A stretch of DNA of 64,000 bases from an uncultured Clostridia bacterium. GTDB lineage: Bacteria; Bacillota; Clostridia; TANB77; CAG-508. Position numbers and translations under genes: made by a program. The stretch lies in NCBI GenBank assembly GCA_934167755.1, contig CAKPLT010000001.1, forward strand, positions 161,753 to 225,752. The letters run 5' to 3'. Shown here one piece after another: positions 1-64,000 of the stretch. Within the stretch, counting starts at the first letter, position 1. The number at the start of each line of letters is the position of its first letter. The notes under the pieces are model-generated. The model made no database searches, had not been told where the DNA came from, and saw only the letters and a program-made list of their open reading frames with translations.

Positions 1-770
1 CCAATATTTGCAATAGTATGAATAAAGTCATCATAGTGTCCAGCATTTAACGGTCTAATACAAGTTCTAGTGCCAATTAATAGTGAATTTTCTCTTCCAG
101 CCTTTACTCGAGCATTACATAATTTATCCAACAAATGAATTGCATCATTATATGAAAAATTCATATTTATAGATTTCTGGTTGGAATAAATTCTATAAGA
201 TTCTGGCGAAATTCCTGGAAAACTAATTCTAATAAAAGCAACATTGTTAACCAAACAATCTAATAATTCATCTGATATTTGGCTTCCAGTACTTACATAA
301 ACTACTCCCATATTGCATTTCTGATTAGCATATTCTAACATTTTAATTCTATCTTTGTATAAGTCAGGATTTCCTTCTCCACAAACTTCAAATCTGACTG
401 TATTAAATCCACGTCTATTTGAGTAAGCAGAAATTTCATCCAAGATTTTTTTATACATATCAATAGGAATAATAGGATACTTGATGTGCTGATCTGTAAC
501 TGCCCACTTTCTACTTGGACAAGCTAAACAGTCCATACAATCAAAATCACAATAAGGAAAATCTTTAGCACTTACTGAAAGAATTGGCATTTGGTCTATT
601 CCATATTGAACTGCATATTTAATTGCCTCACAGTAATCTTTTTCTGTTAAGGGATAAAGATGCTGTGGAGACCGTGAACGAGAAAACCATATTGTTTTAC
701 CAGTTTTCATGTCTACTGCTGAAAATTGTTTTGCGGTTATAATACTATCCTTGTAAGACATTTTTTTCAT
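1..770 (-). CDS. Radical SAM domain protein, partial (C-terminus runs off the window start)
   Basis: Own translation of the minus strand from the ATG at 768-770: MKKMSYKDS...FPYCDFDCMDCLACPSRKW carries the CX3CX2C radical-SAM cluster motif. The reading frame stays open to position 1. Not in the ORF track because it is partial. Confidence 0.55.
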   Translation of the reverse strand, partial: MKKMSYKDSIITAKQFSAVDMKTGKTIWFSRSRSPQHLYPLTEKDYCEAIKYAVQYGIDQMPILSVSAKDFPYCDFDCMDCLACPSRKWAVTDQHIKYPIIPIDMYKKILDEISAYSNRRGFNTVRFEVCGEGNPDLYKDRIKMLEYANQKCNMGVVYVSTGSQISDELLDCLVNNVAFIRISFPGISPESYRIYSNQKSINMNFSYNDAIHLLDKLCNARVKAGRENSLLIGTRTCIRPLNAGHYDDFIHTIANI

Positions 771-1323
771 GTTATACCTCCTCCTGTTATAATCTTATGG
801 AAAATAGTGGTAAATTAATATTAATATTTTTTATGTTAACACTTTTAAGGGCTTTTGTCAAGTAAATTAATAGACTTTTAGGAGTAATTTATAAAAAATA
901 AAAAATGCATTGACAAAATGTTGAAATATGCATATAAAAGTGTTATCAAAAAGGAAAGTGCTAGACTCTTTTTTGATTGGTTATAACAGATAAAGAATAA
1001 TCTATATCTGTTTTTTTTGAAGTAATAAATTATATGTAGAGACATATACATTTAAAAAGAAAGAGGTGGAAATGAATGTAACGCGAACTTTTTTACACGA
1101 AGGAAAAACATTACAAGAAATGATGGAAATACTATTACCAATATACATACAAGAAAAGACTTGCAATATAAATGAAGAAGAGTTAGAATTCACACAACAA
1201 AAAATTCTAAAATAACTTGTCATCTAAAACAAGAAGGAAGGGATGGAAACAAATGAATTTAGATACAAGTATATTAGACAGTAAAACATATAAAGTACGG
1301 ACTGTATTTAAGACTTTCAAGAG

Positions 1324-2826
1324 ATGATGAAGGGAGTCGGAACTTCAGAAAGTATTATAAATCAAAAAGAATTTCTAACAAAATATGTAGCCCAACAACC
1401 TAATTGGTTATTAATAGACTGTTACATAGACGACGGATTCACAGGAACAAACTTTAACAGACCATCATTTATAAGATTAAAAGAAGATATTGAACAAGGA
1501 AAAATAGATATGGTAATAACCAAAGATTTGTCTCGTTTAGGAAGGGATTACATAGATACTGGTTATTATTTAGAAAAATATTTTCCTGCTAAAAATGTAA
1601 GATATATTGCAGTAAATGATGGAATAGATACATTTTCTAAAAATAGTAATAATGATATTGGACCTTTTATGTCTGTTGTAAATGATATGTATGCAAAAGA
1701 TATTTCTAAAAAGGTAAGAACAGTAAAAAGAACAAAAGCAGAAAAAGGTGAGTTTATAGGTGCATTTGCACCATATGGATATAAAAAGCATCCAAATGAT
1801 ATTACTAAATTAGTAATAGATGATGAAGCAGCAGAAATAGTAAAATATATATTTAATGAATATGTAAATGGAAAGGGATTAGCATATATAGCACATAGAT
1901 TAAATGAAAGGAAAATACCTTGTCCATCTGTGTATAAACAACAAAGTTGTAACTATTACTGTAAAACGATATCAGGTTTATGGGGGCACAATACCATTAA
2001 AAAGATTCTTACAAATAAAGTTTATACTGGAGACCTAATTCAACATCAAGGTGAAATGGTAAGTTATAAAGTAAAAAAATATAGATTATTGCCAAAATCA
2101 GAACATTTAGTTAAAGAAAAAGCACATGAACCAATTATAGATAATCAAATTTATGAATTGGCACAAGACATATTAAAAAGAAAAGCACATAACATACATA
2201 GAAAAGAAAATTCAAAGCATTTATTGGCAGGGCTTTTATATTGTCCAAGATGTCATAATAAATATACATATCAGATTCAAAGTGGACTAAAGAATGATAT
2301 GGTAGCAATTTGTAGTATGTATAATCGTTACGGAAAAGACTATTGCACAAGAATAGCAGTAAGAGAAAGCGTTTTAAATGAATTTGTAGTGCAAGATTTA
2401 AGAAAAATCCTGCAAGAAAAAATTGATAAAGAAAAGCTAATAAATTCAATAGATAAAACTAAAATTAATAATGATAAAAAAATATTACAAAAGAAAGTTG
2501 CAGATAATAACAGAAGAATAGAAGAAATAGCAAAAATAATAAAAACAGCTTATGAAGATAGAGTAAATGGATTACTAGATACGGAAGAATTTGTTTCTTT
2601 TACGGAAAGCTACAAAAAAGAAAAACAAGAATTAATAGAAAAAACAGAAAAGCTAAATATTAAATTGAGTGATTTTGAAAATAATAAAGAAAATGAATTA
2701 ATGAAATATATAAAAGAAATAGTTAGTTTCAAAGATATTAATAGAAATATAATACTTAATTTAATAGATAGTATAGAAATTATAAATAAAGAAAATATAA
2801 AAATAAATTATAAATTTACAGTATAG
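1324..2826 (+). CDS. Large serine recombinase (resolvase/invertase N-terminal domain + recombinase domain + coiled-coil C-terminus). The catalytic Ser motif is encoded upstream in other frames, so this is a probable pseudogene or sequencing frameshift
   Basis: SESIINQKEFL...DDGFTGTNFNRPSF...KDLSRLGRDY matches the large serine recombinase family. The expected upstream YxRLSRDDEG motif (catalytic Ser) lies in a different frame at 1296-1334, and a possible ATG (1253) lies in a third frame. Confidence 0.85.
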   Translation: MMKGVGTSESIINQKEFLTKYVAQQPNWLLIDCYIDDGFTGTNFNRPSFIRLKEDIEQGKIDMVITKDLSRLGRDYIDTGYYLEKYFPAKNVRYIAVNDGIDTFSKNSNNDIGPFMSVVNDMYAKDISKKVRTVKRTKAEKGEFIGAFAPYGYKKHPNDITKLVIDDEAAEIVKYIFNEYVNGKGLAYIAHRLNERKIPCPSVYKQQSCNYYCKTISGLWGHNTIKKILTNKVYTGDLIQHQGEMVSYKVKKYRLLPKSEHLVKEKAHEPIIDNQIYELAQDILKRKAHNIHRKENSKHLLAGLLYCPRCHNKYTYQIQSGLKNDMVAICSMYNRYGKDYCTRIAVRESVLNEFVVQDLRKILQEKIDKEKLINSIDKTKINNDKKILQKKVADNNRRIEEIAKIIKTAYEDRVNGLLDTEEFVSFTESYKKEKQELIEKTEKLNIKLSDFENNKENELMKYIKEIVSFKDINRNIILNLIDSIEIINKENIKINYKFTV

Positions 2827-2924
2827 AGTTAAGTAGATAAAATCTGCTTTTAATTTTCAGTACAATCTATCATAAAAGTAATTGTTACTGGAATGCAGAT
2901 GACATAGACAGTATACTAGACACC

Positions 2925-3461
2925 TTGAAAAATAATGATGTACATATAACTTTTTTTATAGTAGGAGACTGGGCTGATAAATATCCAGAAGCAGTAAAAA
3001 AGATATATGAAGCAGGCCATGAAATAGGGAGTCATAGTAATACGCATCCACATGTAAATAATTTATCATCAGAAAAGAATTTAGAGGAGATACAGTTAAG
3101 TGTAAACAAACTAGAAAAAATAACAGGAAATAAAACTATATTATATAGAGCACCATATGGAGAATATAATGATACAGTAATAAAAACGGCACAAAAGAAT
3201 GGGTATTTTACTATACAATGGAATTTAGATACATTAGATTATAAAGGATTAACTGGTGAGGAAATGTGGAATAGGCTAAAGAATAAACTAAATAAAGGTT
3301 CAATAATTTTGAGTCATAATGGAACAAAACATACTGCTGATAGTTTAGATATGCTTATAAAGAATATAAAAGCAGAAGGGTTTCAAATTACTACTGTTTC
3401 AGATTTAATATATCAAGATAATTATACTATTAATAATAATGGTACACAGATTAAGAATTAG
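2925..3461 (+). CDS. Polysaccharide deacetylase (NodB domain), 5'-truncated. Motifs 2-5 are present, motif 1 (TFDDG) is missing, and there is no ATG (ORF-track TTG start)
   Basis: HEIGSHSNTHPH (HSxxH), YRAPYGEY (RxPY), WNLDTLDY and IILSHNG (LxH) are NodB motifs. The frame is open upstream to 2841 without a start codon or a TFDDG motif. Confidence 0.7.
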   Translation: MKNNDVHITFFIVGDWADKYPEAVKKIYEAGHEIGSHSNTHPHVNNLSSEKNLEEIQLSVNKLEKITGNKTILYRAPYGEYNDTVIKTAQKNGYFTIQWNLDTLDYKGLTGEEMWNRLKNKLNKGSIILSHNGTKHTADSLDMLIKNIKAEGFQITTVSDLIYQDNYTINNNGTQIKN

Positions 3462-3519
3462 TAGTTATAAAAGTATAAAAAAAGAAGTTTAGGAAATAAT
3501 GACAACAAAGGAGAAAGTT

Positions 3520-4011
3520 ATGCCATTAATTGGAATAATTGCGAAAAAGAGAGAGATTCAGAGTATAAAAAAATGCATAAAGGAAAGTAGCATCGAGATT
3601 ATAGGAATTACGAAAGATGCTTTAAAAAATGTTAAGAATATAGTGTTTGAAGAAATAATAATTTTAGAAGATATAAAATTAGAAGAAGAAGAATACAAAT
3701 ATATGAATGAGATAATTTCAAAGACAAAATATTTAATATTAAATGTTGATATTAAAATTGAGTTTTTGAAACAAATGAGTATTGACAAGCCAATAAAAGT
3801 AATAACATTTGGTTTTAATACAAAATCGACAATAACAATATCAAGTGTAAAAGAAGAAAAAATAATAGTATGTTTACAAAGAGACATAAAAATGCTAAAT
3901 GGAAAAATAATAGAAAGTCAAGAAAAGGAAATTAAGTTAAACAAAGAAAATGATAAAAAAATATACAATAAATTAGTAATTTTTATAGTAAATGAATTGC
4001 ATAATTTATAA
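3520..4011 (+). CDS. Hypothetical protein
   Basis: ORF with an AAGGAG RBS 7 nt before the ATG at 3520 (the ORF-track start at 3499 is less likely). Lys/Ile-rich, no recognisable motif. Confidence 0.4.
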   Translation: MPLIGIIAKKREIQSIKKCIKESSIEIIGITKDALKNVKNIVFEEIIILEDIKLEEEEYKYMNEIISKTKYLILNVDIKIEFLKQMSIDKPIKVITFGFNTKSTITISSVKEEKIIVCLQRDIKMLNGKIIESQEKEIKLNKENDKKIYNKLVIFIVNELHNL

Positions 4012-4180
4012 AAATAGCTCAAAAATGCTAATATATAAATAAAAAAATAGAAAAAATTAACTTTTTATGTAGACAAATCCAAAAAAATGTAGTATAATAA
4101 GAAATGTAGAAAATTTAAAAAAAGAGAAGCAAGAAGAGAAATTTACAATTGATAAAGAAAAAAATAAGGAGGAAATAAAA

Positions 4181-4882
4181 TTGGATACAAATTATTTAGA
4201 AAACAACTACTTAACATTGGTAGGAAAAGTTACAGGCGAAAAAAGATTTAGCCATGAAATTTACGGAGAGAAATTTTACACATTCAACTTATCAATACCA
4301 CGTTTAAGTGGAAATGCAGACATTATACCAATAACAATATCAGAAAGATTAATAACTGATGAAATGTTACAAGAAGGTAAGAAATTATTAATTAAAGGTC
4401 AATTCAGATCATACAACAGTTATGAGAATGAAAGAAACAAATTAATATTAACAGTATTTGCTAAAGATGTTGAAGAACTTAAGGAAGTTGAAGAACAAGA
4501 AGAAAGTGACATAGTTAAAAAAGACGAAACAACAAACGAAGTTGTACTTATCGGATTTGTATGTAAAAAACCAATTTACAGACAAACACCATTTGGAAGA
4601 GAAATTGCAGATTTATTATTAGCAGTAAACAGAGCATATAATAAATCAGATTACATTCCAACAATAGCATGGGGAAGAAATGCAAGATTCTGCCAAAACT
4701 TAGAAGTTGGAGCTCAAGTAAAAATAATAGGAAGAGTTCAATCAAGACAATATGAGAAGAAATATGAAGATGGAACATCAGAAATGAAAGTAGCTTATGA
4801 AGTTTCAATTTGTAGCTTAGAACTAATAAATGAAGAGGGAACAGAAAACAAAGAAGAAACTGAAAATCAAGAAGCTGTTTAA
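4181..4882 (+). CDS. OB-fold / SSB-like protein with acidic tails (uncertain)
   Basis: 233-aa ORF with TTG start and AAGGAGG RBS. Has two OB-like segments and acidic EEQEE stretches. Confidence 0.4.
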   Translation: MDTNYLENNYLTLVGKVTGEKRFSHEIYGEKFYTFNLSIPRLSGNADIIPITISERLITDEMLQEGKKLLIKGQFRSYNSYENERNKLILTVFAKDVEELKEVEEQEESDIVKKDETTNEVVLIGFVCKKPIYRQTPFGREIADLLLAVNRAYNKSDYIPTIAWGRNARFCQNLEVGAQVKIIGRVQSRQYEKKYEDGTSEMKVAYEVSICSLELINEEGTENKEETENQEAV

Positions 4883-5000
4883 TATAAAAACTAAAATCCA
4901 AAAAGTATAGTCTTTTTGGATTTTTTCTGCTATAATATGGATATTATAATAAAGAAAGGAGAATATAGCTTTCATAATATAAAAAGTTATATAAAAACAT

Positions 5001-6527
5001 ATGAAAAATAAAAAAGCAATTTATTTTGAAATTATGGCAATAATTTTAATTGCAATATTTTGTATAAGTTTAACACCAAAAACTTTGCAAAATGATACAT
5101 TTTATACAATCAAAATAGGAGAACACATAATTGAAAATAAAGGGATTGACATGATGGACCCATTTTCGTGGCATCAAAATTTAGAATATACATATCCACA
5201 TTGGCTATATGATGTAATAATATATCTAATATACTTAGCAGGAGGAATGACTGGAATATATATATCAACATGTATTTTTTCAGCAATATTAGGAATAACG
5301 ATATATAGAACAAACTCTAAATTAGTAAAAAATAAAGTAGTATCATTTGTAATTACAATTGGAGCAATGTATATGCTAAAAGATTATATTGCTGCAAGAG
5401 CTCAGCTCGTAACATTTATATTATTTGCTTTACAAATATATTTGATGGAACAATTAGCGAATACAAGTAAGAAAAGATATGGAATTGGACTAATAGTAAT
5501 ATCAATATTGATAGCCAATTTGCATGTTGCTGTTTGGCCATTCATGTTTGTTTTATATTTACCATATATAGCAGAATATATAATAACTATTATAAAAACG
5601 AAAACAGCAAGAAAATTTGGAAAAGAATTAAAAAAAGGATATAAGATTTCATTAACCAAAAGAGATGGAGTAAAATATTTAATAATAGTAATGATAATAT
5701 GTACATTAACAGGATTTTTGACACCATTAGGAACTACACCATATACATATTTAATTAAGACAATGCAAGGAAATACAACTCAAAATATAAATGAACATTT
5801 ACCAATGACACTTATAAATTGTATGGAAATATTGTGTGTGCTTATAGTATTTATTGCTTTATTAACATTTACAGATGTCAAAATTAGATTAGTTGATTTA
5901 TTTATGTTTGGAGGACTAATATTATTAATGTTATATTCAAAAAGACAGTCAACAATGTTTGTATTAATTTGTTCAATTATATTAAACAGACTAGCATATG
6001 ATTTTATAAAAAAAGATGGTGATGATGTAGATGAAAGACTAATAAATGTATTTACAACATTATTTGGTGGATTTATGATATCAGCATTAATTATAATATT
6101 AAGTTTGTATTTTATAAAAGGAAAAATAAAATCTAAATATATAGATGAGAAATCATATCCAGTAGAAATGAGTGAATTTATTTTACAATATTTTGATGAA
6201 AATAATATAAACCTAGAAGATGTAAGATTATATAATGAATATAATTATGGAAGCTATTTATTATACAAAGGAATCCCAGTATTTATAGATTCTAGATGTG
6301 ATTTATATGCCCCAGAGTATAATGGTGGAAGAGATATATTTATGGATTTTATAAAAAGTTCAAAATTGGACATATGGTTTGAAGACATTTTCAAAAAATA
6401 TGATATAACATATGTTATATTATATAAAGACTCAAAAATGAATATGATTATTCAAGAAGCAAATTTAGGAAGATATAAGCTATTAAAAGAGGATAAAAAT
6501 TTTGTATTTTATGAAGTAATAAAGTAA
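5001..6527 (+). CDS. Polytopic integral membrane protein, possibly a GT-C-like glycosyltransferase or YfhO-like protein
   Basis: 508 aa with about 12 hydrophobic segments and a C-terminal soluble domain. Confidence 0.5.
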   Translation: MKNKKAIYFEIMAIILIAIFCISLTPKTLQNDTFYTIKIGEHIIENKGIDMMDPFSWHQNLEYTYPHWLYDVIIYLIYLAGGMTGIYISTCIFSAILGITIYRTNSKLVKNKVVSFVITIGAMYMLKDYIAARAQLVTFILFALQIYLMEQLANTSKKRYGIGLIVISILIANLHVAVWPFMFVLYLPYIAEYIITIIKTKTARKFGKELKKGYKISLTKRDGVKYLIIVMIICTLTGFLTPLGTTPYTYLIKTMQGNTTQNINEHLPMTLINCMEILCVLIVFIALLTFTDVKIRLVDLFMFGGLILLMLYSKRQSTMFVLICSIILNRLAYDFIKKDGDDVDERLINVFTTLFGGFMISALIIILSLYFIKGKIKSKYIDEKSYPVEMSEFILQYFDENNINLEDVRLYNEYNYGSYLLYKGIPVFIDSRCDLYAPEYNGGRDIFMDFIKSSKLDIWFEDIFKKYDITYVILYKDSKMNMIIQEANLGRYKLLKEDKNFVFYEVIK

Positions 6528-6530
6528 TAA

Positions 6531-6600
6531 AAGGTAAATTATGTACCCGGTCCCAAATTGCCAAGAAAAGAAAATGGAAATTATGTACCCGGTCCTAAAT
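6531..6600 (+). repeat. Two direct copies of the motif ATGTACCCGGTCC (6541-6553, 6583-6595), 42 bp apart, in the rluD leader
   Basis: Seen directly in the sequence. The first copy sits in a 45-bp block nearly identical to 7681-7728. Confidence 0.8.
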
Positions 6601-6621
6601 TTTATAAATGGAGGAACAAAA

Positions 6622-7533
6622 ATGGAAACTTATAAAGTAAAACCAGAAGAACAAGGAAAAAGATTAGACACTTATGTAACAAATCAAAATAATGAATTAA
6701 CAAGAACAGCAGTACAAAGGTTAGTTGAACAAGAAAAGATATTGGTCAATGGAAAAAAACAAAAAGTAGCATATAAGGTCACTGAAGGAGATATGATTAC
6801 AATTGAAGAAACAGAAGCTAAAACAATAAAATTAAAGGCGCAGGAAATACCTATAGACATTATATATGAAGACAAAGATATAGTTGTTGTAAATAAACCT
6901 AAAGGAATGGTTGTACACCCTGCTAATGGAAATATAGATGGAACATTAGTAAATGCAATAATGGCAATCTGTAAAGACAGTTTATCAGGAATAGGTGGAG
7001 AAATAAGACCTGGAATAGTACATAGATTAGATAAAGATACATCAGGATTATTAATTGTGGCCAAAAATGACAAAGCACATGTAAATATGAGTGAACAGAT
7101 AAAAAATCATGAAGTTAAAAAAACATATATTGCTTTAGTTAGAGGGATTGTTAAGGAAAATGAGGCAACTATAGATATGCCAATTGGAAGAAGTCGTTCA
7201 GATAGAAAAAAGATGGCTGTAGACAGAAATGGAAGGAATGCAGTAACACATATTAAAGTATTAAAAAGATATGACAAATATACATTATTAGAAGTAAATA
7301 TAGAAACTGGCAGAACACATCAAATTCGTGTACACTTATCACATATAGGATATCCTATAATTGGTGATTGTACATATTCAAATGGCAAAAATGAATTTGG
7401 AGTTGTAGGACAATGCTTACATGCTAAATGTTTAGAATTTAAACATCCTGTAACAGGAAAAGAAATTAAATTAGAGGCTCCTTTACCAGACTATTTTGAA
7501 AATATATTAAAAAAACTGGATGAAAGAGTATAG
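6622..7533 (+). CDS. rluD: 23S rRNA pseudouridine synthase, RluA/RluD family (S4 domain + PseudoU_synth_2)
   Basis: HRLDKDTSGLLIVAKND catalytic Asp motif. Start chosen at METYKV with a GGAGG RBS; the longer ORF-track start at 6541 would translate the repeated leader motif. Confidence 0.88.
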   Translation: METYKVKPEEQGKRLDTYVTNQNNELTRTAVQRLVEQEKILVNGKKQKVAYKVTEGDMITIEETEAKTIKLKAQEIPIDIIYEDKDIVVVNKPKGMVVHPANGNIDGTLVNAIMAICKDSLSGIGGEIRPGIVHRLDKDTSGLLIVAKNDKAHVNMSEQIKNHEVKKTYIALVRGIVKENEATIDMPIGRSRSDRKKMAVDRNGRNAVTHIKVLKRYDKYTLLEVNIETGRTHQIRVHLSHIGYPIIGDCTYSNGKNEFGVVGQCLHAKCLEFKHPVTGKEIKLEAPLPDYFENILKKLDERV

Positions 7534-7560
7534 CGGATGTAGATTATTAAATAATAAAAT

Positions 7561-7581
7561 CCGGCAAGAGAATCTTGCCGG
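7561..7581 (+). terminator. Weak hairpin (ccggcaag-agaat-cttgccgg) after rluD, with no clear U-tract
   Basis: Inverted repeat seen in the sequence. Confidence 0.35.
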
Positions 7582-7680
7582 AGAATCTATATAAAGCCTT
7601 TTAGAAAAGTAAAAGGAATTAATATATAATATGCTAAAACATAAAAAAAAGAACCAGTCCTAAAATAAAAGAATAATGAA

Positions 7681-7750
7681 AAAAGGTAAATTATGTACCC
7701 GGTCCTCAATTGCCTAGAAAAGAAAAAGTAAATTACGTACCCGGTCCCAA
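7681..7750 (+). repeat. Two more copies of the same motif (7693-7705 and 7735-7747, A/CGTACCCGGTCC), again 42 bp apart, in the leader of the second pseudouridine synthase gene
   Basis: Seen directly in the sequence. Confidence 0.8.
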
Positions 7751-7777
7751 ATTACCAACAGAAAGAAGGAATATTAA

Positions 7778-8494
7778 GTGGAAGAAAGATTGCAAAAATA
7801 CTTGGCAAATTGTGGAATAGCCTCAAGAAGAAAATGCGAAGAATATATTTTTCAAGGAAAAGTACAAGTTAATGGAAAAATAGTTACAGAGCTAGGAACT
7901 AAAATAAATCCATACAAAGATATTGTAAAATTTGATGGAAAAATTGTAAAGCAAACAAAAAAATTAGTGTATATTTTACTAAACAAACCAATTGGATATG
8001 TTACTACTGCAGAAGATCAATTTGGAAGGGATACAGTGTTAGATTTGGTAAAAGTAAGTGAAAGAATTGTACCAGTTGGTAGATTGGATATGTATACATC
8101 AGGAGCTTTAATATTAACGAATGATGGTGATTTTGTTTATAAAGTTACACATCCAAAACATGAAATAGAGAAAACTTATACTGTAACAGTAAAAGGAATT
8201 GTAGAAAATAGTGAAGTTGAACAACTAAAAAATGGTGTTAAGATAGATGATTATATAACAAAGCCAGCAAAGGTGAAAATTTTAAAAACAGATACAGAAA
8301 AAGATATTTCAAGACTAGAAATAACAATTCATGAAGGAAAGAATAGACAAGTAAGAAAGATGTGTGAAGCAATTGATAGAAAGGTCTTAGCTTTACATAG
8401 AAGTAAAATAGGAAAGATAGGAGTTAAAAATCTAGAACTTGGTAAGTGGAGATTTTTACAAACAAATGAAGTACAAGAATTGATAAAAAAATAA
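7778..8494 (+). CDS. rluB: Pseudouridine synthase, RsuA/RluB family (S4 + PseudoU_synth_2), GTG start
   Basis: N-terminal S4 (LANCGIASRRK) and the GRLDMYTSGALILTNDG catalytic motif. Confidence 0.82.
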   Translation: MEERLQKYLANCGIASRRKCEEYIFQGKVQVNGKIVTELGTKINPYKDIVKFDGKIVKQTKKLVYILLNKPIGYVTTAEDQFGRDTVLDLVKVSERIVPVGRLDMYTSGALILTNDGDFVYKVTHPKHEIEKTYTVTVKGIVENSEVEQLKNGVKIDDYITKPAKVKILKTDTEKDISRLEITIHEGKNRQVRKMCEAIDRKVLALHRSKIGKIGVKNLELGKWRFLQTNEVQELIKK

Positions 8495-8567
8495 TTAAAA
8501 TAGTTGAAAATCTATTTTAGAAAAGATATAATAATATTGAAACAAAAGAAAAAGGAGCAAAAGAAAA

Positions 8568-9023
8568 ATGAAAATAAGACAAGGGCAAATAGTTGAAGGA
8601 ACGGTAACAGGAATACAACCATATGGTGCTTTTATAAAAATTGAAAGTGGTGTGGATGGACTTGTATATATAGAAGATTTATCGGTCGCAAGAATAAAAT
8701 CACCAGAAGAAAGAGTAAAGATTGGACAAAAAATAAAATGTATGGTAAAATATATAGACCCCAATACTGGAAAAATTAATTTGTCATATAAAACTTGCTT
8801 AGGAACATGGGATGATAATATAAAAAGTTTTAAGGAAGGAATGACAGTAAAGGGAATAGTAAGAGATGCTGAAAAGAATAAAAATGGTATATTTATTGAA
8901 CTTACACCTAATTTAGTTGGAATGGCAGAGTATACAGAAAAATTAAAATATGGCGAAACAATAGATGTATGCATAAAAAAAATTTTACCAGAGAAGAGAA
9001 AGGTAAAACTAATAGTAGTTTAA
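8568..9023 (+). CDS. S1 domain RNA-binding protein (two S1-like repeats)
   Basis: GQIVEGTVTGIQPYGAFIKI...GLVYI and a second GMTVKGIVRD...GIFIEL S1 signature. Confidence 0.75.
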   Translation: MKIRQGQIVEGTVTGIQPYGAFIKIESGVDGLVYIEDLSVARIKSPEERVKIGQKIKCMVKYIDPNTGKINLSYKTCLGTWDDNIKSFKEGMTVKGIVRDAEKNKNGIFIELTPNLVGMAEYTEKLKYGETIDVCIKKILPEKRKVKLIVV

Positions 9024-9083
9024 AATAACTGGTTATAAGTAATGGGCTAAAGTTAGCAATTAAAAATATAAGGAGGGATTGAA

Positions 9084-10025
9084 ATGGTTGAAGATAACCA
9101 AATCAAAGCACAAGTATCACCATTTGCAATAAGAGAAGGTGAAATAAAAACATTTGATGGTAAAGATGGATATGTTTCTATGAATCAAATTATACACAAA
9201 ATTAATATAGGACATATAGCAGATATTCATTTTGCAATATTGGAATTGGTAAATGAATTTGAATTTATAACATCTAGACAAATATATCAAATGCTAGAAT
9301 GGAAGGGAATAGACCCAAAATCACAAGATAAATTAAATAACAAATTAGATCAACTTGTAAAATCTAAAATTTTAACAAGATATTATTTTACATCTGAAGA
9401 AGGAAAAGGGATATATAGAATATATTGTCTTGAGAAGATGGGGAAATATTTATTAACTTCAAAAGAAATTGAATGTAAATGGCAACAAACAGATAATGTA
9501 AAGCCAGTTGCTATGATAAAGAAAAGATTAGCAGGAAATCAAACATTAATTGCTTATTTAAGAAAGGTAAAAGCATTTGATAGCTATGTTGTTAAACCTG
9601 CATTAAATGCAAAAATATCAGGAAAAATATTTAAAGCAACAGGTGGTTCTGTAAAACTTACTAAAAATAATAAGTCAATAACATTTTTATTTGAAGTAAT
9701 TAGAAGAGAAGCTGATTGGCAGAAAAAACTTATAGACAAAATGGCTATGTATAAAGAATTTTACGAGAATTTTGTGCCAGGAGATTCAGCATTTTCTGCA
9801 TTACCACAATTAATATTTGTATGTGAAGACGATAAACATACTGTTGAAACTTTTAAAGAAATAGTAAAAAATAAAATGGAAATTCCTCAAATTAAACTAT
9901 ATTTTACAACAGATTTGAGACAGAACAGTGAAAGTCTTGAAAATACATTAATAGAGTTTAAACTAGATGAGACAACTAAAAAATATAAGATGTTTAATGT
10001 TGAAGCAAAAATATTAGGCATCTAA
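9084..10025 (+). CDS. Hypothetical protein (313 aa)
   Basis: Long ORF with a GGAGGG RBS and no confident motif. Confidence 0.45.
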   Translation: MVEDNQIKAQVSPFAIREGEIKTFDGKDGYVSMNQIIHKINIGHIADIHFAILELVNEFEFITSRQIYQMLEWKGIDPKSQDKLNNKLDQLVKSKILTRYYFTSEEGKGIYRIYCLEKMGKYLLTSKEIECKWQQTDNVKPVAMIKKRLAGNQTLIAYLRKVKAFDSYVVKPALNAKISGKIFKATGGSVKLTKNNKSITFLFEVIRREADWQKKLIDKMAMYKEFYENFVPGDSAFSALPQLIFVCEDDKHTVETFKEIVKNKMEIPQIKLYFTTDLRQNSESLENTLIEFKLDETTKKYKMFNVEAKILGI

Positions 10026-10046
10026 GGAACAAAAGGGGAAAAGAAG

Positions 10047-10901
10047 ATGTTTGGACATAGACCAGATGGTAAAAAAATAAAGAATTTGCCACCAATTTTT
10101 AAGATTATGCCTTGTGTAATGCTTGATAGAGCTGATTCTCAAGTATATTTTAAACAAGACATAGCTTTAAAAAATTTAGATGAATATATTGATAAAAAAG
10201 CAAAAGAAGGAATACGATTATCATATATGAACATTATATATGCTGCTATTGTAAAAATTGTAGGTCAAAGACCTAATTTAAACAGATTTGCAATGAATGG
10301 GGCATTATATAAAAGAGATAAAATATATGTTTCCCTTGTTATAAAAAAGAGTTTAACAGATGATGGACCTGAAACTCCATTAAAATTAGACTTTAATGGA
10401 AATGAAAATATTTTTGAAATAAAAGACAGACTGGATACTGCAATAGAACAAAATAAAGAATTAGAAAATTCAAATAAAACAGATAAATTGGTTGCTGTTT
10501 TAAATATAATTCCAAGTGGTTTGATTAGAGCTGTTGTAAAATTTTTAATGCTTTTAGATAAATATGGAATAATGCCAAGAAAAATAATTGATGCAAGTCC
10601 ATTCCACACAAGTGTATTTATAACTAATGTTGGGTCTCTTGGAATTGATAGTATATATCATCATATATATAATTTTGGAACAACAAGTATGTTTTTCTCA
10701 ATGGGAAAAAAGAAAAAGAGTTATATTTATGAAGACGATGAAATTAAAGAAGAAAAATGTATAACATTGGCTTTTGTTGGTGATGAGAGAATTTGTGATG
10801 GATATTATTATGCTTCATCTTTTAAACTTTTATCCAAATACTTAAAAAAGCCAGAATTATTGGAAGATATACTTGAAGAAAAAGAAGAAATTGCAAATTA
10901 A
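10047..10901 (+). CDS. 2-oxoacid dehydrogenase acyltransferase catalytic-domain-like (CAT-like fold) protein. The DHRxxDG motif reads DERICDG, so the catalytic His is replaced
   Basis: C-terminal AFVGDERICDGYYYASSF resembles the E2 catalytic motif. Confidence 0.35.
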   Translation: MFGHRPDGKKIKNLPPIFKIMPCVMLDRADSQVYFKQDIALKNLDEYIDKKAKEGIRLSYMNIIYAAIVKIVGQRPNLNRFAMNGALYKRDKIYVSLVIKKSLTDDGPETPLKLDFNGNENIFEIKDRLDTAIEQNKELENSNKTDKLVAVLNIIPSGLIRAVVKFLMLLDKYGIMPRKIIDASPFHTSVFITNVGSLGIDSIYHHIYNFGTTSMFFSMGKKKKSYIYEDDEIKEEKCITLAFVGDERICDGYYYASSFKLLSKYLKKPELLEDILEEKEEIAN

Positions 10902-11003
10902 GATTAGTTATAAAAAATGAACTTTTCAAATAAAATTAAAAATTTTTAAAAAATTATTGACTTTGATAATAATATGTGTTATTATATTTAGGTGTTAAGA
11001 AAT

Positions 11004-11080
<77 letters not shown>

Positions 11081-11109
11081 CAACAATTATATATTAACAC
11101 ATATAATGA

Positions 11110-11150
11110 AAAAACATTACTATTTTTCAATTAGTAATGTTTTTTACTTT
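11110..11150 (+). terminator. Rho-independent terminator after tRNA-Arg
   Basis: Perfect 13-bp stem aaaaacattacta/tagtaatgttttt followed by a T-run. Confidence 0.7.
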
Positions 11151-11176
11151 ATTAATGATAATGTGAGAAAATAGGA

Positions 11177-11458
11177 GTGAATTTTATGGATAATAAAGAT
11201 TTAAAAAAATTTATAATAAATTTTATAAAAACAAAGGAAAAAGAATGCCATAATAAAGATTATATTGAGTATTCTTATTATGAGTTAAAAATAAAAGCAA
11301 ATTTAACTGAAGAAGAAATAGATGAGTTGTTACGAGTAAGTAGAGACTATTTTCAAAATAAAAATTATAATGTCTATTTTACTAATGCTGAATTTGAATA
11401 TAATGGTCAAAAAAGAAAGGTTGAAGCTAACGATTATATGGTAGCAATAAAACAATAA
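11177..11458 (+). CDS. Hypothetical protein (93 aa)
   Basis: ORF with a GGAG RBS. Confidence 0.4.
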   Translation: MNFMDNKDLKKFIINFIKTKEKECHNKDYIEYSYYELKIKANLTEEEIDELLRVSRDYFQNKNYNVYFTNAEFEYNGQKRKVEANDYMVAIKQ

Positions 11459-11483
11459 ATAGAAAGTTATTGTGGAGGTATTT

Positions 11484-11879
11484 ATGAAAAAGAAAATTGT
11501 ATTAACAATATCATTCTTAATTAGTTTATTACCAATGTTATTAAATCAATATGGAGGAATGAAAGGTGTACAAGAAATTAGTGGCTTAATTAATTTGCTT
11601 AATCCAATAGGAATAATATCTGTATTATTATTTATTATAGGTGTATGGGTATCTTTTAAGAATAAAAAAATAAATAAAATATTAGGAGCATTTGGAACAA
11701 TAGGAATTGTAGCTTCAGAAATATATAAGTTTTTTACTTGGCACATAATGAATATAACAGGGAAAATGAGTATTCATAATAGTATTGAATTTGCTTTTCC
11801 AGAGTTTTATATTGGATTAGCAATTTCTTTAATTATGATATTTATCTATTTTTTTATTGATAAAATAGTAAAAGAATAA
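11484..11879 (+). CDS. Small membrane protein (3-4 TM helices)
   Basis: GGAGG RBS before the ATG at 11484; hydrophobic segments. Confidence 0.5.
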   Translation: MKKKIVLTISFLISLLPMLLNQYGGMKGVQEISGLINLLNPIGIISVLLFIIGVWVSFKNKKINKILGAFGTIGIVASEIYKFFTWHIMNITGKMSIHNSIEFAFPEFYIGLAISLIMIFIYFFIDKIVKE

Positions 11880-11929
11880 CAAATTAGTAATTAGTTAGAA
11901 AAATAGTAATTTATGGAGGATATAAAAAT

Positions 11930-12400
11930 ATGAATATTAGAAATGCACAAATAGAAGATGTAAATAAAATTAGTGAACTAATGTTACAAGTAGCAAAAAT
12001 TCATAGTAATGCCAGAAAAGATATTTTTAAAGAAAAAAGTATTGAAGAAATAAAGACGGAATTTAATAATAGAATAAATAACAAGGAAAATATATTAGTT
12101 GCAGAAGAAAATAATAATATATATGGAGTTGTTGTTTACAAAATTAAAGAAGTTAAAGAACATATAAATCTAAAAGATAGAACAACTTTATATATAGACG
12201 AATTAGTTGTAGATGAAAAAGTTAGAAAAATGGGAATAGGTAAAAATTTATTTTCTGAAGTAAAAAAAATTGCAAAAGAAAAAAATTATGATGCAGTTGA
12301 ATTGAATTGTTGGAAGTTTAATGAAAGTGCAATTCAATTTTATGAAAAATGTGGAATGAATATACAAAGATTAATAATGGAGATAAAAACAGATATATAA
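11930..12400 (+). CDS. GNAT family N-acetyltransferase
   Basis: IDELVVDEKVRKMGIGKNLF acetyl-CoA binding motif (Q/RxxGxG/A). Confidence 0.8.
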   Translation: MNIRNAQIEDVNKISELMLQVAKIHSNARKDIFKEKSIEEIKTEFNNRINNKENILVAEENNNIYGVVVYKIKEVKEHINLKDRTTLYIDELVVDEKVRKMGIGKNLFSEVKKIAKEKNYDAVELNCWKFNESAIQFYEKCGMNIQRLIMEIKTDI

Positions 12401-12468
12401 ATTATAGTAACAACTTACAAGATTTAGAGCAGATAGTTAGTTGATAATTATCTGCTTTTATGATAGGA

Positions 12469-13004
12469 TGAGTAAAAATAAAATTAATGATAGGTTTAAT
12501 ATTTATTCTGCAAAATTAACAGACACTGGATTCGAGTTTGGTATGACTATAAAAGATGAACATAAGCCAACATATCCTGAAGAAATGAAAAATGAAAGAA
12601 AAAATATAATAGAAAAATATGGGGTGTTAGATGAAGATGGATTATATACATCAGAAAGCCAAAAAATAATGAGTCAAAAGATGAATGAATTGAGTGTAAC
12701 ATCACCATATAAAGAAATGCTAGAGAAATATGAGAAAGAAGATACACCGATTTTAAGTCGCGGTTTGACAATAGATGTAAAATCAGATATTGAAAATGGT
12801 TGTTATGTTATGAATAATAAAGGAGAAAAGTTTGAATGTACTATGAGTCCATCAAGAAAATGTAACTATAATTTCATTGATGGAGATAAATACGATTTTT
12901 ATGAAACATATTCGATGACTAAATATGATGCAACTGATGATATTACAATGGTTGTAAATTACAGAGGTACATTAGAATATATAAGGCTACAGAAAGTAAA
13001 ATAA
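12469..13004 (+). CDS. Hypothetical protein
   Basis: ORF; the start at MSKNKI is preferred over 12441, which lies inside the upstream terminator hairpin. Confidence 0.4.
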
Positions 13005-13192
13005 ATATTGATAGCAGATATATTATCAAAAAATTATGACATATGACAAATATAAAGAATGTAATAAACAATGGAATAATATGACAGATTTGTGGATAAT
13101 TTTATTATGGATATTTCAATGTAGATGTGCACCATGCTGATAATTGTGCATGACCATTTACAAATTCAATTTTTAAGAGAGGGAAAAAAATA

Positions 13193-13240
13193 TTAAAAAA
13201 AACACAGCCATTATTTTTTTAAATGGCTGTGTTTTATAGG
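13193..13240. terminator. Bidirectional hairpin terminator (aaaacacagccatt/aatggctgtgtttt)
   Basis: Inverted repeat flanked by A-run and T-run. Confidence 0.6.
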
Positions 13241-13248
13241 TATTTCTC

Positions 13249-14184
13249 CTATAATGATTTATTAACTTGAATATTAGAATAGTTATTCATGAACACATCA
13301 TCATCTTTTTTATAGAATTCAGGGTAAACTGCCTGTATCCATATTCTTGCTACACAATATGCCAATATAATATCACTATCTTTTACTTTTTTTGTTGTGC
13401 ATACGCATTGAACAATATGACTTAACACTCTTTCTATTGGATTGACTATGAATCCAAGTGTATCAATTAGAAATAAATCAATTAAAGAACTAGTTATATT
13501 GTAAATAACAAGAATAATAATGAATTGTATTATGGTAATTTCAAATAAACCAATATGTAAAATGTTTGGTACAACTAATATAATTGCTGAAGAAGCTAGT
13601 ATTTCAGAGATAAGCTCTCTGACAGATTCTTCAGTCAAAAACCGACTACCACAGTCTGAACAAAATCTGGAAGATTTTCGTATTTCTTGCATATTTTTTG
13701 GTAATCTCTTATTTTTTTCAAGAAAATTAACCATCATATGTTCTGCTGAATGCTTGCTTTTTAATGAATGAGAAATAGTTAATGCGTTTACAATTGAAGT
13801 TATTATTTCAAACATTGAAAGGAATATAGATATATTAAAAAGGACAATAAATGCACTATCAATACATTCATTTATTGCAAAAAGAATTGTAACTAAAACC
13901 ACATCGATAGGAATTAATATAAATAAAGATTTAATTAATCCTTTAAAGACTGCTTTATTTTTAAACATTGTCAAAATGCTTACTTTATTTTCTTCCTCTT
14001 TTTCTTCCTCCATTTTTTTTATTAAAATATTTCCTTCACATTTTTCAATTGCTGTAATGTATGTGGTGTCGTCATCAAGATAAAAGCGTATTTCATCTTG
14101 TGAGCTTGACGCGTGATATACTATGAGTTCTTCAAGGTTATTATCCTTAAAAATAGTGTTGTTTTCTGTGTTCCGGTTTTCCAT
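13249..14184 (-). CDS. Membrane protein, possibly DUF1385/YqhQ-like (HSAEHM motif)
   Basis: 311 aa with multiple TM segments and an SAEHMMVN motif. Confidence 0.4.
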   Translation of the reverse strand: MENRNTENNTIFKDNNLEELIVYHASSSQDEIRFYLDDDTTYITAIEKCEGNILIKKMEEEKEEENKVSILTMFKNKAVFKGLIKSLFILIPIDVVLVTILFAINECIDSAFIVLFNISIFLSMFEIITSIVNALTISHSLKSKHSAEHMMVNFLEKNKRLPKNMQEIRKSSRFCSDCGSRFLTEESVRELISEILASSAIILVVPNILHIGLFEITIIQFIIILVIYNITSSLIDLFLIDTLGFIVNPIERVLSHIVQCVCTTKKVKDSDIILAYCVARIWIQAVYPEFYKKDDDVFMNNYSNIQVNKSL

Positions 14185-14446
14185 TTTTTGATTACCTCCG
14201 TAATAAGTTAATAATTTTTTATAATTTTCGTTGGAATTTTTACTATTTTATCATATATTTATAAAATTTTCAACACTGAAATGTTCAATTAGTAACTCAA
14301 GAATTATATTTATGGTATATATGGTATTAGTAAAACACATTTAGCTTGTTGTATTGCAAATGAATTAATAAAAATTCTGAAATCAGTAATATTTGAATTT
14401 ACCATAAAACTCTTATACTTGATGACAATTGTTAAGCTATTAGTTA

Positions 14447-15061
14447 TTAAATATTATTTCTATTAATCTTTAACCTAATAAACTCACCGTTATTTAATTT
14501 TGTAATTTGTATATTATTTTCTTTTTCGTATTTTTCAATTTTTTCTTTTAGTTCTTCATCAGCTTCATCATAATGAGGATATATGCGAAAAGTTGTTAAG
14601 CTTAATCCTTTATATGTTTTAAATACTTTATCATATTTAGATTTTGTTCCTTTTTTTATGTCATATACCCACTTGCAATCTTCTCCCATTATTATACTAC
14701 CAGCACTTTCACCAATGTATATTCCTTTTTTTAGGAATTCAATTATATATTCTTTAAAATTACTTGTGTTATTTAATTCTATCAGTTCCCCAGGATCTCC
14801 ACCTAATACATATATTACATCATATTCTAGAATTTTTTCTAAATTTGATTCATCAATATCAAGTAAATCAACCTGTCTAGCTCCTATTTTTTCAAAATTA
14901 TCTTTTACATCTTTTCTAGAATTTATATTAGTTGTTTTTGCTGCATTTCCTATTAATAAAACTCTTTTTCCTTTTGATATTTCTTCAAATAATTTTTCTA
15001 TTTTTTTACTTCTTTTTCCATTATTATTAAAGCCATTAGCTGTTAAAATTATATTTTTCAT
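14447..15061 (-). CDS. Peptidase S51 (dipeptidase E / cyanophycinase-like) family
   Basis: IGESAGSII nucleophile motif. Start chosen at MKNIILTANGF. Confidence 0.65.
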   Translation of the reverse strand: MKNIILTANGFNNNGKRSKKIEKLFEEISKGKRVLLIGNAAKTTNINSRKDVKDNFEKIGARQVDLLDIDESNLEKILEYDVIYVLGGDPGELIELNNTSNFKEYIIEFLKKGIYIGESAGSIIMGEDCKWVYDIKKGTKSKYDKVFKTYKGLSLTTFRIYPHYDEADEELKEKIEKYEKENNIQITKLNNGEFIRLKINRNNI

Positions 15062-15189
15062 ATTAAATTCTATTCCTTTCTTGCCTTGTTTAAATGCACA
15101 CACAGCAATGAAAACCTTGGATTTAAAGTATTTTAACTATAAATCAAAATTGAAAATAAGAATAAAAAAAACAGAAACCTGTTTTTTTC

Positions 15190-15272
15190 TGGTGCCCAAA
15201 GTGGGACTCGAACCCACATGGTTTCCCGCACGATTTTGAGTCGTGTGCGTCTGCCAGTTCCGCCATTCGGGC
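15190..15272 (-). tRNA. tRNA-Leu (anticodon CAA), long variable arm
   Basis: Reverse complement folds into a cloverleaf: acceptor gcccgaa/tttgggc, anticodon loop cuCAAaa, T-loop ggttcgagtcc, CCA end. Confidence 0.85.
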
Positions 15273-15427
15273 AAATAATTTAAAATATTACAAAATAAAT
15301 TTGCATCTCAAATATATTATCACAAAAAGAAAATTTTGTCTAGTCCCAAAATGCATTTTCTATTGACTATTTGGAAAAATTAATGTATTATATATAATAT
15401 TAAAAAAGAAAAGAGGAAAATTTATAT

Positions 15428-17845
15428 ATGTTATGTTCAGATTGCAATAAAAACAATGCAGAAATATTTATAAATAAAATCGAAAATGGCCAATCATCAA
15501 TGGAAGGGCTATGTAGAGAATGTGCTCAAAAAAGAGGCATAGATATTCCTAATATGCCACCAGTAGACAATAAGCAAGAAAAACAAAACAATAGCGGAAA
15601 TAGCCAGAAAACAAAGCAAAATAGTAATAATAGTAATATACCACCAATAAATAATATAGATATGACAAATATGTCAAAACAACTTGAAAGTTTATTTAAA
15701 GATTTATCAACAAATTTAAAAATGGAAAATCTTGAAGGACTAGAAGACTTTGATCCAGAAGATTTTGAACAAGAAGACTATGAAAATGATGAAGAAGGAG
15801 AAAACAATTCAGGAAATCCATTAGGAATTCCAATTGGTTCTATATTTGCTAGTATCGTACCAAGAAAGCAAGGACAAAATGAGGAAGAATCAAATGGAAG
15901 ACAAAAAGTAAAAGTTGACAAAAAGAAAAGCAAAAAGAAGAAAAAATATTTAGATGTTTATGGAACAAATCTTACAGTAAAGGCAAAAAACAATGAATTA
16001 GATATGGTAATTGGTAGGGACAAAGAAATACAAAGGGTAATTCAAATTTTAAATAGGCGTACAAAAAATAATCCATGTTTAATTGGGGAACCTGGTGTTG
16101 GAAAAACAGCAATAGCACAAGGGCTAGCCATTAAAATTGCAAATAACAATGTACCAGCAAAACTTTTAAATAAAGAAGTATATTTATTAGATATGACAGC
16201 TGTTATAGCAGGAACACAATTTAGAGGACAATTCGAAGCTAGAATGAAAGGCATTATTGATGAATGTAGAGAATATGGAAATATAATACTTGTAATTGAT
16301 GAAATTCACAATATTATAGGAGCAGGTGATGGAGAGCATTCAATGAATGCTGCTAATATTTTAAAACCATCATTATCTAATGGAGAAATTCAGTTAATTG
16401 GTACAACAACATTAAAAGAATATAGAAAGTATATAGAAAAAGATTCTGCATTAGAAAGAAGATTCCAACAAGTAATAGTTGAAGAACCAGATATTGAAGA
16501 ATCAATTAAAATCTTAGAAGGAATAAAAAAATATTATGAAGAATATCATAAAGTAAAAATTTCAAATGATGTAATAAAACAAACTGTTATAATGTCAGAA
16601 AAATATATACATGATAGGTTTTTGCCTGATAAAGCAATAGATATACTTGATGAAGCATGTTCAAGAATTAACTTAGAAAATAAAGAATTATTTAAATTAG
16701 AAATGTTAAAACAAGAATTAGCACAAGTTCAAGCACAAAAAGAAGATGCAGCACAAGCAGATTCAACAGAAGATTATCAAAAAGCTGCAGATTTAAAAAC
16801 ACAAGAATGTAGACTAATTGAAGAAATAGACCAATTAAATAGTACAATTCAATTAAAAAATCTTACAACACAGGATATAGCACAGGTAATTGAAAATTGG
16901 ACTAAGATTCCTGTTAAGAAAATAACAGAAGCTGAAACTCAAAAATTGTTAAACTTAGAAACAAATCTTCATACAAGAATAATTGGTCAAGACAAGGCTG
17001 TTAGTGCAGTATCTCGTGCAATAAGAAGAAATCGCGCAGGACTACAAAGCACAAAACGTCCACCATCATTTATATTCGTAGGTCCAACAGGTGTTGGTAA
17101 AACAGAATTAGCTAAAAGCTTAGCATATGAAATGTTTGGATCAGAGGACTCAATAATTCGTGTTGACATGTCAGAATATATGGAAAGTCATTCAACATCA
17201 AAATTAATAGGTGCACCTCCAGGATATGTTGGATATGATGATGCAGGTCAACTTACTGAAAAAGTTAAAAGAAAACCATATTCAATAATACTTTTAGATG
17301 AAATAGAAAAAGCTCATCCAGATGTATTTAATATATTACTTCAAGTTCTAGATGATGGTAAACTTACAGATTCACAAGGAAATACAGTAAGTTTCCAAAA
17401 TACAATAATTATTATGACATCAAATGCTGGTTCAAACTTAAATAATAATTCAATTGGATTTGCAAAACAAACAGTTGATACAAGTAAAATTGAAGAAAAT
17501 TTAAAACAAGTATTTAGACCCGAATTTTTAAATAGAATTGATGAAATTATTGTATTTGATTCATTAACAAGACCTGAATTAATACAAATAGTTGATTTAA
17601 TGTTAAAAGATACAAAGAAAGCATTAGATGATAAAAATATAAATTTAACAGTTTCAGAAAGTGCAAAAGATTTTATATTAGACAAAGGTACTAATCTAAA
17701 ATTTGGTGCTCGTCCTTTAAGAAGAGCAATTCAAAGATATGTAGAAGATGAAATTTCAGAAATGATTTTAAGAGCAGATGTTCATGAAGGGCAAAACATT
17801 AATGTAAACTTAGAAAATGATAATTTGAAATTTGAGGTAAACTAA
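15428..17845 (+). CDS. clpE: Clp ATPase, ClpE-like (N-terminal Zn finger, two AAA+ modules)
   Basis: N-terminal CSDC...CREC zinc ribbon; GEPGVGKT and GPTGVGKT Walker A motifs; Clp signature regions. Confidence 0.85.
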   Translation: MLCSDCNKNNAEIFINKIENGQSSMEGLCRECAQKRGIDIPNMPPVDNKQEKQNNSGNSQKTKQNSNNSNIPPINNIDMTNMSKQLESLFKDLSTNLKMENLEGLEDFDPEDFEQEDYENDEEGENNSGNPLGIPIGSIFASIVPRKQGQNEEESNGRQKVKVDKKKSKKKKKYLDVYGTNLTVKAKNNELDMVIGRDKEIQRVIQILNRRTKNNPCLIGEPGVGKTAIAQGLAIKIANNNVPAKLLNKEVYLLDMTAVIAGTQFRGQFEARMKGIIDECREYGNIILVIDEIHNIIGAGDGEHSMNAANILKPSLSNGEIQLIGTTTLKEYRKYIEKDSALERRFQQVIVEEPDIEESIKILEGIKKYYEEYHKVKISNDVIKQTVIMSEKYIHDRFLPDKAIDILDEACSRINLENKELFKLEMLKQELAQVQAQKEDAAQADSTEDYQKAADLKTQECRLIEEIDQLNSTIQLKNLTTQDIAQVIENWTKIPVKKITEAETQKLLNLETNLHTRIIGQDKAVSAVSRAIRRNRAGLQSTKRPPSFIFVGPTGVGKTELAKSLAYEMFGSEDSIIRVDMSEYMESHSTSKLIGAPPGYVGYDDAGQLTEKVKRKPYSIILLDEIEKAHPDVFNILLQVLDDGKLTDSQGNTVSFQNTIIIMTSNAGSNLNNNSIGFAKQTVDTSKIEENLKQVFRPEFLNRIDEIIVFDSLTRPELIQIVDLMLKDTKKALDDKNINLTVSESAKDFILDKGTNLKFGARPLRRAIQRYVEDEISEMILRADVHEGQNINVNLENDNLKFEVN

Positions 17846-17848
17846 GAT

Positions 17849-17890
17849 AAGGGCAAAATGGGACGGTTCTCTTTTTGCCCTTGTGATTTT
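17849..17890 (+). terminator. Rho-independent terminator after clpE
   Basis: aagggcaaaa...ttttgccctt stem followed by a T-rich tail. Confidence 0.65.
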
Positions 17891-17908
17891 GTGAAAGGAA
17901 ATAATTAA

Positions 17909-18448
17909 ATGAAGAAAGAAAATATACCAAATATTTTAACAATAATACGTTTTATTTTAATACCATTTATTTTTACATCTGTAGTAAATAATGATTATTT
18001 AGTAGCACTGATATTTTTTACAGTTTCTGCAATAACTGATGTTCTTGATGGTTATATTGCACGAAAATATAATTATATAACAGATCTTGGAAAATTGATT
18101 GATCCGCTTGCAGATAAATTAACACAAGTTTCATTACTATTATCATTGGCTATTTTAAAAATTTTACCATGGTGGATTTTTGCAATAGTCTTTATAAAAG
18201 AATGCGTTATGGTAATATCAGCATCATTGCTGTATAAAAGAAAAGATGTAGTTGTTTATAGTAAATGGTATGGAAAACTTGCAACTGTATTATTTTATTT
18301 GGCAATAGTATTTTCATTAATTATAAATCAATTCCATATCCAAATTCCATTTAAAATTGATTTATATTTATACTATCTAGCAATAATTGCCACAATATTT
18401 TCTTTAATTATGTATTCAATAAAATTTAAAATAAAAAAAGAAATGTGA
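17909..18448 (+). CDS. pgsA: CDP-diacylglycerol--glycerol-3-phosphate 3-phosphatidyltransferase
   Basis: CDP-alcohol phosphatidyltransferase motif DVLDGYIARK...DPLADK. Confidence 0.85.
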   Translation: MKKENIPNILTIIRFILIPFIFTSVVNNDYLVALIFFTVSAITDVLDGYIARKYNYITDLGKLIDPLADKLTQVSLLLSLAILKILPWWIFAIVFIKECVMVISASLLYKRKDVVVYSKWYGKLATVLFYLAIVFSLIINQFHIQIPFKIDLYLYYLAIIATIFSLIMYSIKFKIKKEM

Positions 18449-18462
18449 AAATTCTGTGAATT

Positions 18463-18489
18463 TTAGCAATCTACTATTGACACTGCTAA
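18463..18489 (+). promoter_or_regulatory. CIRCE-like inverted repeat (TTAGCAATC-N9-CACTGCTAA) overlapping the hsp20 promoter
   Basis: Three mismatches to the HrcA operator consensus TTAGCACTC-N9-GAGTGCTAA; overlaps a TTGACA...TATAAT promoter. Confidence 0.45.
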
Positions 18490-18599
18490 AAACTAGATAT
18501 ATAATAAGTATGTAAATAGAAATTAACCAAATGGTTAATAATATATTATGTGCAACCGAATAGGTGTCAACACATAAAATTATAGGGAGGTAATGTATT

Positions 18600-19019
18600 A
18601 TGATGATGATACCAAGAAGAAATGGAAATGGATTAGATTTTTGGGATGAGGTTTTACCTGATTCATTTTTCACAGAAAAAGAAAGTAAATTAATGAAAAC
18701 CGATTTAAAAGAAAAAGATGGAAAATACTTTTTAGAAATTGATATACCAGGATATGACAAAGAAGATATAAGAATAGAATTACACGAAGGATATTTAACA
18801 GTAACAGCAGAAAGAAATGAAGAAAAAGAAGATAAACATGCTAAATATCTAAAAAGAGAAAGATTCTCAGGAATGTGTTCAAGAAGCTATTATGTTGGAG
18901 AAAATGTAAGTGAAGAGGACATTAAAGCAAATTTCAAAAACGGAATATTAACTATAGAATTTCCAAAAGAACCTGAAAAGAGAATTGAAGAAAAGAAATA
19001 TATTCCAATTGGAGAATAA
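18600..19019 (+). CDS. Hsp20/alpha-crystallin small heat shock protein
   Basis: Alpha-crystallin domain (YFLEIDIPGYDKEDIRIELHEGYLTVTAE...GILTIEFPK). Confidence 0.9.
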   Translation: MMMIPRRNGNGLDFWDEVLPDSFFTEKESKLMKTDLKEKDGKYFLEIDIPGYDKEDIRIELHEGYLTVTAERNEEKEDKHAKYLKRERFSGMCSRSYYVGENVSEEDIKANFKNGILTIEFPKEPEKRIEEKKYIPIGE

Positions 19020-19150
19020 AAGTGAAAAAATGTATTGATAATTTTCTAAAAAAATGATAATATATTAATATGATTATGATAGATTAAAAAAAAACCGATT
19101 TTGTAGTTTTTATTTTAATCTATTTTTTTTATTTAATAGGAGGAGAAACA

Positions 19151-20749
19151 ATGAACACAAAATATGTATTTGTAACAGGTGGAGTAGTATCAGGACTAGG
19201 AAAAGGAATAACAGCAGCATCATTAGGAAGATTATTAAAAAATAGAGGGTATAAAGTAACAATTCAAAAATTTGATCCATATATAAATGTAGATCCAGGA
19301 ACAATGAGTCCATATGAACATGGAGAAGTATTTGTAACAGATGATGGAGCAGAAACAGACTTAGATTTAGGACATTATGAAAGATTTATAGACGAAAATT
19401 TAACAAAGAACTCAAGTGTAACAATGGGAAAAGTATATTCAAGTGTTATAGAAAAAGAAAGAAGAGGGGATTACTTAGGAAAAACAGTTCAAGTAATACC
19501 ACATATAACAAATGAGATAAAAGAAAAAATTTATAGTTTTGAAAATACTGACACAGATATAGTAATAACAGAAGTTGGTGGAACTGTAGGAGACATAGAA
19601 GGTTTATCTATAATAGAAGCAATTCGTCAAGTAGGATTAGAAAAAAATCCGGAAGATGTTGTATACATACATGTAACATTATTACCATACATATTTGGTT
19701 CAAATGAAATAAAATCAAAACCAACACAACATTCAGTAAAGGAATTACAAAGTTTAGGAATACAACCTAATATATTAGTATGTAGAACAGAACAAGAAAT
19801 TCCAGAAACTATAAAAGATAAATTAGCATTATTCTGTAATGTTAGAAAAAGTAGTGTAATTGAAAATAAAACAGCAGATAATTTATATGCAGTACCATTA
19901 ATGCTTGAAGAAGAAGGATTAGGTAGAGAGGTATGTAATCACTTAAGACTTGATAAATATGTGCCAGATAATAGAGAATGGCAAGAAATGATTGATAATG
20001 TAAGAAGTATTGGTGATGAATCTGTAAATATTGCAATTGTTGGAAAATATATCAAATTAGATGATTCATATTTATCAGTAATTGAAAGTTTACATCATGC
20101 GGGATTTACGAATAAAGTTAAAGTAAATATAAAATTAATAGATTGTGAATCAATAAATCCAGAAACCGCAAAAGAAAAATTATCAGGATTACAAGGAATT
20201 ATAGTTCCTGGAGGTTTTGGAAATAGAGGAGTAGAAGGAAAAATTGAGACAATTAAATATGCAAGAGAAAATAATATCCCATTTTTAGGAATTTGTCTAG
20301 GAATGCAAATGGCAGTTGTTGAATTTGCAAGAAATGTATTAGGATTAAAGGATGCAAATTCTGCTGAATTTGATGAAAAGACAACAAATCCTGTTATACA
20401 TATTATGGATGACCAAATAGGAGTGGATAAAAAAGGCGGAACAATGAGACTTGGAGCTTATCCATGTATAATAAAAGATGGAACTCTTGCTAAAGAGTTA
20501 TATGGAACAGAAAAGATTTCTGAAAGACATAGACATAGATATGAATATAATAATGAATATAAAGAAAAATTAGAAGATGCTGGTTTGATTTGTTCAGGAA
20601 TATCTCCTGATAGTAAATTAGTTGAGATTGTAGAATATAGAAACCATCCATATTTTATTGCTGGACAATTTCATCCAGAATTAAAGTCTAGACCCAATAG
20701 ACCAGCTCCATTATTTGTTGGTTTAGTGAAAGCTGCTAAAAGTATATAG
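19151..20749 (+). CDS. pyrG: CTP synthase
   Basis: [19 protein letters not shown] start and the glutamine amidotransferase motif GICLGMQ. Confidence 0.95.
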
Positions 20750-21064
20750 TTTAGAGACTAGAAAAGAAATATATAATTTTATCGTTTAACTGCGGACGCT
20801 TTGCTATTTTAAATTTGTTTTTAACAAATTTAAAACACCTTGTTAAACTTTAAAATTATATATTTCTTTTTTGTATTTAAAGGGCTATTATTAGCTTTTT
20901 GAACTTTTTCTTGTAATCTAAAATTAAAATTAAAAGAAAAAATTTAAAAAATTTATTTGTTCTAAAATTGAAACAACTTGCATAAAATAATTTGAATGCA
21001 ATTGTGAATATTATGTGAAATTTGAATAAATGTATTGACAAAGGATAAAAATGGGTATATATTA

Positions 21065-21091
21065 TTAGCAGTCAAACAAAAAGAGTGCTAA
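21065..21091 (+). promoter_or_regulatory. CIRCE (HrcA operator) TTAGCAGTC-N9-GAGTGCTAA, downstream of a TTGACA-17-TATATT promoter
   Basis: One mismatch to the consensus, in the expected place upstream of groES. Confidence 0.8.
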
Positions 21092-21150
21092 TGCAAGGTG
21101 TTAGCAATACAATTATTCTTTTACAAATTATTTTAAAGAAAGGAATGTGA

Positions 21151-21438
<288 letters not shown>

Positions 21439-21477
21439 AAAAGAAAAATTTTGTAAATTAAAAGAGAGGAGAAATGA

Positions 21478-23118
<1,641 letters not shown>

Positions 23119-23142
23119 AAAAGTGGCGAGAGCCACTTTTTT
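23119..23142. terminator. Bidirectional terminator (aaaagtggc-gaga-gccactttt)
   Basis: Perfect 9-bp stem between convergent genes. Confidence 0.65.
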
Positions 23143-24219
23143 AGTTATATGGTTTGAAATCAAAATCAAATCCTATATAAGTATGTAATTTCATATTTAA
23201 AAAATTATTTATATCATTATTAGCTTGAGAAGAAACATCAGAAATTCTACAAGCTTTATTATTGTAAATAACCAAAGGATTAATATATCTTTTTTTGCCT
23301 TTTACAGTTGTACAATAAATTTTATCATTAGGAAAGTCACTTTTATATACAGAACTTCTAGTAACATTCTCAAAAAGATTAAATGAATTTCTTATATAAG
23401 AATCATCACAGGTTTTAATCAATTGTAATACTTCTGCTTCTGAAAGAGTGTATAAATCATCAATAGTGATATATCCTTTTTTATGCATTGATTTCATAAT
23501 ATCTGCAATGAATTGCATACATAATCTATCTTCATCTTCAATCCAACGAGGCCATAGTTTTGAAATATCATGGATGAAACTTTCACATATTTTAACATCT
23601 TTAAATGTAAGTTCATCAATATTGTTTTCATTTTTTGATATAATTACATTATTATAATATTTTTCAATAGAATCAAGCTCGAAAACTCTAACTTGATAAA
23701 GTCCACCAGATAATGTATATTCGAAACGGTCGGCACTTAACATTGGTGTATCATTATCAGCAATTGGATAAATGTGATAATCAGAAACTTCTTCAATTTT
23801 GATATTATCTTTATTTAGTAAATTCATTATTTCTTTTGAATTTCTAATTATTTGTTCAGTTCTTTCTTCGGTAGACTCTTGAGTTTCTGAATCTCCATTC
23901 ATAAAGTCTATACAATGCTTAAATGTTGGTGTTGCAATATCATGAAATAAACCAGAAAGAGTTTGTTTTTTATCATGTGTAAAATTCCATATTATAAGTG
24001 CTACTGCTACACTATGAGTTAATGATGAATAAAAATATTTATCAGTATATACTTTTGTATATAAAGTACCACAAGACATGCCTATTTTATCTAATCTTAA
24101 CATTTCTGGTGTATATATGTAGTCTAATAACCATTCAGGAAATTGTGGAGATAATATTTTTAGGTAATTTTGTATTTCTTCATTTAAACTTTCTATATAT
24201 TTGTTCATGTTTTGTTTCA
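23141..24219 (-). CDS. HD domain phosphohydrolase family protein
   Basis: HSVAVA...LFHDIA HD motif. Start chosen at MKQNMNKYIESL. Confidence 0.65.
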
Positions 24220-24353
24220 TTCCTTTCCTAGTTGAAATTATAAATTTTTTAACTTTTGCTTTTTTATACATAAGTTATATCATAAATTATAAAAAATTTC
24301 AAAAAAAACTTGAAAAATCACTAAAATAACAGTATAATAGTTATTGTGTAGAT

Positions 24354-24430
<77 letters not shown>

Positions 24431-24744
24431 ACGATATATTTGTTCGAATTTTTTATAGAGTAGATGATATAAAATCAATCAGAAATGGTTGATTTTTTAT
24501 ATACTAGGATCATAGTATATAAAAAGCTACAATCTCCAGGCATTCTAGATTTCATAGCTTCGATTGGAAACTCAAATGGAGCGAGAACAAATTAAAGAAA
24601 AATTAAAAATTTTTCTTATTTGTTCTCAATCTGACAATACAAAAATTTAAAAGCATCTCAGAAAATGTAGAGACATTTTTCTGTAAAAGGTAACTATCTA
24701 TTTGAGGGGGAAAGAAATTTAAATTCGAAAGGAGTTTTTAATTT

Positions 24745-25434
24745 ATGAAGGATATGAATTATATTCAAATTTTATGGGACTATATGAAAATGAATCATGA
24801 TCTTAAAAAATCAGATTGTATTATTGGGTTAGGGACAATTGATATAAATGTTGCTAATATTACATCAGAATTATATTTAAACGGATATGCTAATAAAATA
24901 ATATTTTCTGGAGGTTTGGGAAAAATTACATACAAATTATGGAATGAAACTGAAGCAGAAAAATTTACTGAAATTGCTATAAAAAAAGGAATTTCAAGAA
25001 AAGATATATATTTAGAAAAAGAGTCAACAAATACAGGAGATAATTTTAGATTTTCAAAAAAATTAATAGAAAAGGAAAAATTAAATATAAAATCATGTAT
25101 AGTTGTGTGTAAACCATATGATGAAAAAAGGGCGTATGCAGCATTTAAGAAAATAATGCCAGAATATGATGTTATAATTCATTCAGAAAACATTAGCTGT
25201 GAAGAATATTATAAAAGGTATGACAATGAATGGATTGATGTTTTGGTTGGGGATGTTCAGAGAATGAAAGCATTTTACGAAAAAGGGTGGCAAATAAAAA
25301 TGGAAATTCCACAAGAAGTATGGAATGCGTATGAAACTTTAGTAAAAAGAGGATACAATAAATTTGTTTTGAAAAATATATATGATGAAGGAGATAAGAA
25401 AAATATTGAGAAAAAATTAAATGAGGTTTTATAA
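24745..25434 (+). CDS. YdcF/DUF218 family protein
   Basis: GLG...SGG...ESTNTGDN pattern typical of DUF218. Confidence 0.55.
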   Translation: MKDMNYIQILWDYMKMNHDLKKSDCIIGLGTIDINVANITSELYLNGYANKIIFSGGLGKITYKLWNETEAEKFTEIAIKKGISRKDIYLEKESTNTGDNFRFSKKLIEKEKLNIKSCIVVCKPYDEKRAYAAFKKIMPEYDVIIHSENISCEEYYKRYDNEWIDVLVGDVQRMKAFYEKGWQIKMEIPQEVWNAYETLVKRGYNKFVLKNIYDEGDKKNIEKKLNEVL

Positions 25435-25701
25435 TTGCAAAAGAAATAATTAAATAAAAAATTAATATTAATTTCTGTAAATAATTTTTTTATATAGATT
25501 ATACTATATAATTATGATGAATAGATTTAGAAAAAATTTATGGGGGAAATTGAAAGGAAAATTGTTGTAGGCAGAAGTATTGAAAAGGATAATAAAAACA
25601 ATATTTTAAATGCTTGAAGATAATAAGATATATCCTTTAGATTAATGGGTAAAAACATAATAAAAAATTGCTTGCTAAAATTGCAAACAACTTTTAATAT
25701 T

Positions 25702-25777
25702 TGGTTGCGGGAGTAGGACTCGAACCTACGACCTTTGGGTTATGAGCCCAACGAGCTGCCAACTGCTCCATCCCGCG
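25702..25777 (-). tRNA. Initiator tRNA-fMet (anticodon CAT)
   Basis: Reverse complement cgcgggatggagcagttggcagctcgttgggctcataacccaaaggtcgtaggttcgagtcctactcccgcaacca has the C1xA72 mismatch and three G-C pairs in the anticodon stem, the initiator hallmarks. Confidence 0.88.
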
Positions 25778-26076
25778 ATGTAACAATTATTATTATAAGA
25801 CTAAACAATAATTTTGTCAATAGATTTCAATAAATTCATAAAAATTATATATATTTTATTGTATATTATATTCAGTTGTAAAAAATTTATTACATAATTT
25901 TAATAGTATTATCATTGATTTTATTAAAAATCCATGATATAATATTTACATAATTTTGTAAATATTATGGAGTAACATTTTTTCCATAATAGTAACAAAT
26001 GTCTATAAAAAGGAGAGTGATACCACAAGTAAATTTGTAACAATTAAAAAACAAAACAAAAAGGAGGACTACAATA

Positions 26077-27210
26077 GTGTTACAGTTTCAAACAAAATCT
26101 ATTGACATCTGCCGGATTAGTAAAATACTTGTAAAATATAATATTAAGTCTAGTATAACTGATTCGGTAATTACTTTAGAGGGCGATATTTCTGATGATT
26201 TGCTTATGAAACTTTGTGATGCCATTAACATCAATAGTGTTCAAAACTTCATAAGTCAAGAACCATTATTTGATCTTAATGAAACATCATTTTTTAAAAA
26301 TGAAAAAAATACTCAAACTGAAGTTAGGGAAAAACCTACTTTATCACATAATACTTCCGAATATGATTTAATATATTCTAAAGTTAAGCGTGGTGAAGTA
26401 TATTTATGTGATTATGGAAAACCTTATGGTTGTGAACAAGGACTTGAGAGATATGCTATTATTGTACAAAATGATGAGGGGAATTTATATTCTCCGACAA
26501 CCATTGTAATTGCTTGTACTTCAAGAACCAAAAAAAGCCTTCCTGTTCATGTAGAGAGCAGATTTTCTTCTAGCAATATGGTTGATTATGACTTGAAAAG
26601 AGTAGGAACTGCTAAAAGTGTAATTATGGCAGAGCAAATTCGAACAATTGACAAAAGTAGACTTCGCAAATATATGGGAATGTTGACAGAAGAGTTTATG
26701 GAAGAAATTGATGAAAAGCTTAACATTTCATTACAGTTAAGTCAAAAAGTAAAAATCATAGAAAAAAAGGTGTATGTTGAAAACACACCCAAAGTTATGG
26801 TTGCTCCTAATGAACCAAAAGTACGAAAAGATGTGAATAAGGTTCAAATTCAGTTATTGTCATTTGTTGATATAAATGAACTTTTGAAAATTTCACAAAA
26901 GCATGTTACAGATGAAGTTAAAGCTGAGAAAATTTTAGAATTATTCGGTTTTGATTTTAATAAAAAAGGCGTTTCATATGTACTTAAAGCAATTATTACT
27001 TCTCCCAAAGATGCTTACTTTAACCTTGAAACCTTATCAGAGAGTATTTCTAAAGAAGAAGGCATTGATAAAGAAGAAGTAAAGCGCTTAATCGTTGCAA
27101 GAATAAAAGAAACTTTTGGATTTAGAAAAGCTCCAACAGTGGATTTTATTCGTTTAGTTAATAGTTTTTTGTTAAAACAGGAGGATGACAATGAAGAAAT
27201 TAACTTTTAA
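26077..27210 (+). CDS. 377-aa protein with an internal PemK/MazF-like (Kid toxin fold) domain flanked by N- and C-terminal extensions. GTG start with AAGGAGG RBS
   Basis: RGEVYLCDYGKPYGCEQGLERYAIIVQND...TTIVIACTS...IMAEQIRTIDKSRLRKYMGMLTEEFMEEIDEKL aligns by eye with the Kid/MazF core (RGEIW...GHEQQGTRPVLIV...PVTS...CDQPRTID...L..V). Confidence 0.6.
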   Translation: MLQFQTKSIDICRISKILVKYNIKSSITDSVITLEGDISDDLLMKLCDAININSVQNFISQEPLFDLNETSFFKNEKNTQTEVREKPTLSHNTSEYDLIYSKVKRGEVYLCDYGKPYGCEQGLERYAIIVQNDEGNLYSPTTIVIACTSRTKKSLPVHVESRFSSSNMVDYDLKRVGTAKSVIMAEQIRTIDKSRLRKYMGMLTEEFMEEIDEKLNISLQLSQKVKIIEKKVYVENTPKVMVAPNEPKVRKDVNKVQIQLLSFVDINELLKISQKHVTDEVKAEKILELFGFDFNKKGVSYVLKAIITSPKDAYFNLETLSESISKEEGIDKEEVKRLIVARIKETFGFRKAPTVDFIRLVNSFLLKQEDDNEEINF

Positions 27211-28507
27211 AGTAAGTTCACAAAAAGAAGGATCATTAATTTCATTAATAAAAGAGGTTGATAAAATATCTTGTCGAATTTCTTTTGATTTTGAAAACGG
27301 TATCGTAGCAGTTAAAAATGTCAATGATATTATGATTGATTCAGTTATAGAATTAGTCGATAATTATTACACTATTCTTGGTGTTGATATTGATAACACA
27401 CTTGAAGAAAACACAGAAAACACGACAACAGCTGTTTCATCAGAATCTTCTTCTGATGTATCTAATAATACAGTAGAAACAGATGAAACTGTAAATGAGA
27501 TCAAGCCAACAGTTTTAGAACCTCAAACAGAAGATGATTTAATCATCAAAAAGGTTGAATTCCAGAACGAATATCTTGAAGGATTAATCAATAAACTTGT
27601 AAAAACTATATCTTGGGCAATGTTCAAAATGAATATTTCTGAAAAAGAAGCTGGTGATTACATTTATACTACTATAAATGAGATTTCTATGAGATACAAT
27701 AAAAAAGAATGTATCGATTTTGCAATCGGAGATATTGTTGACTGTACCTATGGTGTTCATTTACCAGGAGAAATCAATGGTGGGCATGTTTCTGCAATAG
27801 TATGCGATATTTCTCACAATTCTATGGCATATTTAGTACCTATTACAAAGATACAGACAGACATTGTATCTAATTCTTATTTAATTTTCAAAGCTCCAGA
27901 AGATGTAGTTTATGAAAATGATTATTACAAAGGTGGTACTGCTTTATTAGATAAGGCAAAATATGTTCGTGCTGAAAGATTCAATGCAGTAATTGGTAAA
28001 ACAACTCCTGCTTTCTTTGAGAAAATTCTAAGAAAGTTGGCAAATACCTTTGACTTTACAAAAAAATTTGCAGAAAGAGTTGAAGAAGAAAGTGAAAAAA
28101 CTGTAATTACAACCCAAAATACTGAAGAAGTAGTTACAGAATCTTCTAAAAAGTATAATAATGTTGAAAATGCTTTGTTGGAAGTTATTGGATTTGCTTT
28201 CGACAAACTTGACCCTTCCAAAAAGGTTGAAGACCAGGTAGAAAGCTTTTTAGAGGATATTGGTATGGTATCTAACAAAATGATTACACAGTCCTTTATT
28301 ATTGCTTGTGATATAAAAAAAATCAAGTATGACAATGTTGCTCTTAGGTTGCATGAAGAGTTTTCAGAAGTAGATGAGGAAACTATCAAAAATACCTTAA
28401 AAGAAACATTTAAAAATTGGTTAGAAAAGTATCCTATTTTAGCAGAAAAATGCCCTAAAATTTCTATTATATATATGCTTAAATTATTTGCTAAGAAATT
28501 TGCATAA
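27191..28507 (+). CDS. 438-aa paralogue: N-terminal domain, acidic linker, PemK/MazF-like domain, and a C-terminal domain shared with the preceding protein. Overlaps the upstream gene by 20 nt
   Basis: GDIVDCTYGVHLPGEINGGHVSAIVCD...LVPITK...RAERFNAVIGKTTPAFFEKILRKL is MazF-like. C-terminal EVIGFAFDKLD parallels ELFGFDFNKKG of the upstream protein. Confidence 0.5.
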   Translation: MKKLTFKVSSQKEGSLISLIKEVDKISCRISFDFENGIVAVKNVNDIMIDSVIELVDNYYTILGVDIDNTLEENTENTTTAVSSESSSDVSNNTVETDETVNEIKPTVLEPQTEDDLIIKKVEFQNEYLEGLINKLVKTISWAMFKMNISEKEAGDYIYTTINEISMRYNKKECIDFAIGDIVDCTYGVHLPGEINGGHVSAIVCDISHNSMAYLVPITKIQTDIVSNSYLIFKAPEDVVYENDYYKGGTALLDKAKYVRAERFNAVIGKTTPAFFEKILRKLANTFDFTKKFAERVEEESEKTVITTQNTEEVVTESSKKYNNVENALLEVIGFAFDKLDPSKKVEDQVESFLEDIGMVSNKMITQSFIIACDIKKIKYDNVALRLHEEFSEVDEETIKNTLKETFKNWLEKYPILAEKCPKISIIYMLKLFAKKFA

Positions 28508-28529
28508 CTGCTGATTTGACTTTGACTAG

Positions 28530-28580
28530 GCGAGAGAATTTTCTCTAGCCTAGTTTTCTTTATATTTTTTAAAATTTTGA
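28530..28580 (+). terminator. Long hairpin (ctaggcgagagaa/ttctctagcctag) plus T-run after the PemK-like pair
   Basis: Inverted repeat with one mismatch, followed by ttttctttatatttttt. Confidence 0.55.
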
Positions 28581-28670
28581 AGAAATCTCAAAAAAACAAG
28601 TAAAGTATTGATATTCTGAGAAAAATTAGATATAATAACCATTAATAAATATATATAAAAGGTGAAATAT

Positions 28671-30140
28671 ATGAACGATGAATGCAAAAGAAAATGTCAA
28701 ATATTTACTCCAAAGGAAAATGTCATACAATTATTAGACTGGGTAGGATATAAAAAAGATTTATATGGAAAAAAAATAATTGAAAATTCATGTGGAGATG
28801 GACAAATATTAACTGAGATAGTAAATAGATATATTAAAGAATGCAAAAAAAATAATATAAATTCAAAACAAATAAAAAAAGGGTTAGAAAATGATATATA
28901 TGGTGCAGAAATAGATGCTGTTCATTATAGAAAATGTATCAACAATCTAGATGATATAGCGAAAAAAAATGATATTAATGATGTAAGGTGGAATATTATA
29001 CAAAAAGACATATTACAAGAAAAATTAGAAATTAAATTTGATTATGTAGTAGGAAATCCACCATATATAAAATATAAATTGTTAGATAAGGAAACTAGAG
29101 AATTTGTAAGGAAAAATTTCGAAGTATGTTCAATAGGAAAATTTGATTATTGCTATGCATTTATTGAACATGGAATAAAGAACTTAAATGAAAATGGAAA
29201 AATGGCGTATTTAATACCTAATAGCATATTTAAAAATGTTTTTGCACAACAATTAAGAAACTATATAAAAGCCAATTTAACAGATATATATGACTATACG
29301 ACAGAAAAATTGTTTACAAAGAAAAACCTTGAAAGCATAGAAAAAGATATACTTACATCTTCAGCAGTTATTATAATAGATAAAAGTAAAAAAACAAGAA
29401 ATATTAAATATCATGATATTGTAAATAAACAAGAAATAAAAATTTCGAAGAATAATTTAAATGGTAAGTGGATATTTAATAAAAATGGTGAAGAAGAGCA
29501 ACAAAATAGAACTGCAAAATTTGGGGATTATTTTAAAGCTTCAAATACAATTGCAACATTATATAATAAAGCATTTGTTATAAATCATTACCAAGATGAA
29601 GAAGAATATATAGTAACAGAAGACAATTATAAAATAGAAAAAGCAATATTAAAAGAAGCAGTCAGTCCAAGAAGTTTAAACAGTAATACAGCGGAAAAAA
29701 TTATATTTCCATATTATTTTAAGAATGGAGAATTAAAAAAATACACAGAAGAAGAAATCAAAACAAAATTTCCAAATGCATATAAATATCTAGAAATACA
29801 TAAAGAAAAATTATTAAAAAGAAAATCAGATACTAGTGCAAAATGGTATGAATATGGGAGAAGTCAGGCTATTAGTCAATCAAATGAAAAAAAACTATTA
29901 TTATCAACAGTAATAACAAAAGAAGTAAAAGTATATGATTTGTCAAATGAAACAATACCATATTCAGGAATATACATTACAAGTGAAGAAGAAAATCTTG
30001 ATAGAGCTAAAGAAATATTGGAAAGTGAAGAGTTTTTACAATATGTAAAAAACATAGGAATAAATGCTAGTGGAGAATCCATTAGAATAACAAGTAAAGA
30101 TATTAATAATTTTGAATTTTATATTGGAGAAAATATATGA
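28671..30140 (+). CDS. N6-adenine DNA methyltransferase, gamma class (M.TaqI/Eco57I-like; FxGxG before NPPY, C-terminal TRD)
   Basis: Motif I IENSCGDGQIL and motif IV VVGNPPY. Start chosen at MNDECKRK with an AAGGTG RBS. The stop overlaps the next start (ATGA). Confidence 0.82.
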   Translation: MNDECKRKCQIFTPKENVIQLLDWVGYKKDLYGKKIIENSCGDGQILTEIVNRYIKECKKNNINSKQIKKGLENDIYGAEIDAVHYRKCINNLDDIAKKNDINDVRWNIIQKDILQEKLEIKFDYVVGNPPYIKYKLLDKETREFVRKNFEVCSIGKFDYCYAFIEHGIKNLNENGKMAYLIPNSIFKNVFAQQLRNYIKANLTDIYDYTTEKLFTKKNLESIEKDILTSSAVIIIDKSKKTRNIKYHDIVNKQEIKISKNNLNGKWIFNKNGEEEQQNRTAKFGDYFKASNTIATLYNKAFVINHYQDEEEYIVTEDNYKIEKAILKEAVSPRSLNSNTAEKIIFPYYFKNGELKKYTEEEIKTKFPNAYKYLEIHKEKLLKRKSDTSAKWYEYGRSQAISQSNEKKLLLSTVITKEVKVYDLSNETIPYSGIYITSEEENLDRAKEILESEEFLQYVKNIGINASGESIRITSKDINNFEFYIGENI

Positions 30141-32392
30141 GCAAGAAAATAAGATTTAATGTAAATGCATATACTGCAAAATTAATAGGAAGAGAAAATG
30201 TTTCAAACTTAGAAGGTGCAATCCTTGAATTAGTAAAAAATACATATGATGCTGATGCTACAAAATGTATATTATATTATGACGAAGAAAATAAAACATT
30301 ATATATTATGGACAATGGTACAGGAATGTCAGAAGAAATTATTGAAAAACACTGGATGACAATAGGAAATTCTTCTAAAAGTACAAACTTTATTACCCAA
30401 AGTGGTAGAGTGCAAACAGGAGCAAAAGGGATAGGAAGATTTGCATTAGACAGAACTGGTGATACATGTGTGATGTACACAAAAACTCAAAAAAATGATG
30501 ACATAATACAATGGAAAGTTGATTGGAGAGATTTTGACAGAAAAGAAAACTTAACAGATATAACTGCAGAAATTGACTATGTTAAAGGAAAGTTATATGA
30601 CAATGTACAAGGAAATAAATATTTAAATGAAATTTTAAAAACACATTTTAGTGGTACTGGAACAATTTTTAAAATTACAAATTTAAGAGAAGAATGGAAT
30701 ATTGACTTAATAAAAAATATAAAGAAAAGCTTAGCAACACTTATTCCACCAGATATAGAAAACGAATTTGCTATATATTTTTTCTATGAAGATCAAAGTG
30801 AAAAAGAGGCATTAATCATATCAGATAATATAGATGCATATGATTATAAAATTGAATTCAATGTATTAGATGATGGAAAAACAATTATAAAATTAGATAG
30901 AAACGAATTTGACTTTAAAGACAAATTAGATGAAATAATTCAAAAAGCAGGATTTAAAGAGGAAGACAAAGATTATTTTTTAGGAAAAGAAAAAATTATA
31001 AATACTACATTAGAAGCATTGATAGGAAATAAAGATGCAGAAGAATTAGGAAAATTTGATGGAACTATATATTTTAATAAAATTACAGTAACAAAAGAAG
31101 ATGCGAAGAAATACTATTATAAAGACATAACAGGAAGAAAAAACTTTTCTGATATATTTGGTGGAATAAAATTATATAGAGACAATTTTAGAGTAAGACC
31201 ATATGGAGAAAAAGAATCATCTAGTTATGACTGGTTACTTTTAGGAAATAGACATGCAAAATCACCTGCTGCTATAAGCCATCCAACAGGAAAGTGGAGA
31301 GTTTCAACAGACCAAGTATCAGGTGTAATAAATATATCAAGAATGAATGTGAACTTACCAGATCAGGCAAATAGACAAGGAATAGTAGAAACAAAAGAGT
31401 TCAGACTATTAAAAGAAATACTTATAGATATTATTTCCGAATTTGAGGAAGATAGGCAATATGTTGGTAGGAAATTAAACAAATTATATTATGAAGAAAA
31501 TGAAACACAACAAACTCAAGAAGAAGTAAGAAAAAAGGCAAAGAAGCAACAAAAAGATAAAGAAAAAAATAGTGATAATGATGATTATAAAGTAGACGCA
31601 GAAAAAGTACATAAAGTTTTTGAGGAAAAAGATGAACAAATAAGAGACTTACAAGACGAAAACAGAATGTTGAGAAATTTGGCTACAACAGGAATAGTAG
31701 TAAATCAATATATACATGAAACAAAAGAATCAGTTAATAATGTGGGAACGAATATTATGGTAGTGAAAGAATTATTAATTGAAGATAGAGACATAGAAAA
31801 AGCAATAGAGAAAATAACAGATGCACAAAAATATGTTGAAACAATGAATTCTTGGTATGATGTTACATTAGGTTCAATAAGAAGAGATAAGAGAACAATG
31901 AAATATAATGATATTAATTCATTAATATCAACACAGATGAATTTATGGAAAAAAGTATTAGAAAGACAAAATATTGATATAATATATACAGGAAGAGATA
32001 TTCCAGAAATAAAATGTTTCCCATATGAAATAGAAAGTATAATTAGTAATTTAATAGCTAATAGTGTATATGCATTTAAAGGGATAAAAGACAAAAAAAT
32101 ATATATTAATTTATTGGAAACAGATCATGGTATAAAAATCGAATACCATGATACAGGATCTGGGCTAATATCGGAATATAAAAAACAGCCAGAGAAGATA
32201 TTAGAAGCATTAGAAACAAGTAAAAAAAATCGTATAGGTGAAACTGTAGGAACTGGAATGGGAATGTGGATAATATCTGGAATTGTTAATAATTATAATG
32301 GAGATATAGACTTAAGCAAAAACTTAAAAGAAGAGACAGGATTCTATATAGACATTAATTTGAAAGCATTGAAAAGAAATGAAGGTGAATAA
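30137..32392 (+). CDS. Two-module ATPase: N-terminal MORC/MutL-like GHKL ATPase, and C-terminal histidine-kinase core (candidate H-box + HATPase_c)
   Basis: N-terminal ELVKNTYDADAT (N box), DNGTGMS (G1), GAKGIGRFA (G2). C-terminal NQYIHETKES (candidate H-box), IISNLIANSVYAF (N box), YHDTGSGLI (G1), GTGMGMWII (G2). Confidence 0.65.
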   Translation: MSKKIRFNVNAYTAKLIGRENVSNLEGAILELVKNTYDADATKCILYYDEENKTLYIMDNGTGMSEEIIEKHWMTIGNSSKSTNFITQSGRVQTGAKGIGRFALDRTGDTCVMYTKTQKNDDIIQWKVDWRDFDRKENLTDITAEIDYVKGKLYDNVQGNKYLNEILKTHFSGTGTIFKITNLREEWNIDLIKNIKKSLATLIPPDIENEFAIYFFYEDQSEKEALIISDNIDAYDYKIEFNVLDDGKTIIKLDRNEFDFKDKLDEIIQKAGFKEEDKDYFLGKEKIINTTLEALIGNKDAEELGKFDGTIYFNKITVTKEDAKKYYYKDITGRKNFSDIFGGIKLYRDNFRVRPYGEKESSSYDWLLLGNRHAKSPAAISHPTGKWRVSTDQVSGVINISRMNVNLPDQANRQGIVETKEFRLLKEILIDIISEFEEDRQYVGRKLNKLYYEENETQQTQEEVRKKAKKQQKDKEKNSDNDDYKVDAEKVHKVFEEKDEQIRDLQDENRMLRNLATTGIVVNQYIHETKESVNNVGTNIMVVKELLIEDRDIEKAIEKITDAQKYVETMNSWYDVTLGSIRRDKRTMKYNDINSLISTQMNLWKKVLERQNIDIIYTGRDIPEIKCFPYEIESIISNLIANSVYAFKGIKDKKIYINLLETDHGIKIEYHDTGSGLISEYKKQPEKILEALETSKKNRIGETVGTGMGMWIISGIVNNYNGDIDLSKNLKEETGFYIDINLKALKRNEGE

Positions 32393-33004
32393 ATGTATAA
32401 AATAGCATTAATAGATGATTGTAAGGACCAATATGAAAACTATAAATACAGGTTAGGAAAAAAAGGAATAGATTTGTTATTTATGGAATATAAAGAAGAT
32501 TATACAGAAATAATTGATTGGTTATTAGATAATCAAATACAATTTGTATTAATAGATTATAAGCTAGACTTACAATATGATTTTTGTGGTTCACAATTAA
32601 TGCAATATATTAATAATGCAATACCGGATTTACAATGTGTATTATTTACATCTAATACAGTTGATGATGATCTAGTAATGGACAGATTAAAAATAGATAA
32701 AAGTGTATTTAATACAGACGGAAAAGAATATGTGGAATTTATAGATACCATAAAACAAGCTGTAAATGTATTTGAAAAAAGAAAGAAAATGATGGAAGAA
32801 CATTATTTAAAGCTTAAAGAAAAAAAGGATAGTGGAAAAATTTCTGCTTTAGAAGAGGAAGAATTAGCAAGATATTATAAAATATTAAGTACTTATGGAA
32901 TTGTAGAAAAAATACCACAAGAAATGTTATCAACAAAGGTAGAAGAAAAAATCGATAAATTGATAAAAGAAGTAGAAGAATATTTAATAAATAAAAGAGG
33001 ATAG
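32393..33004 (+). CDS. Stand-alone receiver (REC/CheY-like) domain protein with a C-terminal coiled-coil tail
   Basis: KIALIDDC (acidic pocket), FVLIDYKLD (phospho-acceptor Asp position), CVLFTSNT (T/S), then K; starts 1 nt after the upstream stop. Confidence 0.5.
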   Translation: MYKIALIDDCKDQYENYKYRLGKKGIDLLFMEYKEDYTEIIDWLLDNQIQFVLIDYKLDLQYDFCGSQLMQYINNAIPDLQCVLFTSNTVDDDLVMDRLKIDKSVFNTDGKEYVEFIDTIKQAVNVFEKRKKMMEEHYLKLKEKKDSGKISALEEEELARYYKILSTYGIVEKIPQEMLSTKVEEKIDKLIKEVEEYLINKRG

Positions 33005-33005
33005 A

Positions 33006-33590
33006 ATGGAAAGAATACACGGAATAAAAACGATAAAAAGGAGAAAATATACAATAAGGAGAGACTATACTGAATGTAAAGATATTCTTGCAGAGGATTT
33101 TCAACAGATGTGTGGATATTGTGGAAAACATCGAAAAACATTACTTAAACAATTTCAAATAGATCACTTTGCACCACAAAGTAAATTCCCAGAAAAGAGA
33201 GACATATATAAAAATTTAGTATTAGCTTGCCCTCAATGTAATAGATTAAAATCAGACAAATGGATTGGTAATAATCCAGAAGTAAGCAATGATGGAAAAA
33301 GGGGATTTGTAGATCCTGCAACAGAAGAATATGATCAACACCTATATAGAGAAGATGATGGAAAAATTATGTATAAAACTGAAGTCGGAAAATATATGTA
33401 TGATTTACTTAAATTTAACATTAGAAGAACTGATTTAATTTGGAAAATTATTAAATTGAGTGAATTGAAAGAAGAATTGAAGAGCTTTTTGAGAGATAAT
33501 CCGGACGAAGAAGGGAATAGAAAATTTGTAGAAATACAGATGCAATTAGATGAACTACTAGACTATATTACATATAATGAAAGAGAATAA
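33006..33590 (+). CDS. HNH endonuclease
   Basis: CGYCGK...QIDHFAPQS...NLVLACPQCNRLKSDK HNH/Zn-finger motif; begins 1 nt after the REC gene. Confidence 0.78.
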   Translation: MERIHGIKTIKRRKYTIRRDYTECKDILAEDFQQMCGYCGKHRKTLLKQFQIDHFAPQSKFPEKRDIYKNLVLACPQCNRLKSDKWIGNNPEVSNDGKRGFVDPATEEYDQHLYREDDGKIMYKTEVGKYMYDLLKFNIRRTDLIWKIIKLSELKEELKSFLRDNPDEEGNRKFVEIQMQLDELLDYITYNERE

Positions 33591-33784
33591 TAGCTATTTA
33601 AACTGTAATTTCAATAGGAGCTAATGTTTGGGTATGTGTTATGTACATTTGGAAAGAATAGATTTAAATGGCGACCATATAGATAATAAAAATAAATGTG
33701 ATTTAATCTGTTAACTGGTATTGTAACATTTGGACAATTATTGAGTAGAGTTACTATACAATAAGGTTGAGTGGATGAATGTGG

Positions 33785-33797
33785 GGGCTCATAACCC
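33785..33797 (+). other. 13-nt exact match to the tRNA-fMet anticodon stem-loop (gggctcataaccc), in a roughly 400-bp non-coding gap; possible att-core remnant
   Basis: Identical to positions 26-38 of the tRNA-fMet sense sequence (gene at 25702-25777); a GC-rich 13-mer is unlikely by chance in this AT-rich window. Confidence 0.35.
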
Positions 33798-34016
33798 GTA
33801 TACCAATAATTTGATACTAGACTCGGAAAATATAATAAAATGAAGCATTTGCTAGATTTTGGCAGGTGCTTTTTTCTTGCTTTTTCAAGTGAAAATGTCA
33901 CACTTTGGTCACAGTTAGGGCGAGAAAAGACTGAGTTAGACAAGTTTTAACAAGGAATGTATTTGAATTATTCACAGGAAGTGGTATAATTGGGGTAAAT
34001 GAAAGGAGAGATTTAT

Positions 34017-34490
34017 ATGGATATAACAATTGATGTAGATAATTATAAGTTAAATGTAAGAGCAGCAGGAGTAATGATACATAATGGCAAAATTTTGGTT
34101 CATAGAAATATTAATTCTGACCACTATGCATTAATTGGAGGAAGAGTAGAAATAGGAGAAAATTCAGCTGATACAATTAAAAGAGAAATTAAAGAAGAAT
34201 TAGGAAAAAACATAGAAATAACAGGATATATATCAACAATAGAAAACTTTTTTGAGATGAAAGGTTCAAAATACCATGAAATAATGTTTGTACATAAAAT
34301 AGAATTTACAAATGAAGATGATAAAAAAATAGAATATACAATGAAAAATATTGAAGGAAAAGATTATTTGCAATATGAATGGATAGAGATAAATAAAATT
34401 GATGAGTATCCACTATTGCCAAGAGATGTAAAAGAAGTTTTAAAAGAAAATAAATTTCCAATACATAAAATAAATAATGATTTGAAATAA
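34017..34490 (+). CDS. NUDIX hydrolase
   Basis: NUDIX box GGRVEIGENSADTIKREIKEELG. Start chosen at MDITID with an AAAGGAGAG RBS. Confidence 0.85.
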   Translation: MDITIDVDNYKLNVRAAGVMIHNGKILVHRNINSDHYALIGGRVEIGENSADTIKREIKEELGKNIEITGYISTIENFFEMKGSKYHEIMFVHKIEFTNEDDKKIEYTMKNIEGKDYLQYEWIEINKIDEYPLLPRDVKEVLKENKFPIHKINNDLK

Positions 34491-34502
34491 AACAGGTGAA
34501 AT

Positions 34503-34886
34503 ATGAAAGTATTAACAATAAAACAACCTTGGGCAACATTAATAATGCAAGGAGATAAAAGATTTGAATTTAGAAGTTGGAAAACTAAATATAGAGGAGA
34601 TTTATTAATACATGCAGGAAAAGGAATAGATAAAGAAGCAATGAAAAGATTAGCAAAATATATTACAAAAGATATGCCAACTGGAAAAATATTAGGAAAA
34701 GTAACATTAGTAGATTGCATAAAATGTGATGATAATTTTAAAGAAATGTGCTTAAAAGAAAATAAAGATGTCTATGCTAAAAGTACTTTTGTAGAAAAAT
34801 ATGCATGGCAGCTGGAGAATGTAGAAGTATTTGATGAACCGTTAGAGGCAAAAGGAAAATTGAGTTTGTGGGAGTATGATATATGA
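34503..34886 (+). CDS. ASCH domain protein
   Basis: MKVLTIKQPWATLIMQGDKRFEFRSW...LLIHAG is the canonical ASCH N-terminus. Confidence 0.8.
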   Translation: MKVLTIKQPWATLIMQGDKRFEFRSWKTKYRGDLLIHAGKGIDKEAMKRLAKYITKDMPTGKILGKVTLVDCIKCDDNFKEMCLKENKDVYAKSTFVEKYAWQLENVEVFDEPLEAKGKLSLWEYDI

Positions 34887-35461
34887 AAAATATAGAAAGA
34901 TATTATAAAAATACAACAGATGCAAAACCTAATTATACTATAAAAAAATTTATTGAATTGAAAATCAAACCAGGAAATGCAATTGAACTTGGATGTGGAG
35001 CAGGAAGAGATACGGTATGTTTAATAAAAAATGGATGGAATGTAATGGCAATAGATAAAGAAAATGTTGAATCAAGAATTGTAGCAAAATTAGAAGCAAA
35101 AGAATTAAAACAGTTTAAATTTTTAAAGCGAAAATTTGAGGAGATTGAATTAGAAAATAATAATTTGGTAGTTGCTAATTTTAGTCTTCCATTCTGCAAT
35201 AAAAATGATTTTAAAAAATTATGGAATAAAATAGATGATAGTATTTTAAAAGATGGATATTTTGTTGGTAATTTCTTTGGAGATAACGATGAATGGAAAA
35301 ATACAAAAGAAGAAATGATGTTCTTAACAAAAGAACAGGTAATAGAATTATTTGAAAATTTTGAAATTATAGAGTTTAATGAAGTAGAAAAAGATGATTT
35401 TACCGGTTTAGGGAAAATGAAACATTGGCATATATTTAATGTAATAGCAAAGAAAATTTAG
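34883..35461 (+). CDS. Class I SAM-dependent methyltransferase (TehB-like)
   Basis: ELGCGAGRDTVCLIKNGWNVMAIDK SAM-binding motif I. Confidence 0.72.
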   Translation: MKNIERYYKNTTDAKPNYTIKKFIELKIKPGNAIELGCGAGRDTVCLIKNGWNVMAIDKENVESRIVAKLEAKELKQFKFLKRKFEEIELENNNLVVANFSLPFCNKNDFKKLWNKIDDSILKDGYFVGNFFGDNDEWKNTKEEMMFLTKEQVIELFENFEIIEFNEVEKDDFTGLGKMKHWHIFNVIAKKI

Positions 35462-35487
35462 AATTATTATAATTTAAGGAGATTAGT

Positions 35488-35898
35488 ATGGTAAAAGAAA
35501 TAGTAAAAGATGTAATGTTTTTATCACAAAAAGCCGAAAAAGCAACAGAGAAAGATAAATATATAGCAAATGACTTACTAGATACATTAAAGGCTAATAG
35601 GGATAGATGTGTAGGACTTGCCGCAAATATGATAGGATACAACAAAGCAATAATTTGTGTATCAGGTGGATTGTATGATTTTGTAATGATAAATCCTGTT
35701 ATTACGAATAGAAGCGGAGAGTATGAAACAGAAGAAGGTTGTTTGTCTTTAATTGGAGAAAGAAAATGTAAAAGATATAAAGAAATTGAGGTTGATTATT
35801 TGGATATAAATTTTAATAAACAACATGGAAAATATACAGAATTTGTTGCCGAGATAATACAACATGAGATTGACCATACAAATGGGATAATAATATAA
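35488..35898 (+). CDS. def: Peptide deformylase (short form)
   Basis: GLAANMIG, EGCLS and HEIDH, the three PDF motifs. Confidence 0.85.
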   Translation: MVKEIVKDVMFLSQKAEKATEKDKYIANDLLDTLKANRDRCVGLAANMIGYNKAIICVSGGLYDFVMINPVITNRSGEYETEEGCLSLIGERKCKRYKEIEVDYLDINFNKQHGKYTEFVAEIIQHEIDHTNGIII

Positions 35899-36104
35899 TT
35901 ATAGAAATAGTAATTACTTAAGTAGTTACTATTTTTTTTATGTGATAATCGGTATAAATTTAAGAAAAATATTGAAATATAAATAAAAAACATATACCGG
36001 AAAATATAAAAACACCCCCGCCTTTAATCTCTACGAGATAAAAAGGGGGAACGGCGAGGGGAGTCATGTAAAAACTTTCGGGAAATAGGAAGGGGAGGGG
36101 GTAA

Positions 36105-36377
36105 TTATTTCTTCGAAAGAGCTTCTAATAGTAACGATACAGCTAATGCAAAACCTTCAATAAAGGCCTCTTCAGATTCAATATCAGATAATTCATTCAT
36201 ACAATCTAATACATTATCAATTAGAGAAAAAGTTTCTTTATCAACCAAATGTGTCAGTTCTTCTTGAAGTAATGTACATTTTGATAGTGTTTTAGAATAT
36301 TTGGAATTTTCAAGTATTGGTTTCTCAATACAAGTGTAATCTCCATTGTATAGAGATTTAATTGTTTTATTGTTCAT
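36105..36377 (-). CDS. Small hypothetical protein (90 aa), divergent from hsdR
   Basis: ORF with a GGAGGTG RBS and no motif. Confidence 0.4.
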   Translation of the reverse strand: MNNKTIKSLYNGDYTCIEKPILENSKYSKTLSKCTLLQEELTHLVDKETFSLIDNVLDCMNELSDIESEEAFIEGFALAVSLLLEALSKK

Positions 36378-36560
36378 ATCTTCACCTCCAGTTGGTTGTG
36401 TATTTAAACTTAAAAATGATTAAATATCAAGTAATATTTAAAATTAAATATAGTAAAAAGTATTTACAAAATATACCAAAATCAGACACATTATATTGTT
36501 ATTTTTATTACTTTGTGATATAAATATATTGAGAAAGTATATAAGTTTGGGGGCTAATAT

Positions 36561-39314
36561 ATGTCTAAAGAATATGAAAGCGAGGCAATGCTTGAAGAAA
36601 AATTAATAAAACACTTAGAATTATTAGGTTATACTAGGATTAATCTAAAAAATCTAGATGATGTAAAAGAAAATTTTAGAAAACAAGTAAACAAGCATAA
36701 TATAGATGAATTAAAAGGAAAAGAACTATCAGATAGAGAATTTGATAGACTATATACAATGATTACTGGAAAAGGTGTTTATGCCAGTAGCAAAATTTTA
36801 AGAGAAAAACAATGTTTAGAAAGAGATAATGGAGAAAAAATATATATAGAATTATTTAATACCAGACAATGGTGTAAAAACATATACCAAGTTTCCAACC
36901 AAATAACCAGTATTACAGGAGAAAGAGAAACAAGATATGATGTAACACTTTTTATTAACGGATTACCACTAATTCAAATAGAATTAAAAGCACGTGGAAA
37001 AACATTAAAAGAAGCAGTAAATCAAATTGAAAGATATAGAAGGACTTCATATAAAGAATTATATAAATTTATTCAGATTTATGTTGTAAGTAATGGAGTA
37101 AATACAAAATACTTTGCAAATACAGATGGAGAAATAAACTTTGGATATACATTCTTTTGGACAGATGAAGAAAACAACAGAATTAGTAATCTAAGTGAAT
37201 TTTCAATGTATTTCTTAGAAAAATGTTTTGTATCTAAAATGATTGCTAGATATATGGTTATTAATGAAACAGACAAACAATTAATGGTAATGAGACCATA
37301 TCAAGTATATGCAGTAGAAGCACTAGTAAATCAGGCTAAAGAAACTAGTAATAATGGATATATATGGCATACTACAGGTTCAGGAAAAACATTAACATCC
37401 TTCAAAGCAAGTCAAATTTTAGCAAATGAACCAGATATTAAACAAGTCTTTTTCTTAGTAGATAGAAAAGATTTAGATACGCAGACATTCGATGAATTCA
37501 ATAAATTTGAGCCAGGTTCAGTAGACTTTACAAATAGTACATATAAATTAGTTAAAAATATACAAGATTCAACAAAGCCATTAATCATAACTACTATTCA
37601 AAAAATGGCTAATGCTATAAATAGTCCAAGATATTCAGAATTAATGGAAAAATACAGAGATGAAAAGGTTGTGTTTATTATAGATGAATGTCATAGAAGC
37701 CAATTTGGTGATATGCATAAAGCTATAAAAATGCATTTTAATAGAGCTCAATATTTTGGATTTACAGGTACACCAAGATTTCCGGAAAATAAAAGTCAAG
37801 ATGGGAGAACAACAGCAGATATATTTGAAAAATGTTTACACAAATATTTATTAAAAGATGCAATAAATGATGGAAATGTATTAGGATTTTCAGTTGATTA
37901 TTATAAAACAATAGATGCTAATTTAGATAATATAGATTATGTTGAAGTTGAAGGTATAAACACTGAAGAAGCTTATATGGCTGATGAAAGAATAAACAAC
38001 ATTACTGAAGGAATACTTACAATGCATCCATTAAAAACTAATGATATGACATATACTGCTATATTTGCAACTGCTAGTATACCACAATTAGTAAAATATT
38101 ATGATTGTTTTAAAACTAAAAAAACAGATTTGAAAATAGCAGCAATATTTACATATGGACCAAATGAAGATTATGAAGGAAAAGATGAACTTTCATGTCA
38201 AAGTTTAGAAAGAATTATAAATGATTACAATAAAATGTTTGATACCAACTATTCAGTAAATGCATTCGATGGATATTTTAAAGATGTTTCTAAAAGAGTA
38301 AAGAATGCAGAAATAGATATTTTAATTGTAGTAAATATGTTTTTAACTGGATTTGATAGCAAAAAATTAAATACATTGTATGTGGATAAAGCTTTAAAAT
38401 ATCATGATTTAATACAAGCTTTTTCAAGAACAAATAGAGTAGAAAAAGCAACAAAAACGCAAGGAAATATAGTAAGTTTTAGAACAACGAAAAAAGCTGT
38501 AGATAATGCTATAAGGATTTTTTCTGATACAAGTGATCCAGATGAAGTTTTATTAAAACCATATGAATATTATAAAGAAAAATTTATTGAAATAGCAAAA
38601 AAATTAAAAGAAACTGCTCCGACAGTAGAATTTGTCGATGCAATACAATCAGAAGAAGAAAAGAAAAAATTTATTGTTATATTTAGAGAGTTAACTAAAA
38701 TATTAATAAAACTTAGAATATTTAGAGAATTTAAATTTACAGAAGAAGAAGTTTATATTTCACATCAGGAATATTTAGATTATAAGAGTAAGTATTTAGA
38801 TTTAGCTACAGGTAAAGAATCACAAAATAAGGTTAGTATATTAAATGATATTGATTTTGAATTAGAATTAATGTACACAGATAAAATAAATGTAGACTAT
38901 ATTTTAAATTTAATGAGATCAATCGATTTAACTGATAAAGAGCAGACAGATAAAGATATTAAGGACATTTTAAATAAATTGGAAAATGCAGATAATAAGG
39001 ACTTAAGGCTAAAATCTGATTTGATTAGAGAATTCTTAAATAAAATTATTCCAACTCTTAATGAAAATGATTCAGTTGAAGAAAATTATTATAACTTTAT
39101 GGATGAACGCCGACACAAAGAAATTGAAGATATTGCCAAGAAATATGATATTGATATAAATCTATTAAATGATATCATAGGGGAATATGAATATTCTGGA
39201 ATCTTAGATACAGGTAAAATAAAAGAAAAAATAGATAAGCCTTTGATAGAAAAAGTTAATATAACAAAGTCAATTAAAGAATTTATAGTAAATTTAATAA
39301 ATAGATTCAAATAG
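36561..39314 (+). CDS. hsdR: Type I restriction enzyme R subunit
   Basis: N-terminal PD-(D/E)xK nuclease (RYDVTLFINGLPLIQIELK); helicase motifs HTTGSGKT, IIDECHRSQ, FTGTP. Confidence 0.9.
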   Translation: MSKEYESEAMLEEKLIKHLELLGYTRINLKNLDDVKENFRKQVNKHNIDELKGKELSDREFDRLYTMITGKGVYASSKILREKQCLERDNGEKIYIELFNTRQWCKNIYQVSNQITSITGERETRYDVTLFINGLPLIQIELKARGKTLKEAVNQIERYRRTSYKELYKFIQIYVVSNGVNTKYFANTDGEINFGYTFFWTDEENNRISNLSEFSMYFLEKCFVSKMIARYMVINETDKQLMVMRPYQVYAVEALVNQAKETSNNGYIWHTTGSGKTLTSFKASQILANEPDIKQVFFLVDRKDLDTQTFDEFNKFEPGSVDFTNSTYKLVKNIQDSTKPLIITTIQKMANAINSPRYSELMEKYRDEKVVFIIDECHRSQFGDMHKAIKMHFNRAQYFGFTGTPRFPENKSQDGRTTADIFEKCLHKYLLKDAINDGNVLGFSVDYYKTIDANLDNIDYVEVEGINTEEAYMADERINNITEGILTMHPLKTNDMTYTAIFATASIPQLVKYYDCFKTKKTDLKIAAIFTYGPNEDYEGKDELSCQSLERIINDYNKMFDTNYSVNAFDGYFKDVSKRVKNAEIDILIVVNMFLTGFDSKKLNTLYVDKALKYHDLIQAFSRTNRVEKATKTQGNIVSFRTTKKAVDNAIRIFSDTSDPDEVLLKPYEYYKEKFIEIAKKLKETAPTVEFVDAIQSEEEKKKFIVIFRELTKILIKLRIFREFKFTEEEVYISHQEYLDYKSKYLDLATGKESQNKVSILNDIDFELELMYTDKINVDYILNLMRSIDLTDKEQTDKDIKDILNKLENADNKDLRLKSDLIREFLNKIIPTLNENDSVEENYYNFMDERRHKEIEDIAKKYDIDINLLNDIIGEYEYSGILDTGKIKEKIDKPLIEKVNITKSIKEFIVNLINRFK

Positions 39315-39326
39315 AAGGAGAAAAAA

Positions 39327-40901
39327 ATGAATGTAGCAGAAAAACAAAATAAGCAACAATCAGAATTACACTCTAAATTATGGAGTATGGCAAATGATTT
39401 AAGAGGAACAATGGATGCTTCTGAATTTAAAAATTATATATTAGGATTAATATTTTATAGATTTTTATCAGAAAGATTAGTAAGTTACATAGAAGAAAAA
39501 CTTTTAAATAAAGATAAACTAACATATGAACAAGCATGGAAAAAAGAAGAATATAGGGAAGCAATAATTGAAGATCTAACAAAAGATAGTGATGTAGGAT
39601 ATGTTATTGAGCCAGAATATTTATTTTCTAATTTGATAAAATTAGTAGAAACAGGTGATTTTGATATATCAATATTACATAAAGCAATTAATAAAGTTTC
39701 AGAATCAACACTTGGAAATGCTAGTCAACATGATTTTGAAAATTTGTTTGAAGATATGGACTTAAGTTCTTCAAAATTAGGTAGAGGTGAAAAAGAAAGA
39801 AGTAAGTTAATAGGAACAATTATGCAAAAGATAAATGATATAGATTTTGCATTTGAAGATACAGAAATTGATGTTTTAGGAGATGCATATGAATATCTAA
39901 TAGGACAATTTGCAGCAAGTGCAGGTAAAAAAGCAGGAGAATACTATACACCACAACAAGTTTCAAACATACTTGCTAAAATAGTAACAATGGATATTAA
40001 AGACTTAAAGAATGTATATGATCCAACTTGTGGTTCTGGTTCATTATTGTTAAGAGTAGCAAGACAAAAAGATGTAAAAGTAAGTGCGTTTTATGGACAA
40101 GAAAAGGTTAGTACGACATACAACTTGGCTAGAATGAATATGTTACTTCATAGAGTTCCTTTTAATAGATTTGACATATATAATGGAGATACTTTAGAAG
40201 ATCCTTGTGAAGAACATATGAAAATGAGATTTCAAGCGATAGTTGCAAATCCACCATACTCTGCTCAATGGTCAGCAGACCAAAAATTTTTAAATGATGA
40301 GAGATTCAGCAATTATGGTAGATTGGCACCAAAATCAAAAGCAGATTATGCATTTATTCAACATATGATTTATCTATTAGATGATAATGGAACAATAGCA
40401 GTAGTATTACCACATGGTGTATTATTTAGAGGAGCAAGTGAAGGGACAATAAGAAAATATTTAATAAAAGATAAAAATTATTTGGATGCAGTAATAGGAT
40501 TACCAGCTAATATATTCTACGGAACTTCTATTCCTACTTGTATATTAGTATTTAAAAAGTGCAGAACAAGTGATAATGTATTATTTATTGATGCCTCAAA
40601 GGACTTTGAACCTGGAAAAAATCAGAATAGATTAAGAGATGAAGATGTAGACAAAATTATAAATACATATAAAAATAGAAAAGAAATAGAAAAATATTGT
40701 CACTTAGCTACTATGGATGAAATAAAAGAAAATGATTACAATTTAAATATACCACGCTATGTAGATACATTTGAAGAGGAAGAAGAAATAGATTTAGATG
40801 CTGTTCAAGTAGAATTAGAAAAAATAGATGAAGAAGACAAAAAAGTAACTGAAGAACTTAATAAGTATTTAAGAGAGTTGGGATTAAAAGAATTAAAATA
40901 G
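39327..40901 (+). CDS. hsdM: Type I restriction-modification methyltransferase M subunit
   Basis: LGDAYEYLIGQFA...GEYYTP..., YDPTCGSGSLLL (motif I), NPPYS (motif IV). Confidence 0.95.
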   Translation: MNVAEKQNKQQSELHSKLWSMANDLRGTMDASEFKNYILGLIFYRFLSERLVSYIEEKLLNKDKLTYEQAWKKEEYREAIIEDLTKDSDVGYVIEPEYLFSNLIKLVETGDFDISILHKAINKVSESTLGNASQHDFENLFEDMDLSSSKLGRGEKERSKLIGTIMQKINDIDFAFEDTEIDVLGDAYEYLIGQFAASAGKKAGEYYTPQQVSNILAKIVTMDIKDLKNVYDPTCGSGSLLLRVARQKDVKVSAFYGQEKVSTTYNLARMNMLLHRVPFNRFDIYNGDTLEDPCEEHMKMRFQAIVANPPYSAQWSADQKFLNDERFSNYGRLAPKSKADYAFIQHMIYLLDDNGTIAVVLPHGVLFRGASEGTIRKYLIKDKNYLDAVIGLPANIFYGTSIPTCILVFKKCRTSDNVLFIDASKDFEPGKNQNRLRDEDVDKIINTYKNRKEIEKYCHLATMDEIKENDYNLNIPRYVDTFEEEEEIDLDAVQVELEKIDEEDKKVTEELNKYLRELGLKELK

Positions 40902-40905
40902 AAAA

Positions 40906-40935
40906 AGGATTACATTTTGAAGTGTAATCCTTTTT
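40906..40935. terminator. Bidirectional terminator hairpin between convergent hsdM and hsdS
   Basis: aggattaca/tgtaatcct stem with T-runs on both strands. Confidence 0.65.
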
Positions 40936-41479
40936 AGATAAACATTTGCTGTAGTAGAGATTTTTTTAAAATATTTAAGTTATTTAAAGTATTTTTTTGC
41001 AAATTTATTTTTCTATCCAAATTTGACAAAATTTTTGCAATTTTTCTTTGATTCTCTAAACATGGAAAAACATCAGTATGTTTTAAAAAATCTTCTACAT
41101 TTACAGACATTCTTTCATAAACAGTTCCTTGTTCATATTTTCTAACTTTATTAATAAAATCAATTCTAGTAAAATAATATTTACAAAAAGATACATCCAT
41201 GATATTAGGATTAATTTCTAAAGTAACATATATTGGGGAAAAAATAGCACTTCCATATTCGTTAATACAAATAACACCAAATTTTAAATTGGCAGGATTA
41301 TAACATAAGTCATTAAGAAGAGTAATTTTATATTCTTTATTATTGGACATAACTAGAAAATCTCTATTGTATCTATCGGATTTATCCAAAATCCCATCTT
41401 TTGATAAAGTTACATGAGGATATTCTAATCCTTTTTCAGAATAGATCTTTCTTTCTTTCAAAAATTTACTAATTTGCAT
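40934..41479 (-). CDS. hsdS: HsdS distal half (TRD2 + C-terminal conserved helix). Out of frame with the upstream TRD1 ORF because of the T8 tract
   Basis: Ends LNILKKSLLQQMFI. The frame stays open upstream of the ATG to 41560 and reads ...KKTGVCQKLFQSIKDD..., the HsdS central conserved region. Confidence 0.75.
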   Translation of the reverse strand: MQISKFLKERKIYSEKGLEYPHVTLSKDGILDKSDRYNRDFLVMSNNKEYKITLLNDLCYNPANLKFGVICINEYGSAIFSPIYVTLEINPNIMDVSFCKYYFTRIDFINKVRKYEQGTVYERMSVNVEDFLKHTDVFPCLENQRKIAKILSNLDRKINLQKNTLNNLNILKKSLLQQMFI

Positions 41480-41495
41480 TTTAAATGTAGTTTTA

Positions 41496-42119
41496 TCATC
41501 TTTTATAGATTGAAATAATTTTTGACATACCCCTGTTTTTTTTATATATCTTAAGGGCTTCTATTTTTCTCTGTTGTAGTTCTATTTTTTTGCTTAAAAA
41601 TTCTAATAATTTAGATACTTTTTCTTGTTCTTCAATTGTGGGCAAATCAATATTTATATTTTTTATTTTTTCACCATATAAATGAACAATAGAATCTCCT
41701 TGAGCATATCTGGCAATAACAATCCTTTTTTTGTTAGATAATAAATAGCTTAAATATTTTCCATTTTGAAATTTTGGTCTCAATACATTTAAATCTCCAC
41801 CAAGAATTACATGATCTTGCAATATACAAGTTGATGTAGAAATATCTAATGCAGTTTCGCCACTACATGGAATTAAAACGTCGTTTATTTTGCTATGAAA
41901 AAGATTTTTATCACTTCTATCAGTATAACTTATAACTTTATCTGTTATTTCATCATACTGTGTATACAACTCTCCATATAGAATACAAGGAAACTTTCCG
42001 TTTTCTTTAATATCAGATTTAGATAATGTGTTTCCTTTATAGAAATCTACTATATCATTTAATTTATATGTATTATATTCATCTTTAAATTCTTTAAATC
42101 TTAGCTTTGGTACTAGCAA
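41496..42119 (-). CDS. hsdS: HsdS proximal half (TRD1 + start of central conserved region), terminating 13 codons after the T8 tract
   Basis: MLVPKLRFKEFKDEY... typical HsdS N-terminus; ...LPTIEEQEKVSKLLEFLSKKIELQQRKIEALKIYKK then frameshifted NRGMSKIISIYKR*. Confidence 0.8.
   Translation of the reverse strand: MLVPKLRFKEFKDEYNTYKLNDIVDFYKGNTLSKSDIKENGKFPCILYGELYTQYDEITDKVISYTDRSDKNLFHSKINDVLIPCSGETALDISTSTCILQDHVILGGDLNVLRPKFQNGKYLSYLLSNKKRIVIARYAQGDSIVHLYGEKIKNINIDLPTIEEQEKVSKLLEFLSKKIELQQRKIEALKIYKKNRGMSKIISIYKR
41536..41543 (-). repeat. Homopolymeric T8 (A8 on the coding strand) tract inside hsdS; removing 1 nt fuses TRD1 and TRD2 in frame
   Basis: Seen in the sequence. With 7 A the reading is ...KIYKKTGVCQKLFQSIKDD... 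in a single frame. Confidence 0.8.
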
Positions 42120-42196
42120 TTTTTCACCTTCATTCTGTCCTTTAGTTTAACCTTAAAGGTCAAGAAAAGTATATCATAAAAAATTTAAAATTGGAA

Positions 42197-43192
42197 TTAT
42201 TTTAGAATTTTTTCTTGAAAATTTTTACAAATTAAATTTATACATTTCTTTTTTTGAGACATTTGAGGATGCACATATAAATTTAAAGTAATATTTACAG
42301 TAGCATGTCCTAATAATTCACTAACCGTCTTATAATCTACACCTAATTTGATACAATTAGTTGCAAAAGTGTGCCTAAGGCCATGAAAATTAATTTTATC
42401 TATTTGGGCTTTTTTTGAAATTCTTTCAAAATATCTCCTATATGTTCTTGGCTCTATCCATTTGTTGTTACAAGATAATATATAATCATTTGAATTGGTT
42501 TTATATTTCTTTAATTCGTATGCAAATTCTTTATTAAGTGGTATTTCTCTTTCGGCATTGTGAGTTTTTGGATTTGTTATTATAACTTTTGAAGCATTAA
42601 TGTGTGTATCTTTAATATATACCCTTTGAAGGGTTTTATTTATATGTAAAATATTGTTTTTAAAATCAATATCCTTCCATTGTAATGCACATAGTTCGCC
42701 TATTCTAATTCCAGAATATAAAGTCAACAAAATTCCTAAACTTTTAATAGACTGATTCTTTAAAATGTAATTTGTTAATTTATCTTGATTTTGCTTTGAG
42801 AGAGTATATATCTTATCTTTTATATTAGTTTTCGGATAAATAAAATCAAGGCTTACACTTTCAATTAATCCTTCCTTAGTTGCAGCTTTTAGACTGCTTT
42901 TTATTATAGCAATTATATCCCTAATTGTTTTGCTTGATAGTCCTCCTGAATTATCCAATCTACCATTTTTATATTTTTCTAATAAAAATTTTTGAATTAT
43001 CTTATTATTTAATTCATTAAGATAATATTTTCCTAAATCTGGTACTATATGGTTAGAAATAATATTAGAATAATTTGCATATGTGGATTCTTTAATATAA
43101 TCTTTTTTATATGATAGCCAATCCCAAATCCAATATTCATATAATATTTTGTTTTTTGCTTTAAATAGCATCTTTTTCACCTCCATATACAT
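42197..43192 (-). CDS. Tyrosine site-specific recombinase (phage integrase family) directly upstream of hsdS
   Basis: C-terminal catalytic region ...INFHGLRHTFATNCIKLG...LLGHATVNITLNLYVH (R...H-x-x-R...Y). Confidence 0.85.
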   Translation of the reverse strand: MYMEVKKMLFKAKNKILYEYWIWDWLSYKKDYIKESTYANYSNIISNHIVPDLGKYYLNELNNKIIQKFLLEKYKNGRLDNSGGLSSKTIRDIIAIIKSSLKAATKEGLIESVSLDFIYPKTNIKDKIYTLSKQNQDKLTNYILKNQSIKSLGILLTLYSGIRIGELCALQWKDIDFKNNILHINKTLQRVYIKDTHINASKVIITNPKTHNAEREIPLNKEFAYELKKYKTNSNDYILSCNNKWIEPRTYRRYFERISKKAQIDKINFHGLRHTFATNCIKLGVDYKTVSELLGHATVNITLNLYVHPQMSQKKKCINLICKNFQEKILK

Positions 43193-43248
43193 TATACAAC
43201 GAGTGTCTTTTTAGTATATTAAGGTTAAAAAAAGGACTAATTCAAAAA

Positions 43249-43818
43249 ATGTATCAGAAAAATTATAATAATAAAATAAAAATGGAAAAGATTCTTATAC
43301 AAAAATCTATAAGAAATACTAATGATGAAAATTATAATGTATATAGCGTTAGCAACAAAGATGGTTTTATATTACAAACAGAACAGTTTAAAGATAGAAT
43401 CGTAGCAAGTGAAGATACTAAAAATTATAAAGTGGTAGAAAAAGATGATTTTGCATATAACCCGGCACGTATAAATGTGGGATCTATTGCAAGAATGAAA
43501 AAAGATACAAAGGGCATAATAAGTCCTATGTATATATGTTTTAAATGTAATGAAGAAATACTACCAGAATATTTAGAATATTTTTTTGAATCATCTAAAT
43601 TTACATATGAAATGAATAAAAGGCTTGAAGGAAGCGTAAGAATGTGTTTATCATACGAATCAATGTTAAATATACCGATAGAATTACCAAATAAAAATGA
43701 ACAAGAAGAAATATCAAAAATTCTTAACAATTTAAGTGATAAAATAAAATTAGAAGAAGAAAAGTGGATTAAATTAAAGAAATTAAAGAGAGGATTATTA
43801 CAGAAAATGTTTATATAG
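43249..43818 (+). CDS. hsdS: Half-size HsdS (single TRD + C-terminal conserved helix) in opposite orientation to the main hsdS
   Basis: YNVYSVSNKDGF...FAYNP...GSIA and a C-terminus LKKLKRGLLQKMFI nearly identical to the hsdS C-terminus. Confidence 0.72.
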   Translation: MYQKNYNNKIKMEKILIQKSIRNTNDENYNVYSVSNKDGFILQTEQFKDRIVASEDTKNYKVVEKDDFAYNPARINVGSIARMKKDTKGIISPMYICFKCNEEILPEYLEYFFESSKFTYEMNKRLEGSVRMCLSYESMLNIPIELPNKNEQEEISKILNNLSDKIKLEEEKWIKLKKLKRGLLQKMFI

Positions 43819-43891
43819 AGTAGCAAAAAAGCTACTCTATATTGCTATATATAAAAAAATGTTATAGAATGGCAATAAGAGGTAGATAAAA

Positions 43892-44254
43892 ATGTATAGT
43901 GAAATAGTAAAAAAATATTTTGAAAATCCAACAAATTTAGGGACAATTGAAAATGCTGATGCAATAGGAATAATAGAAAATGAAATTTGCAGTGATATAA
44001 TAAAAAAATATATAAAAGCAGGTGAACAAAAAAATATCATAGAAGATGCAAAATTTGAAGCTAAAGGATGTCCTCCAGTTATAGCATCATGTTGTGTGGT
44101 AACAGAAATGATTAAAAAAATGGAAATAGAAAAAGCTAAAACCTTAACTGCAAATGAAATAATTAATAAATTAAATGGTTTGCCAAAAGAAAAAGAACAT
44201 TGTGCAGAGTTAGTTATAAAAACATTAAGAAAGGCAATAGAAAATATAAATTGA
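43892..44254 (+). CDS. NifU/IscU-like Fe-S cluster scaffold domain protein
   Basis: Cys ligands in ENEICSD, KGCPPVIAS, HCAELV at IscU-like spacing. Confidence 0.55.
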   Translation: MYSEIVKKYFENPTNLGTIENADAIGIIENEICSDIIKKYIKAGEQKNIIEDAKFEAKGCPPVIASCCVVTEMIKKMEIEKAKTLTANEIINKLNGLPKEKEHCAELVIKTLRKAIENIN

Positions 44255-44255
44255 A

Positions 44256-44274
44256 AAAGAGCCCAAGGCTCTTT
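44256..44274. terminator. Hairpin terminator (aaagagcc-caa-ggctcttt)
   Basis: Perfect 8-bp stem between convergent genes. Confidence 0.55.
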
Positions 44275-44275
44275 T

Positions 44276-45460
44276 CTACTTCATAGAAACATTACTAACC
44301 AACATATTCTCCAACAACTCTGCACTAGCCCTATCAGTAGACTCCAAATCATGAACATAAAACTTCAAAGTAGTATCAGTACTAGCATGACCTAATTTAT
44401 GAGAAACAGTCTTAACATCAACATTACCAGAAATAAGCAAAGTAGCAAAAGTATGTCTCAAATCATGAAAACGAATATGAGGAAAACCATTCCTAGTTAA
44501 GAAAGAACTAAACCATTTAGGACCAGTTGCAGGATTCATAATTCTACCATCAGCAGTAGTAAAAACATTTTTAGCACTTTTCCAAGATTTACCCAGAGCA
44601 AGTCTCATCTTACTTTGCTCACATCTCCATTGTTTAAGCAAATCAAAGCAAATACTAGGTACTGCTATTGTACGAGTACTTAAATCCGTTTTAGGACTCT
44701 TCTCAGAAGTAGGTTGACCACTTAAATAATAGGCACTTCTTTTAATACTTATTTTATGATTTTTAAAATCAATATCATCCCAATGCAAACCAACTAATTC
44801 ACCACGTCTAAAACCAGTTAATATAGCAAGAATAACAAAACATTTATATTTTATAGGAGCCTTTTTAAGTAGGACATTTATTAATCTTTTAGATGTTTCT
44901 TCATCATAACATGTCATTTTAGTACGTTTAAATTTAGGTTGAACAACTTTAGTACATGGATTATATGAAACCATGTCCCACCTGAGAGCATTACTGAAAA
45001 TGCTAGATAATATTTCATGAGCGCGATGTACACTAGCTGGAGATAAAGTTTTATAATTACCATTTTTGTCTTTTCTATTAGTTGGTTTAGTTAGCAAAAA
45101 ATCATACAGATTATCCAAATCCAAAAGTTTTATTTTATCAAGTCGCTTATTACCTAAATATGGCAAAATATGTTTATTTAATTTTTCGTTATAACTTTGG
45201 TAAGTTGTAGGCGAAAGATTAGGTTTTACATATGTTTCTAACCATTGCTTACTAAAATCATTTAATGTCACTTTTTTCGCAGAATATGTGCAACCGCCTT
45301 CAATTGAAGTGATAAATTTTGCAAGTTCTTTTTCGGCTTCTCTTTTAGATGAACAAGTAACAGTTTTATTAAAATATTTTCTTTTACCATTTGAATCGAA
45401 ACCATTACTAACACGAAGTCTATATTTTTCATTTCCCATATATAGAATGTTTCCTGCCAA
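44276..45460 (-). CDS. int: Tyrosine integrase (element 1)
   Basis: N-terminal MAGNILYMGNEKYRLRV...; C-terminal RFHDLRHTFATLLISGN...LGHASTDTTLKFYVH. Confidence 0.9.
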   Translation of the reverse strand: MAGNILYMGNEKYRLRVSNGFDSNGKRKYFNKTVTCSSKREAEKELAKFITSIEGGCTYSAKKVTLNDFSKQWLETYVKPNLSPTTYQSYNEKLNKHILPYLGNKRLDKIKLLDLDNLYDFLLTKPTNRKDKNGNYKTLSPASVHRAHEILSSIFSNALRWDMVSYNPCTKVVQPKFKRTKMTCYDEETSKRLINVLLKKAPIKYKCFVILAILTGFRRGELVGLHWDDIDFKNHKISIKRSAYYLSGQPTSEKSPKTDLSTRTIAVPSICFDLLKQWRCEQSKMRLALGKSWKSAKNVFTTADGRIMNPATGPKWFSSFLTRNGFPHIRFHDLRHTFATLLISGNVDVKTVSHKLGHASTDTTLKFYVHDLESTDRASAELLENMLVSNVSMK

Positions 45461-45472
45461 ATATATTACCTC

Positions 45473-46189
45473 CTACTTATTAATCCAATCTTGATTGTCT
45501 TTTAGCCATTTTGAAAGTTCATCAAATTTGATTTTATTATCTTTACAAAGTTTATACATTTTCTTAGCTTCAGAAGCCCAATTAGAAAATAGTTTATCTA
45601 CATTAGCAATATTTTTATTTCTTTGTTTCTTGGCATTTTGAGTTTTATATGCATTTCTATATAACTTTGTTATTTCATCAGATTGTACAGAGAGTTCATA
45701 ACCGATATCTCTACAAGTCTTACCATTTCTAAAAACACGAGTGCAATATATTTCATTACTCTTAGTTGTAGGAACAAAATATTTGCCACAATTTTTACAT
45801 TTATTAAATTGAATATTTAAAGCAGCGGCCCTATATAAAATGAATAAAATAAAATCATGATAAGATTTAAAAGTATAAATTTCTAATGGCATTTGTAAAT
45901 CATTTTCTATTTTAATTCCACTAAAAATTCTACATTCGAATGATCCCATTTTTGACAATTCATTACCTAAAGCTTTATATAATGAATCTGCATGATTATT
46001 TAACAAAAATTCAATTAAATGTTTTTCAGTTGCATTAGTTTCTTCAAATAATTCAATTACAAAATTACCTAAATTAAATTCTTTAGTAACAGCCTTTCTT
46101 TCAATATCTATAAGATAACATGTATCATTATTTATATATAGATAAATTTGCTTAGAGTCTTGTTTCATAACTATCTCCTTTTTAGACAT
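45473..46189 (-). CDS. Zn-ribbon protein (CKNCGKYF...C...C), co-transcribed upstream of int; paralogue of 54946-55941
   Basis: Shares the C.NCGKYF.P...YC..VF...KTC...G.EL block with the protein next to the second integrase. Confidence 0.5.
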   Translation of the reverse strand: MSKKEIVMKQDSKQIYLYINNDTCYLIDIERKAVTKEFNLGNFVIELFEETNATEKHLIEFLLNNHADSLYKALGNELSKMGSFECRIFSGIKIENDLQMPLEIYTFKSYHDFILFILYRAAALNIQFNKCKNCGKYFVPTTKSNEIYCTRVFRNGKTCRDIGYELSVQSDEITKLYRNAYKTQNAKKQRNKNIANVDKLFSNWASEAKKMYKLCKDNKIKFDELSKWLKDNQDWINK

Positions 46190-46307
46190 TTTAAAATAAA
46201 TTTCAAAAATGTCTTAACTTAAATTTGAATCTATTGTAACATATAGACATATTAAAAGTCAAGAATAATCTGTCAATTGCTTCAAATAATTCCAAGGAGG
46301 TGAGATT

Positions 46308-46502
46308 ATGCAAGAAAAAACAGATATTCCAGAGTTATTAACTGTTAAAGAAATTCAAGAAAAAATGAGAATTTCAAAAGCAGGAGTATATAACTTAATA
46401 AATTCTGGACAAATTCCATTATTAAAAATAGGGAATAGAAAATTAATACCTAAAAAAGAATTTTTAATTTGGTTAAAGAAACAGGAGGTGAATACAAAAT
46501 AA
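46308..46502 (+). CDS. xis: Excisionase/HTH DNA-binding protein (Xis-like)
   Basis: LLTVKEIQEKMRISKAGVYNLINSGQIP HTH; divergent from the int module. Confidence 0.6.
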   Translation: MQEKTDIPELLTVKEIQEKMRISKAGVYNLINSGQIPLLKIGNRKLIPKKEFLIWLKKQEVNTK

Positions 46503-46503
46503 A

Positions 46504-46722
46504 ATGGATGAAGAAGAATTCTTAACAAAACAACAGGTCATAGAAAAATATAAACCAATGTTTACAGAGTGGTCTCTTTCAAAATTAATTAGAGAAAGAA
46601 AAATAAAATTTGTAAGAATTGGTAGAAGAATATTTTTCACTAAAAAATCAGTAGATGATTTTATAAAATCTCAAGAAGAAAATAGTATTTTAAATGAAAG
46701 AAGGAATTTTCACATTGTATAA
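46504..46722 (+). CDS. Second small HTH (AlpA/Xis-like) protein
   Basis: FLTKQQVIEKYK...WSLSKLIRERKIKFVRIGRRIFF. Confidence 0.5.
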   Translation: MDEEEFLTKQQVIEKYKPMFTEWSLSKLIRERKIKFVRIGRRIFFTKKSVDDFIKSQEENSILNERRNFHIV

Positions 46723-46863
46723 AATAAAAAATTGTCCTTTCAATTGGTACTTGAAAGAACAATATAATTGAATATAAAGGCTAACCTATATAAACAATCT
46801 CTAAATATATTATATACGATTAGCCTAAAATATTCAATGATTTAACGAAAAGAGGTAAGAAAA

Positions 46864-49077
46864 TTGAATATTTATGAGCAAATAAAAAATAGTGTAACAA
46901 ACAAAGAGGTAGCAATTCATTATTTAGGACAACCAGTTAGAAAATCTGCAAACTATTTATTATATTCCTCACCTTTTAGAAAAGATAAAAATCCATCTTT
47001 TGCAGTTAATGATAAAGGTTTTATAGACTTTGGAGATAAAGAACATTGTGGAGATATGATTCAATTTGTAAAACAATTAAAAGGGTGTCAATATCCACAT
47101 GAAGCAGCAAAAATAATAGTAGAAGACTTGGGACTAAATATAACAATTCCAGAGAATATAAAAAATGTAAAAGAGAAGAAAAGTAAGAAAAAGTTTAGTG
47201 AATTATGTTTTGAAAAAGGAAATAAATCTAATAATATAATTTGCATGTTTGACTCACAAAAATATAATTCAAAACCAGCAAAGGAGCAAATAGGATATAT
47301 AAAAAATAGAATTTCAAAACTAAGAATGCAGGAATATAGATTAGAAGAAATAGAAAATAATATAATAAATGGCATGACAATAATACCAAGTGGAATAAAA
47401 GGAAATGCACAAGAAAATTGGAAAAAACAACAAATATTTTTAGTTGATTTTGATAACACATATAAAGGGGAAAAGTTATATAGTGATAACCCAAAACACA
47501 TAACAATTGAAAAAATTTTGAATTATTGCAAAAGTATAAACTTTGAATCGACATTTATATACACAACTTTTAGCAATTCTGAAAAACAAACAAAATTTAG
47601 ATTAGCATATGTATTTGAAGAACCAATTACGGAATATTTACTAGCATCTCAGATACCACAAAAATTATTAGAAATTTTTGAAGACTATTATCCAGATACA
47701 TCAAAACAGAATTTATCAGATATGTTTTTTGGAGGGCAAGAAATTCTATACACTTCTGACAACTATTATAAAATTTCAAAAAAGGAATTAGAAATTGAAC
47801 AAATAGAATACCAAGACATAAGTGAACCAGAAAAGATGTCTCATAATGTTATTGCTAATCAACTATTAGAGGAAAATGAAATCCGAGTGTATGAAAATAC
47901 ACTATACATATATGAAAATGGAGTATATAAAAAGAATGAAAAGAGCATCCATAGAAAAATTATAGAAATATATCCTAAATCAACAATTAGAATGCAAAAA
48001 GAAGTTATATCATATTTATTAACAATTGCTCCAGAGGCAGAACTACAATATGACAATTTTATTAATTTTAAAAACGGATTATTTGATTTAAGAACAAATC
48101 AGATAATACAGCATTCACCCCAATATTTTACAGTGAATCAAATAAATATAAATTTAAATTTAAATATTGATCCAATAAAAATTAGTGCAGTAGATAATTT
48201 TTTAGATAGAATAACTTGTGGCAATAACGAAAGAAAGAATGCAATACTGGAGATGATAGGATATTCTATGACTAGTAGTGTAAAGATGCAAAAAGCATTT
48301 GTATTATATGGTAAAACCGCAGGAAATGGAAAGTCTACTCTCTTAGAAATTATTGAAAGATTAATTGGAAGAGAAAATATAAGTCATGTAACATTGCAAG
48401 ATTTTGTTAGTAATAGATTTAGTGTTTCTGAAATAAAGGGAAAATTGGTTAATATAGTATCTGAAATGACAAAAGAATTTTTAAAAGATAGTAGTGTTTT
48501 CAAGCAAATTGTTACTGGAGATATTATAACTGTTGAAGAAAAGTTTAAAGATAGATATACAATAAAGCCATATGCTAAATACATTTTTACAGCAAATGAA
48601 CTGCCAAAAGTCGCAGATACTAGTAATGGATATTTCAGAAGACTTTTTATAATTCCATTTGAGGCTGTATTTACAGAAACAGAAAAAAGTAATTTCAACT
48701 TTAATGAATTGGTAACGCAACAAGCATTAGAATATTTGGCAGCAATATCATTAAAAGAATATATAAAAGCAGTAAGAAAAAATAAATTCTCTAATGTAGA
48801 GGAAAGTCAAAACATTATAGAATCATATAAAATGGATAGTAATACAGTAATAGCGTATTTATATGATAAAGATAGAATGAGAAGTTTATTAAGAAGCGGA
48901 AGAGTTAAAAAAAGAAATGAAGTATTTGCAGATTATATCAATTATTGCAAAGACTCTGGTTATATACACAAAGGCAGAAATAAGTTTTATGAAGAAGTTG
49001 AATCAACAGGGGTAGTACAAAAAGGTGTATATAATGGATATGATACATATATTTTTGATAAATCACTAATAAAATAG
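46864..49077 (+). CDS. Phage/plasmid primase-helicase (N-terminal CHC2 zinc finger primase + P4/D5-type SF3 NTPase), TTG start
   Basis: CHC2 region ...SPFRKDKNPSFAV...HCGD...; Walker A VLYGKTAGNGKST; Walker B/arginine-finger region. Confidence 0.78.
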   Translation: MNIYEQIKNSVTNKEVAIHYLGQPVRKSANYLLYSSPFRKDKNPSFAVNDKGFIDFGDKEHCGDMIQFVKQLKGCQYPHEAAKIIVEDLGLNITIPENIKNVKEKKSKKKFSELCFEKGNKSNNIICMFDSQKYNSKPAKEQIGYIKNRISKLRMQEYRLEEIENNIINGMTIIPSGIKGNAQENWKKQQIFLVDFDNTYKGEKLYSDNPKHITIEKILNYCKSINFESTFIYTTFSNSEKQTKFRLAYVFEEPITEYLLASQIPQKLLEIFEDYYPDTSKQNLSDMFFGGQEILYTSDNYYKISKKELEIEQIEYQDISEPEKMSHNVIANQLLEENEIRVYENTLYIYENGVYKKNEKSIHRKIIEIYPKSTIRMQKEVISYLLTIAPEAELQYDNFINFKNGLFDLRTNQIIQHSPQYFTVNQININLNLNIDPIKISAVDNFLDRITCGNNERKNAILEMIGYSMTSSVKMQKAFVLYGKTAGNGKSTLLEIIERLIGRENISHVTLQDFVSNRFSVSEIKGKLVNIVSEMTKEFLKDSSVFKQIVTGDIITVEEKFKDRYTIKPYAKYIFTANELPKVADTSNGYFRRLFIIPFEAVFTETEKSNFNFNELVTQQALEYLAAISLKEYIKAVRKNKFSNVEESQNIIESYKMDSNTVIAYLYDKDRMRSLLRSGRVKKRNEVFADYINYCKDSGYIHKGRNKFYEEVESTGVVQKGVYNGYDTYIFDKSLIK

Positions 49078-49341
49078 AAAAGCCCACTTACTGTAAAATA
49101 TAACCATATAGGTAGCTATACGACATTTTAGTGGTATTCTTATAATAAAAAATATATAATAATTATTATTGTATATATTTTTATGATTATAAAAATTGAA
49201 AAGAAAATATTAAAAGAGAAAAAACACCACTAAAAAAATTACACATGTTTTTAAAATGTGCGTAATTTTTTAAATTTTTTACACATATTTATTGCATATG
49301 TGTAAATTTTATATTATAATACACATATGGAGGTATGAAAA

Positions 49342-50400
49342 ATGAAACATGAATTAAAAATGTTGCCACCAGAAGATAATTTCAGAACAGTAAGAATATT
49401 AGAACAATTAGCAAGAACTAATAGAGCACTTGCAGAATTAAAAGGATATGCAAGAACAATACCAAATCAACATATATTAATAAATGCTATAACAATAAAT
49501 GAAGCAAAAGACAGTAGTGAAATAGAAAATATAGTTACTACACATGATGAAATATATAAAGCAATGACTCAAAGTAATTATAAGAATGAAAGTGCTAAAG
49601 AAGTAGTAGATTACAGAAGCGCTATATGGAGAGGCTATAGTTTAGTAAAAGAAAAAGAAATGATAACTACTAATATTTTGGTAGAGATTCAATCAATAAT
49701 AGAACACAACAATGCAGGAATCAGAAAAATTCCAGGAACAGTTTTAAAGAATTCCAAAACTGGAGAAATTGTATATACTCCACCAGAAACAGAAAAAGAA
49801 GTTAGAGAATATTTGAAGAATTTAGAAGAATATATAAATACTGATGATATGATAGATCCTCTAATAAAACTTGCGATTATCCATTATCAATTTGAATCAA
49901 TTCATCCATTTTATGATGGCAACGGAAGAACAGGAAGAATATTAAATATTTTATATTTAGTATTAAAGGATTTATTAGATAGTCCAATTCTATATTTAAG
50001 TAGGTACATTAACGACAATAAACAAACATATTACAAATTATTTAAAGAAGTAAGAGAAACAAATAATTTTGAAGAGTGGATTATATATATATTAATTGGA
50101 ATTGAAGAAACAGCAGAAGAAACAATGAAATTAATTAAAGACATTCAAGGTGAAATGGAAAAATATAGTGAAGAATTGAAAGAAAAATTGCCTAAGATAT
50201 ATAGTAAGGAACTATTAGAAGGACTATTTTTCGAAGTTTATACAAAAATAAATTATATTGAAAATATATGTGGAGTTACAAGAAAAACGGCAATGTCATA
50301 TTTAAGTCAATTAGAAGAAGCGGGATTCCTTACATCAGAAAAAATAGGAAGAGACAGAATATATAAAAATGACAGATTAATTAATCTATTAAAAAAATAA
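49342..50400 (+). CDS. Fic family protein (AMPylator/Doc family)
   Basis: Fic motif HPFYDGNGRTGR. Confidence 0.9.
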   Translation: MKHELKMLPPEDNFRTVRILEQLARTNRALAELKGYARTIPNQHILINAITINEAKDSSEIENIVTTHDEIYKAMTQSNYKNESAKEVVDYRSAIWRGYSLVKEKEMITTNILVEIQSIIEHNNAGIRKIPGTVLKNSKTGEIVYTPPETEKEVREYLKNLEEYINTDDMIDPLIKLAIIHYQFESIHPFYDGNGRTGRILNILYLVLKDLLDSPILYLSRYINDNKQTYYKLFKEVRETNNFEEWIIYILIGIEETAEETMKLIKDIQGEMEKYSEELKEKLPKIYSKELLEGLFFEVYTKINYIENICGVTRKTAMSYLSQLEEAGFLTSEKIGRDRIYKNDRLINLLKK

Positions 50401-50556
50401 ATAAAAGTGTGATGAGCTTCACAAATATTATATTAGAAAACTTAAATACAATCTAGAAAACCTAGGTTGTATTTTTTTTGTCGAAATTTATATTTTACTT
50501 ACAACATTCGACAAATTTTGCAGTAAAAAATTGATATGATATTTAAGGGGATATAT

Positions 50557-51270
50557 ATGAGAAAAAACAAGAAAAAAATAATATCAATTTTGTTAATTAT
50601 TTTAAGTATAATTTCAATAGGAGTAAATGTATATGCACATTCTGGAAGGACAGATTCAAGTGGAGGACATAAAGATAATAACAATAAAAGTGGTTTAGGA
50701 AGTTACCATTATCATTGTGGAGGACATCCAGCTCATTTACATACTAATGGTATTTGTCCATATTCATCTAGTTCATCAGCAAGTAGAAGTAGTACATCAA
50801 GTTCTTCATCATCAAGTACAAAAACAACATCTACGGTACCAACTGCAATAGCAGTAATAGATATTAAAATAAATGAAAATGTAACAAATATGGAAGAAGG
50901 AGAAAGTAAAAAATTAACTACTACAATAACACCGGACAATGCAACTGATAAAAATATTATGTGGAAATCAAGTGATGAAAGTATTGCAACAGTTAATACA
51001 ACAGGAGAAGTGACTGCAAAAAAATATGGAACAGTAGATATAACTGCAACTAGTGCTAATGGAAAAACAAGTACGATAAAAATAAATATAAAAGAATCAC
51101 CAAAAACTGAAAATAGTGCTATAATAAATACATCATCAACTAACAAAAACAATATAACTAATACTACAACAAATAGCAATGAAGATTCAAATCCGTTAGG
51201 AGGATTCTTAACACTAGGTTTATTAGGCGGAGGAAGTTATTTGGGATATAAAAAATATAAAAAAGCATAA
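50557..51270 (+). CDS. Secreted/cell-surface protein: signal peptide, His-rich YHYHCGGHPAHLH motif, Ser-rich linker, Big_2 Ig-like domain, C-terminal hydrophobic anchor + KKYKKA tail
   Basis: MRKNKKKIISILLIILSI signal peptide; Big_2-like KKLTTTITPDNATDKNIMWKSSDESIATVNTTGEVTAKKYGTVDITATS. Confidence 0.55.
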   Translation: MRKNKKKIISILLIILSIISIGVNVYAHSGRTDSSGGHKDNNNKSGLGSYHYHCGGHPAHLHTNGICPYSSSSSASRSSTSSSSSSSTKTTSTVPTAIAVIDIKINENVTNMEEGESKKLTTTITPDNATDKNIMWKSSDESIATVNTTGEVTAKKYGTVDITATSANGKTSTIKINIKESPKTENSAIINTSSTNKNNITNTTTNSNEDSNPLGGFLTLGLLGGGSYLGYKKYKKA

Positions 51271-51425
51271 TAAAATGGAAATGTTTTTATGGATTTTTGG
51301 ATGATAAAATCAAGTATAAAAAAGATACAGCAGAGAGAACAAGAGAAATAATAAAGATAATCATAAAAAGTTATAATACTGGATATGGAAAATATGGAAT
51401 TATTTAAATGGTGAGGAAGAGTAAT

Positions 51426-52868
51426 ATGGAAGATAATAGCTACAAATTTCCAAATAGTGAGATATTAATAAAAAATAATAAAGAAAGTAAAATAAACATT
51501 GAAACTGAAAAGAAAAAGATAGAAAATTTTTTCGAAAATTATAAAATTGATATAGATTGTAAAGAGGTATATGTAAGTATTAATGCTATAACATATGTAA
51601 TTGATTTAAAATGTAAAACTAAAGTTAGTACAATAAAAAGTTATAAAGATGATTTAAAGATGATTTTTAATGCAATAGATGTAGAATTTCAAGTTGCAAT
51701 TAACGGAACAGCTTATTTAGGCATACATTTTATAAAGCATAAAGATAAGGTATTAATGTTAGGTGATTTAATACAAGACAAAGAGTTTGTTGAAGCTAAA
51801 CAAAAAATTCCCATAATAATAGGAAAAGATTTTAATGATAATATTGTAATCGAAGATTTAACACAATTACCACATTTATTAGTTGCAGGAACAACAGGAA
51901 CAGGTAAAAGCAATTTTTTAAGTACAATTATTGTGGATATAATATATAAATTCAAACCATCAGAAGTAAAATTAATTTTAGTAGATACTAGAAAAACTAA
52001 TTTCCAAAGGTTTAATGCACTACCACATGTATTGATTCCTGTTATTACAGAATCACAGAAAGCCATTGGAATGCTAGCGTATTTAATACAAGAGATGAAT
52101 AATAGATATGATTTATTTGCGAATAAAAAAGTAGATAATATAGATAGCTATAATAAAATTTCTGAAGAAAAATTACCAAGAATTATAGTAATTATAGAAG
52201 ATTTTTATGATTTAATGATGGAGACAGAAAAAGAAATTGATATGTATATAAAAAGATTAATTTAAATGTGTAGAGCGTCAGGAATAAATATAATTATATC
52301 TACACAAAGACCATCTACAAATGTTATCACTGGAATAATAAAAGCAAATATGCCATCTAGAATAGCTTTTAAAGTACCATCAAAAATAGATTCAAAAACT
52401 ATAATAGATGTAGCAGGTGCAGAAGAACTATTAATATATGGAGATATTCTTTTTAATAAAGTGGGAGAATGTAAAATAAAAAGAGTTCAAACTCCATATA
52501 TTAGTGATAAAGAGATAGAAGATATAATGAATGAAATGAAAATTAATAACGAGTTACATTATAATACAGAATTATTTGATATGATAAATAAAAATGATAT
52601 AGATTTGAACCAAAAGAACATTATTGAATATGAAGAGGATGAAAAAGATCCATTTCTAGTAGATGCAATTGAAAGTGTAATAGAAACAGGACAAGCTTTA
52701 ACATCATTTATACAAAGAAGGTTTAAAGTAGGATATGCAAGAGCAGGAAAAATAATAGATCAAATGGAAGAAAGAGGTATAATATCTGGTTATCAAGGAA
52801 TCAAACCAAGAGAAGTTTTAATAACATTAGAAGAATGGAATAGATTAAAAAATATGAAAGGGATATAA
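51426..52868 (+). pseudogene. FtsK/SpoIIIE-family DNA translocase (conjugative-transfer type) interrupted by an in-frame TAA at 52263-52265
   Basis: Walker A LLVAGTTGTGKS in the first ORF; ...YIKRLI*MCRASGINIIISTQRPS continues the FtsK RAAGIHLILATQRPS motif in the same frame; C-terminal gamma-like winged helix. Confidence 0.6.
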
Positions 52869-52869
52869 T

Positions 52870-53277
52870 ATGAATTTTAGTAGTTTATATAGTGGAATAA
52901 AAGAATTAGGAAAAATATATCAAAAAATAGATAATATAGAAATACAAAAGAAATTACTAGACTTAAGTGAACAAGCCTTAGAAATGCAAAATGAAATATT
53001 AAGACTACAAGAAGAAAATATTAAATTAAAACAAAAGGAAGATGTAGTATCAAAAATAGAAAGACATAAAGATGCATTTATTACATTAAAAGATGATAAG
53101 AAAGGAATAATATATTGTTCTAATTGTTGGGATTCAAAAGGGTTATTAGTACAAGGACAATCCGATAATGATGGAACTTATTATTGTTATAATTGTAAAG
53201 AGAAAAAATATTATGATATAGATTTATATAATAGAATATATCATGACAATGAATATGATGATAGTAATATAATTTAA
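52870..53277 (+). CDS. Hypothetical coiled-coil + Zn-ribbon protein (CSNCW...CYNCKEKKY)
   Basis: ORF; four Cys in two CxxC pairs. Confidence 0.4.
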   Translation: MNFSSLYSGIKELGKIYQKIDNIEIQKKLLDLSEQALEMQNEILRLQEENIKLKQKEDVVSKIERHKDAFITLKDDKKGIIYCSNCWDSKGLLVQGQSDNDGTYYCYNCKEKKYYDIDLYNRIYHDNEYDDSNII

Positions 53278-53476
53278 TTAAATGTATTTATTGCAAGGAG
53301 TAGTATGATACTCCTTTTTTCTACGGTTTCTTTGTCACACATTGGTCACACTCTCCACAAAAACACCCAAATTTAAACACAATTTAACACAAACAAAAAA
53401 TCACCAATATCACCGAATAACTTACTCTAACAAGGTAAAACACAAATCTACAAAATTCAACAATATCAGCACTTAC

Positions 53477-53524
53477 GGGCTCATAACCCAAAGGTCACAA
53501 GTTCGAGTATTGTCCCCGCAACCA
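53477..53524 (+). other. Diverged 3' half of tRNA-fMet (anticodon loop to CCA end); att-site-like remnant next to the second integrase
   Basis: gggctcataacccaaaggtc + acaagttcgagtattgt + ccccgcaacca versus the tRNA-fMet sequence gggctcataacccaaaggtc gtaggttcgagtcctac tcccgcaacca. There is no 5' half. Confidence 0.6.
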
Positions 53525-53717
53525 AGAATTTAACTAGAGTCGCAAGAGATTGTGGCTCTTTAATTTTTTTGCTAAAAATCTATTTTTATAAAAGTGGGGA
53601 CAATTTGGGGACAGTCCCTACATTTTTATGCATTAAATAGCACATTTTAGCCTTACTAATTTATATTAAACTTAGAAAATCAAAAAAGTAATTTTTGAGA
53701 AATTTTGAAAAGAGTTT

Positions 53718-54893
53718 TTATGCGAGCACTTTCTCTAAAACATTACCAGCTTCCTTATTATTAGCCTCAACTGGATGCACATAGAAGTTTAAGGTAGTTG
53801 TTATTTGAGCATGCCCTAATCTTGATGCTATAACTGCTACATCCACATTTTGTGAAACGAGCAAAGTAGCATTTGTGTGTCGCAAACCATGGAAAGTAAT
53901 TTTTGGTAGATTGTTCTTTTCAATGAAAGAACGAAACCAATCTGTAACAGTATCAGGATGCATTGGCTTACCATTCCAAGTAACAAATAGTCTATTTGAG
54001 TTAACCCATAAGTTGCCACATTTTTCTTTTTCTTGATCATACCAAGCTTTATACTTATTAAGCGTATTTATTACAATATCAGGTATTCCGACTTTCCTAA
54101 TTGAACTACGAGTCTTTGGATCTTTTACGAAAATGCCTTTATCTGCAATATACTGACTAGACTTAGTAATATTAACAAATCCATTCTCAAAGTCGATATC
54201 TGACCATTCTAAGCCCAATACTTCGCCTCTACGCATACCAGTAAACAATGTTAATATAACAATAGTTTGAAATTTGATTTCTTCATTTTCTAATGCCTCT
54301 AGTAATTGTTTACATTGAACATCATCATAGTATTTAATTTGAGGTCTTTCATGCTTAGGTGGTTTTACTCTATCTGCTGGATTATAAGGTAGTATTTGCC
54401 AATATACAGCATTTTGTAACATAGCGTGTAGTAAGCGATGGTGCTCTAGTATTGTTTTAGAGGATAAGCCTTTCATTACAGTCTTTCCATTATGATTTTT
54501 ACATCTTTTAAGTTGATGATCTTTTGAAAGATAATCGTAAAAACTCATAATGTGAGTTGGTTTAATATTGCATAACTTATAATGACCGAAGTAGGGGATA
54601 ATTCGTGATTTTAGCATTTCTTTATATCTTTCATAAGTTTTAGGTGCTAATTCTTTTTCACCATAATTTTTAGCCCATAAATCTGTAAATTCTTTAAAGG
54701 TCATTGAAGAGTTCTGTAAAACAATACCATTTTCTATCTCATAAACAAAGTTCACAAGTTCTTTGTCTGCTTCACGTCTACTATTTGCTTTAATGCTTTT
54801 GGTATATCTAATTCTGTTACCATAGCTGTCATAACCATGAGATACAATTAATCTCCAAGAGCGTTTGCCTCTCTTTTCAAGATACCCTGCCAT
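53718..54893 (-). CDS. int: Tyrosine integrase (element 2), paralogue of 44276-45460
   Basis: MAGYLEKRGKRSWRLIV... with an AGGAGGTG RBS; C-terminal ...ITFHGLRHTNATLLVSQN...LGHAQITTTLNFYVH. The ORF-track N-terminal extension is rejected. Confidence 0.9.
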   Translation of the reverse strand: MAGYLEKRGKRSWRLIVSHGYDSYGNRIRYTKSIKANSRREADKELVNFVYEIENGIVLQNSSMTFKEFTDLWAKNYGEKELAPKTYERYKEMLKSRIIPYFGHYKLCNIKPTHIMSFYDYLSKDHQLKRCKNHNGKTVMKGLSSKTILEHHRLLHAMLQNAVYWQILPYNPADRVKPPKHERPQIKYYDDVQCKQLLEALENEEIKFQTIVILTLFTGMRRGEVLGLEWSDIDFENGFVNITKSSQYIADKGIFVKDPKTRSSIRKVGIPDIVINTLNKYKAWYDQEKEKCGNLWVNSNRLFVTWNGKPMHPDTVTDWFRSFIEKNNLPKITFHGLRHTNATLLVSQNVDVAVIASRLGHAQITTTLNFYVHPVEANNKEAGNVLEKVLA

Positions 54894-54945
54894 TACTTTT
54901 TCACCTCCTTTCAGCATACCTATGGCAAGGATTTTATATATTAAA

Positions 54946-55941
54946 TTATTTTTTCCTAACTTTAGTACTATTAATCCAGTCTTGAAATTCTTTTGCTGTA
55001 ATTTCTCCATCAATAAATTTTTTCCTAATTGTAGGACCTTCTTTTTTGAAATATTCATACATTTCATGTTTTTCTCTTTCAGATGCTTGCTTTGAAAGAG
55101 TTTGATATCTACTTCTATAAGCTTTAAGAATAGGCTTCTGCGCTAAACTTTCTTTATAGGCTAGTTCTCTACCAAATTCTTTACATGTTTTATTATCTTT
55201 AAATACTTCATCGCAATATTTAGTATCATGCATAGTTTTTGGAATAAAGTATTTACCACAATTAGCACATTTTTTTATCTTAATATTACTATCTAAAGAC
55301 AATAACTGTTTATATGAGATAAATAACACATTAAGATAATCATCAGTTCTAAAAGAATATGGAATACTTTTAGGCAGATTAAGTTCTTTATGAAAATAGT
55401 AAAAGTCATCCATAGTAAAATCTAATGTTAAATCATTTATCCTATAACTTAAGTTTATTAAATCAAAATTAGCAGATTCATCTTCAAATAAATCAGGAAA
55501 TTCTGCTCTAAAATCAGCCTCGATTTTATCGAATTCTTTAGGGCTTATATTTTCTTTTTCACTTGTTATAAGATTAATAAATATATCTTGATAAAATTCA
55601 AAGTCATCTTCATATTCAGATTGTAAGGTAAAGAATAAGTCTGATAATGCCTGTTCTGTTATGTAAAAGTTATCATTTTTATAATATTTAGATATATTTA
55701 ATTTGGATTTTTTAGCCAATTTGAATAATAAATCCTCTAAACAGTAATTAGCTATAAAGTTAACCATATCTTCACCGTTTTCAATATCTATATTGAGAAA
55801 ATCTAAAAGAATGCTACCAATAGGTCTTATTTCACAACGATTTACAGATTTGAATATAAATCCTTTCTTTTTCTTAATAGAAAAGTGATTTAAACATTCT
55901 GTTTTATTATTAGTATCGAAAGCAATATTATATAGTGACAT
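54946..55941 (-). CDS. Zn-ribbon protein (CANCGKYF...C...C), paralogue of 45473-46189
   Basis: Shared motif block with the element 1 protein. Confidence 0.5.
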   Translation of the reverse strand: MSLYNIAFDTNNKTECLNHFSIKKKKGFIFKSVNRCEIRPIGSILLDFLNIDIENGEDMVNFIANYCLEDLLFKLAKKSKLNISKYYKNDNFYITEQALSDLFFTLQSEYEDDFEFYQDIFINLITSEKENISPKEFDKIEADFRAEFPDLFEDESANFDLINLSYRINDLTLDFTMDDFYYFHKELNLPKSIPYSFRTDDYLNVLFISYKQLLSLDSNIKIKKCANCGKYFIPKTMHDTKYCDEVFKDNKTCKEFGRELAYKESLAQKPILKAYRSRYQTLSKQASEREKHEMYEYFKKEGPTIRKKFIDGEITAKEFQDWINSTKVRKK

Positions 55942-56131
55942 CTTTACCTCCTAATATCTACAAATTAAAAATTTTTGAACTTTTTTCAATTGTAAGGTTA
56001 CATATATCAGAAAAATATTATATAAAAGAGCCATACAATCAAAAACAAAAATAATAATTGTATGACAAAATAATACCATAATAATTTATATATGTCAACT
56101 ACAATTATAAAAATATTAGGAGGTGAAAGAA

Positions 56132-56338
56132 ATGGCACTAGATAACATTAAAAGAACAACTCTAACTGCAAAAGAAGCAGCAGAATATTTAGGAATTTCA
56201 TATTGGTTAATTACGCAATTAGTTAAAAGAAAACAAATTCCTTGCTCTAGAGTTGGAAAAAGAGTTTTATTCAGAAAAGAAGCCTTAGATATTTATCTAA
56301 GCAAAAAAGAAAATGATTCTATTGAAGAATCTTGCTAG
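56132..56338 (+). CDS. xis: Excisionase-family HTH protein
   Basis: LTAKEAAEYLGISYWLITQLVKRKQIPCSRVGKRVLF. Confidence 0.6.
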   Translation: MALDNIKRTTLTAKEAAEYLGISYWLITQLVKRKQIPCSRVGKRVLFRKEALDIYLSKKENDSIEESC

Positions 56339-56352
56339 AAAGAAGGGAGGAT

Positions 56353-56823
56353 ATGGGACAAGTTGGATGGATAAAAGTAAATACAAGTATATTTTCAAAT
56401 AGAAAAATTAAAATCCTACTAAAAGAAAGGGAAGGGGACACCTATTTTAGAATATGGATTCAGATTTTAACTATTGCTGGAGAATGTAACAGAGATGGTG
56501 GACTATATATTAGCGATAATACACCATTTAAAATCAAAGATTTTACCAATATTATTGGAAAATCTTCGAAAACATTTACGAGAATTTTACAAAAATTTAT
56601 CGATTTAGGAGTGCTAATTTATAAAAATGATACATACTTCGTAAAGAATTGGAGCAAGTATCAAAGTGCTGAAAAGCTAAAGAAAATTGGAAAATCAAAT
56701 AAAGTAGTTGAAGAAAATTTAATTGAAAAAAGTTTGAATAAAGTTACAGAAGAAAAGACAAGAAAAGAAGAAAATAGAAAGGAGAGCAGAATAGATGAAT
56801 CAAATTTTGAAACCCTCGATTAA
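56353..56823 (+). CDS. Phage replisome organiser N-terminal domain protein (DnaD-like)
   Basis: MGQVGWIKVNTSIFSNRKIKILL...GDTYFRIWIQIL is typical of the phage_rep_org_N family. Confidence 0.55.
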   Translation: MGQVGWIKVNTSIFSNRKIKILLKEREGDTYFRIWIQILTIAGECNRDGGLYISDNTPFKIKDFTNIIGKSSKTFTRILQKFIDLGVLIYKNDTYFVKNWSKYQSAEKLKKIGKSNKVVEENLIEKSLNKVTEEKTRKEENRKESRIDESNFETLD

Positions 56824-57664
56824 CAAAAGGGATTCCATTGAATGTGAATATTGCAAAAATACATTATACAGAAGAACAATAGAATGGGAACTATATGGTA
56901 CTAAGAGAATAATAACTTTAGACTATGAAAGATGCAAATGTAAGGATGCCCAGAAATATTGGAATGAATATGATCTGAAAAAATTAAGAATAATTGAAGA
57001 AGAAAAAAAGCTAGAATTAATGCAAGGGTTTTCGAGAAAAGTTGAAAAAATTATAAAAAACAGTAAGATGAGTAAAAGAAACTTGAGCTATAAATTTGAC
57101 AATTTTGAAATTAATAATAGCAATAAGAAAGCATTTAATAATTTAAAAAATTATAGTGAAAAATTAGTAAATAACATAGAGAAAAAAGGACTCATTTTAG
57201 TTGGGAATAATGGAGTGGGTAAAACACATTTAGCATGTAGTATTGCAAATAAATTTATAGAAAATGGAATACCAGTAATATACGGAACATTAATTAATTT
57301 ATTAGCAGAATTACGAAATTCATATGAAATAGATAATAGTATTTCTGAGATGGAAATTATCAAATTATATGAAAATGTTGATCTATTAATTATAGATGAT
57401 TTAGGAAAAGAAAAGCCAAGTGAATGGGGATTAGAAAAATTATTTACTATCATAAATAGTAGATATGAAAATAGTTTACCAGTAATTATAACAACAAATT
57501 ATAATCAAAATTCTTTAGTAAAAAGGCTAAGCATTAATGAAGAAATTGAAACAGCAAAGTCAATTATTTCTCGACTATATGAGATGTGCTATTTAGTAAA
57601 AATTGATGATATAGATCATAGAATTCAAAAGAAAAAAGTTAGTAATTGCGGTAACAATAACTAA
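56795..57664 (+). CDS. DnaC/IstB-like AAA+ helicase-loader ATPase
   Basis: Walker A LVGNNGVGKTHLA; Walker B LLIIDDLGKE. Confidence 0.8.
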   Translation: MNQILKPSINKRDSIECEYCKNTLYRRTIEWELYGTKRIITLDYERCKCKDAQKYWNEYDLKKLRIIEEEKKLELMQGFSRKVEKIIKNSKMSKRNLSYKFDNFEINNSNKKAFNNLKNYSEKLVNNIEKKGLILVGNNGVGKTHLACSIANKFIENGIPVIYGTLINLLAELRNSYEIDNSISEMEIIKLYENVDLLIIDDLGKEKPSEWGLEKLFTIINSRYENSLPVIITTNYNQNSLVKRLSINEEIETAKSIISRLYEMCYLVKIDDIDHRIQKKKVSNCGNNN

Positions 57665-57799
57665 CTAAAAAGATAACTTTTTTAAATATTTTATATAAAA
57701 ATTATAATTGATTCTTTTAAAAAAGTAAATAGAAATTGATGAAAAAATTAGGACAAGAAAGTATAAATTTTTGTATATATTTGTCCTAATTTTTATAAT

Positions 57800-57925
57800 A
57801 AAAATATCCCTCGGAGAGCAAAAAGGGTATTAGGGCATTTTGCCCTAAACAGTGAAAAGGGTGTCAAGACACCAGGCTGGCGAATATTAGGTACTAAAAA
57901 ATACTACCTAAATTCGAGCAAAATA
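57800..57925 (+). other. Non-coding region with three consecutive stable hairpins (gggcattttgccc; ggtgtcaagacacc; ggtactaaaaaatactacc); candidate structured RNA or protein-binding site
   Basis: Inverted repeats seen in the sequence; no ORF. Confidence 0.3.
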
Positions 57926-58106
57926 AATTTTGCTAATTATTAATGCTTTGTAAACTAGCATTAATAAATTTTATATTAAGAAAGTGATTAAAAATGAAGA
58001 GAGATTCAGAACAAGTTTTAGATAGTATTTTCTTATCGTATAATAAAATTTTAAAGAGATTACATTTATTAGGAATAACAACTAAACATGGAAAAAAATA
58101 ACTCAT

Positions 58107-58337
58107 ATGGATTTAAGAAAAGCTGTAGATGTTATGGTAAAAAAACATCCAACATGTAGATGGAGAAGTGAGAAAATTAGAAGTAGAAAATATTTTATTT
58201 TAATAGAGGGTTATGAATGGTTAAAGCGAGTATATTTTCAAAAAGAAAAATCACTAATTGATGCTGATGTAGATTTTTTTAAAACAAGAATTAAATTATA
58301 TGAAGAATTTTTAAAATTAGAGCACAATGAAAATTGA
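58107..58337 (+). CDS. Hypothetical small protein
   Basis: ORF only. Confidence 0.35.
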   Translation: MDLRKAVDVMVKKHPTCRWRSEKIRSRKYFILIEGYEWLKRVYFQKEKSLIDADVDFFKTRIKLYEEFLKLEHNEN

Positions 58338-58349
58338 TGGAATGAAGAT

Positions 58350-58616
58350 ATGAATAAAAAACAATTATGTAAGTATTTTGATAGAAAAGATATTACTGTT
58401 AGAAAAGCAATTAAAAAAATGTGCGACTATGGATTGAGTGAATATAAATTTTTAATAAATAATAAAGTTGTAATTTCAAAAGAAGGAGTGAAATGGATTT
58501 GTAAAAATGTATTTAAACAAAAGTATTTAGAATTATTAGAAAAGCACAAAATGGAATTGACAGAGAAGTATATAAAAGCTGGTTACATATATGATAATTT
58601 CTTTTGGAGAAATTAG
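58350..58616 (+). CDS. Hypothetical small protein
   Basis: ORF only. Confidence 0.35.
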   Translation: MNKKQLCKYFDRKDITVRKAIKKMCDYGLSEYKFLINNKVVISKEGVKWICKNVFKQKYLELLEKHKMELTEKYIKAGYIYDNFFWRN

Positions 58617-58738
58617 AAATATTACAGAAATATTATTTTTATTTTACATTTTTGTAATAAATATTGACTAAATATAGATATTTTCATATATTAACTATAA
58701 ACTGCTAGTTTATAGTTAATATATGAAAGGTCATACAA

Positions 58739-59083
58739 ATGAGTAAATTTAAAACTTTTTTGAATAAAAAATTAAAAAGCAAAAAAATAAGCCAGAACAA
58801 ATTTGCAAGAATGATTGATGTTACACCGACCTATGTAAATAAAATGATAAATGGTACAAGCGGACCACCAGACAGGGGTTTACAAATAAAAATTGCAAAT
58901 AGTTTAGAAATAGAAGGGGAAGAAAGAAATAAGTTCTTCAATAACTTAGCAAAAGAAAAAGACGATATTCCTTCCGATATATATGAAGGTATTTTTTGCA
59001 ATAAAAATAGCTGGGACAAAATAAGAGAACTATTAAAAAAAGAAAAAATTATAAAAATAAATTTATCTGGCAGAAAAGGATAG
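58739..59083 (+). CDS. XRE-family HTH transcriptional regulator, directly upstream of hsdM2
   Basis: ISQNKFARMIDVTPTYVNKMINGT Cro/C1-type HTH. Confidence 0.7.
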   Translation: MSKFKTFLNKKLKSKKISQNKFARMIDVTPTYVNKMINGTSGPPDRGLQIKIANSLEIEGEERNKFFNNLAKEKDDIPSDIYEGIFCNKNSWDKIRELLKKEKIIKINLSGRKG

Positions 59084-59098
59084 ATATAGGGGGATAAG

Positions 59099-60673
59099 AT
59101 GATGGATAATAAAAAAGAAAAAGAAAGAGATGAACTTCATAAAACAATATGGAAAATGGCGGATGAATTAAGAGGCGCTGTTGATGGATGGGATTTTAAA
59201 CAATATGTATTAGGACTATTATTTTATAGATTTATATCAAAAAATATAGAAAACTATGTTAATACTAATCAGAGAAAATTAGGAAAAAAAGACTTCGAGT
59301 ACAAAAATCTTTCTAATGAGGACGCAGAATATGGTAGGGAAGATATTTTAAATGATAAGGGATTCTTTATTTTGCCAAGTGAGTTATTTTGTAATGTTAG
59401 AAAAAAGGCAAAAGTAAATCCTGATTTAAATATAACAATACATAAAGTTTTTGAAAATATAGAAGCATCTGCTAAAGGGACAGCATCAGAAAAAGCAGTT
59501 AAAGGTTTATTTGATGATTTTGATGTTAAAGGAAATAAATTAGGAAATACAGTAGATGAAAAAAATGAGAAATTAATTAAAATGCTAGATGCAATTGGAG
59601 ATTTGAAATTAGGTAATTACTCAGATAATACAATTGATGCTTTTGGAGATGCATATGAATATTTAATGACAATGTATGCATCCAATGCTGGTAAGTCTGG
59701 AGGAGAATTTTTTACACCACAAGAAGTTGGTGAATTGCTTGCTAAAATTGTAATAATGGATAAAAAAGAAGTAAATAAAGTATATGATCCATGCTGTGGA
59801 TCTGGAGGATTATTGTTAAAGTTCGCAAAAATACTTGGAAAAGAAAACATAAAAAATGGTTTTTATGGGCAAGAAATTAATTTAACGACATATAACCTAG
59901 CTAGAATAAATATGTTTTTACATGACATTAATTATAATAATTTTGACATATCTAGAGGAGACACTTTAACAAATCCTATGAATTGGGATGATGAGCCTTT
60001 TGATGCAATAGTATCTAATCCACCATATTCTATTCATTGGGCGGGAAAATCAGACCCGTTATTAATAAATGATGAAAGATTTGCACCAGCAGGAATACTT
60101 GCACCAGAATCAAAAGCAGATCTTGCATTTACGATGCATATGTTATCATGGTTAAGTCAAAAAGGAACAGCTGCAATAGTTCAATTTCCAGGAGTATTAT
60201 ATCGTGGTGGAGCAGAACAAAAAATTAGAAAATATATGGTAGATAACAATTTTGTAGATACTGTTATTCAATTGCCAAGTGATTTATTTTTTGGTACATC
60301 TATAGCAACATGTATATTAGTATTAAAAAAATCAAAAAAAACTAACGATATACTAATTATTGATGCTTCAAATAAATTTATAAGAAACTCCAATAAAAAT
60401 AAGTTATCTCCAGATAATATAAATTGGATTATAGACAAAATCAAAAATAGAAAAGGCAAAGAAAATGAACCAGTAGTAGTAGTAGCTAATGAAGAAGTAG
60501 AAAAAAATAATTATAATATATCAGTCAATACATACATAAAGAATAATTTGGAAGAAGAAAAAATTGATATAAAAGAAGTAAATAAAAATATAAAAGAAAT
60601 AGTGAAAAGAGAAAACAAAATTAGAATTGAACTTGATAAAATAATCCAAGAATTGGAGGAAGATAATGAGTAA
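59099..60673 (+). CDS. hsdM: Type I R-M methyltransferase M subunit (system 2)
   Basis: FGDAYEYLMTMYA...GEFFTP; YDPCCGSGGLLL; NPPYS. Confidence 0.95.
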   Translation: MMDNKKEKERDELHKTIWKMADELRGAVDGWDFKQYVLGLLFYRFISKNIENYVNTNQRKLGKKDFEYKNLSNEDAEYGREDILNDKGFFILPSELFCNVRKKAKVNPDLNITIHKVFENIEASAKGTASEKAVKGLFDDFDVKGNKLGNTVDEKNEKLIKMLDAIGDLKLGNYSDNTIDAFGDAYEYLMTMYASNAGKSGGEFFTPQEVGELLAKIVIMDKKEVNKVYDPCCGSGGLLLKFAKILGKENIKNGFYGQEINLTTYNLARINMFLHDINYNNFDISRGDTLTNPMNWDDEPFDAIVSNPPYSIHWAGKSDPLLINDERFAPAGILAPESKADLAFTMHMLSWLSQKGTAAIVQFPGVLYRGGAEQKIRKYMVDNNFVDTVIQLPSDLFFGTSIATCILVLKKSKKTNDILIIDASNKFIRNSNKNKLSPDNINWIIDKIKNRKGKENEPVVVVANEEVEKNNYNISVNTYIKNNLEEEKIDIKEVNKNIKEIVKRENKIRIELDKIIQELEEDNE

Positions 60674-61850
60674 AATTAATGATTTAATTAAAAAGATGTG
60701 TTCGGATGGCGTTGAATACCGTAAATTAAATGAATTGTTGGATTATATTCAACCTTCAAGGTATATTGTAAAAAACACAAATTATGATAAAAACTATACA
60801 ATACCAGTTCTAACTGCTGGACAGACTTTTATATTGGGATATACCAATGAAATCGATGGTATTTATAAGGCATCTAAAGAAAAACCAGTAATAATATTTG
60901 ATGACTTTACAACTTCAAATCATTGGGTAGAATTTGATTTTAAAGTAAAATCATCTGCAATGAAAATTCTTGTGCCTAAGACCAATGATTCATTTAAGTT
61001 TATTTATTATTGCATGCAAAATATTGAATATATCCCAAAAGAGCATTCAAGACAATGGATTCAGAAATATAGTGAATTTAAAATACCTTTGCCAAAAAAA
61101 GAAATACAAGAGAAAATAGTAGAGATACTTGATAAATTTGGTGAGTTGGAAGCAGAGTTGGAAGCAGAGTTGGAAGCAAGAAAAAAACAATACGAATTTT
61201 ATAGTAAAAAGATTTTTAAATTTAAAAAACCAGTTAAATATGTTCCAATTGGAGAAATATCTAGCACTATTACAGATTATGTTGCAAATGGTAGTTTTGC
61301 AGAAATAGCAAAAAATGTTCAATATAAAAGCGAACCAGATTATGCGGTATTACTTAGAACAGTAGATTATTCAAATGGATTTAATCCTGATAAATTTGTT
61401 TATATTGATAAACATGCATATGGTTTTTTAAAAAAATCAAAGCTATTTGGTGGAGAGATTATAATTAATAATGTAGGAGCAGGTGTTGGAACCACATTTC
61501 TTTGTCCAAAATTAGATATAAATATGAGCTTGGCTCCAAATTCGATTATGATAAAAACACCGAACAATAAGTTTTATTATTATTGGTTAAAAAGCATATA
61601 TGGACAAGAAGCTATAAAAAGTATTGTATCTAAAAGTGCTATGCCCAAATTTAATAAAACTGAATTTAGAAAAATAATGGTTCCAGTTTTACCGGAGCAA
61701 CAACAAAATGAAATTGTAAATATATTAGAAAAAATTGATAATCTCATAAATGACATATCAGAAGGATTGCCTGCCGAAATTAAACTCAGAAGGAAACAAT
61801 ATGAATATTATCGAAATAAATTATTAAACTTTAAAGAGGTGATTGCTTAA
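60666..61850 (+). CDS. hsdS: Type I R-M specificity subunit (two TRDs) with LEAE x3 in the central conserved region
   Basis: Two TRDs separated by ...GELEAELEAELEARKKQYEFYSKK; C-terminus ...RRKQYEYYRNKLLNFKE. Confidence 0.9.
   Translation: MSKINDLIKKMCSDGVEYRKLNELLDYIQPSRYIVKNTNYDKNYTIPVLTAGQTFILGYTNEIDGIYKASKEKPVIIFDDFTTSNHWVEFDFKVKSSAMKILVPKTNDSFKFIYYCMQNIEYIPKEHSRQWIQKYSEFKIPLPKKEIQEKIVEILDKFGELEAELEAELEARKKQYEFYSKKIFKFKKPVKYVPIGEISSTITDYVANGSFAEIAKNVQYKSEPDYAVLLRTVDYSNGFNPDKFVYIDKHAYGFLKKSKLFGGEIIINNVGAGVGTTFLCPKLDINMSLAPNSIMIKTPNNKFYYYWLKSIYGQEAIKSIVSKSAMPKFNKTEFRKIMVPVLPEQQQNEIVNILEKIDNLINDISEGLPAEIKLRRKQYEYYRNKLLNFKEVIA
61143..61178 (+). repeat. Perfect 12-bp tandem repeat gagttggaagca x3 inside hsdS (central spacer-length region)
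   Basis: Seen in the sequence; encodes (LEAE)3. Confidence 0.9.
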
Positions 61851-62947
61851 TGGATGAATATAATTCAATTGAAGCAGTTTCTGACAAAATAAAAAGCAAT
61901 TTAAATTCAAACAATCAAAATAAGAATGTTTCTATTTTGTATGCTTTTAATGCAACTGGAAAAACAAGATTATCTACAACATTAACTGACGAGATGGATG
62001 ATGGAAAAACATTATGTTATAATGCTTTCGTAGAAGATCTTTTTACATGGGATAATGATAATTATATTTTCAAAATTAATCCATCCTGTTGGTTGGTAGA
62101 ATTTATTAAAGAACAGGGTCTTGAAAATCAAATTATAGAAAATTTTACGAGTATTATTAATTCAAAGGTTGAACCAAGTTTTGAATTAGATAGAGGTGAA
62201 ATTATTTTTAGCATTGCTTCAGGTGATAGTGACTATGATAAAGGAATAAAAATATCTAAAGGAGAAGAAAGCGTATTTATATGGTCAATTTTCTACACAA
62301 TTTTAGAGACAGCAATAGATACATTAAATATGGAAAAAGATGACAGATTTACTGAATTTTTTGATAGTTTAGAGTATGTTATTATAGATGATCCAGTCTC
62401 ATCGATAGATGATTCAAAGATTATTTCAATTGCAATGATGTTGATAAAAGTAATAGATAAATATAAAAACAATAGTAATCATAAATTGAAATTTTTAATA
62501 ACAACTCATCACGCATTATTTTATAATGTTATATATAATCAATATAGGAAAAATAAAGAATATAATTTTAAACCATTCATATTGAAAAAGAAGAATAAAA
62601 TATATGAACTAAAAAATCAGAAAATAGATAGTCCATTTGGATATCATCTAATGGTCAAAGAAGAAATAGAACGAGCCATACAAGAAGAAGATATTCAAAA
62701 ATATCATTTTAATTTATTTAGAAGCTTATTAGAAAAGACAGCAAATTTTTTAGGATATGGTAATTGGGTTGACTGTATTGAAAATGATAAAAAACAAGAA
62801 TTTATAAGAATCATTAATTTATATAGTCATAGTAGATTGTCAGATATTGAATATAGAGAATTAACATATGATGATAAAGAATTATTTATAGATACATATA
62901 ATAAATTTGTTAAGAATTTTAAATGGGGGAAAATAGATGGAGAATAA
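61850..62947 (+). CDS. ABC-ATPase-like protein embedded between hsdS and hsdR; PrrC-like anticodon nuclease candidate
   Basis: Walker A-like NATGKTRLS; Walker B/D-loop-like YVIIDDPVSSID; C-terminal R-x3-E...(32)...H (FRSLLEK...YSHS), the spacing of the PrrC ACNase triad. Start and stop overlap the neighbouring genes. Confidence 0.55.
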   Translation: MDEYNSIEAVSDKIKSNLNSNNQNKNVSILYAFNATGKTRLSTTLTDEMDDGKTLCYNAFVEDLFTWDNDNYIFKINPSCWLVEFIKEQGLENQIIENFTSIINSKVEPSFELDRGEIIFSIASGDSDYDKGIKISKGEESVFIWSIFYTILETAIDTLNMEKDDRFTEFFDSLEYVIIDDPVSSIDDSKIISIAMMLIKVIDKYKNNSNHKLKFLITTHHALFYNVIYNQYRKNKEYNFKPFILKKKNKIYELKNQKIDSPFGYHLMVKEEIERAIQEEDIQKYHFNLFRSLLEKTANFLGYGNWVDCIENDKKQEFIRIINLYSHSRLSDIEYRELTYDDKELFIDTYNKFVKNFKWGKIDGE

Positions 62948-64000
62948 AAGAAATATTATATCTGAGAGTGATAATTCAACAGTATTAACAGAATATAAGC
63001 CATTAGAAAGAAAAGAAACATCATATCAAAGTGAAGCAGAACTTGAGAAAAATTTTATTAAAATATTGCAAGAGCAATCTTATGAATATTTAAATATAAA
63101 TAATGAAAAAGATTTAATAAAAAATCTAAAAGAGAAATTAGAAAAACTAAATAAAATTAAATTTACAGATAAAGAGTGGGAAGATTTATTTAATAACATT
63201 ATTGCTAATCCCAATGATGGAATAATAGAGAAAACAAAAAAAATTCAAGAAGATTATAAGCAAATATTAACATTAGAAAATGGAGAATTAAGAAATATTT
63301 ATTTAATAGATAAAGATAATATTCATAATAATAGCGTTCAAGTAATTAATCAATATGAAGTAGAAACGGATAAAAGAAAAAATAGATATGACGTTACGAT
63401 TTTAGTGAATGGACTCCCTATGGTTCATGTAGAACTGAAAAGAAGAGGTGTTGAATTAAGACAAGCCTTTAATCAAATAGAGAGATATCAAAGAGATTCA
63501 TTTTGGTACAATTCTGGATTATATAATTATGTTCAAATATTTGTTATAAGTAATGGGACATTTACTAAGTATTATTCAAATACTACAAGATATAAACATC
63601 TTGATGGAAAAACTGTAAAAAAGTCTAATTCATTTGAATTTACATCATATTGGGCAGATCAAAATAATAATGGGATTTGTGATTTGGAAGATTTTGCAAG
63701 AACTTTCTTTAGCAAAAGAACATTACTAAATATAATAACTAAATATTGCATTCTTACTTCTGAAGAAGATTTATTAGTAATGAGACCATATCAAATTACA
63801 GCAACAGAAAAAATAATAAATAAAATAGAAATAGCAAATAATTACAATGAATATGGAACAATTGAAGGTGGTGGCTATATATGGCATACAACTGGATCAG
63901 GAAAAACATTGACTTCTTTTAAAACAGCTCAAATAGCAAGTAAGCTTGAATATATAGATAAGGTTATATTTGTAGTAGATAGAAAAGATTTGGATTATCA
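62937..64000 (+). CDS. hsdR: Type I restriction enzyme R subunit (system 2), N-terminal part; continues beyond the window
   Basis: RYDVTILVNGLPMVHVELK nuclease motif; MRPYQITATE...HTTGSGKTLTSF helicase motif I. Open to the window end. Confidence 0.88.
   Translation, partial: MENKRNIISESDNSTVLTEYKPLERKETSYQSEAELEKNFIKILQEQSYEYLNINNEKDLIKNLKEKLEKLNKIKFTDKEWEDLFNNIIANPNDGIIEKTKKIQEDYKQILTLENGELRNIYLIDKDNIHNNSVQVINQYEVETDKRKNRYDVTILVNGLPMVHVELKRRGVELRQAFNQIERYQRDSFWYNSGLYNYVQIFVISNGTFTKYYSNTTRYKHLDGKTVKKSNSFEFTSYWADQNNNGICDLEDFARTFFSKRTLLNIITKYCILTSEEDLLVMRPYQITATEKIINKIEIANNYNEYGTIEGGGYIWHTTGSGKTLTSFKTAQIASKLEYIDKVIFVVDRKDLDY

Follow-up and report, generated by a model that had tools for sequence, protein, structure and literature searches.

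The hallmarks of PrrC are anticodon-loop cleavage, latency imposed by a restriction–modification (R-M) enzyme, and activation that involves an anti-restriction factor together with GTP and dTTP. In the E. coli prr-type locus, where EcoPrrC has the type IC enzyme EcoprrI as its partner, the genes overlap and follow the order hsdM-hsdS-prrC-hsdR. [quoted passage not shown] A Firmicutes homologue, SmuPrrC of Streptococcus mutans, conserves R320 and R349 and is toxic in yeast, and the PrrC homologues of Neisseria and Xanthomonas are non-toxic in the same host (PMC3025547). The defining features of RloC, which excises the wobble nucleotide, are a long coiled-coil/zinc-hook (CxxC) insert within its ATPase domain and an infrequent association with R-M systems (PMC3458546). 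PARIS combines the ABC ATPase AriA with the Toprim tRNA nuclease AriB and follows the same logic as PrrC: an anti-restriction protein of the phage is reportedly sensed by the ATPase, and a tRNA-cleaving effector is freed (10.1101/2024.01.02.573894; PMC12409363).

The window analysed here is a stretch of 64,000 nucleotides whose host is an uncultured low-GC human-gut Clostridia bacterium. Within it we describe a gene, X, whose product is very probably a PrrC-family anticodon nuclease lodged inside a type IC-like R-M operon of the order hsdM-hsdS-prrC-hsdR. Judged by sequence, X is an ordinary, intact member of this well-known family.

Organisation of the operon and of gene X

The operon and the gene preceding it are as follows:
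58739..59083, + strand: XRE-type HTH gene, 114 aa (HTH_3, E = 2e-7), directly 5' of hsdM
59099..60673, + strand: hsdM, Type I methyltransferase subunit, 524 aa (N6_Mtase, E = 6.5e-109; HsdM_N)
60666..61850, + strand: hsdS, specificity subunit, 394 aa (Methylase_S, E = 1.2e-24, two stretches)
61850..62947, + strand: prrC-family gene X, 365 aa, predicted ABC-type NTPase and anticodon-nuclease domains
62937..64000, + strand: hsdR, 5' part, cut at the window end (TIGR00348, E = 5.3e-68)

The ORF of X runs on the + strand from an ATG at 61850 to a TAA at 62945-62947, has a strong Shine-Dalgarno sequence (AAAGAGGTGA) ahead of its start and is given the same boundaries in independent gene calls on identical contigs. 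The preliminary description had reported an ORF overlapping both neighbours, and this ORF is real: the hsdS stop codon (61848-61850) shares 1 nt with the X start codon (TAATG), and the hsdR ATG at 62937 produces an 11-nt overlap with the 3' end of X. Upstream, hsdS and hsdM overlap by 8 nt. X is no chance ORF, since it has more than 6000 homologues and its dN/dS values against the two nearest relatives are 0.127 and 0.152; purifying selection acts on it. No second prrC copy was found within the window, the surroundings of the other Type I system included.

The gene order had been likened to the prr layout, and the comparison holds well beyond E. coli: of the 80 related loci compared, which come from diverse bacteria and archaea, 63 have prrC directly between hsdS (upstream) and hsdR (downstream), and this arrangement is the family norm. 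Given the gene overlaps and the absence of terminator-like sites between the genes (none was found on the + strand at 58300-64000), hsdM, hsdS, prrC and hsdR are probably co-transcribed and translationally coupled; a promoter scan was uninformative (43 sites versus 47.7 expected). The full hsdR, read from contigs 100% identical to the window over the overlap, encodes 1053 aa with HSDR_N, ResIII, T1R_D3-like and EcoR124_C (PF12008) domains and scores 1124.7 bits against the PADLOC REase_I model. As HsdR carries EcoR124_C, and HsdM and HsdR are 51% and 41% identical, respectively, to the EcoprrI subunits, the partner enzyme of X is type IC-like by sequence. A controlling role had also been suggested for the XRE-type gene. 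This gene recurs in one of the 80 prrC loci, that of the closest relative only, which leaves the suggestion unsupported, and we reject it as a conserved controller of prrC loci.

Family assignment, domains and essential residues

The PADLOC PrrC model matches X with E = 2.7e-103 over aa 11-360 (profile positions 21-347 of 372), and a BLASTP comparison with the E. coli PrrC reference returns 39% identity (E = 5e-79) over aa 3-343, so that the homology spans the C-terminal nuclease domain too. Pfam AAA_13 likewise matches X with a score exceeding its gathering cut-off. The reference reproduces 17 of the 17 published residue numbers checked, and also the stretch 284-KYGDSNKSFSY-294. Homologues of X go by the name 'anticodon nuclease' in some sources. 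No NCBIfam model recognises X, the match to Rad50 being negligible and far under the cut-off.

X is predicted to consist of an N-terminal ABC-type NTPase domain at approximately aa 1-250 and a C-terminal all-helical anticodon-nuclease domain at approximately aa 255-360; its AF2 model has a pLDDT of 84.2. Foldseek matched the N-domain to SMC/Rad50 ABC heads, and a search with the whole model retrieved this generic SMC/Rad50/ABC head only. The C-domain is modelled confidently as a helical bundle. A phmmer search of X against PDB sequences gave no meaningful match, which we take to mean that neither PrrC nor RloC has a solved structure.

The motifs of X map to the following positions:
61943..61969, + strand: Walker A/P-loop AFNATGKTR, aa 32-40; K38, T39 and R40 correspond to EcoPrrC K46, T47 and R48
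62015..62062, + strand: PrrC box CYNAFVEDLFTWDNDN, aa 56-71; E62, W67, D68 and N69 correspond to EcoPrrC E88, W93, D94 and N95
62249..62272, + strand: ABC signature/C-loop KISKGEES, aa 134-141; K134 and K137 correspond to EcoPrrC K168 and K171
62375..62413, + strand: Walker B YVIIDD and D-loop SSID (definitions from PMC3025547)
62489..62509, + strand: H-loop/switch KFLITTH, aa 214-220; K214, T219 and H220 correspond to EcoPrrC K245, T250 and H251
62627..62647, + strand: DSPFGYH, aa 260-266, counterpart of the EcoPrrC tRNA-Lys recognition stretch (284-294)
62705..62737, + strand: nuclease site, part 1, H286 and R291-S-L-L-E295-K296, corresponding to EcoPrrC H315, R320, E324 and K325
62807..62830, + strand: nuclease site, part 2, R320-IIN323-LYS-H327, corresponding to EcoPrrC R349, N352 and H356

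Identity between X and EcoPrrC extends to 27 of the 33 residues that mutagenesis has found essential, among them all those attributed to the NTP site, to the PrrC box or to the nuclease site. The residues that define the NTPase motifs (Walker A, C-loop, Walker B, D-loop and H-loop) are identical in the two proteins: NATGKT begins at aa 34, VIIDD at aa 177 and SSID at aa 184, with D180, D181, S184, S185, D187 and D188 corresponding to EcoPrrC D215, D216, S219, S220, D222 and D223. E62, W67, D68 and N69 fall inside YNAFVEDLFTWDND of the PrrC box. When residue conservation was scored in an alignment of 120 sequences, K38, T39 and R40 proved invariant, as did H286, R291, E295 and K296 (120 of 120) and the positions of H327 and H266, the latter equivalent to EcoPrrC H295. 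H327 follows the R291-x3-E295 pair at a distance of 32 positions, the spacing of R320/E324/H356 in EcoPrrC, and R320-IIN323-LYS-H327 conforms to the HEPN-type R-x6-H motif (PMC3710099); a HEPN-type fold is a candidate for the nuclease domain. All the motifs quoted in the preliminary description (NATGKT, the elements of IIDDPVSSID and the R-x3-E ... 32 aa ... H arrangement) are present in X, and the C-terminal alignment that it proposed shows the triad, along with the remaining essential residues of the nuclease domain, in register with E. coli PrrC. The PrrC reading put forward there is supported.

X and EcoPrrC with their loci share the two-domain build, all NTPase motifs, the PrrC box, the R-E-H triad spacing, the overlapping gene order and a type IC-like HsdR with EcoR124_C. 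They differ in that X is 31 aa shorter and has no acidic insert after Walker A (D68, E69 and E71 of EcoPrrC, which are non-essential), carries six lineage-specific substitutions at essential positions, and has a shorter recognition loop. Compared through published residues, X resembles SmuPrrC in its Gram-positive host, in conserving the counterparts of EcoPrrC R320 and R349, and in having Met at the position of EcoPrrC H297.

Mechanism, target and alternative readings

What would be the function of X in its host? By analogy with EcoPrrC and EcoprrI, we infer its nuclease activity, the latency imposed on it by the R-M enzyme, its tRNA target and its trigger. X would be bound to the assembled Type I enzyme and held latent until a phage anti-restriction factor disables the restriction enzyme, an event that the ABC-type NTPase domain would relay as a signal. 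The site formed by R291, E295 and H327 would then cut the anticodon loop of a host tRNA by metal-independent transesterification, so that translation would stop and the infection would be aborted, which would give X a 'second-line' anti-phage role. In a low-GC Clostridia host from the gut, the T4 Stp factor, which is specific to the E. coli system, is not to be assumed as the trigger of X. The target would most probably be tRNA-Lys, since the D-S..F-x-Y-H recognition stretch is retained.

It is possible, if on balance unlikely, that X is a true R-M-coupled PrrC nuclease with a target other than tRNA-Lys or with a trigger unlike that of the E. coli prototype. Its recognition stretch is two residues shorter than that of EcoPrrC (DS--PFGYH versus DSNKSFSYH), its overall identity to EcoPrrC is only 39%, and membership of the family guarantees neither the same target nor activity, given that the Neisseria and Xanthomonas proteins are non-toxic in yeast (PMC3025547). 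However, the stretch keeps D, S, F, Y and H: D260, S261, F263, Y265 and H266 are the counterparts of EcoPrrC D287, S288, F292, Y294 and H295 and are nearly invariant in the clade, with D found in 116, F in 119, and Y and H each in 120 of the 120 aligned sequences. This retention puts X in the subset that the literature regards as nearer the tRNA-Lys-specific prototype. These points argue against a different target.

A broader proposal, which we regard as improbable, is that X belongs to a distinct short PrrC clade, with a tRNA target or activation signal possibly unlike that of E. coli, and forms one layer of a four-part defence stack whose members are transferred together and may cross-talk. 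The putative clade consists of proteins of ~355-377 aa with the loop DSPFxYH, from Clostridia, candidate-phyla bacteria and archaea; the putative stack, on an element of ~17 kb, comprises PrrC, Type IC restriction, a Fic-domain protein (PDC-S04) and a helicase (PDC-S53).

A very improbable reading takes X for a degenerate or regulatory ABC-type ATPase, whether a generic AAA_13 protein or one akin to OLD or AbiEii, in which nuclease function has been lost and whose sole role is that of an accessory to the restriction enzyme. Proteins of the OLD family carry a Toprim domain after the ATPase, and AbiEii has a nucleotidyltransferase domain. The match of X to Pfam AAA_13 is barely over the threshold (39.9 bits against a gathering cut-off of 36), the C-domain model has no significant structural neighbour in the PDB, and X differs from EcoPrrC at six essential positions (N224S, H225K, E262Q, D276N, H297M and N321S), among which E262Q, D276N and any substitution tested at N321 abolish toxicity in EcoPrrC (PMC3025547). 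Yet these six positions are variable across the family in the 120-sequence alignment, and the PrrC of S. mutans, which is toxic, likewise has Met in place of H297 (PMC3025547). X has every residue for which a catalytic role is proposed (the equivalents of H295, H315, R320, E324, R349, N352 and H356), the dN/dS of 0.13-0.15 argues against decay, and Pfam and PADLOC returned no OLD/Toprim or AbiEii match at E <= 1. The generic ATPase, AbiEii and OLD alternatives, which the preliminary description had named as grounds for abandoning the PrrC assignment, are therefore without support.

It is extremely improbable that X is an RloC-type, self-regulated wobble-nucleotide-excising tRNase responsive to DNA damage instead of a restriction partner: X and RloC share the AAA_13 family, an ABC ATPase joined to a putative HEPN-type anticodon nuclease and the same Arg/Glu/His residues, one source labels a homologue 'wobble nucleotide-excising tRNase', and a Fic/Doc gene lies nearby, an association reported for RloC-like proteins in mobile R-M neighbourhoods (PMC3710099), but X has 365 aa with ~95 residues from Walker A to the C-loop, contains no CxxC (Cys occurs solely at 56, 80 and 309), sits inside an hsd operon and matches the PrrC model as given above, and an architecture with none of the Rad50-like coiled-coil/zinc-hook features of RloC effectively refutes this identity. 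PARIS, for its part, has an unrelated nuclease fold (Toprim), is made of two proteins outside an hsd operon and gives no sequence match to X.

The proposed carrier element and the significance of the locus

The operon of the PrrC-family gene appears to be cargo of an integrase-bearing element of ~17 kb, of which the left end is proposed as follows:
53480..53613, + strand: candidate left attachment region (tentative), with a CTCATAACCC core in a tRNA-Met-like 3' fragment
53718..55067, - strand: tyrosine integrase (Phage_integrase and SAM_3 domains), proposed left end of the element

After the integrase come DUF6076, HTH_17, Phage_rep_org_N and IstB/DnaC-like genes. Carriage on a mobile element, as put forward in the preliminary description, is well supported by this content of integrase, excisionase-type HTH and replication genes, and its exact ends are placed tentatively. 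The candidate left attachment region contains, besides the core, GGGGACAATTTGGGGACA at 53596, and counterparts lie ~16.8 kb rightward, past the window, at ~70347 and ~70483 in window-equivalent coordinates. No exact direct repeat longer than 12 nt flanks the element, and ARAGORN called no tRNA at 53300-53700. The ends are tentative because the only candidate att repeats are a GGGGACA-N4/5-GGGGACA pair, which is short and near-identical, and a tRNA-Met-like core of 10 nt. Further downstream, an HTH-Fic gene matches PDC-S04 (E = 9.8e-108) and a large helicase gene matches PDC-S53 (1160 bits); by these matches both are candidate defence genes. The carrier of X looks like a small mobile defence island.

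What does the locus add to the understanding of PrrC? X opens no new question and can be found by standard defence-annotation tools; its main value lies in the correct annotation, in an uncultured Clostridia bacterium of the human gut, of a putative abortive-infection module that targets tRNA. Apart from the E. coli protein and a handful of homologues, PrrC has hardly been studied experimentally. A Gram-positive PrrC from the gut, with a slightly different recognition loop, might help to explain how target specificity varies, and could inform both which anti-restriction factors of gut phages trigger PrrC and whether phage tRNAs or tRNA repair counter it.

A PrrC-family gene within a restriction operon

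The 365-aa open reading frame X occupies 61850-62947 (+), with a strong ribosome-binding sequence (AAAGAGGTGA) just 5' of it. Public contigs matching the window at 100% identity wherever the two overlap carry a gene call with these same boundaries. Profile matches confirm all the neighbours named in the preliminary description:

58739-59083, XRE gene encoding an HTH_3 protein (HTH_3 match)
59099-60673, HsdM (N6_Mtase, E = 6.5e-109)
60666-61850, HsdS (Methylase_S, E = 1.2e-24)
from the ATG at 62937, reading frame of HsdR, truncated where the window stops (TIGR00348, E = 5.3e-68)

The motifs quoted there for X were all recovered in place, as were its overlaps with both flanking genes: the hsdS stop codon and the ATG of X have one base in common (TAATG, 61848-61852), and the hsdR ATG lies 11 nt before the stop codon of X. 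These overlaps, and the finding of no + strand terminator-like site within 58300-64000, suggest that the hsd genes and X form a single operon; X is probably co-expressed with the restriction genes.

The initial reading of X as a PrrC-like anticodon-nuclease candidate proved correct, and we regard membership of the PrrC family as nearly certain on sequence grounds. The PADLOC PrrC model aligns residues 11-360 with profile positions 21-347 of 372 (E = 2.7e-103), the second-best family, PDC-S06, reaching only E = 2.4e-9; Pfam assigns AAA_13 (PF13166) at 39.9 bits, barely over the gathering score of 36. There are more than 6000 homologues in the protein database; those to which a source gives a name are called 'anticodon nuclease', 'AAA family ATPase' or, once, 'wobble nucleotide-excising tRNase'. 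Searching plasmids by tblastn yielded E. coli records in which a 396-aa protein is annotated as 'anticodon nuclease'; one record places its gene within an hsdM-hsdS-prrC-hsdR locus. This protein agrees with published residues of EcoPrrC, the E. coli prototype, at 17 of 17 positions checked (K46, K168, K171, D222, H251, D287, S288, F292, Y294, H295, H315, R320, E324, K325, D341, H356 and E371) and also contains the stretch 284-KYGDSNKSFSY-294; it was therefore taken as the EcoPrrC reference. X aligns with it at 39% identity over residues 3-343 (E = 5e-79), with the essential nuclease residues in register.

Could X be something other than a working PrrC gene? X is unlikely to have decayed into a non-functional gene, since comparison with its two nearest relatives gives dN/dS values of 0.127 and 0.152; by these measures X is intact and under selective constraint. 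Membership of the OLD family or AbiEii, the kind of generic AAA/ABC ATPase set against PrrC in the preliminary description, has no support in Pfam or PADLOC, where neither matches at E <= 1. RloC, a sister family defined by a coiled-coil/zinc-hook insert and rarely linked to R-M genes (PMC3458546), is made very unlikely by the 365-aa length of X, its three scattered cysteines with no CxxC, and its position inside an hsd operon.

Essential residues and predicted fold

In a 120-sequence alignment, 27 of the 33 residues shown by mutagenesis to be essential in EcoPrrC (PMC3025547) are unchanged in X:

Walker A: K38, T39, R40
PrrC box: E62, W67, D68, N69
C-loop: K134, K137
Walker B: D180, D181
D-loop: S184, S185, D187, D188
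H-loop: K214, T219, H220
beyond the H-loop: N226
nuclease domain: H266, K270, H286, R291, E295, R320, N323, H327

The R-x3-E...H arrangement noticed at the outset is R291-E295-H327, spaced identically to the catalytic triad R320-E324-H356 proposed for EcoPrrC by Blanga-Kanfi et al. (PMC1484252). The six altered positions (N224S, H225K, E262Q, D276N, H297M and N321S) all vary across the family in the same alignment; the toxic S. mutans enzyme likewise has Met in place of H297, and the Xanthomonas homologue does not conserve E262 (PMC3025547). Where EcoPrrC has its tRNA-Lys recognition stretch, X retains D, S, F, Y and H in a segment two residues shorter, so we lean only slightly towards tRNA-Lys as the predicted target, without certainty. 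AlphaFold2, given 65 homologues, yields a confident model (mean pLDDT 84.2), whose N-terminal part finds its PDB matches among the heads of SMC, Rad50 and other ABC proteins (best E 1.5e-5), in agreement with the description of the PrrC N-domain as an SbcC/Rad50-like ABC NTPase (PMC3710099).

Gene order in relatives and partner enzymes

The 80 loci encoding relatives, drawn from species-representative genomes, span Clostridia, Bacilli, Actinomycetota, Bacteroidota, Pseudomonadota, candidate-phyla bacteria and several archaea. At 63 loci the gene is flanked immediately by hsdS on its upstream side and by hsdR on its downstream side, all on one strand. Among the rest, most show one additional gene ahead of hsdR, the order M-prrC-S-R, or the end of a contig. 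The likeness drawn earlier between hsdM-hsdS-X-hsdR and the prr locus is upheld by these relatives and by the E. coli locus, and the constant R-M linkage of prrC in the literature is reproduced. The upstream XRE gene, put forward as a possible controller, recurs at only one of the 80 loci, that of the closest relative, and that role is therefore unsupported. A minority of loci (L024, L027, L037) read hsdM-prrC-hsdS-hsdR rather than hsdM-hsdS-prrC-hsdR, and some 0.8-1.5 kb separate prrC from hsdR at L029, L076, L078, L080, L086 and L093, with room for an extra gene. Close homologues of PrrC with hsd genes alongside, sharing 41-55% identity with X, are encoded in archaeal MAGs of Methanosarcinales, Woesearchaeota and Thermoplasmatota (L017, L022, L026, L033, L065), and also in many candidate-phyla bacteria; the hsdS-prrC-hsdR cassette is therefore distributed well outside the bacteria studied so far.

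The full HsdR (1053 aa, from the identical contigs) bears an EcoR124_C domain, and the partner enzyme of X is type IC-like as judged from its sequence. Its HsdM is 51% identical to the E. coli prr-locus subunit versus 42% to that of the window's second Type I system; for HsdR the values, 41% versus 39%, are about equal. That second system (36561-43818) lacks prrC:

within 36561-43818, hsdR, 917 aa, EcoR124_C domain
within 36561-43818, hsdM, 524 aa
40934-41479 (-), 41496-42119 (-) and 43249-43818 (+), hsdS half-genes
42197-43192 (-), tyrosine recombinase amid the half-genes

Its layout is that of a putative phase-variable, recombinase-shuffled specificity locus. At the E. coli reference locus (L001; CP057689.1, 23561-38568), hsdR is closely followed by genes for a 3'-phosphatase and a metallophosphoesterase; the plasmid, which also has terminase genes, a late promoter activator and phd/doc, looks like a phage-plasmid.

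Carrier element and proposed mechanism

The suggestion that X rides on a mobile element is supported by integrase, excisionase-type and replication genes; the ends are plausible but unproven. Two public contigs identical to the window in the overlap (L002, L003) run past its end:

53718-55067 (-), tyrosine integrase, left of the X operon
L002 14379-15314, beyond the window, HTH-Fic protein directly after hsdR (PADLOC PDC-S04, E = 9.8e-108)
L003 9705-12449, beyond the window, 914-aa AAA_30/UvrD_C helicase (PADLOC PDC-S53, 1160 bits)
53470-53613 and L003 12806-12950 (window-equivalent ~70347-70490), candidate att/arm sites

Left of the operon there are also DUF6076, an HTH_17 excisionase-type gene, a Phage_rep_org_N gene and an IstB/DnaC-like ATPase; right of hsdR there is also a 97-aa gene, followed by apparently ordinary genes (CBAH, NUDIX). 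The candidate defence families PDC-S04 and PDC-S53 are without a characterised mechanism in the profile libraries used, and an association of Fic/Doc-type genes with mobile R-M neighbourhoods has been described (PMC3710099). For an 89%-identical relative, the setting is a comparable element that includes a relaxase, GmrSD and further defence genes. The motif GGGGACA-N4/5-GGGGACA (GGGGACAATTTGGGGACA), unique in the window, occurs at 53596 near the integrase and recurs in near-identical form ~16.8 kb to the right, beyond the window; each copy adjoins a CTCATAACCC core resembling the tRNA-Met anticodon loop. These pairs are plausible ends of a ~17-kb element. The 53470-53613 region holds, next to the motif, a tRNA-Met-like 3' fragment (...GGGCTCATAACCCAAAGGTCACAAGTTCGAGT...CCCCGCAACCA), in which ARAGORN calls no tRNA, and the candidate att and arm sites further include a perfect inverted match of 17 nt, ATTTTTGAGAAATTTTG. 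Another integrase (44276-45460, -), followed by a D5/primase-helicase gene (46864-49077; Zn_ribbon_DnaG, D5_N, DUF5906), suggests a separate integrated element at 44276-49077, directly upstream of the prrC-bearing one. At least 21 contigs encode exactly the X protein; the six that were examined are all metagenomic, two of them from Hadza samples, and the nearest genomes are uncultured Clostridia MAGs.

How might X act? By analogy with the E. coli system (PMC1484252, PMC3025547, PMC3710099), we consider it quite likely that the overall EcoPrrC-type mechanism applies. The Type I complex would keep X latent until a phage anti-restriction factor disabled the complex, at which point X would become activated, its NTPase domain relaying the signal. 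It would then cut the anticodon loop of a host tRNA, probably tRNA-Lys, whereupon translation would stop and the infection would be aborted. Knowledge of the PrrC family goes back to 1990, and defence-annotation tools already contain a model for it; X is a member not characterised before.
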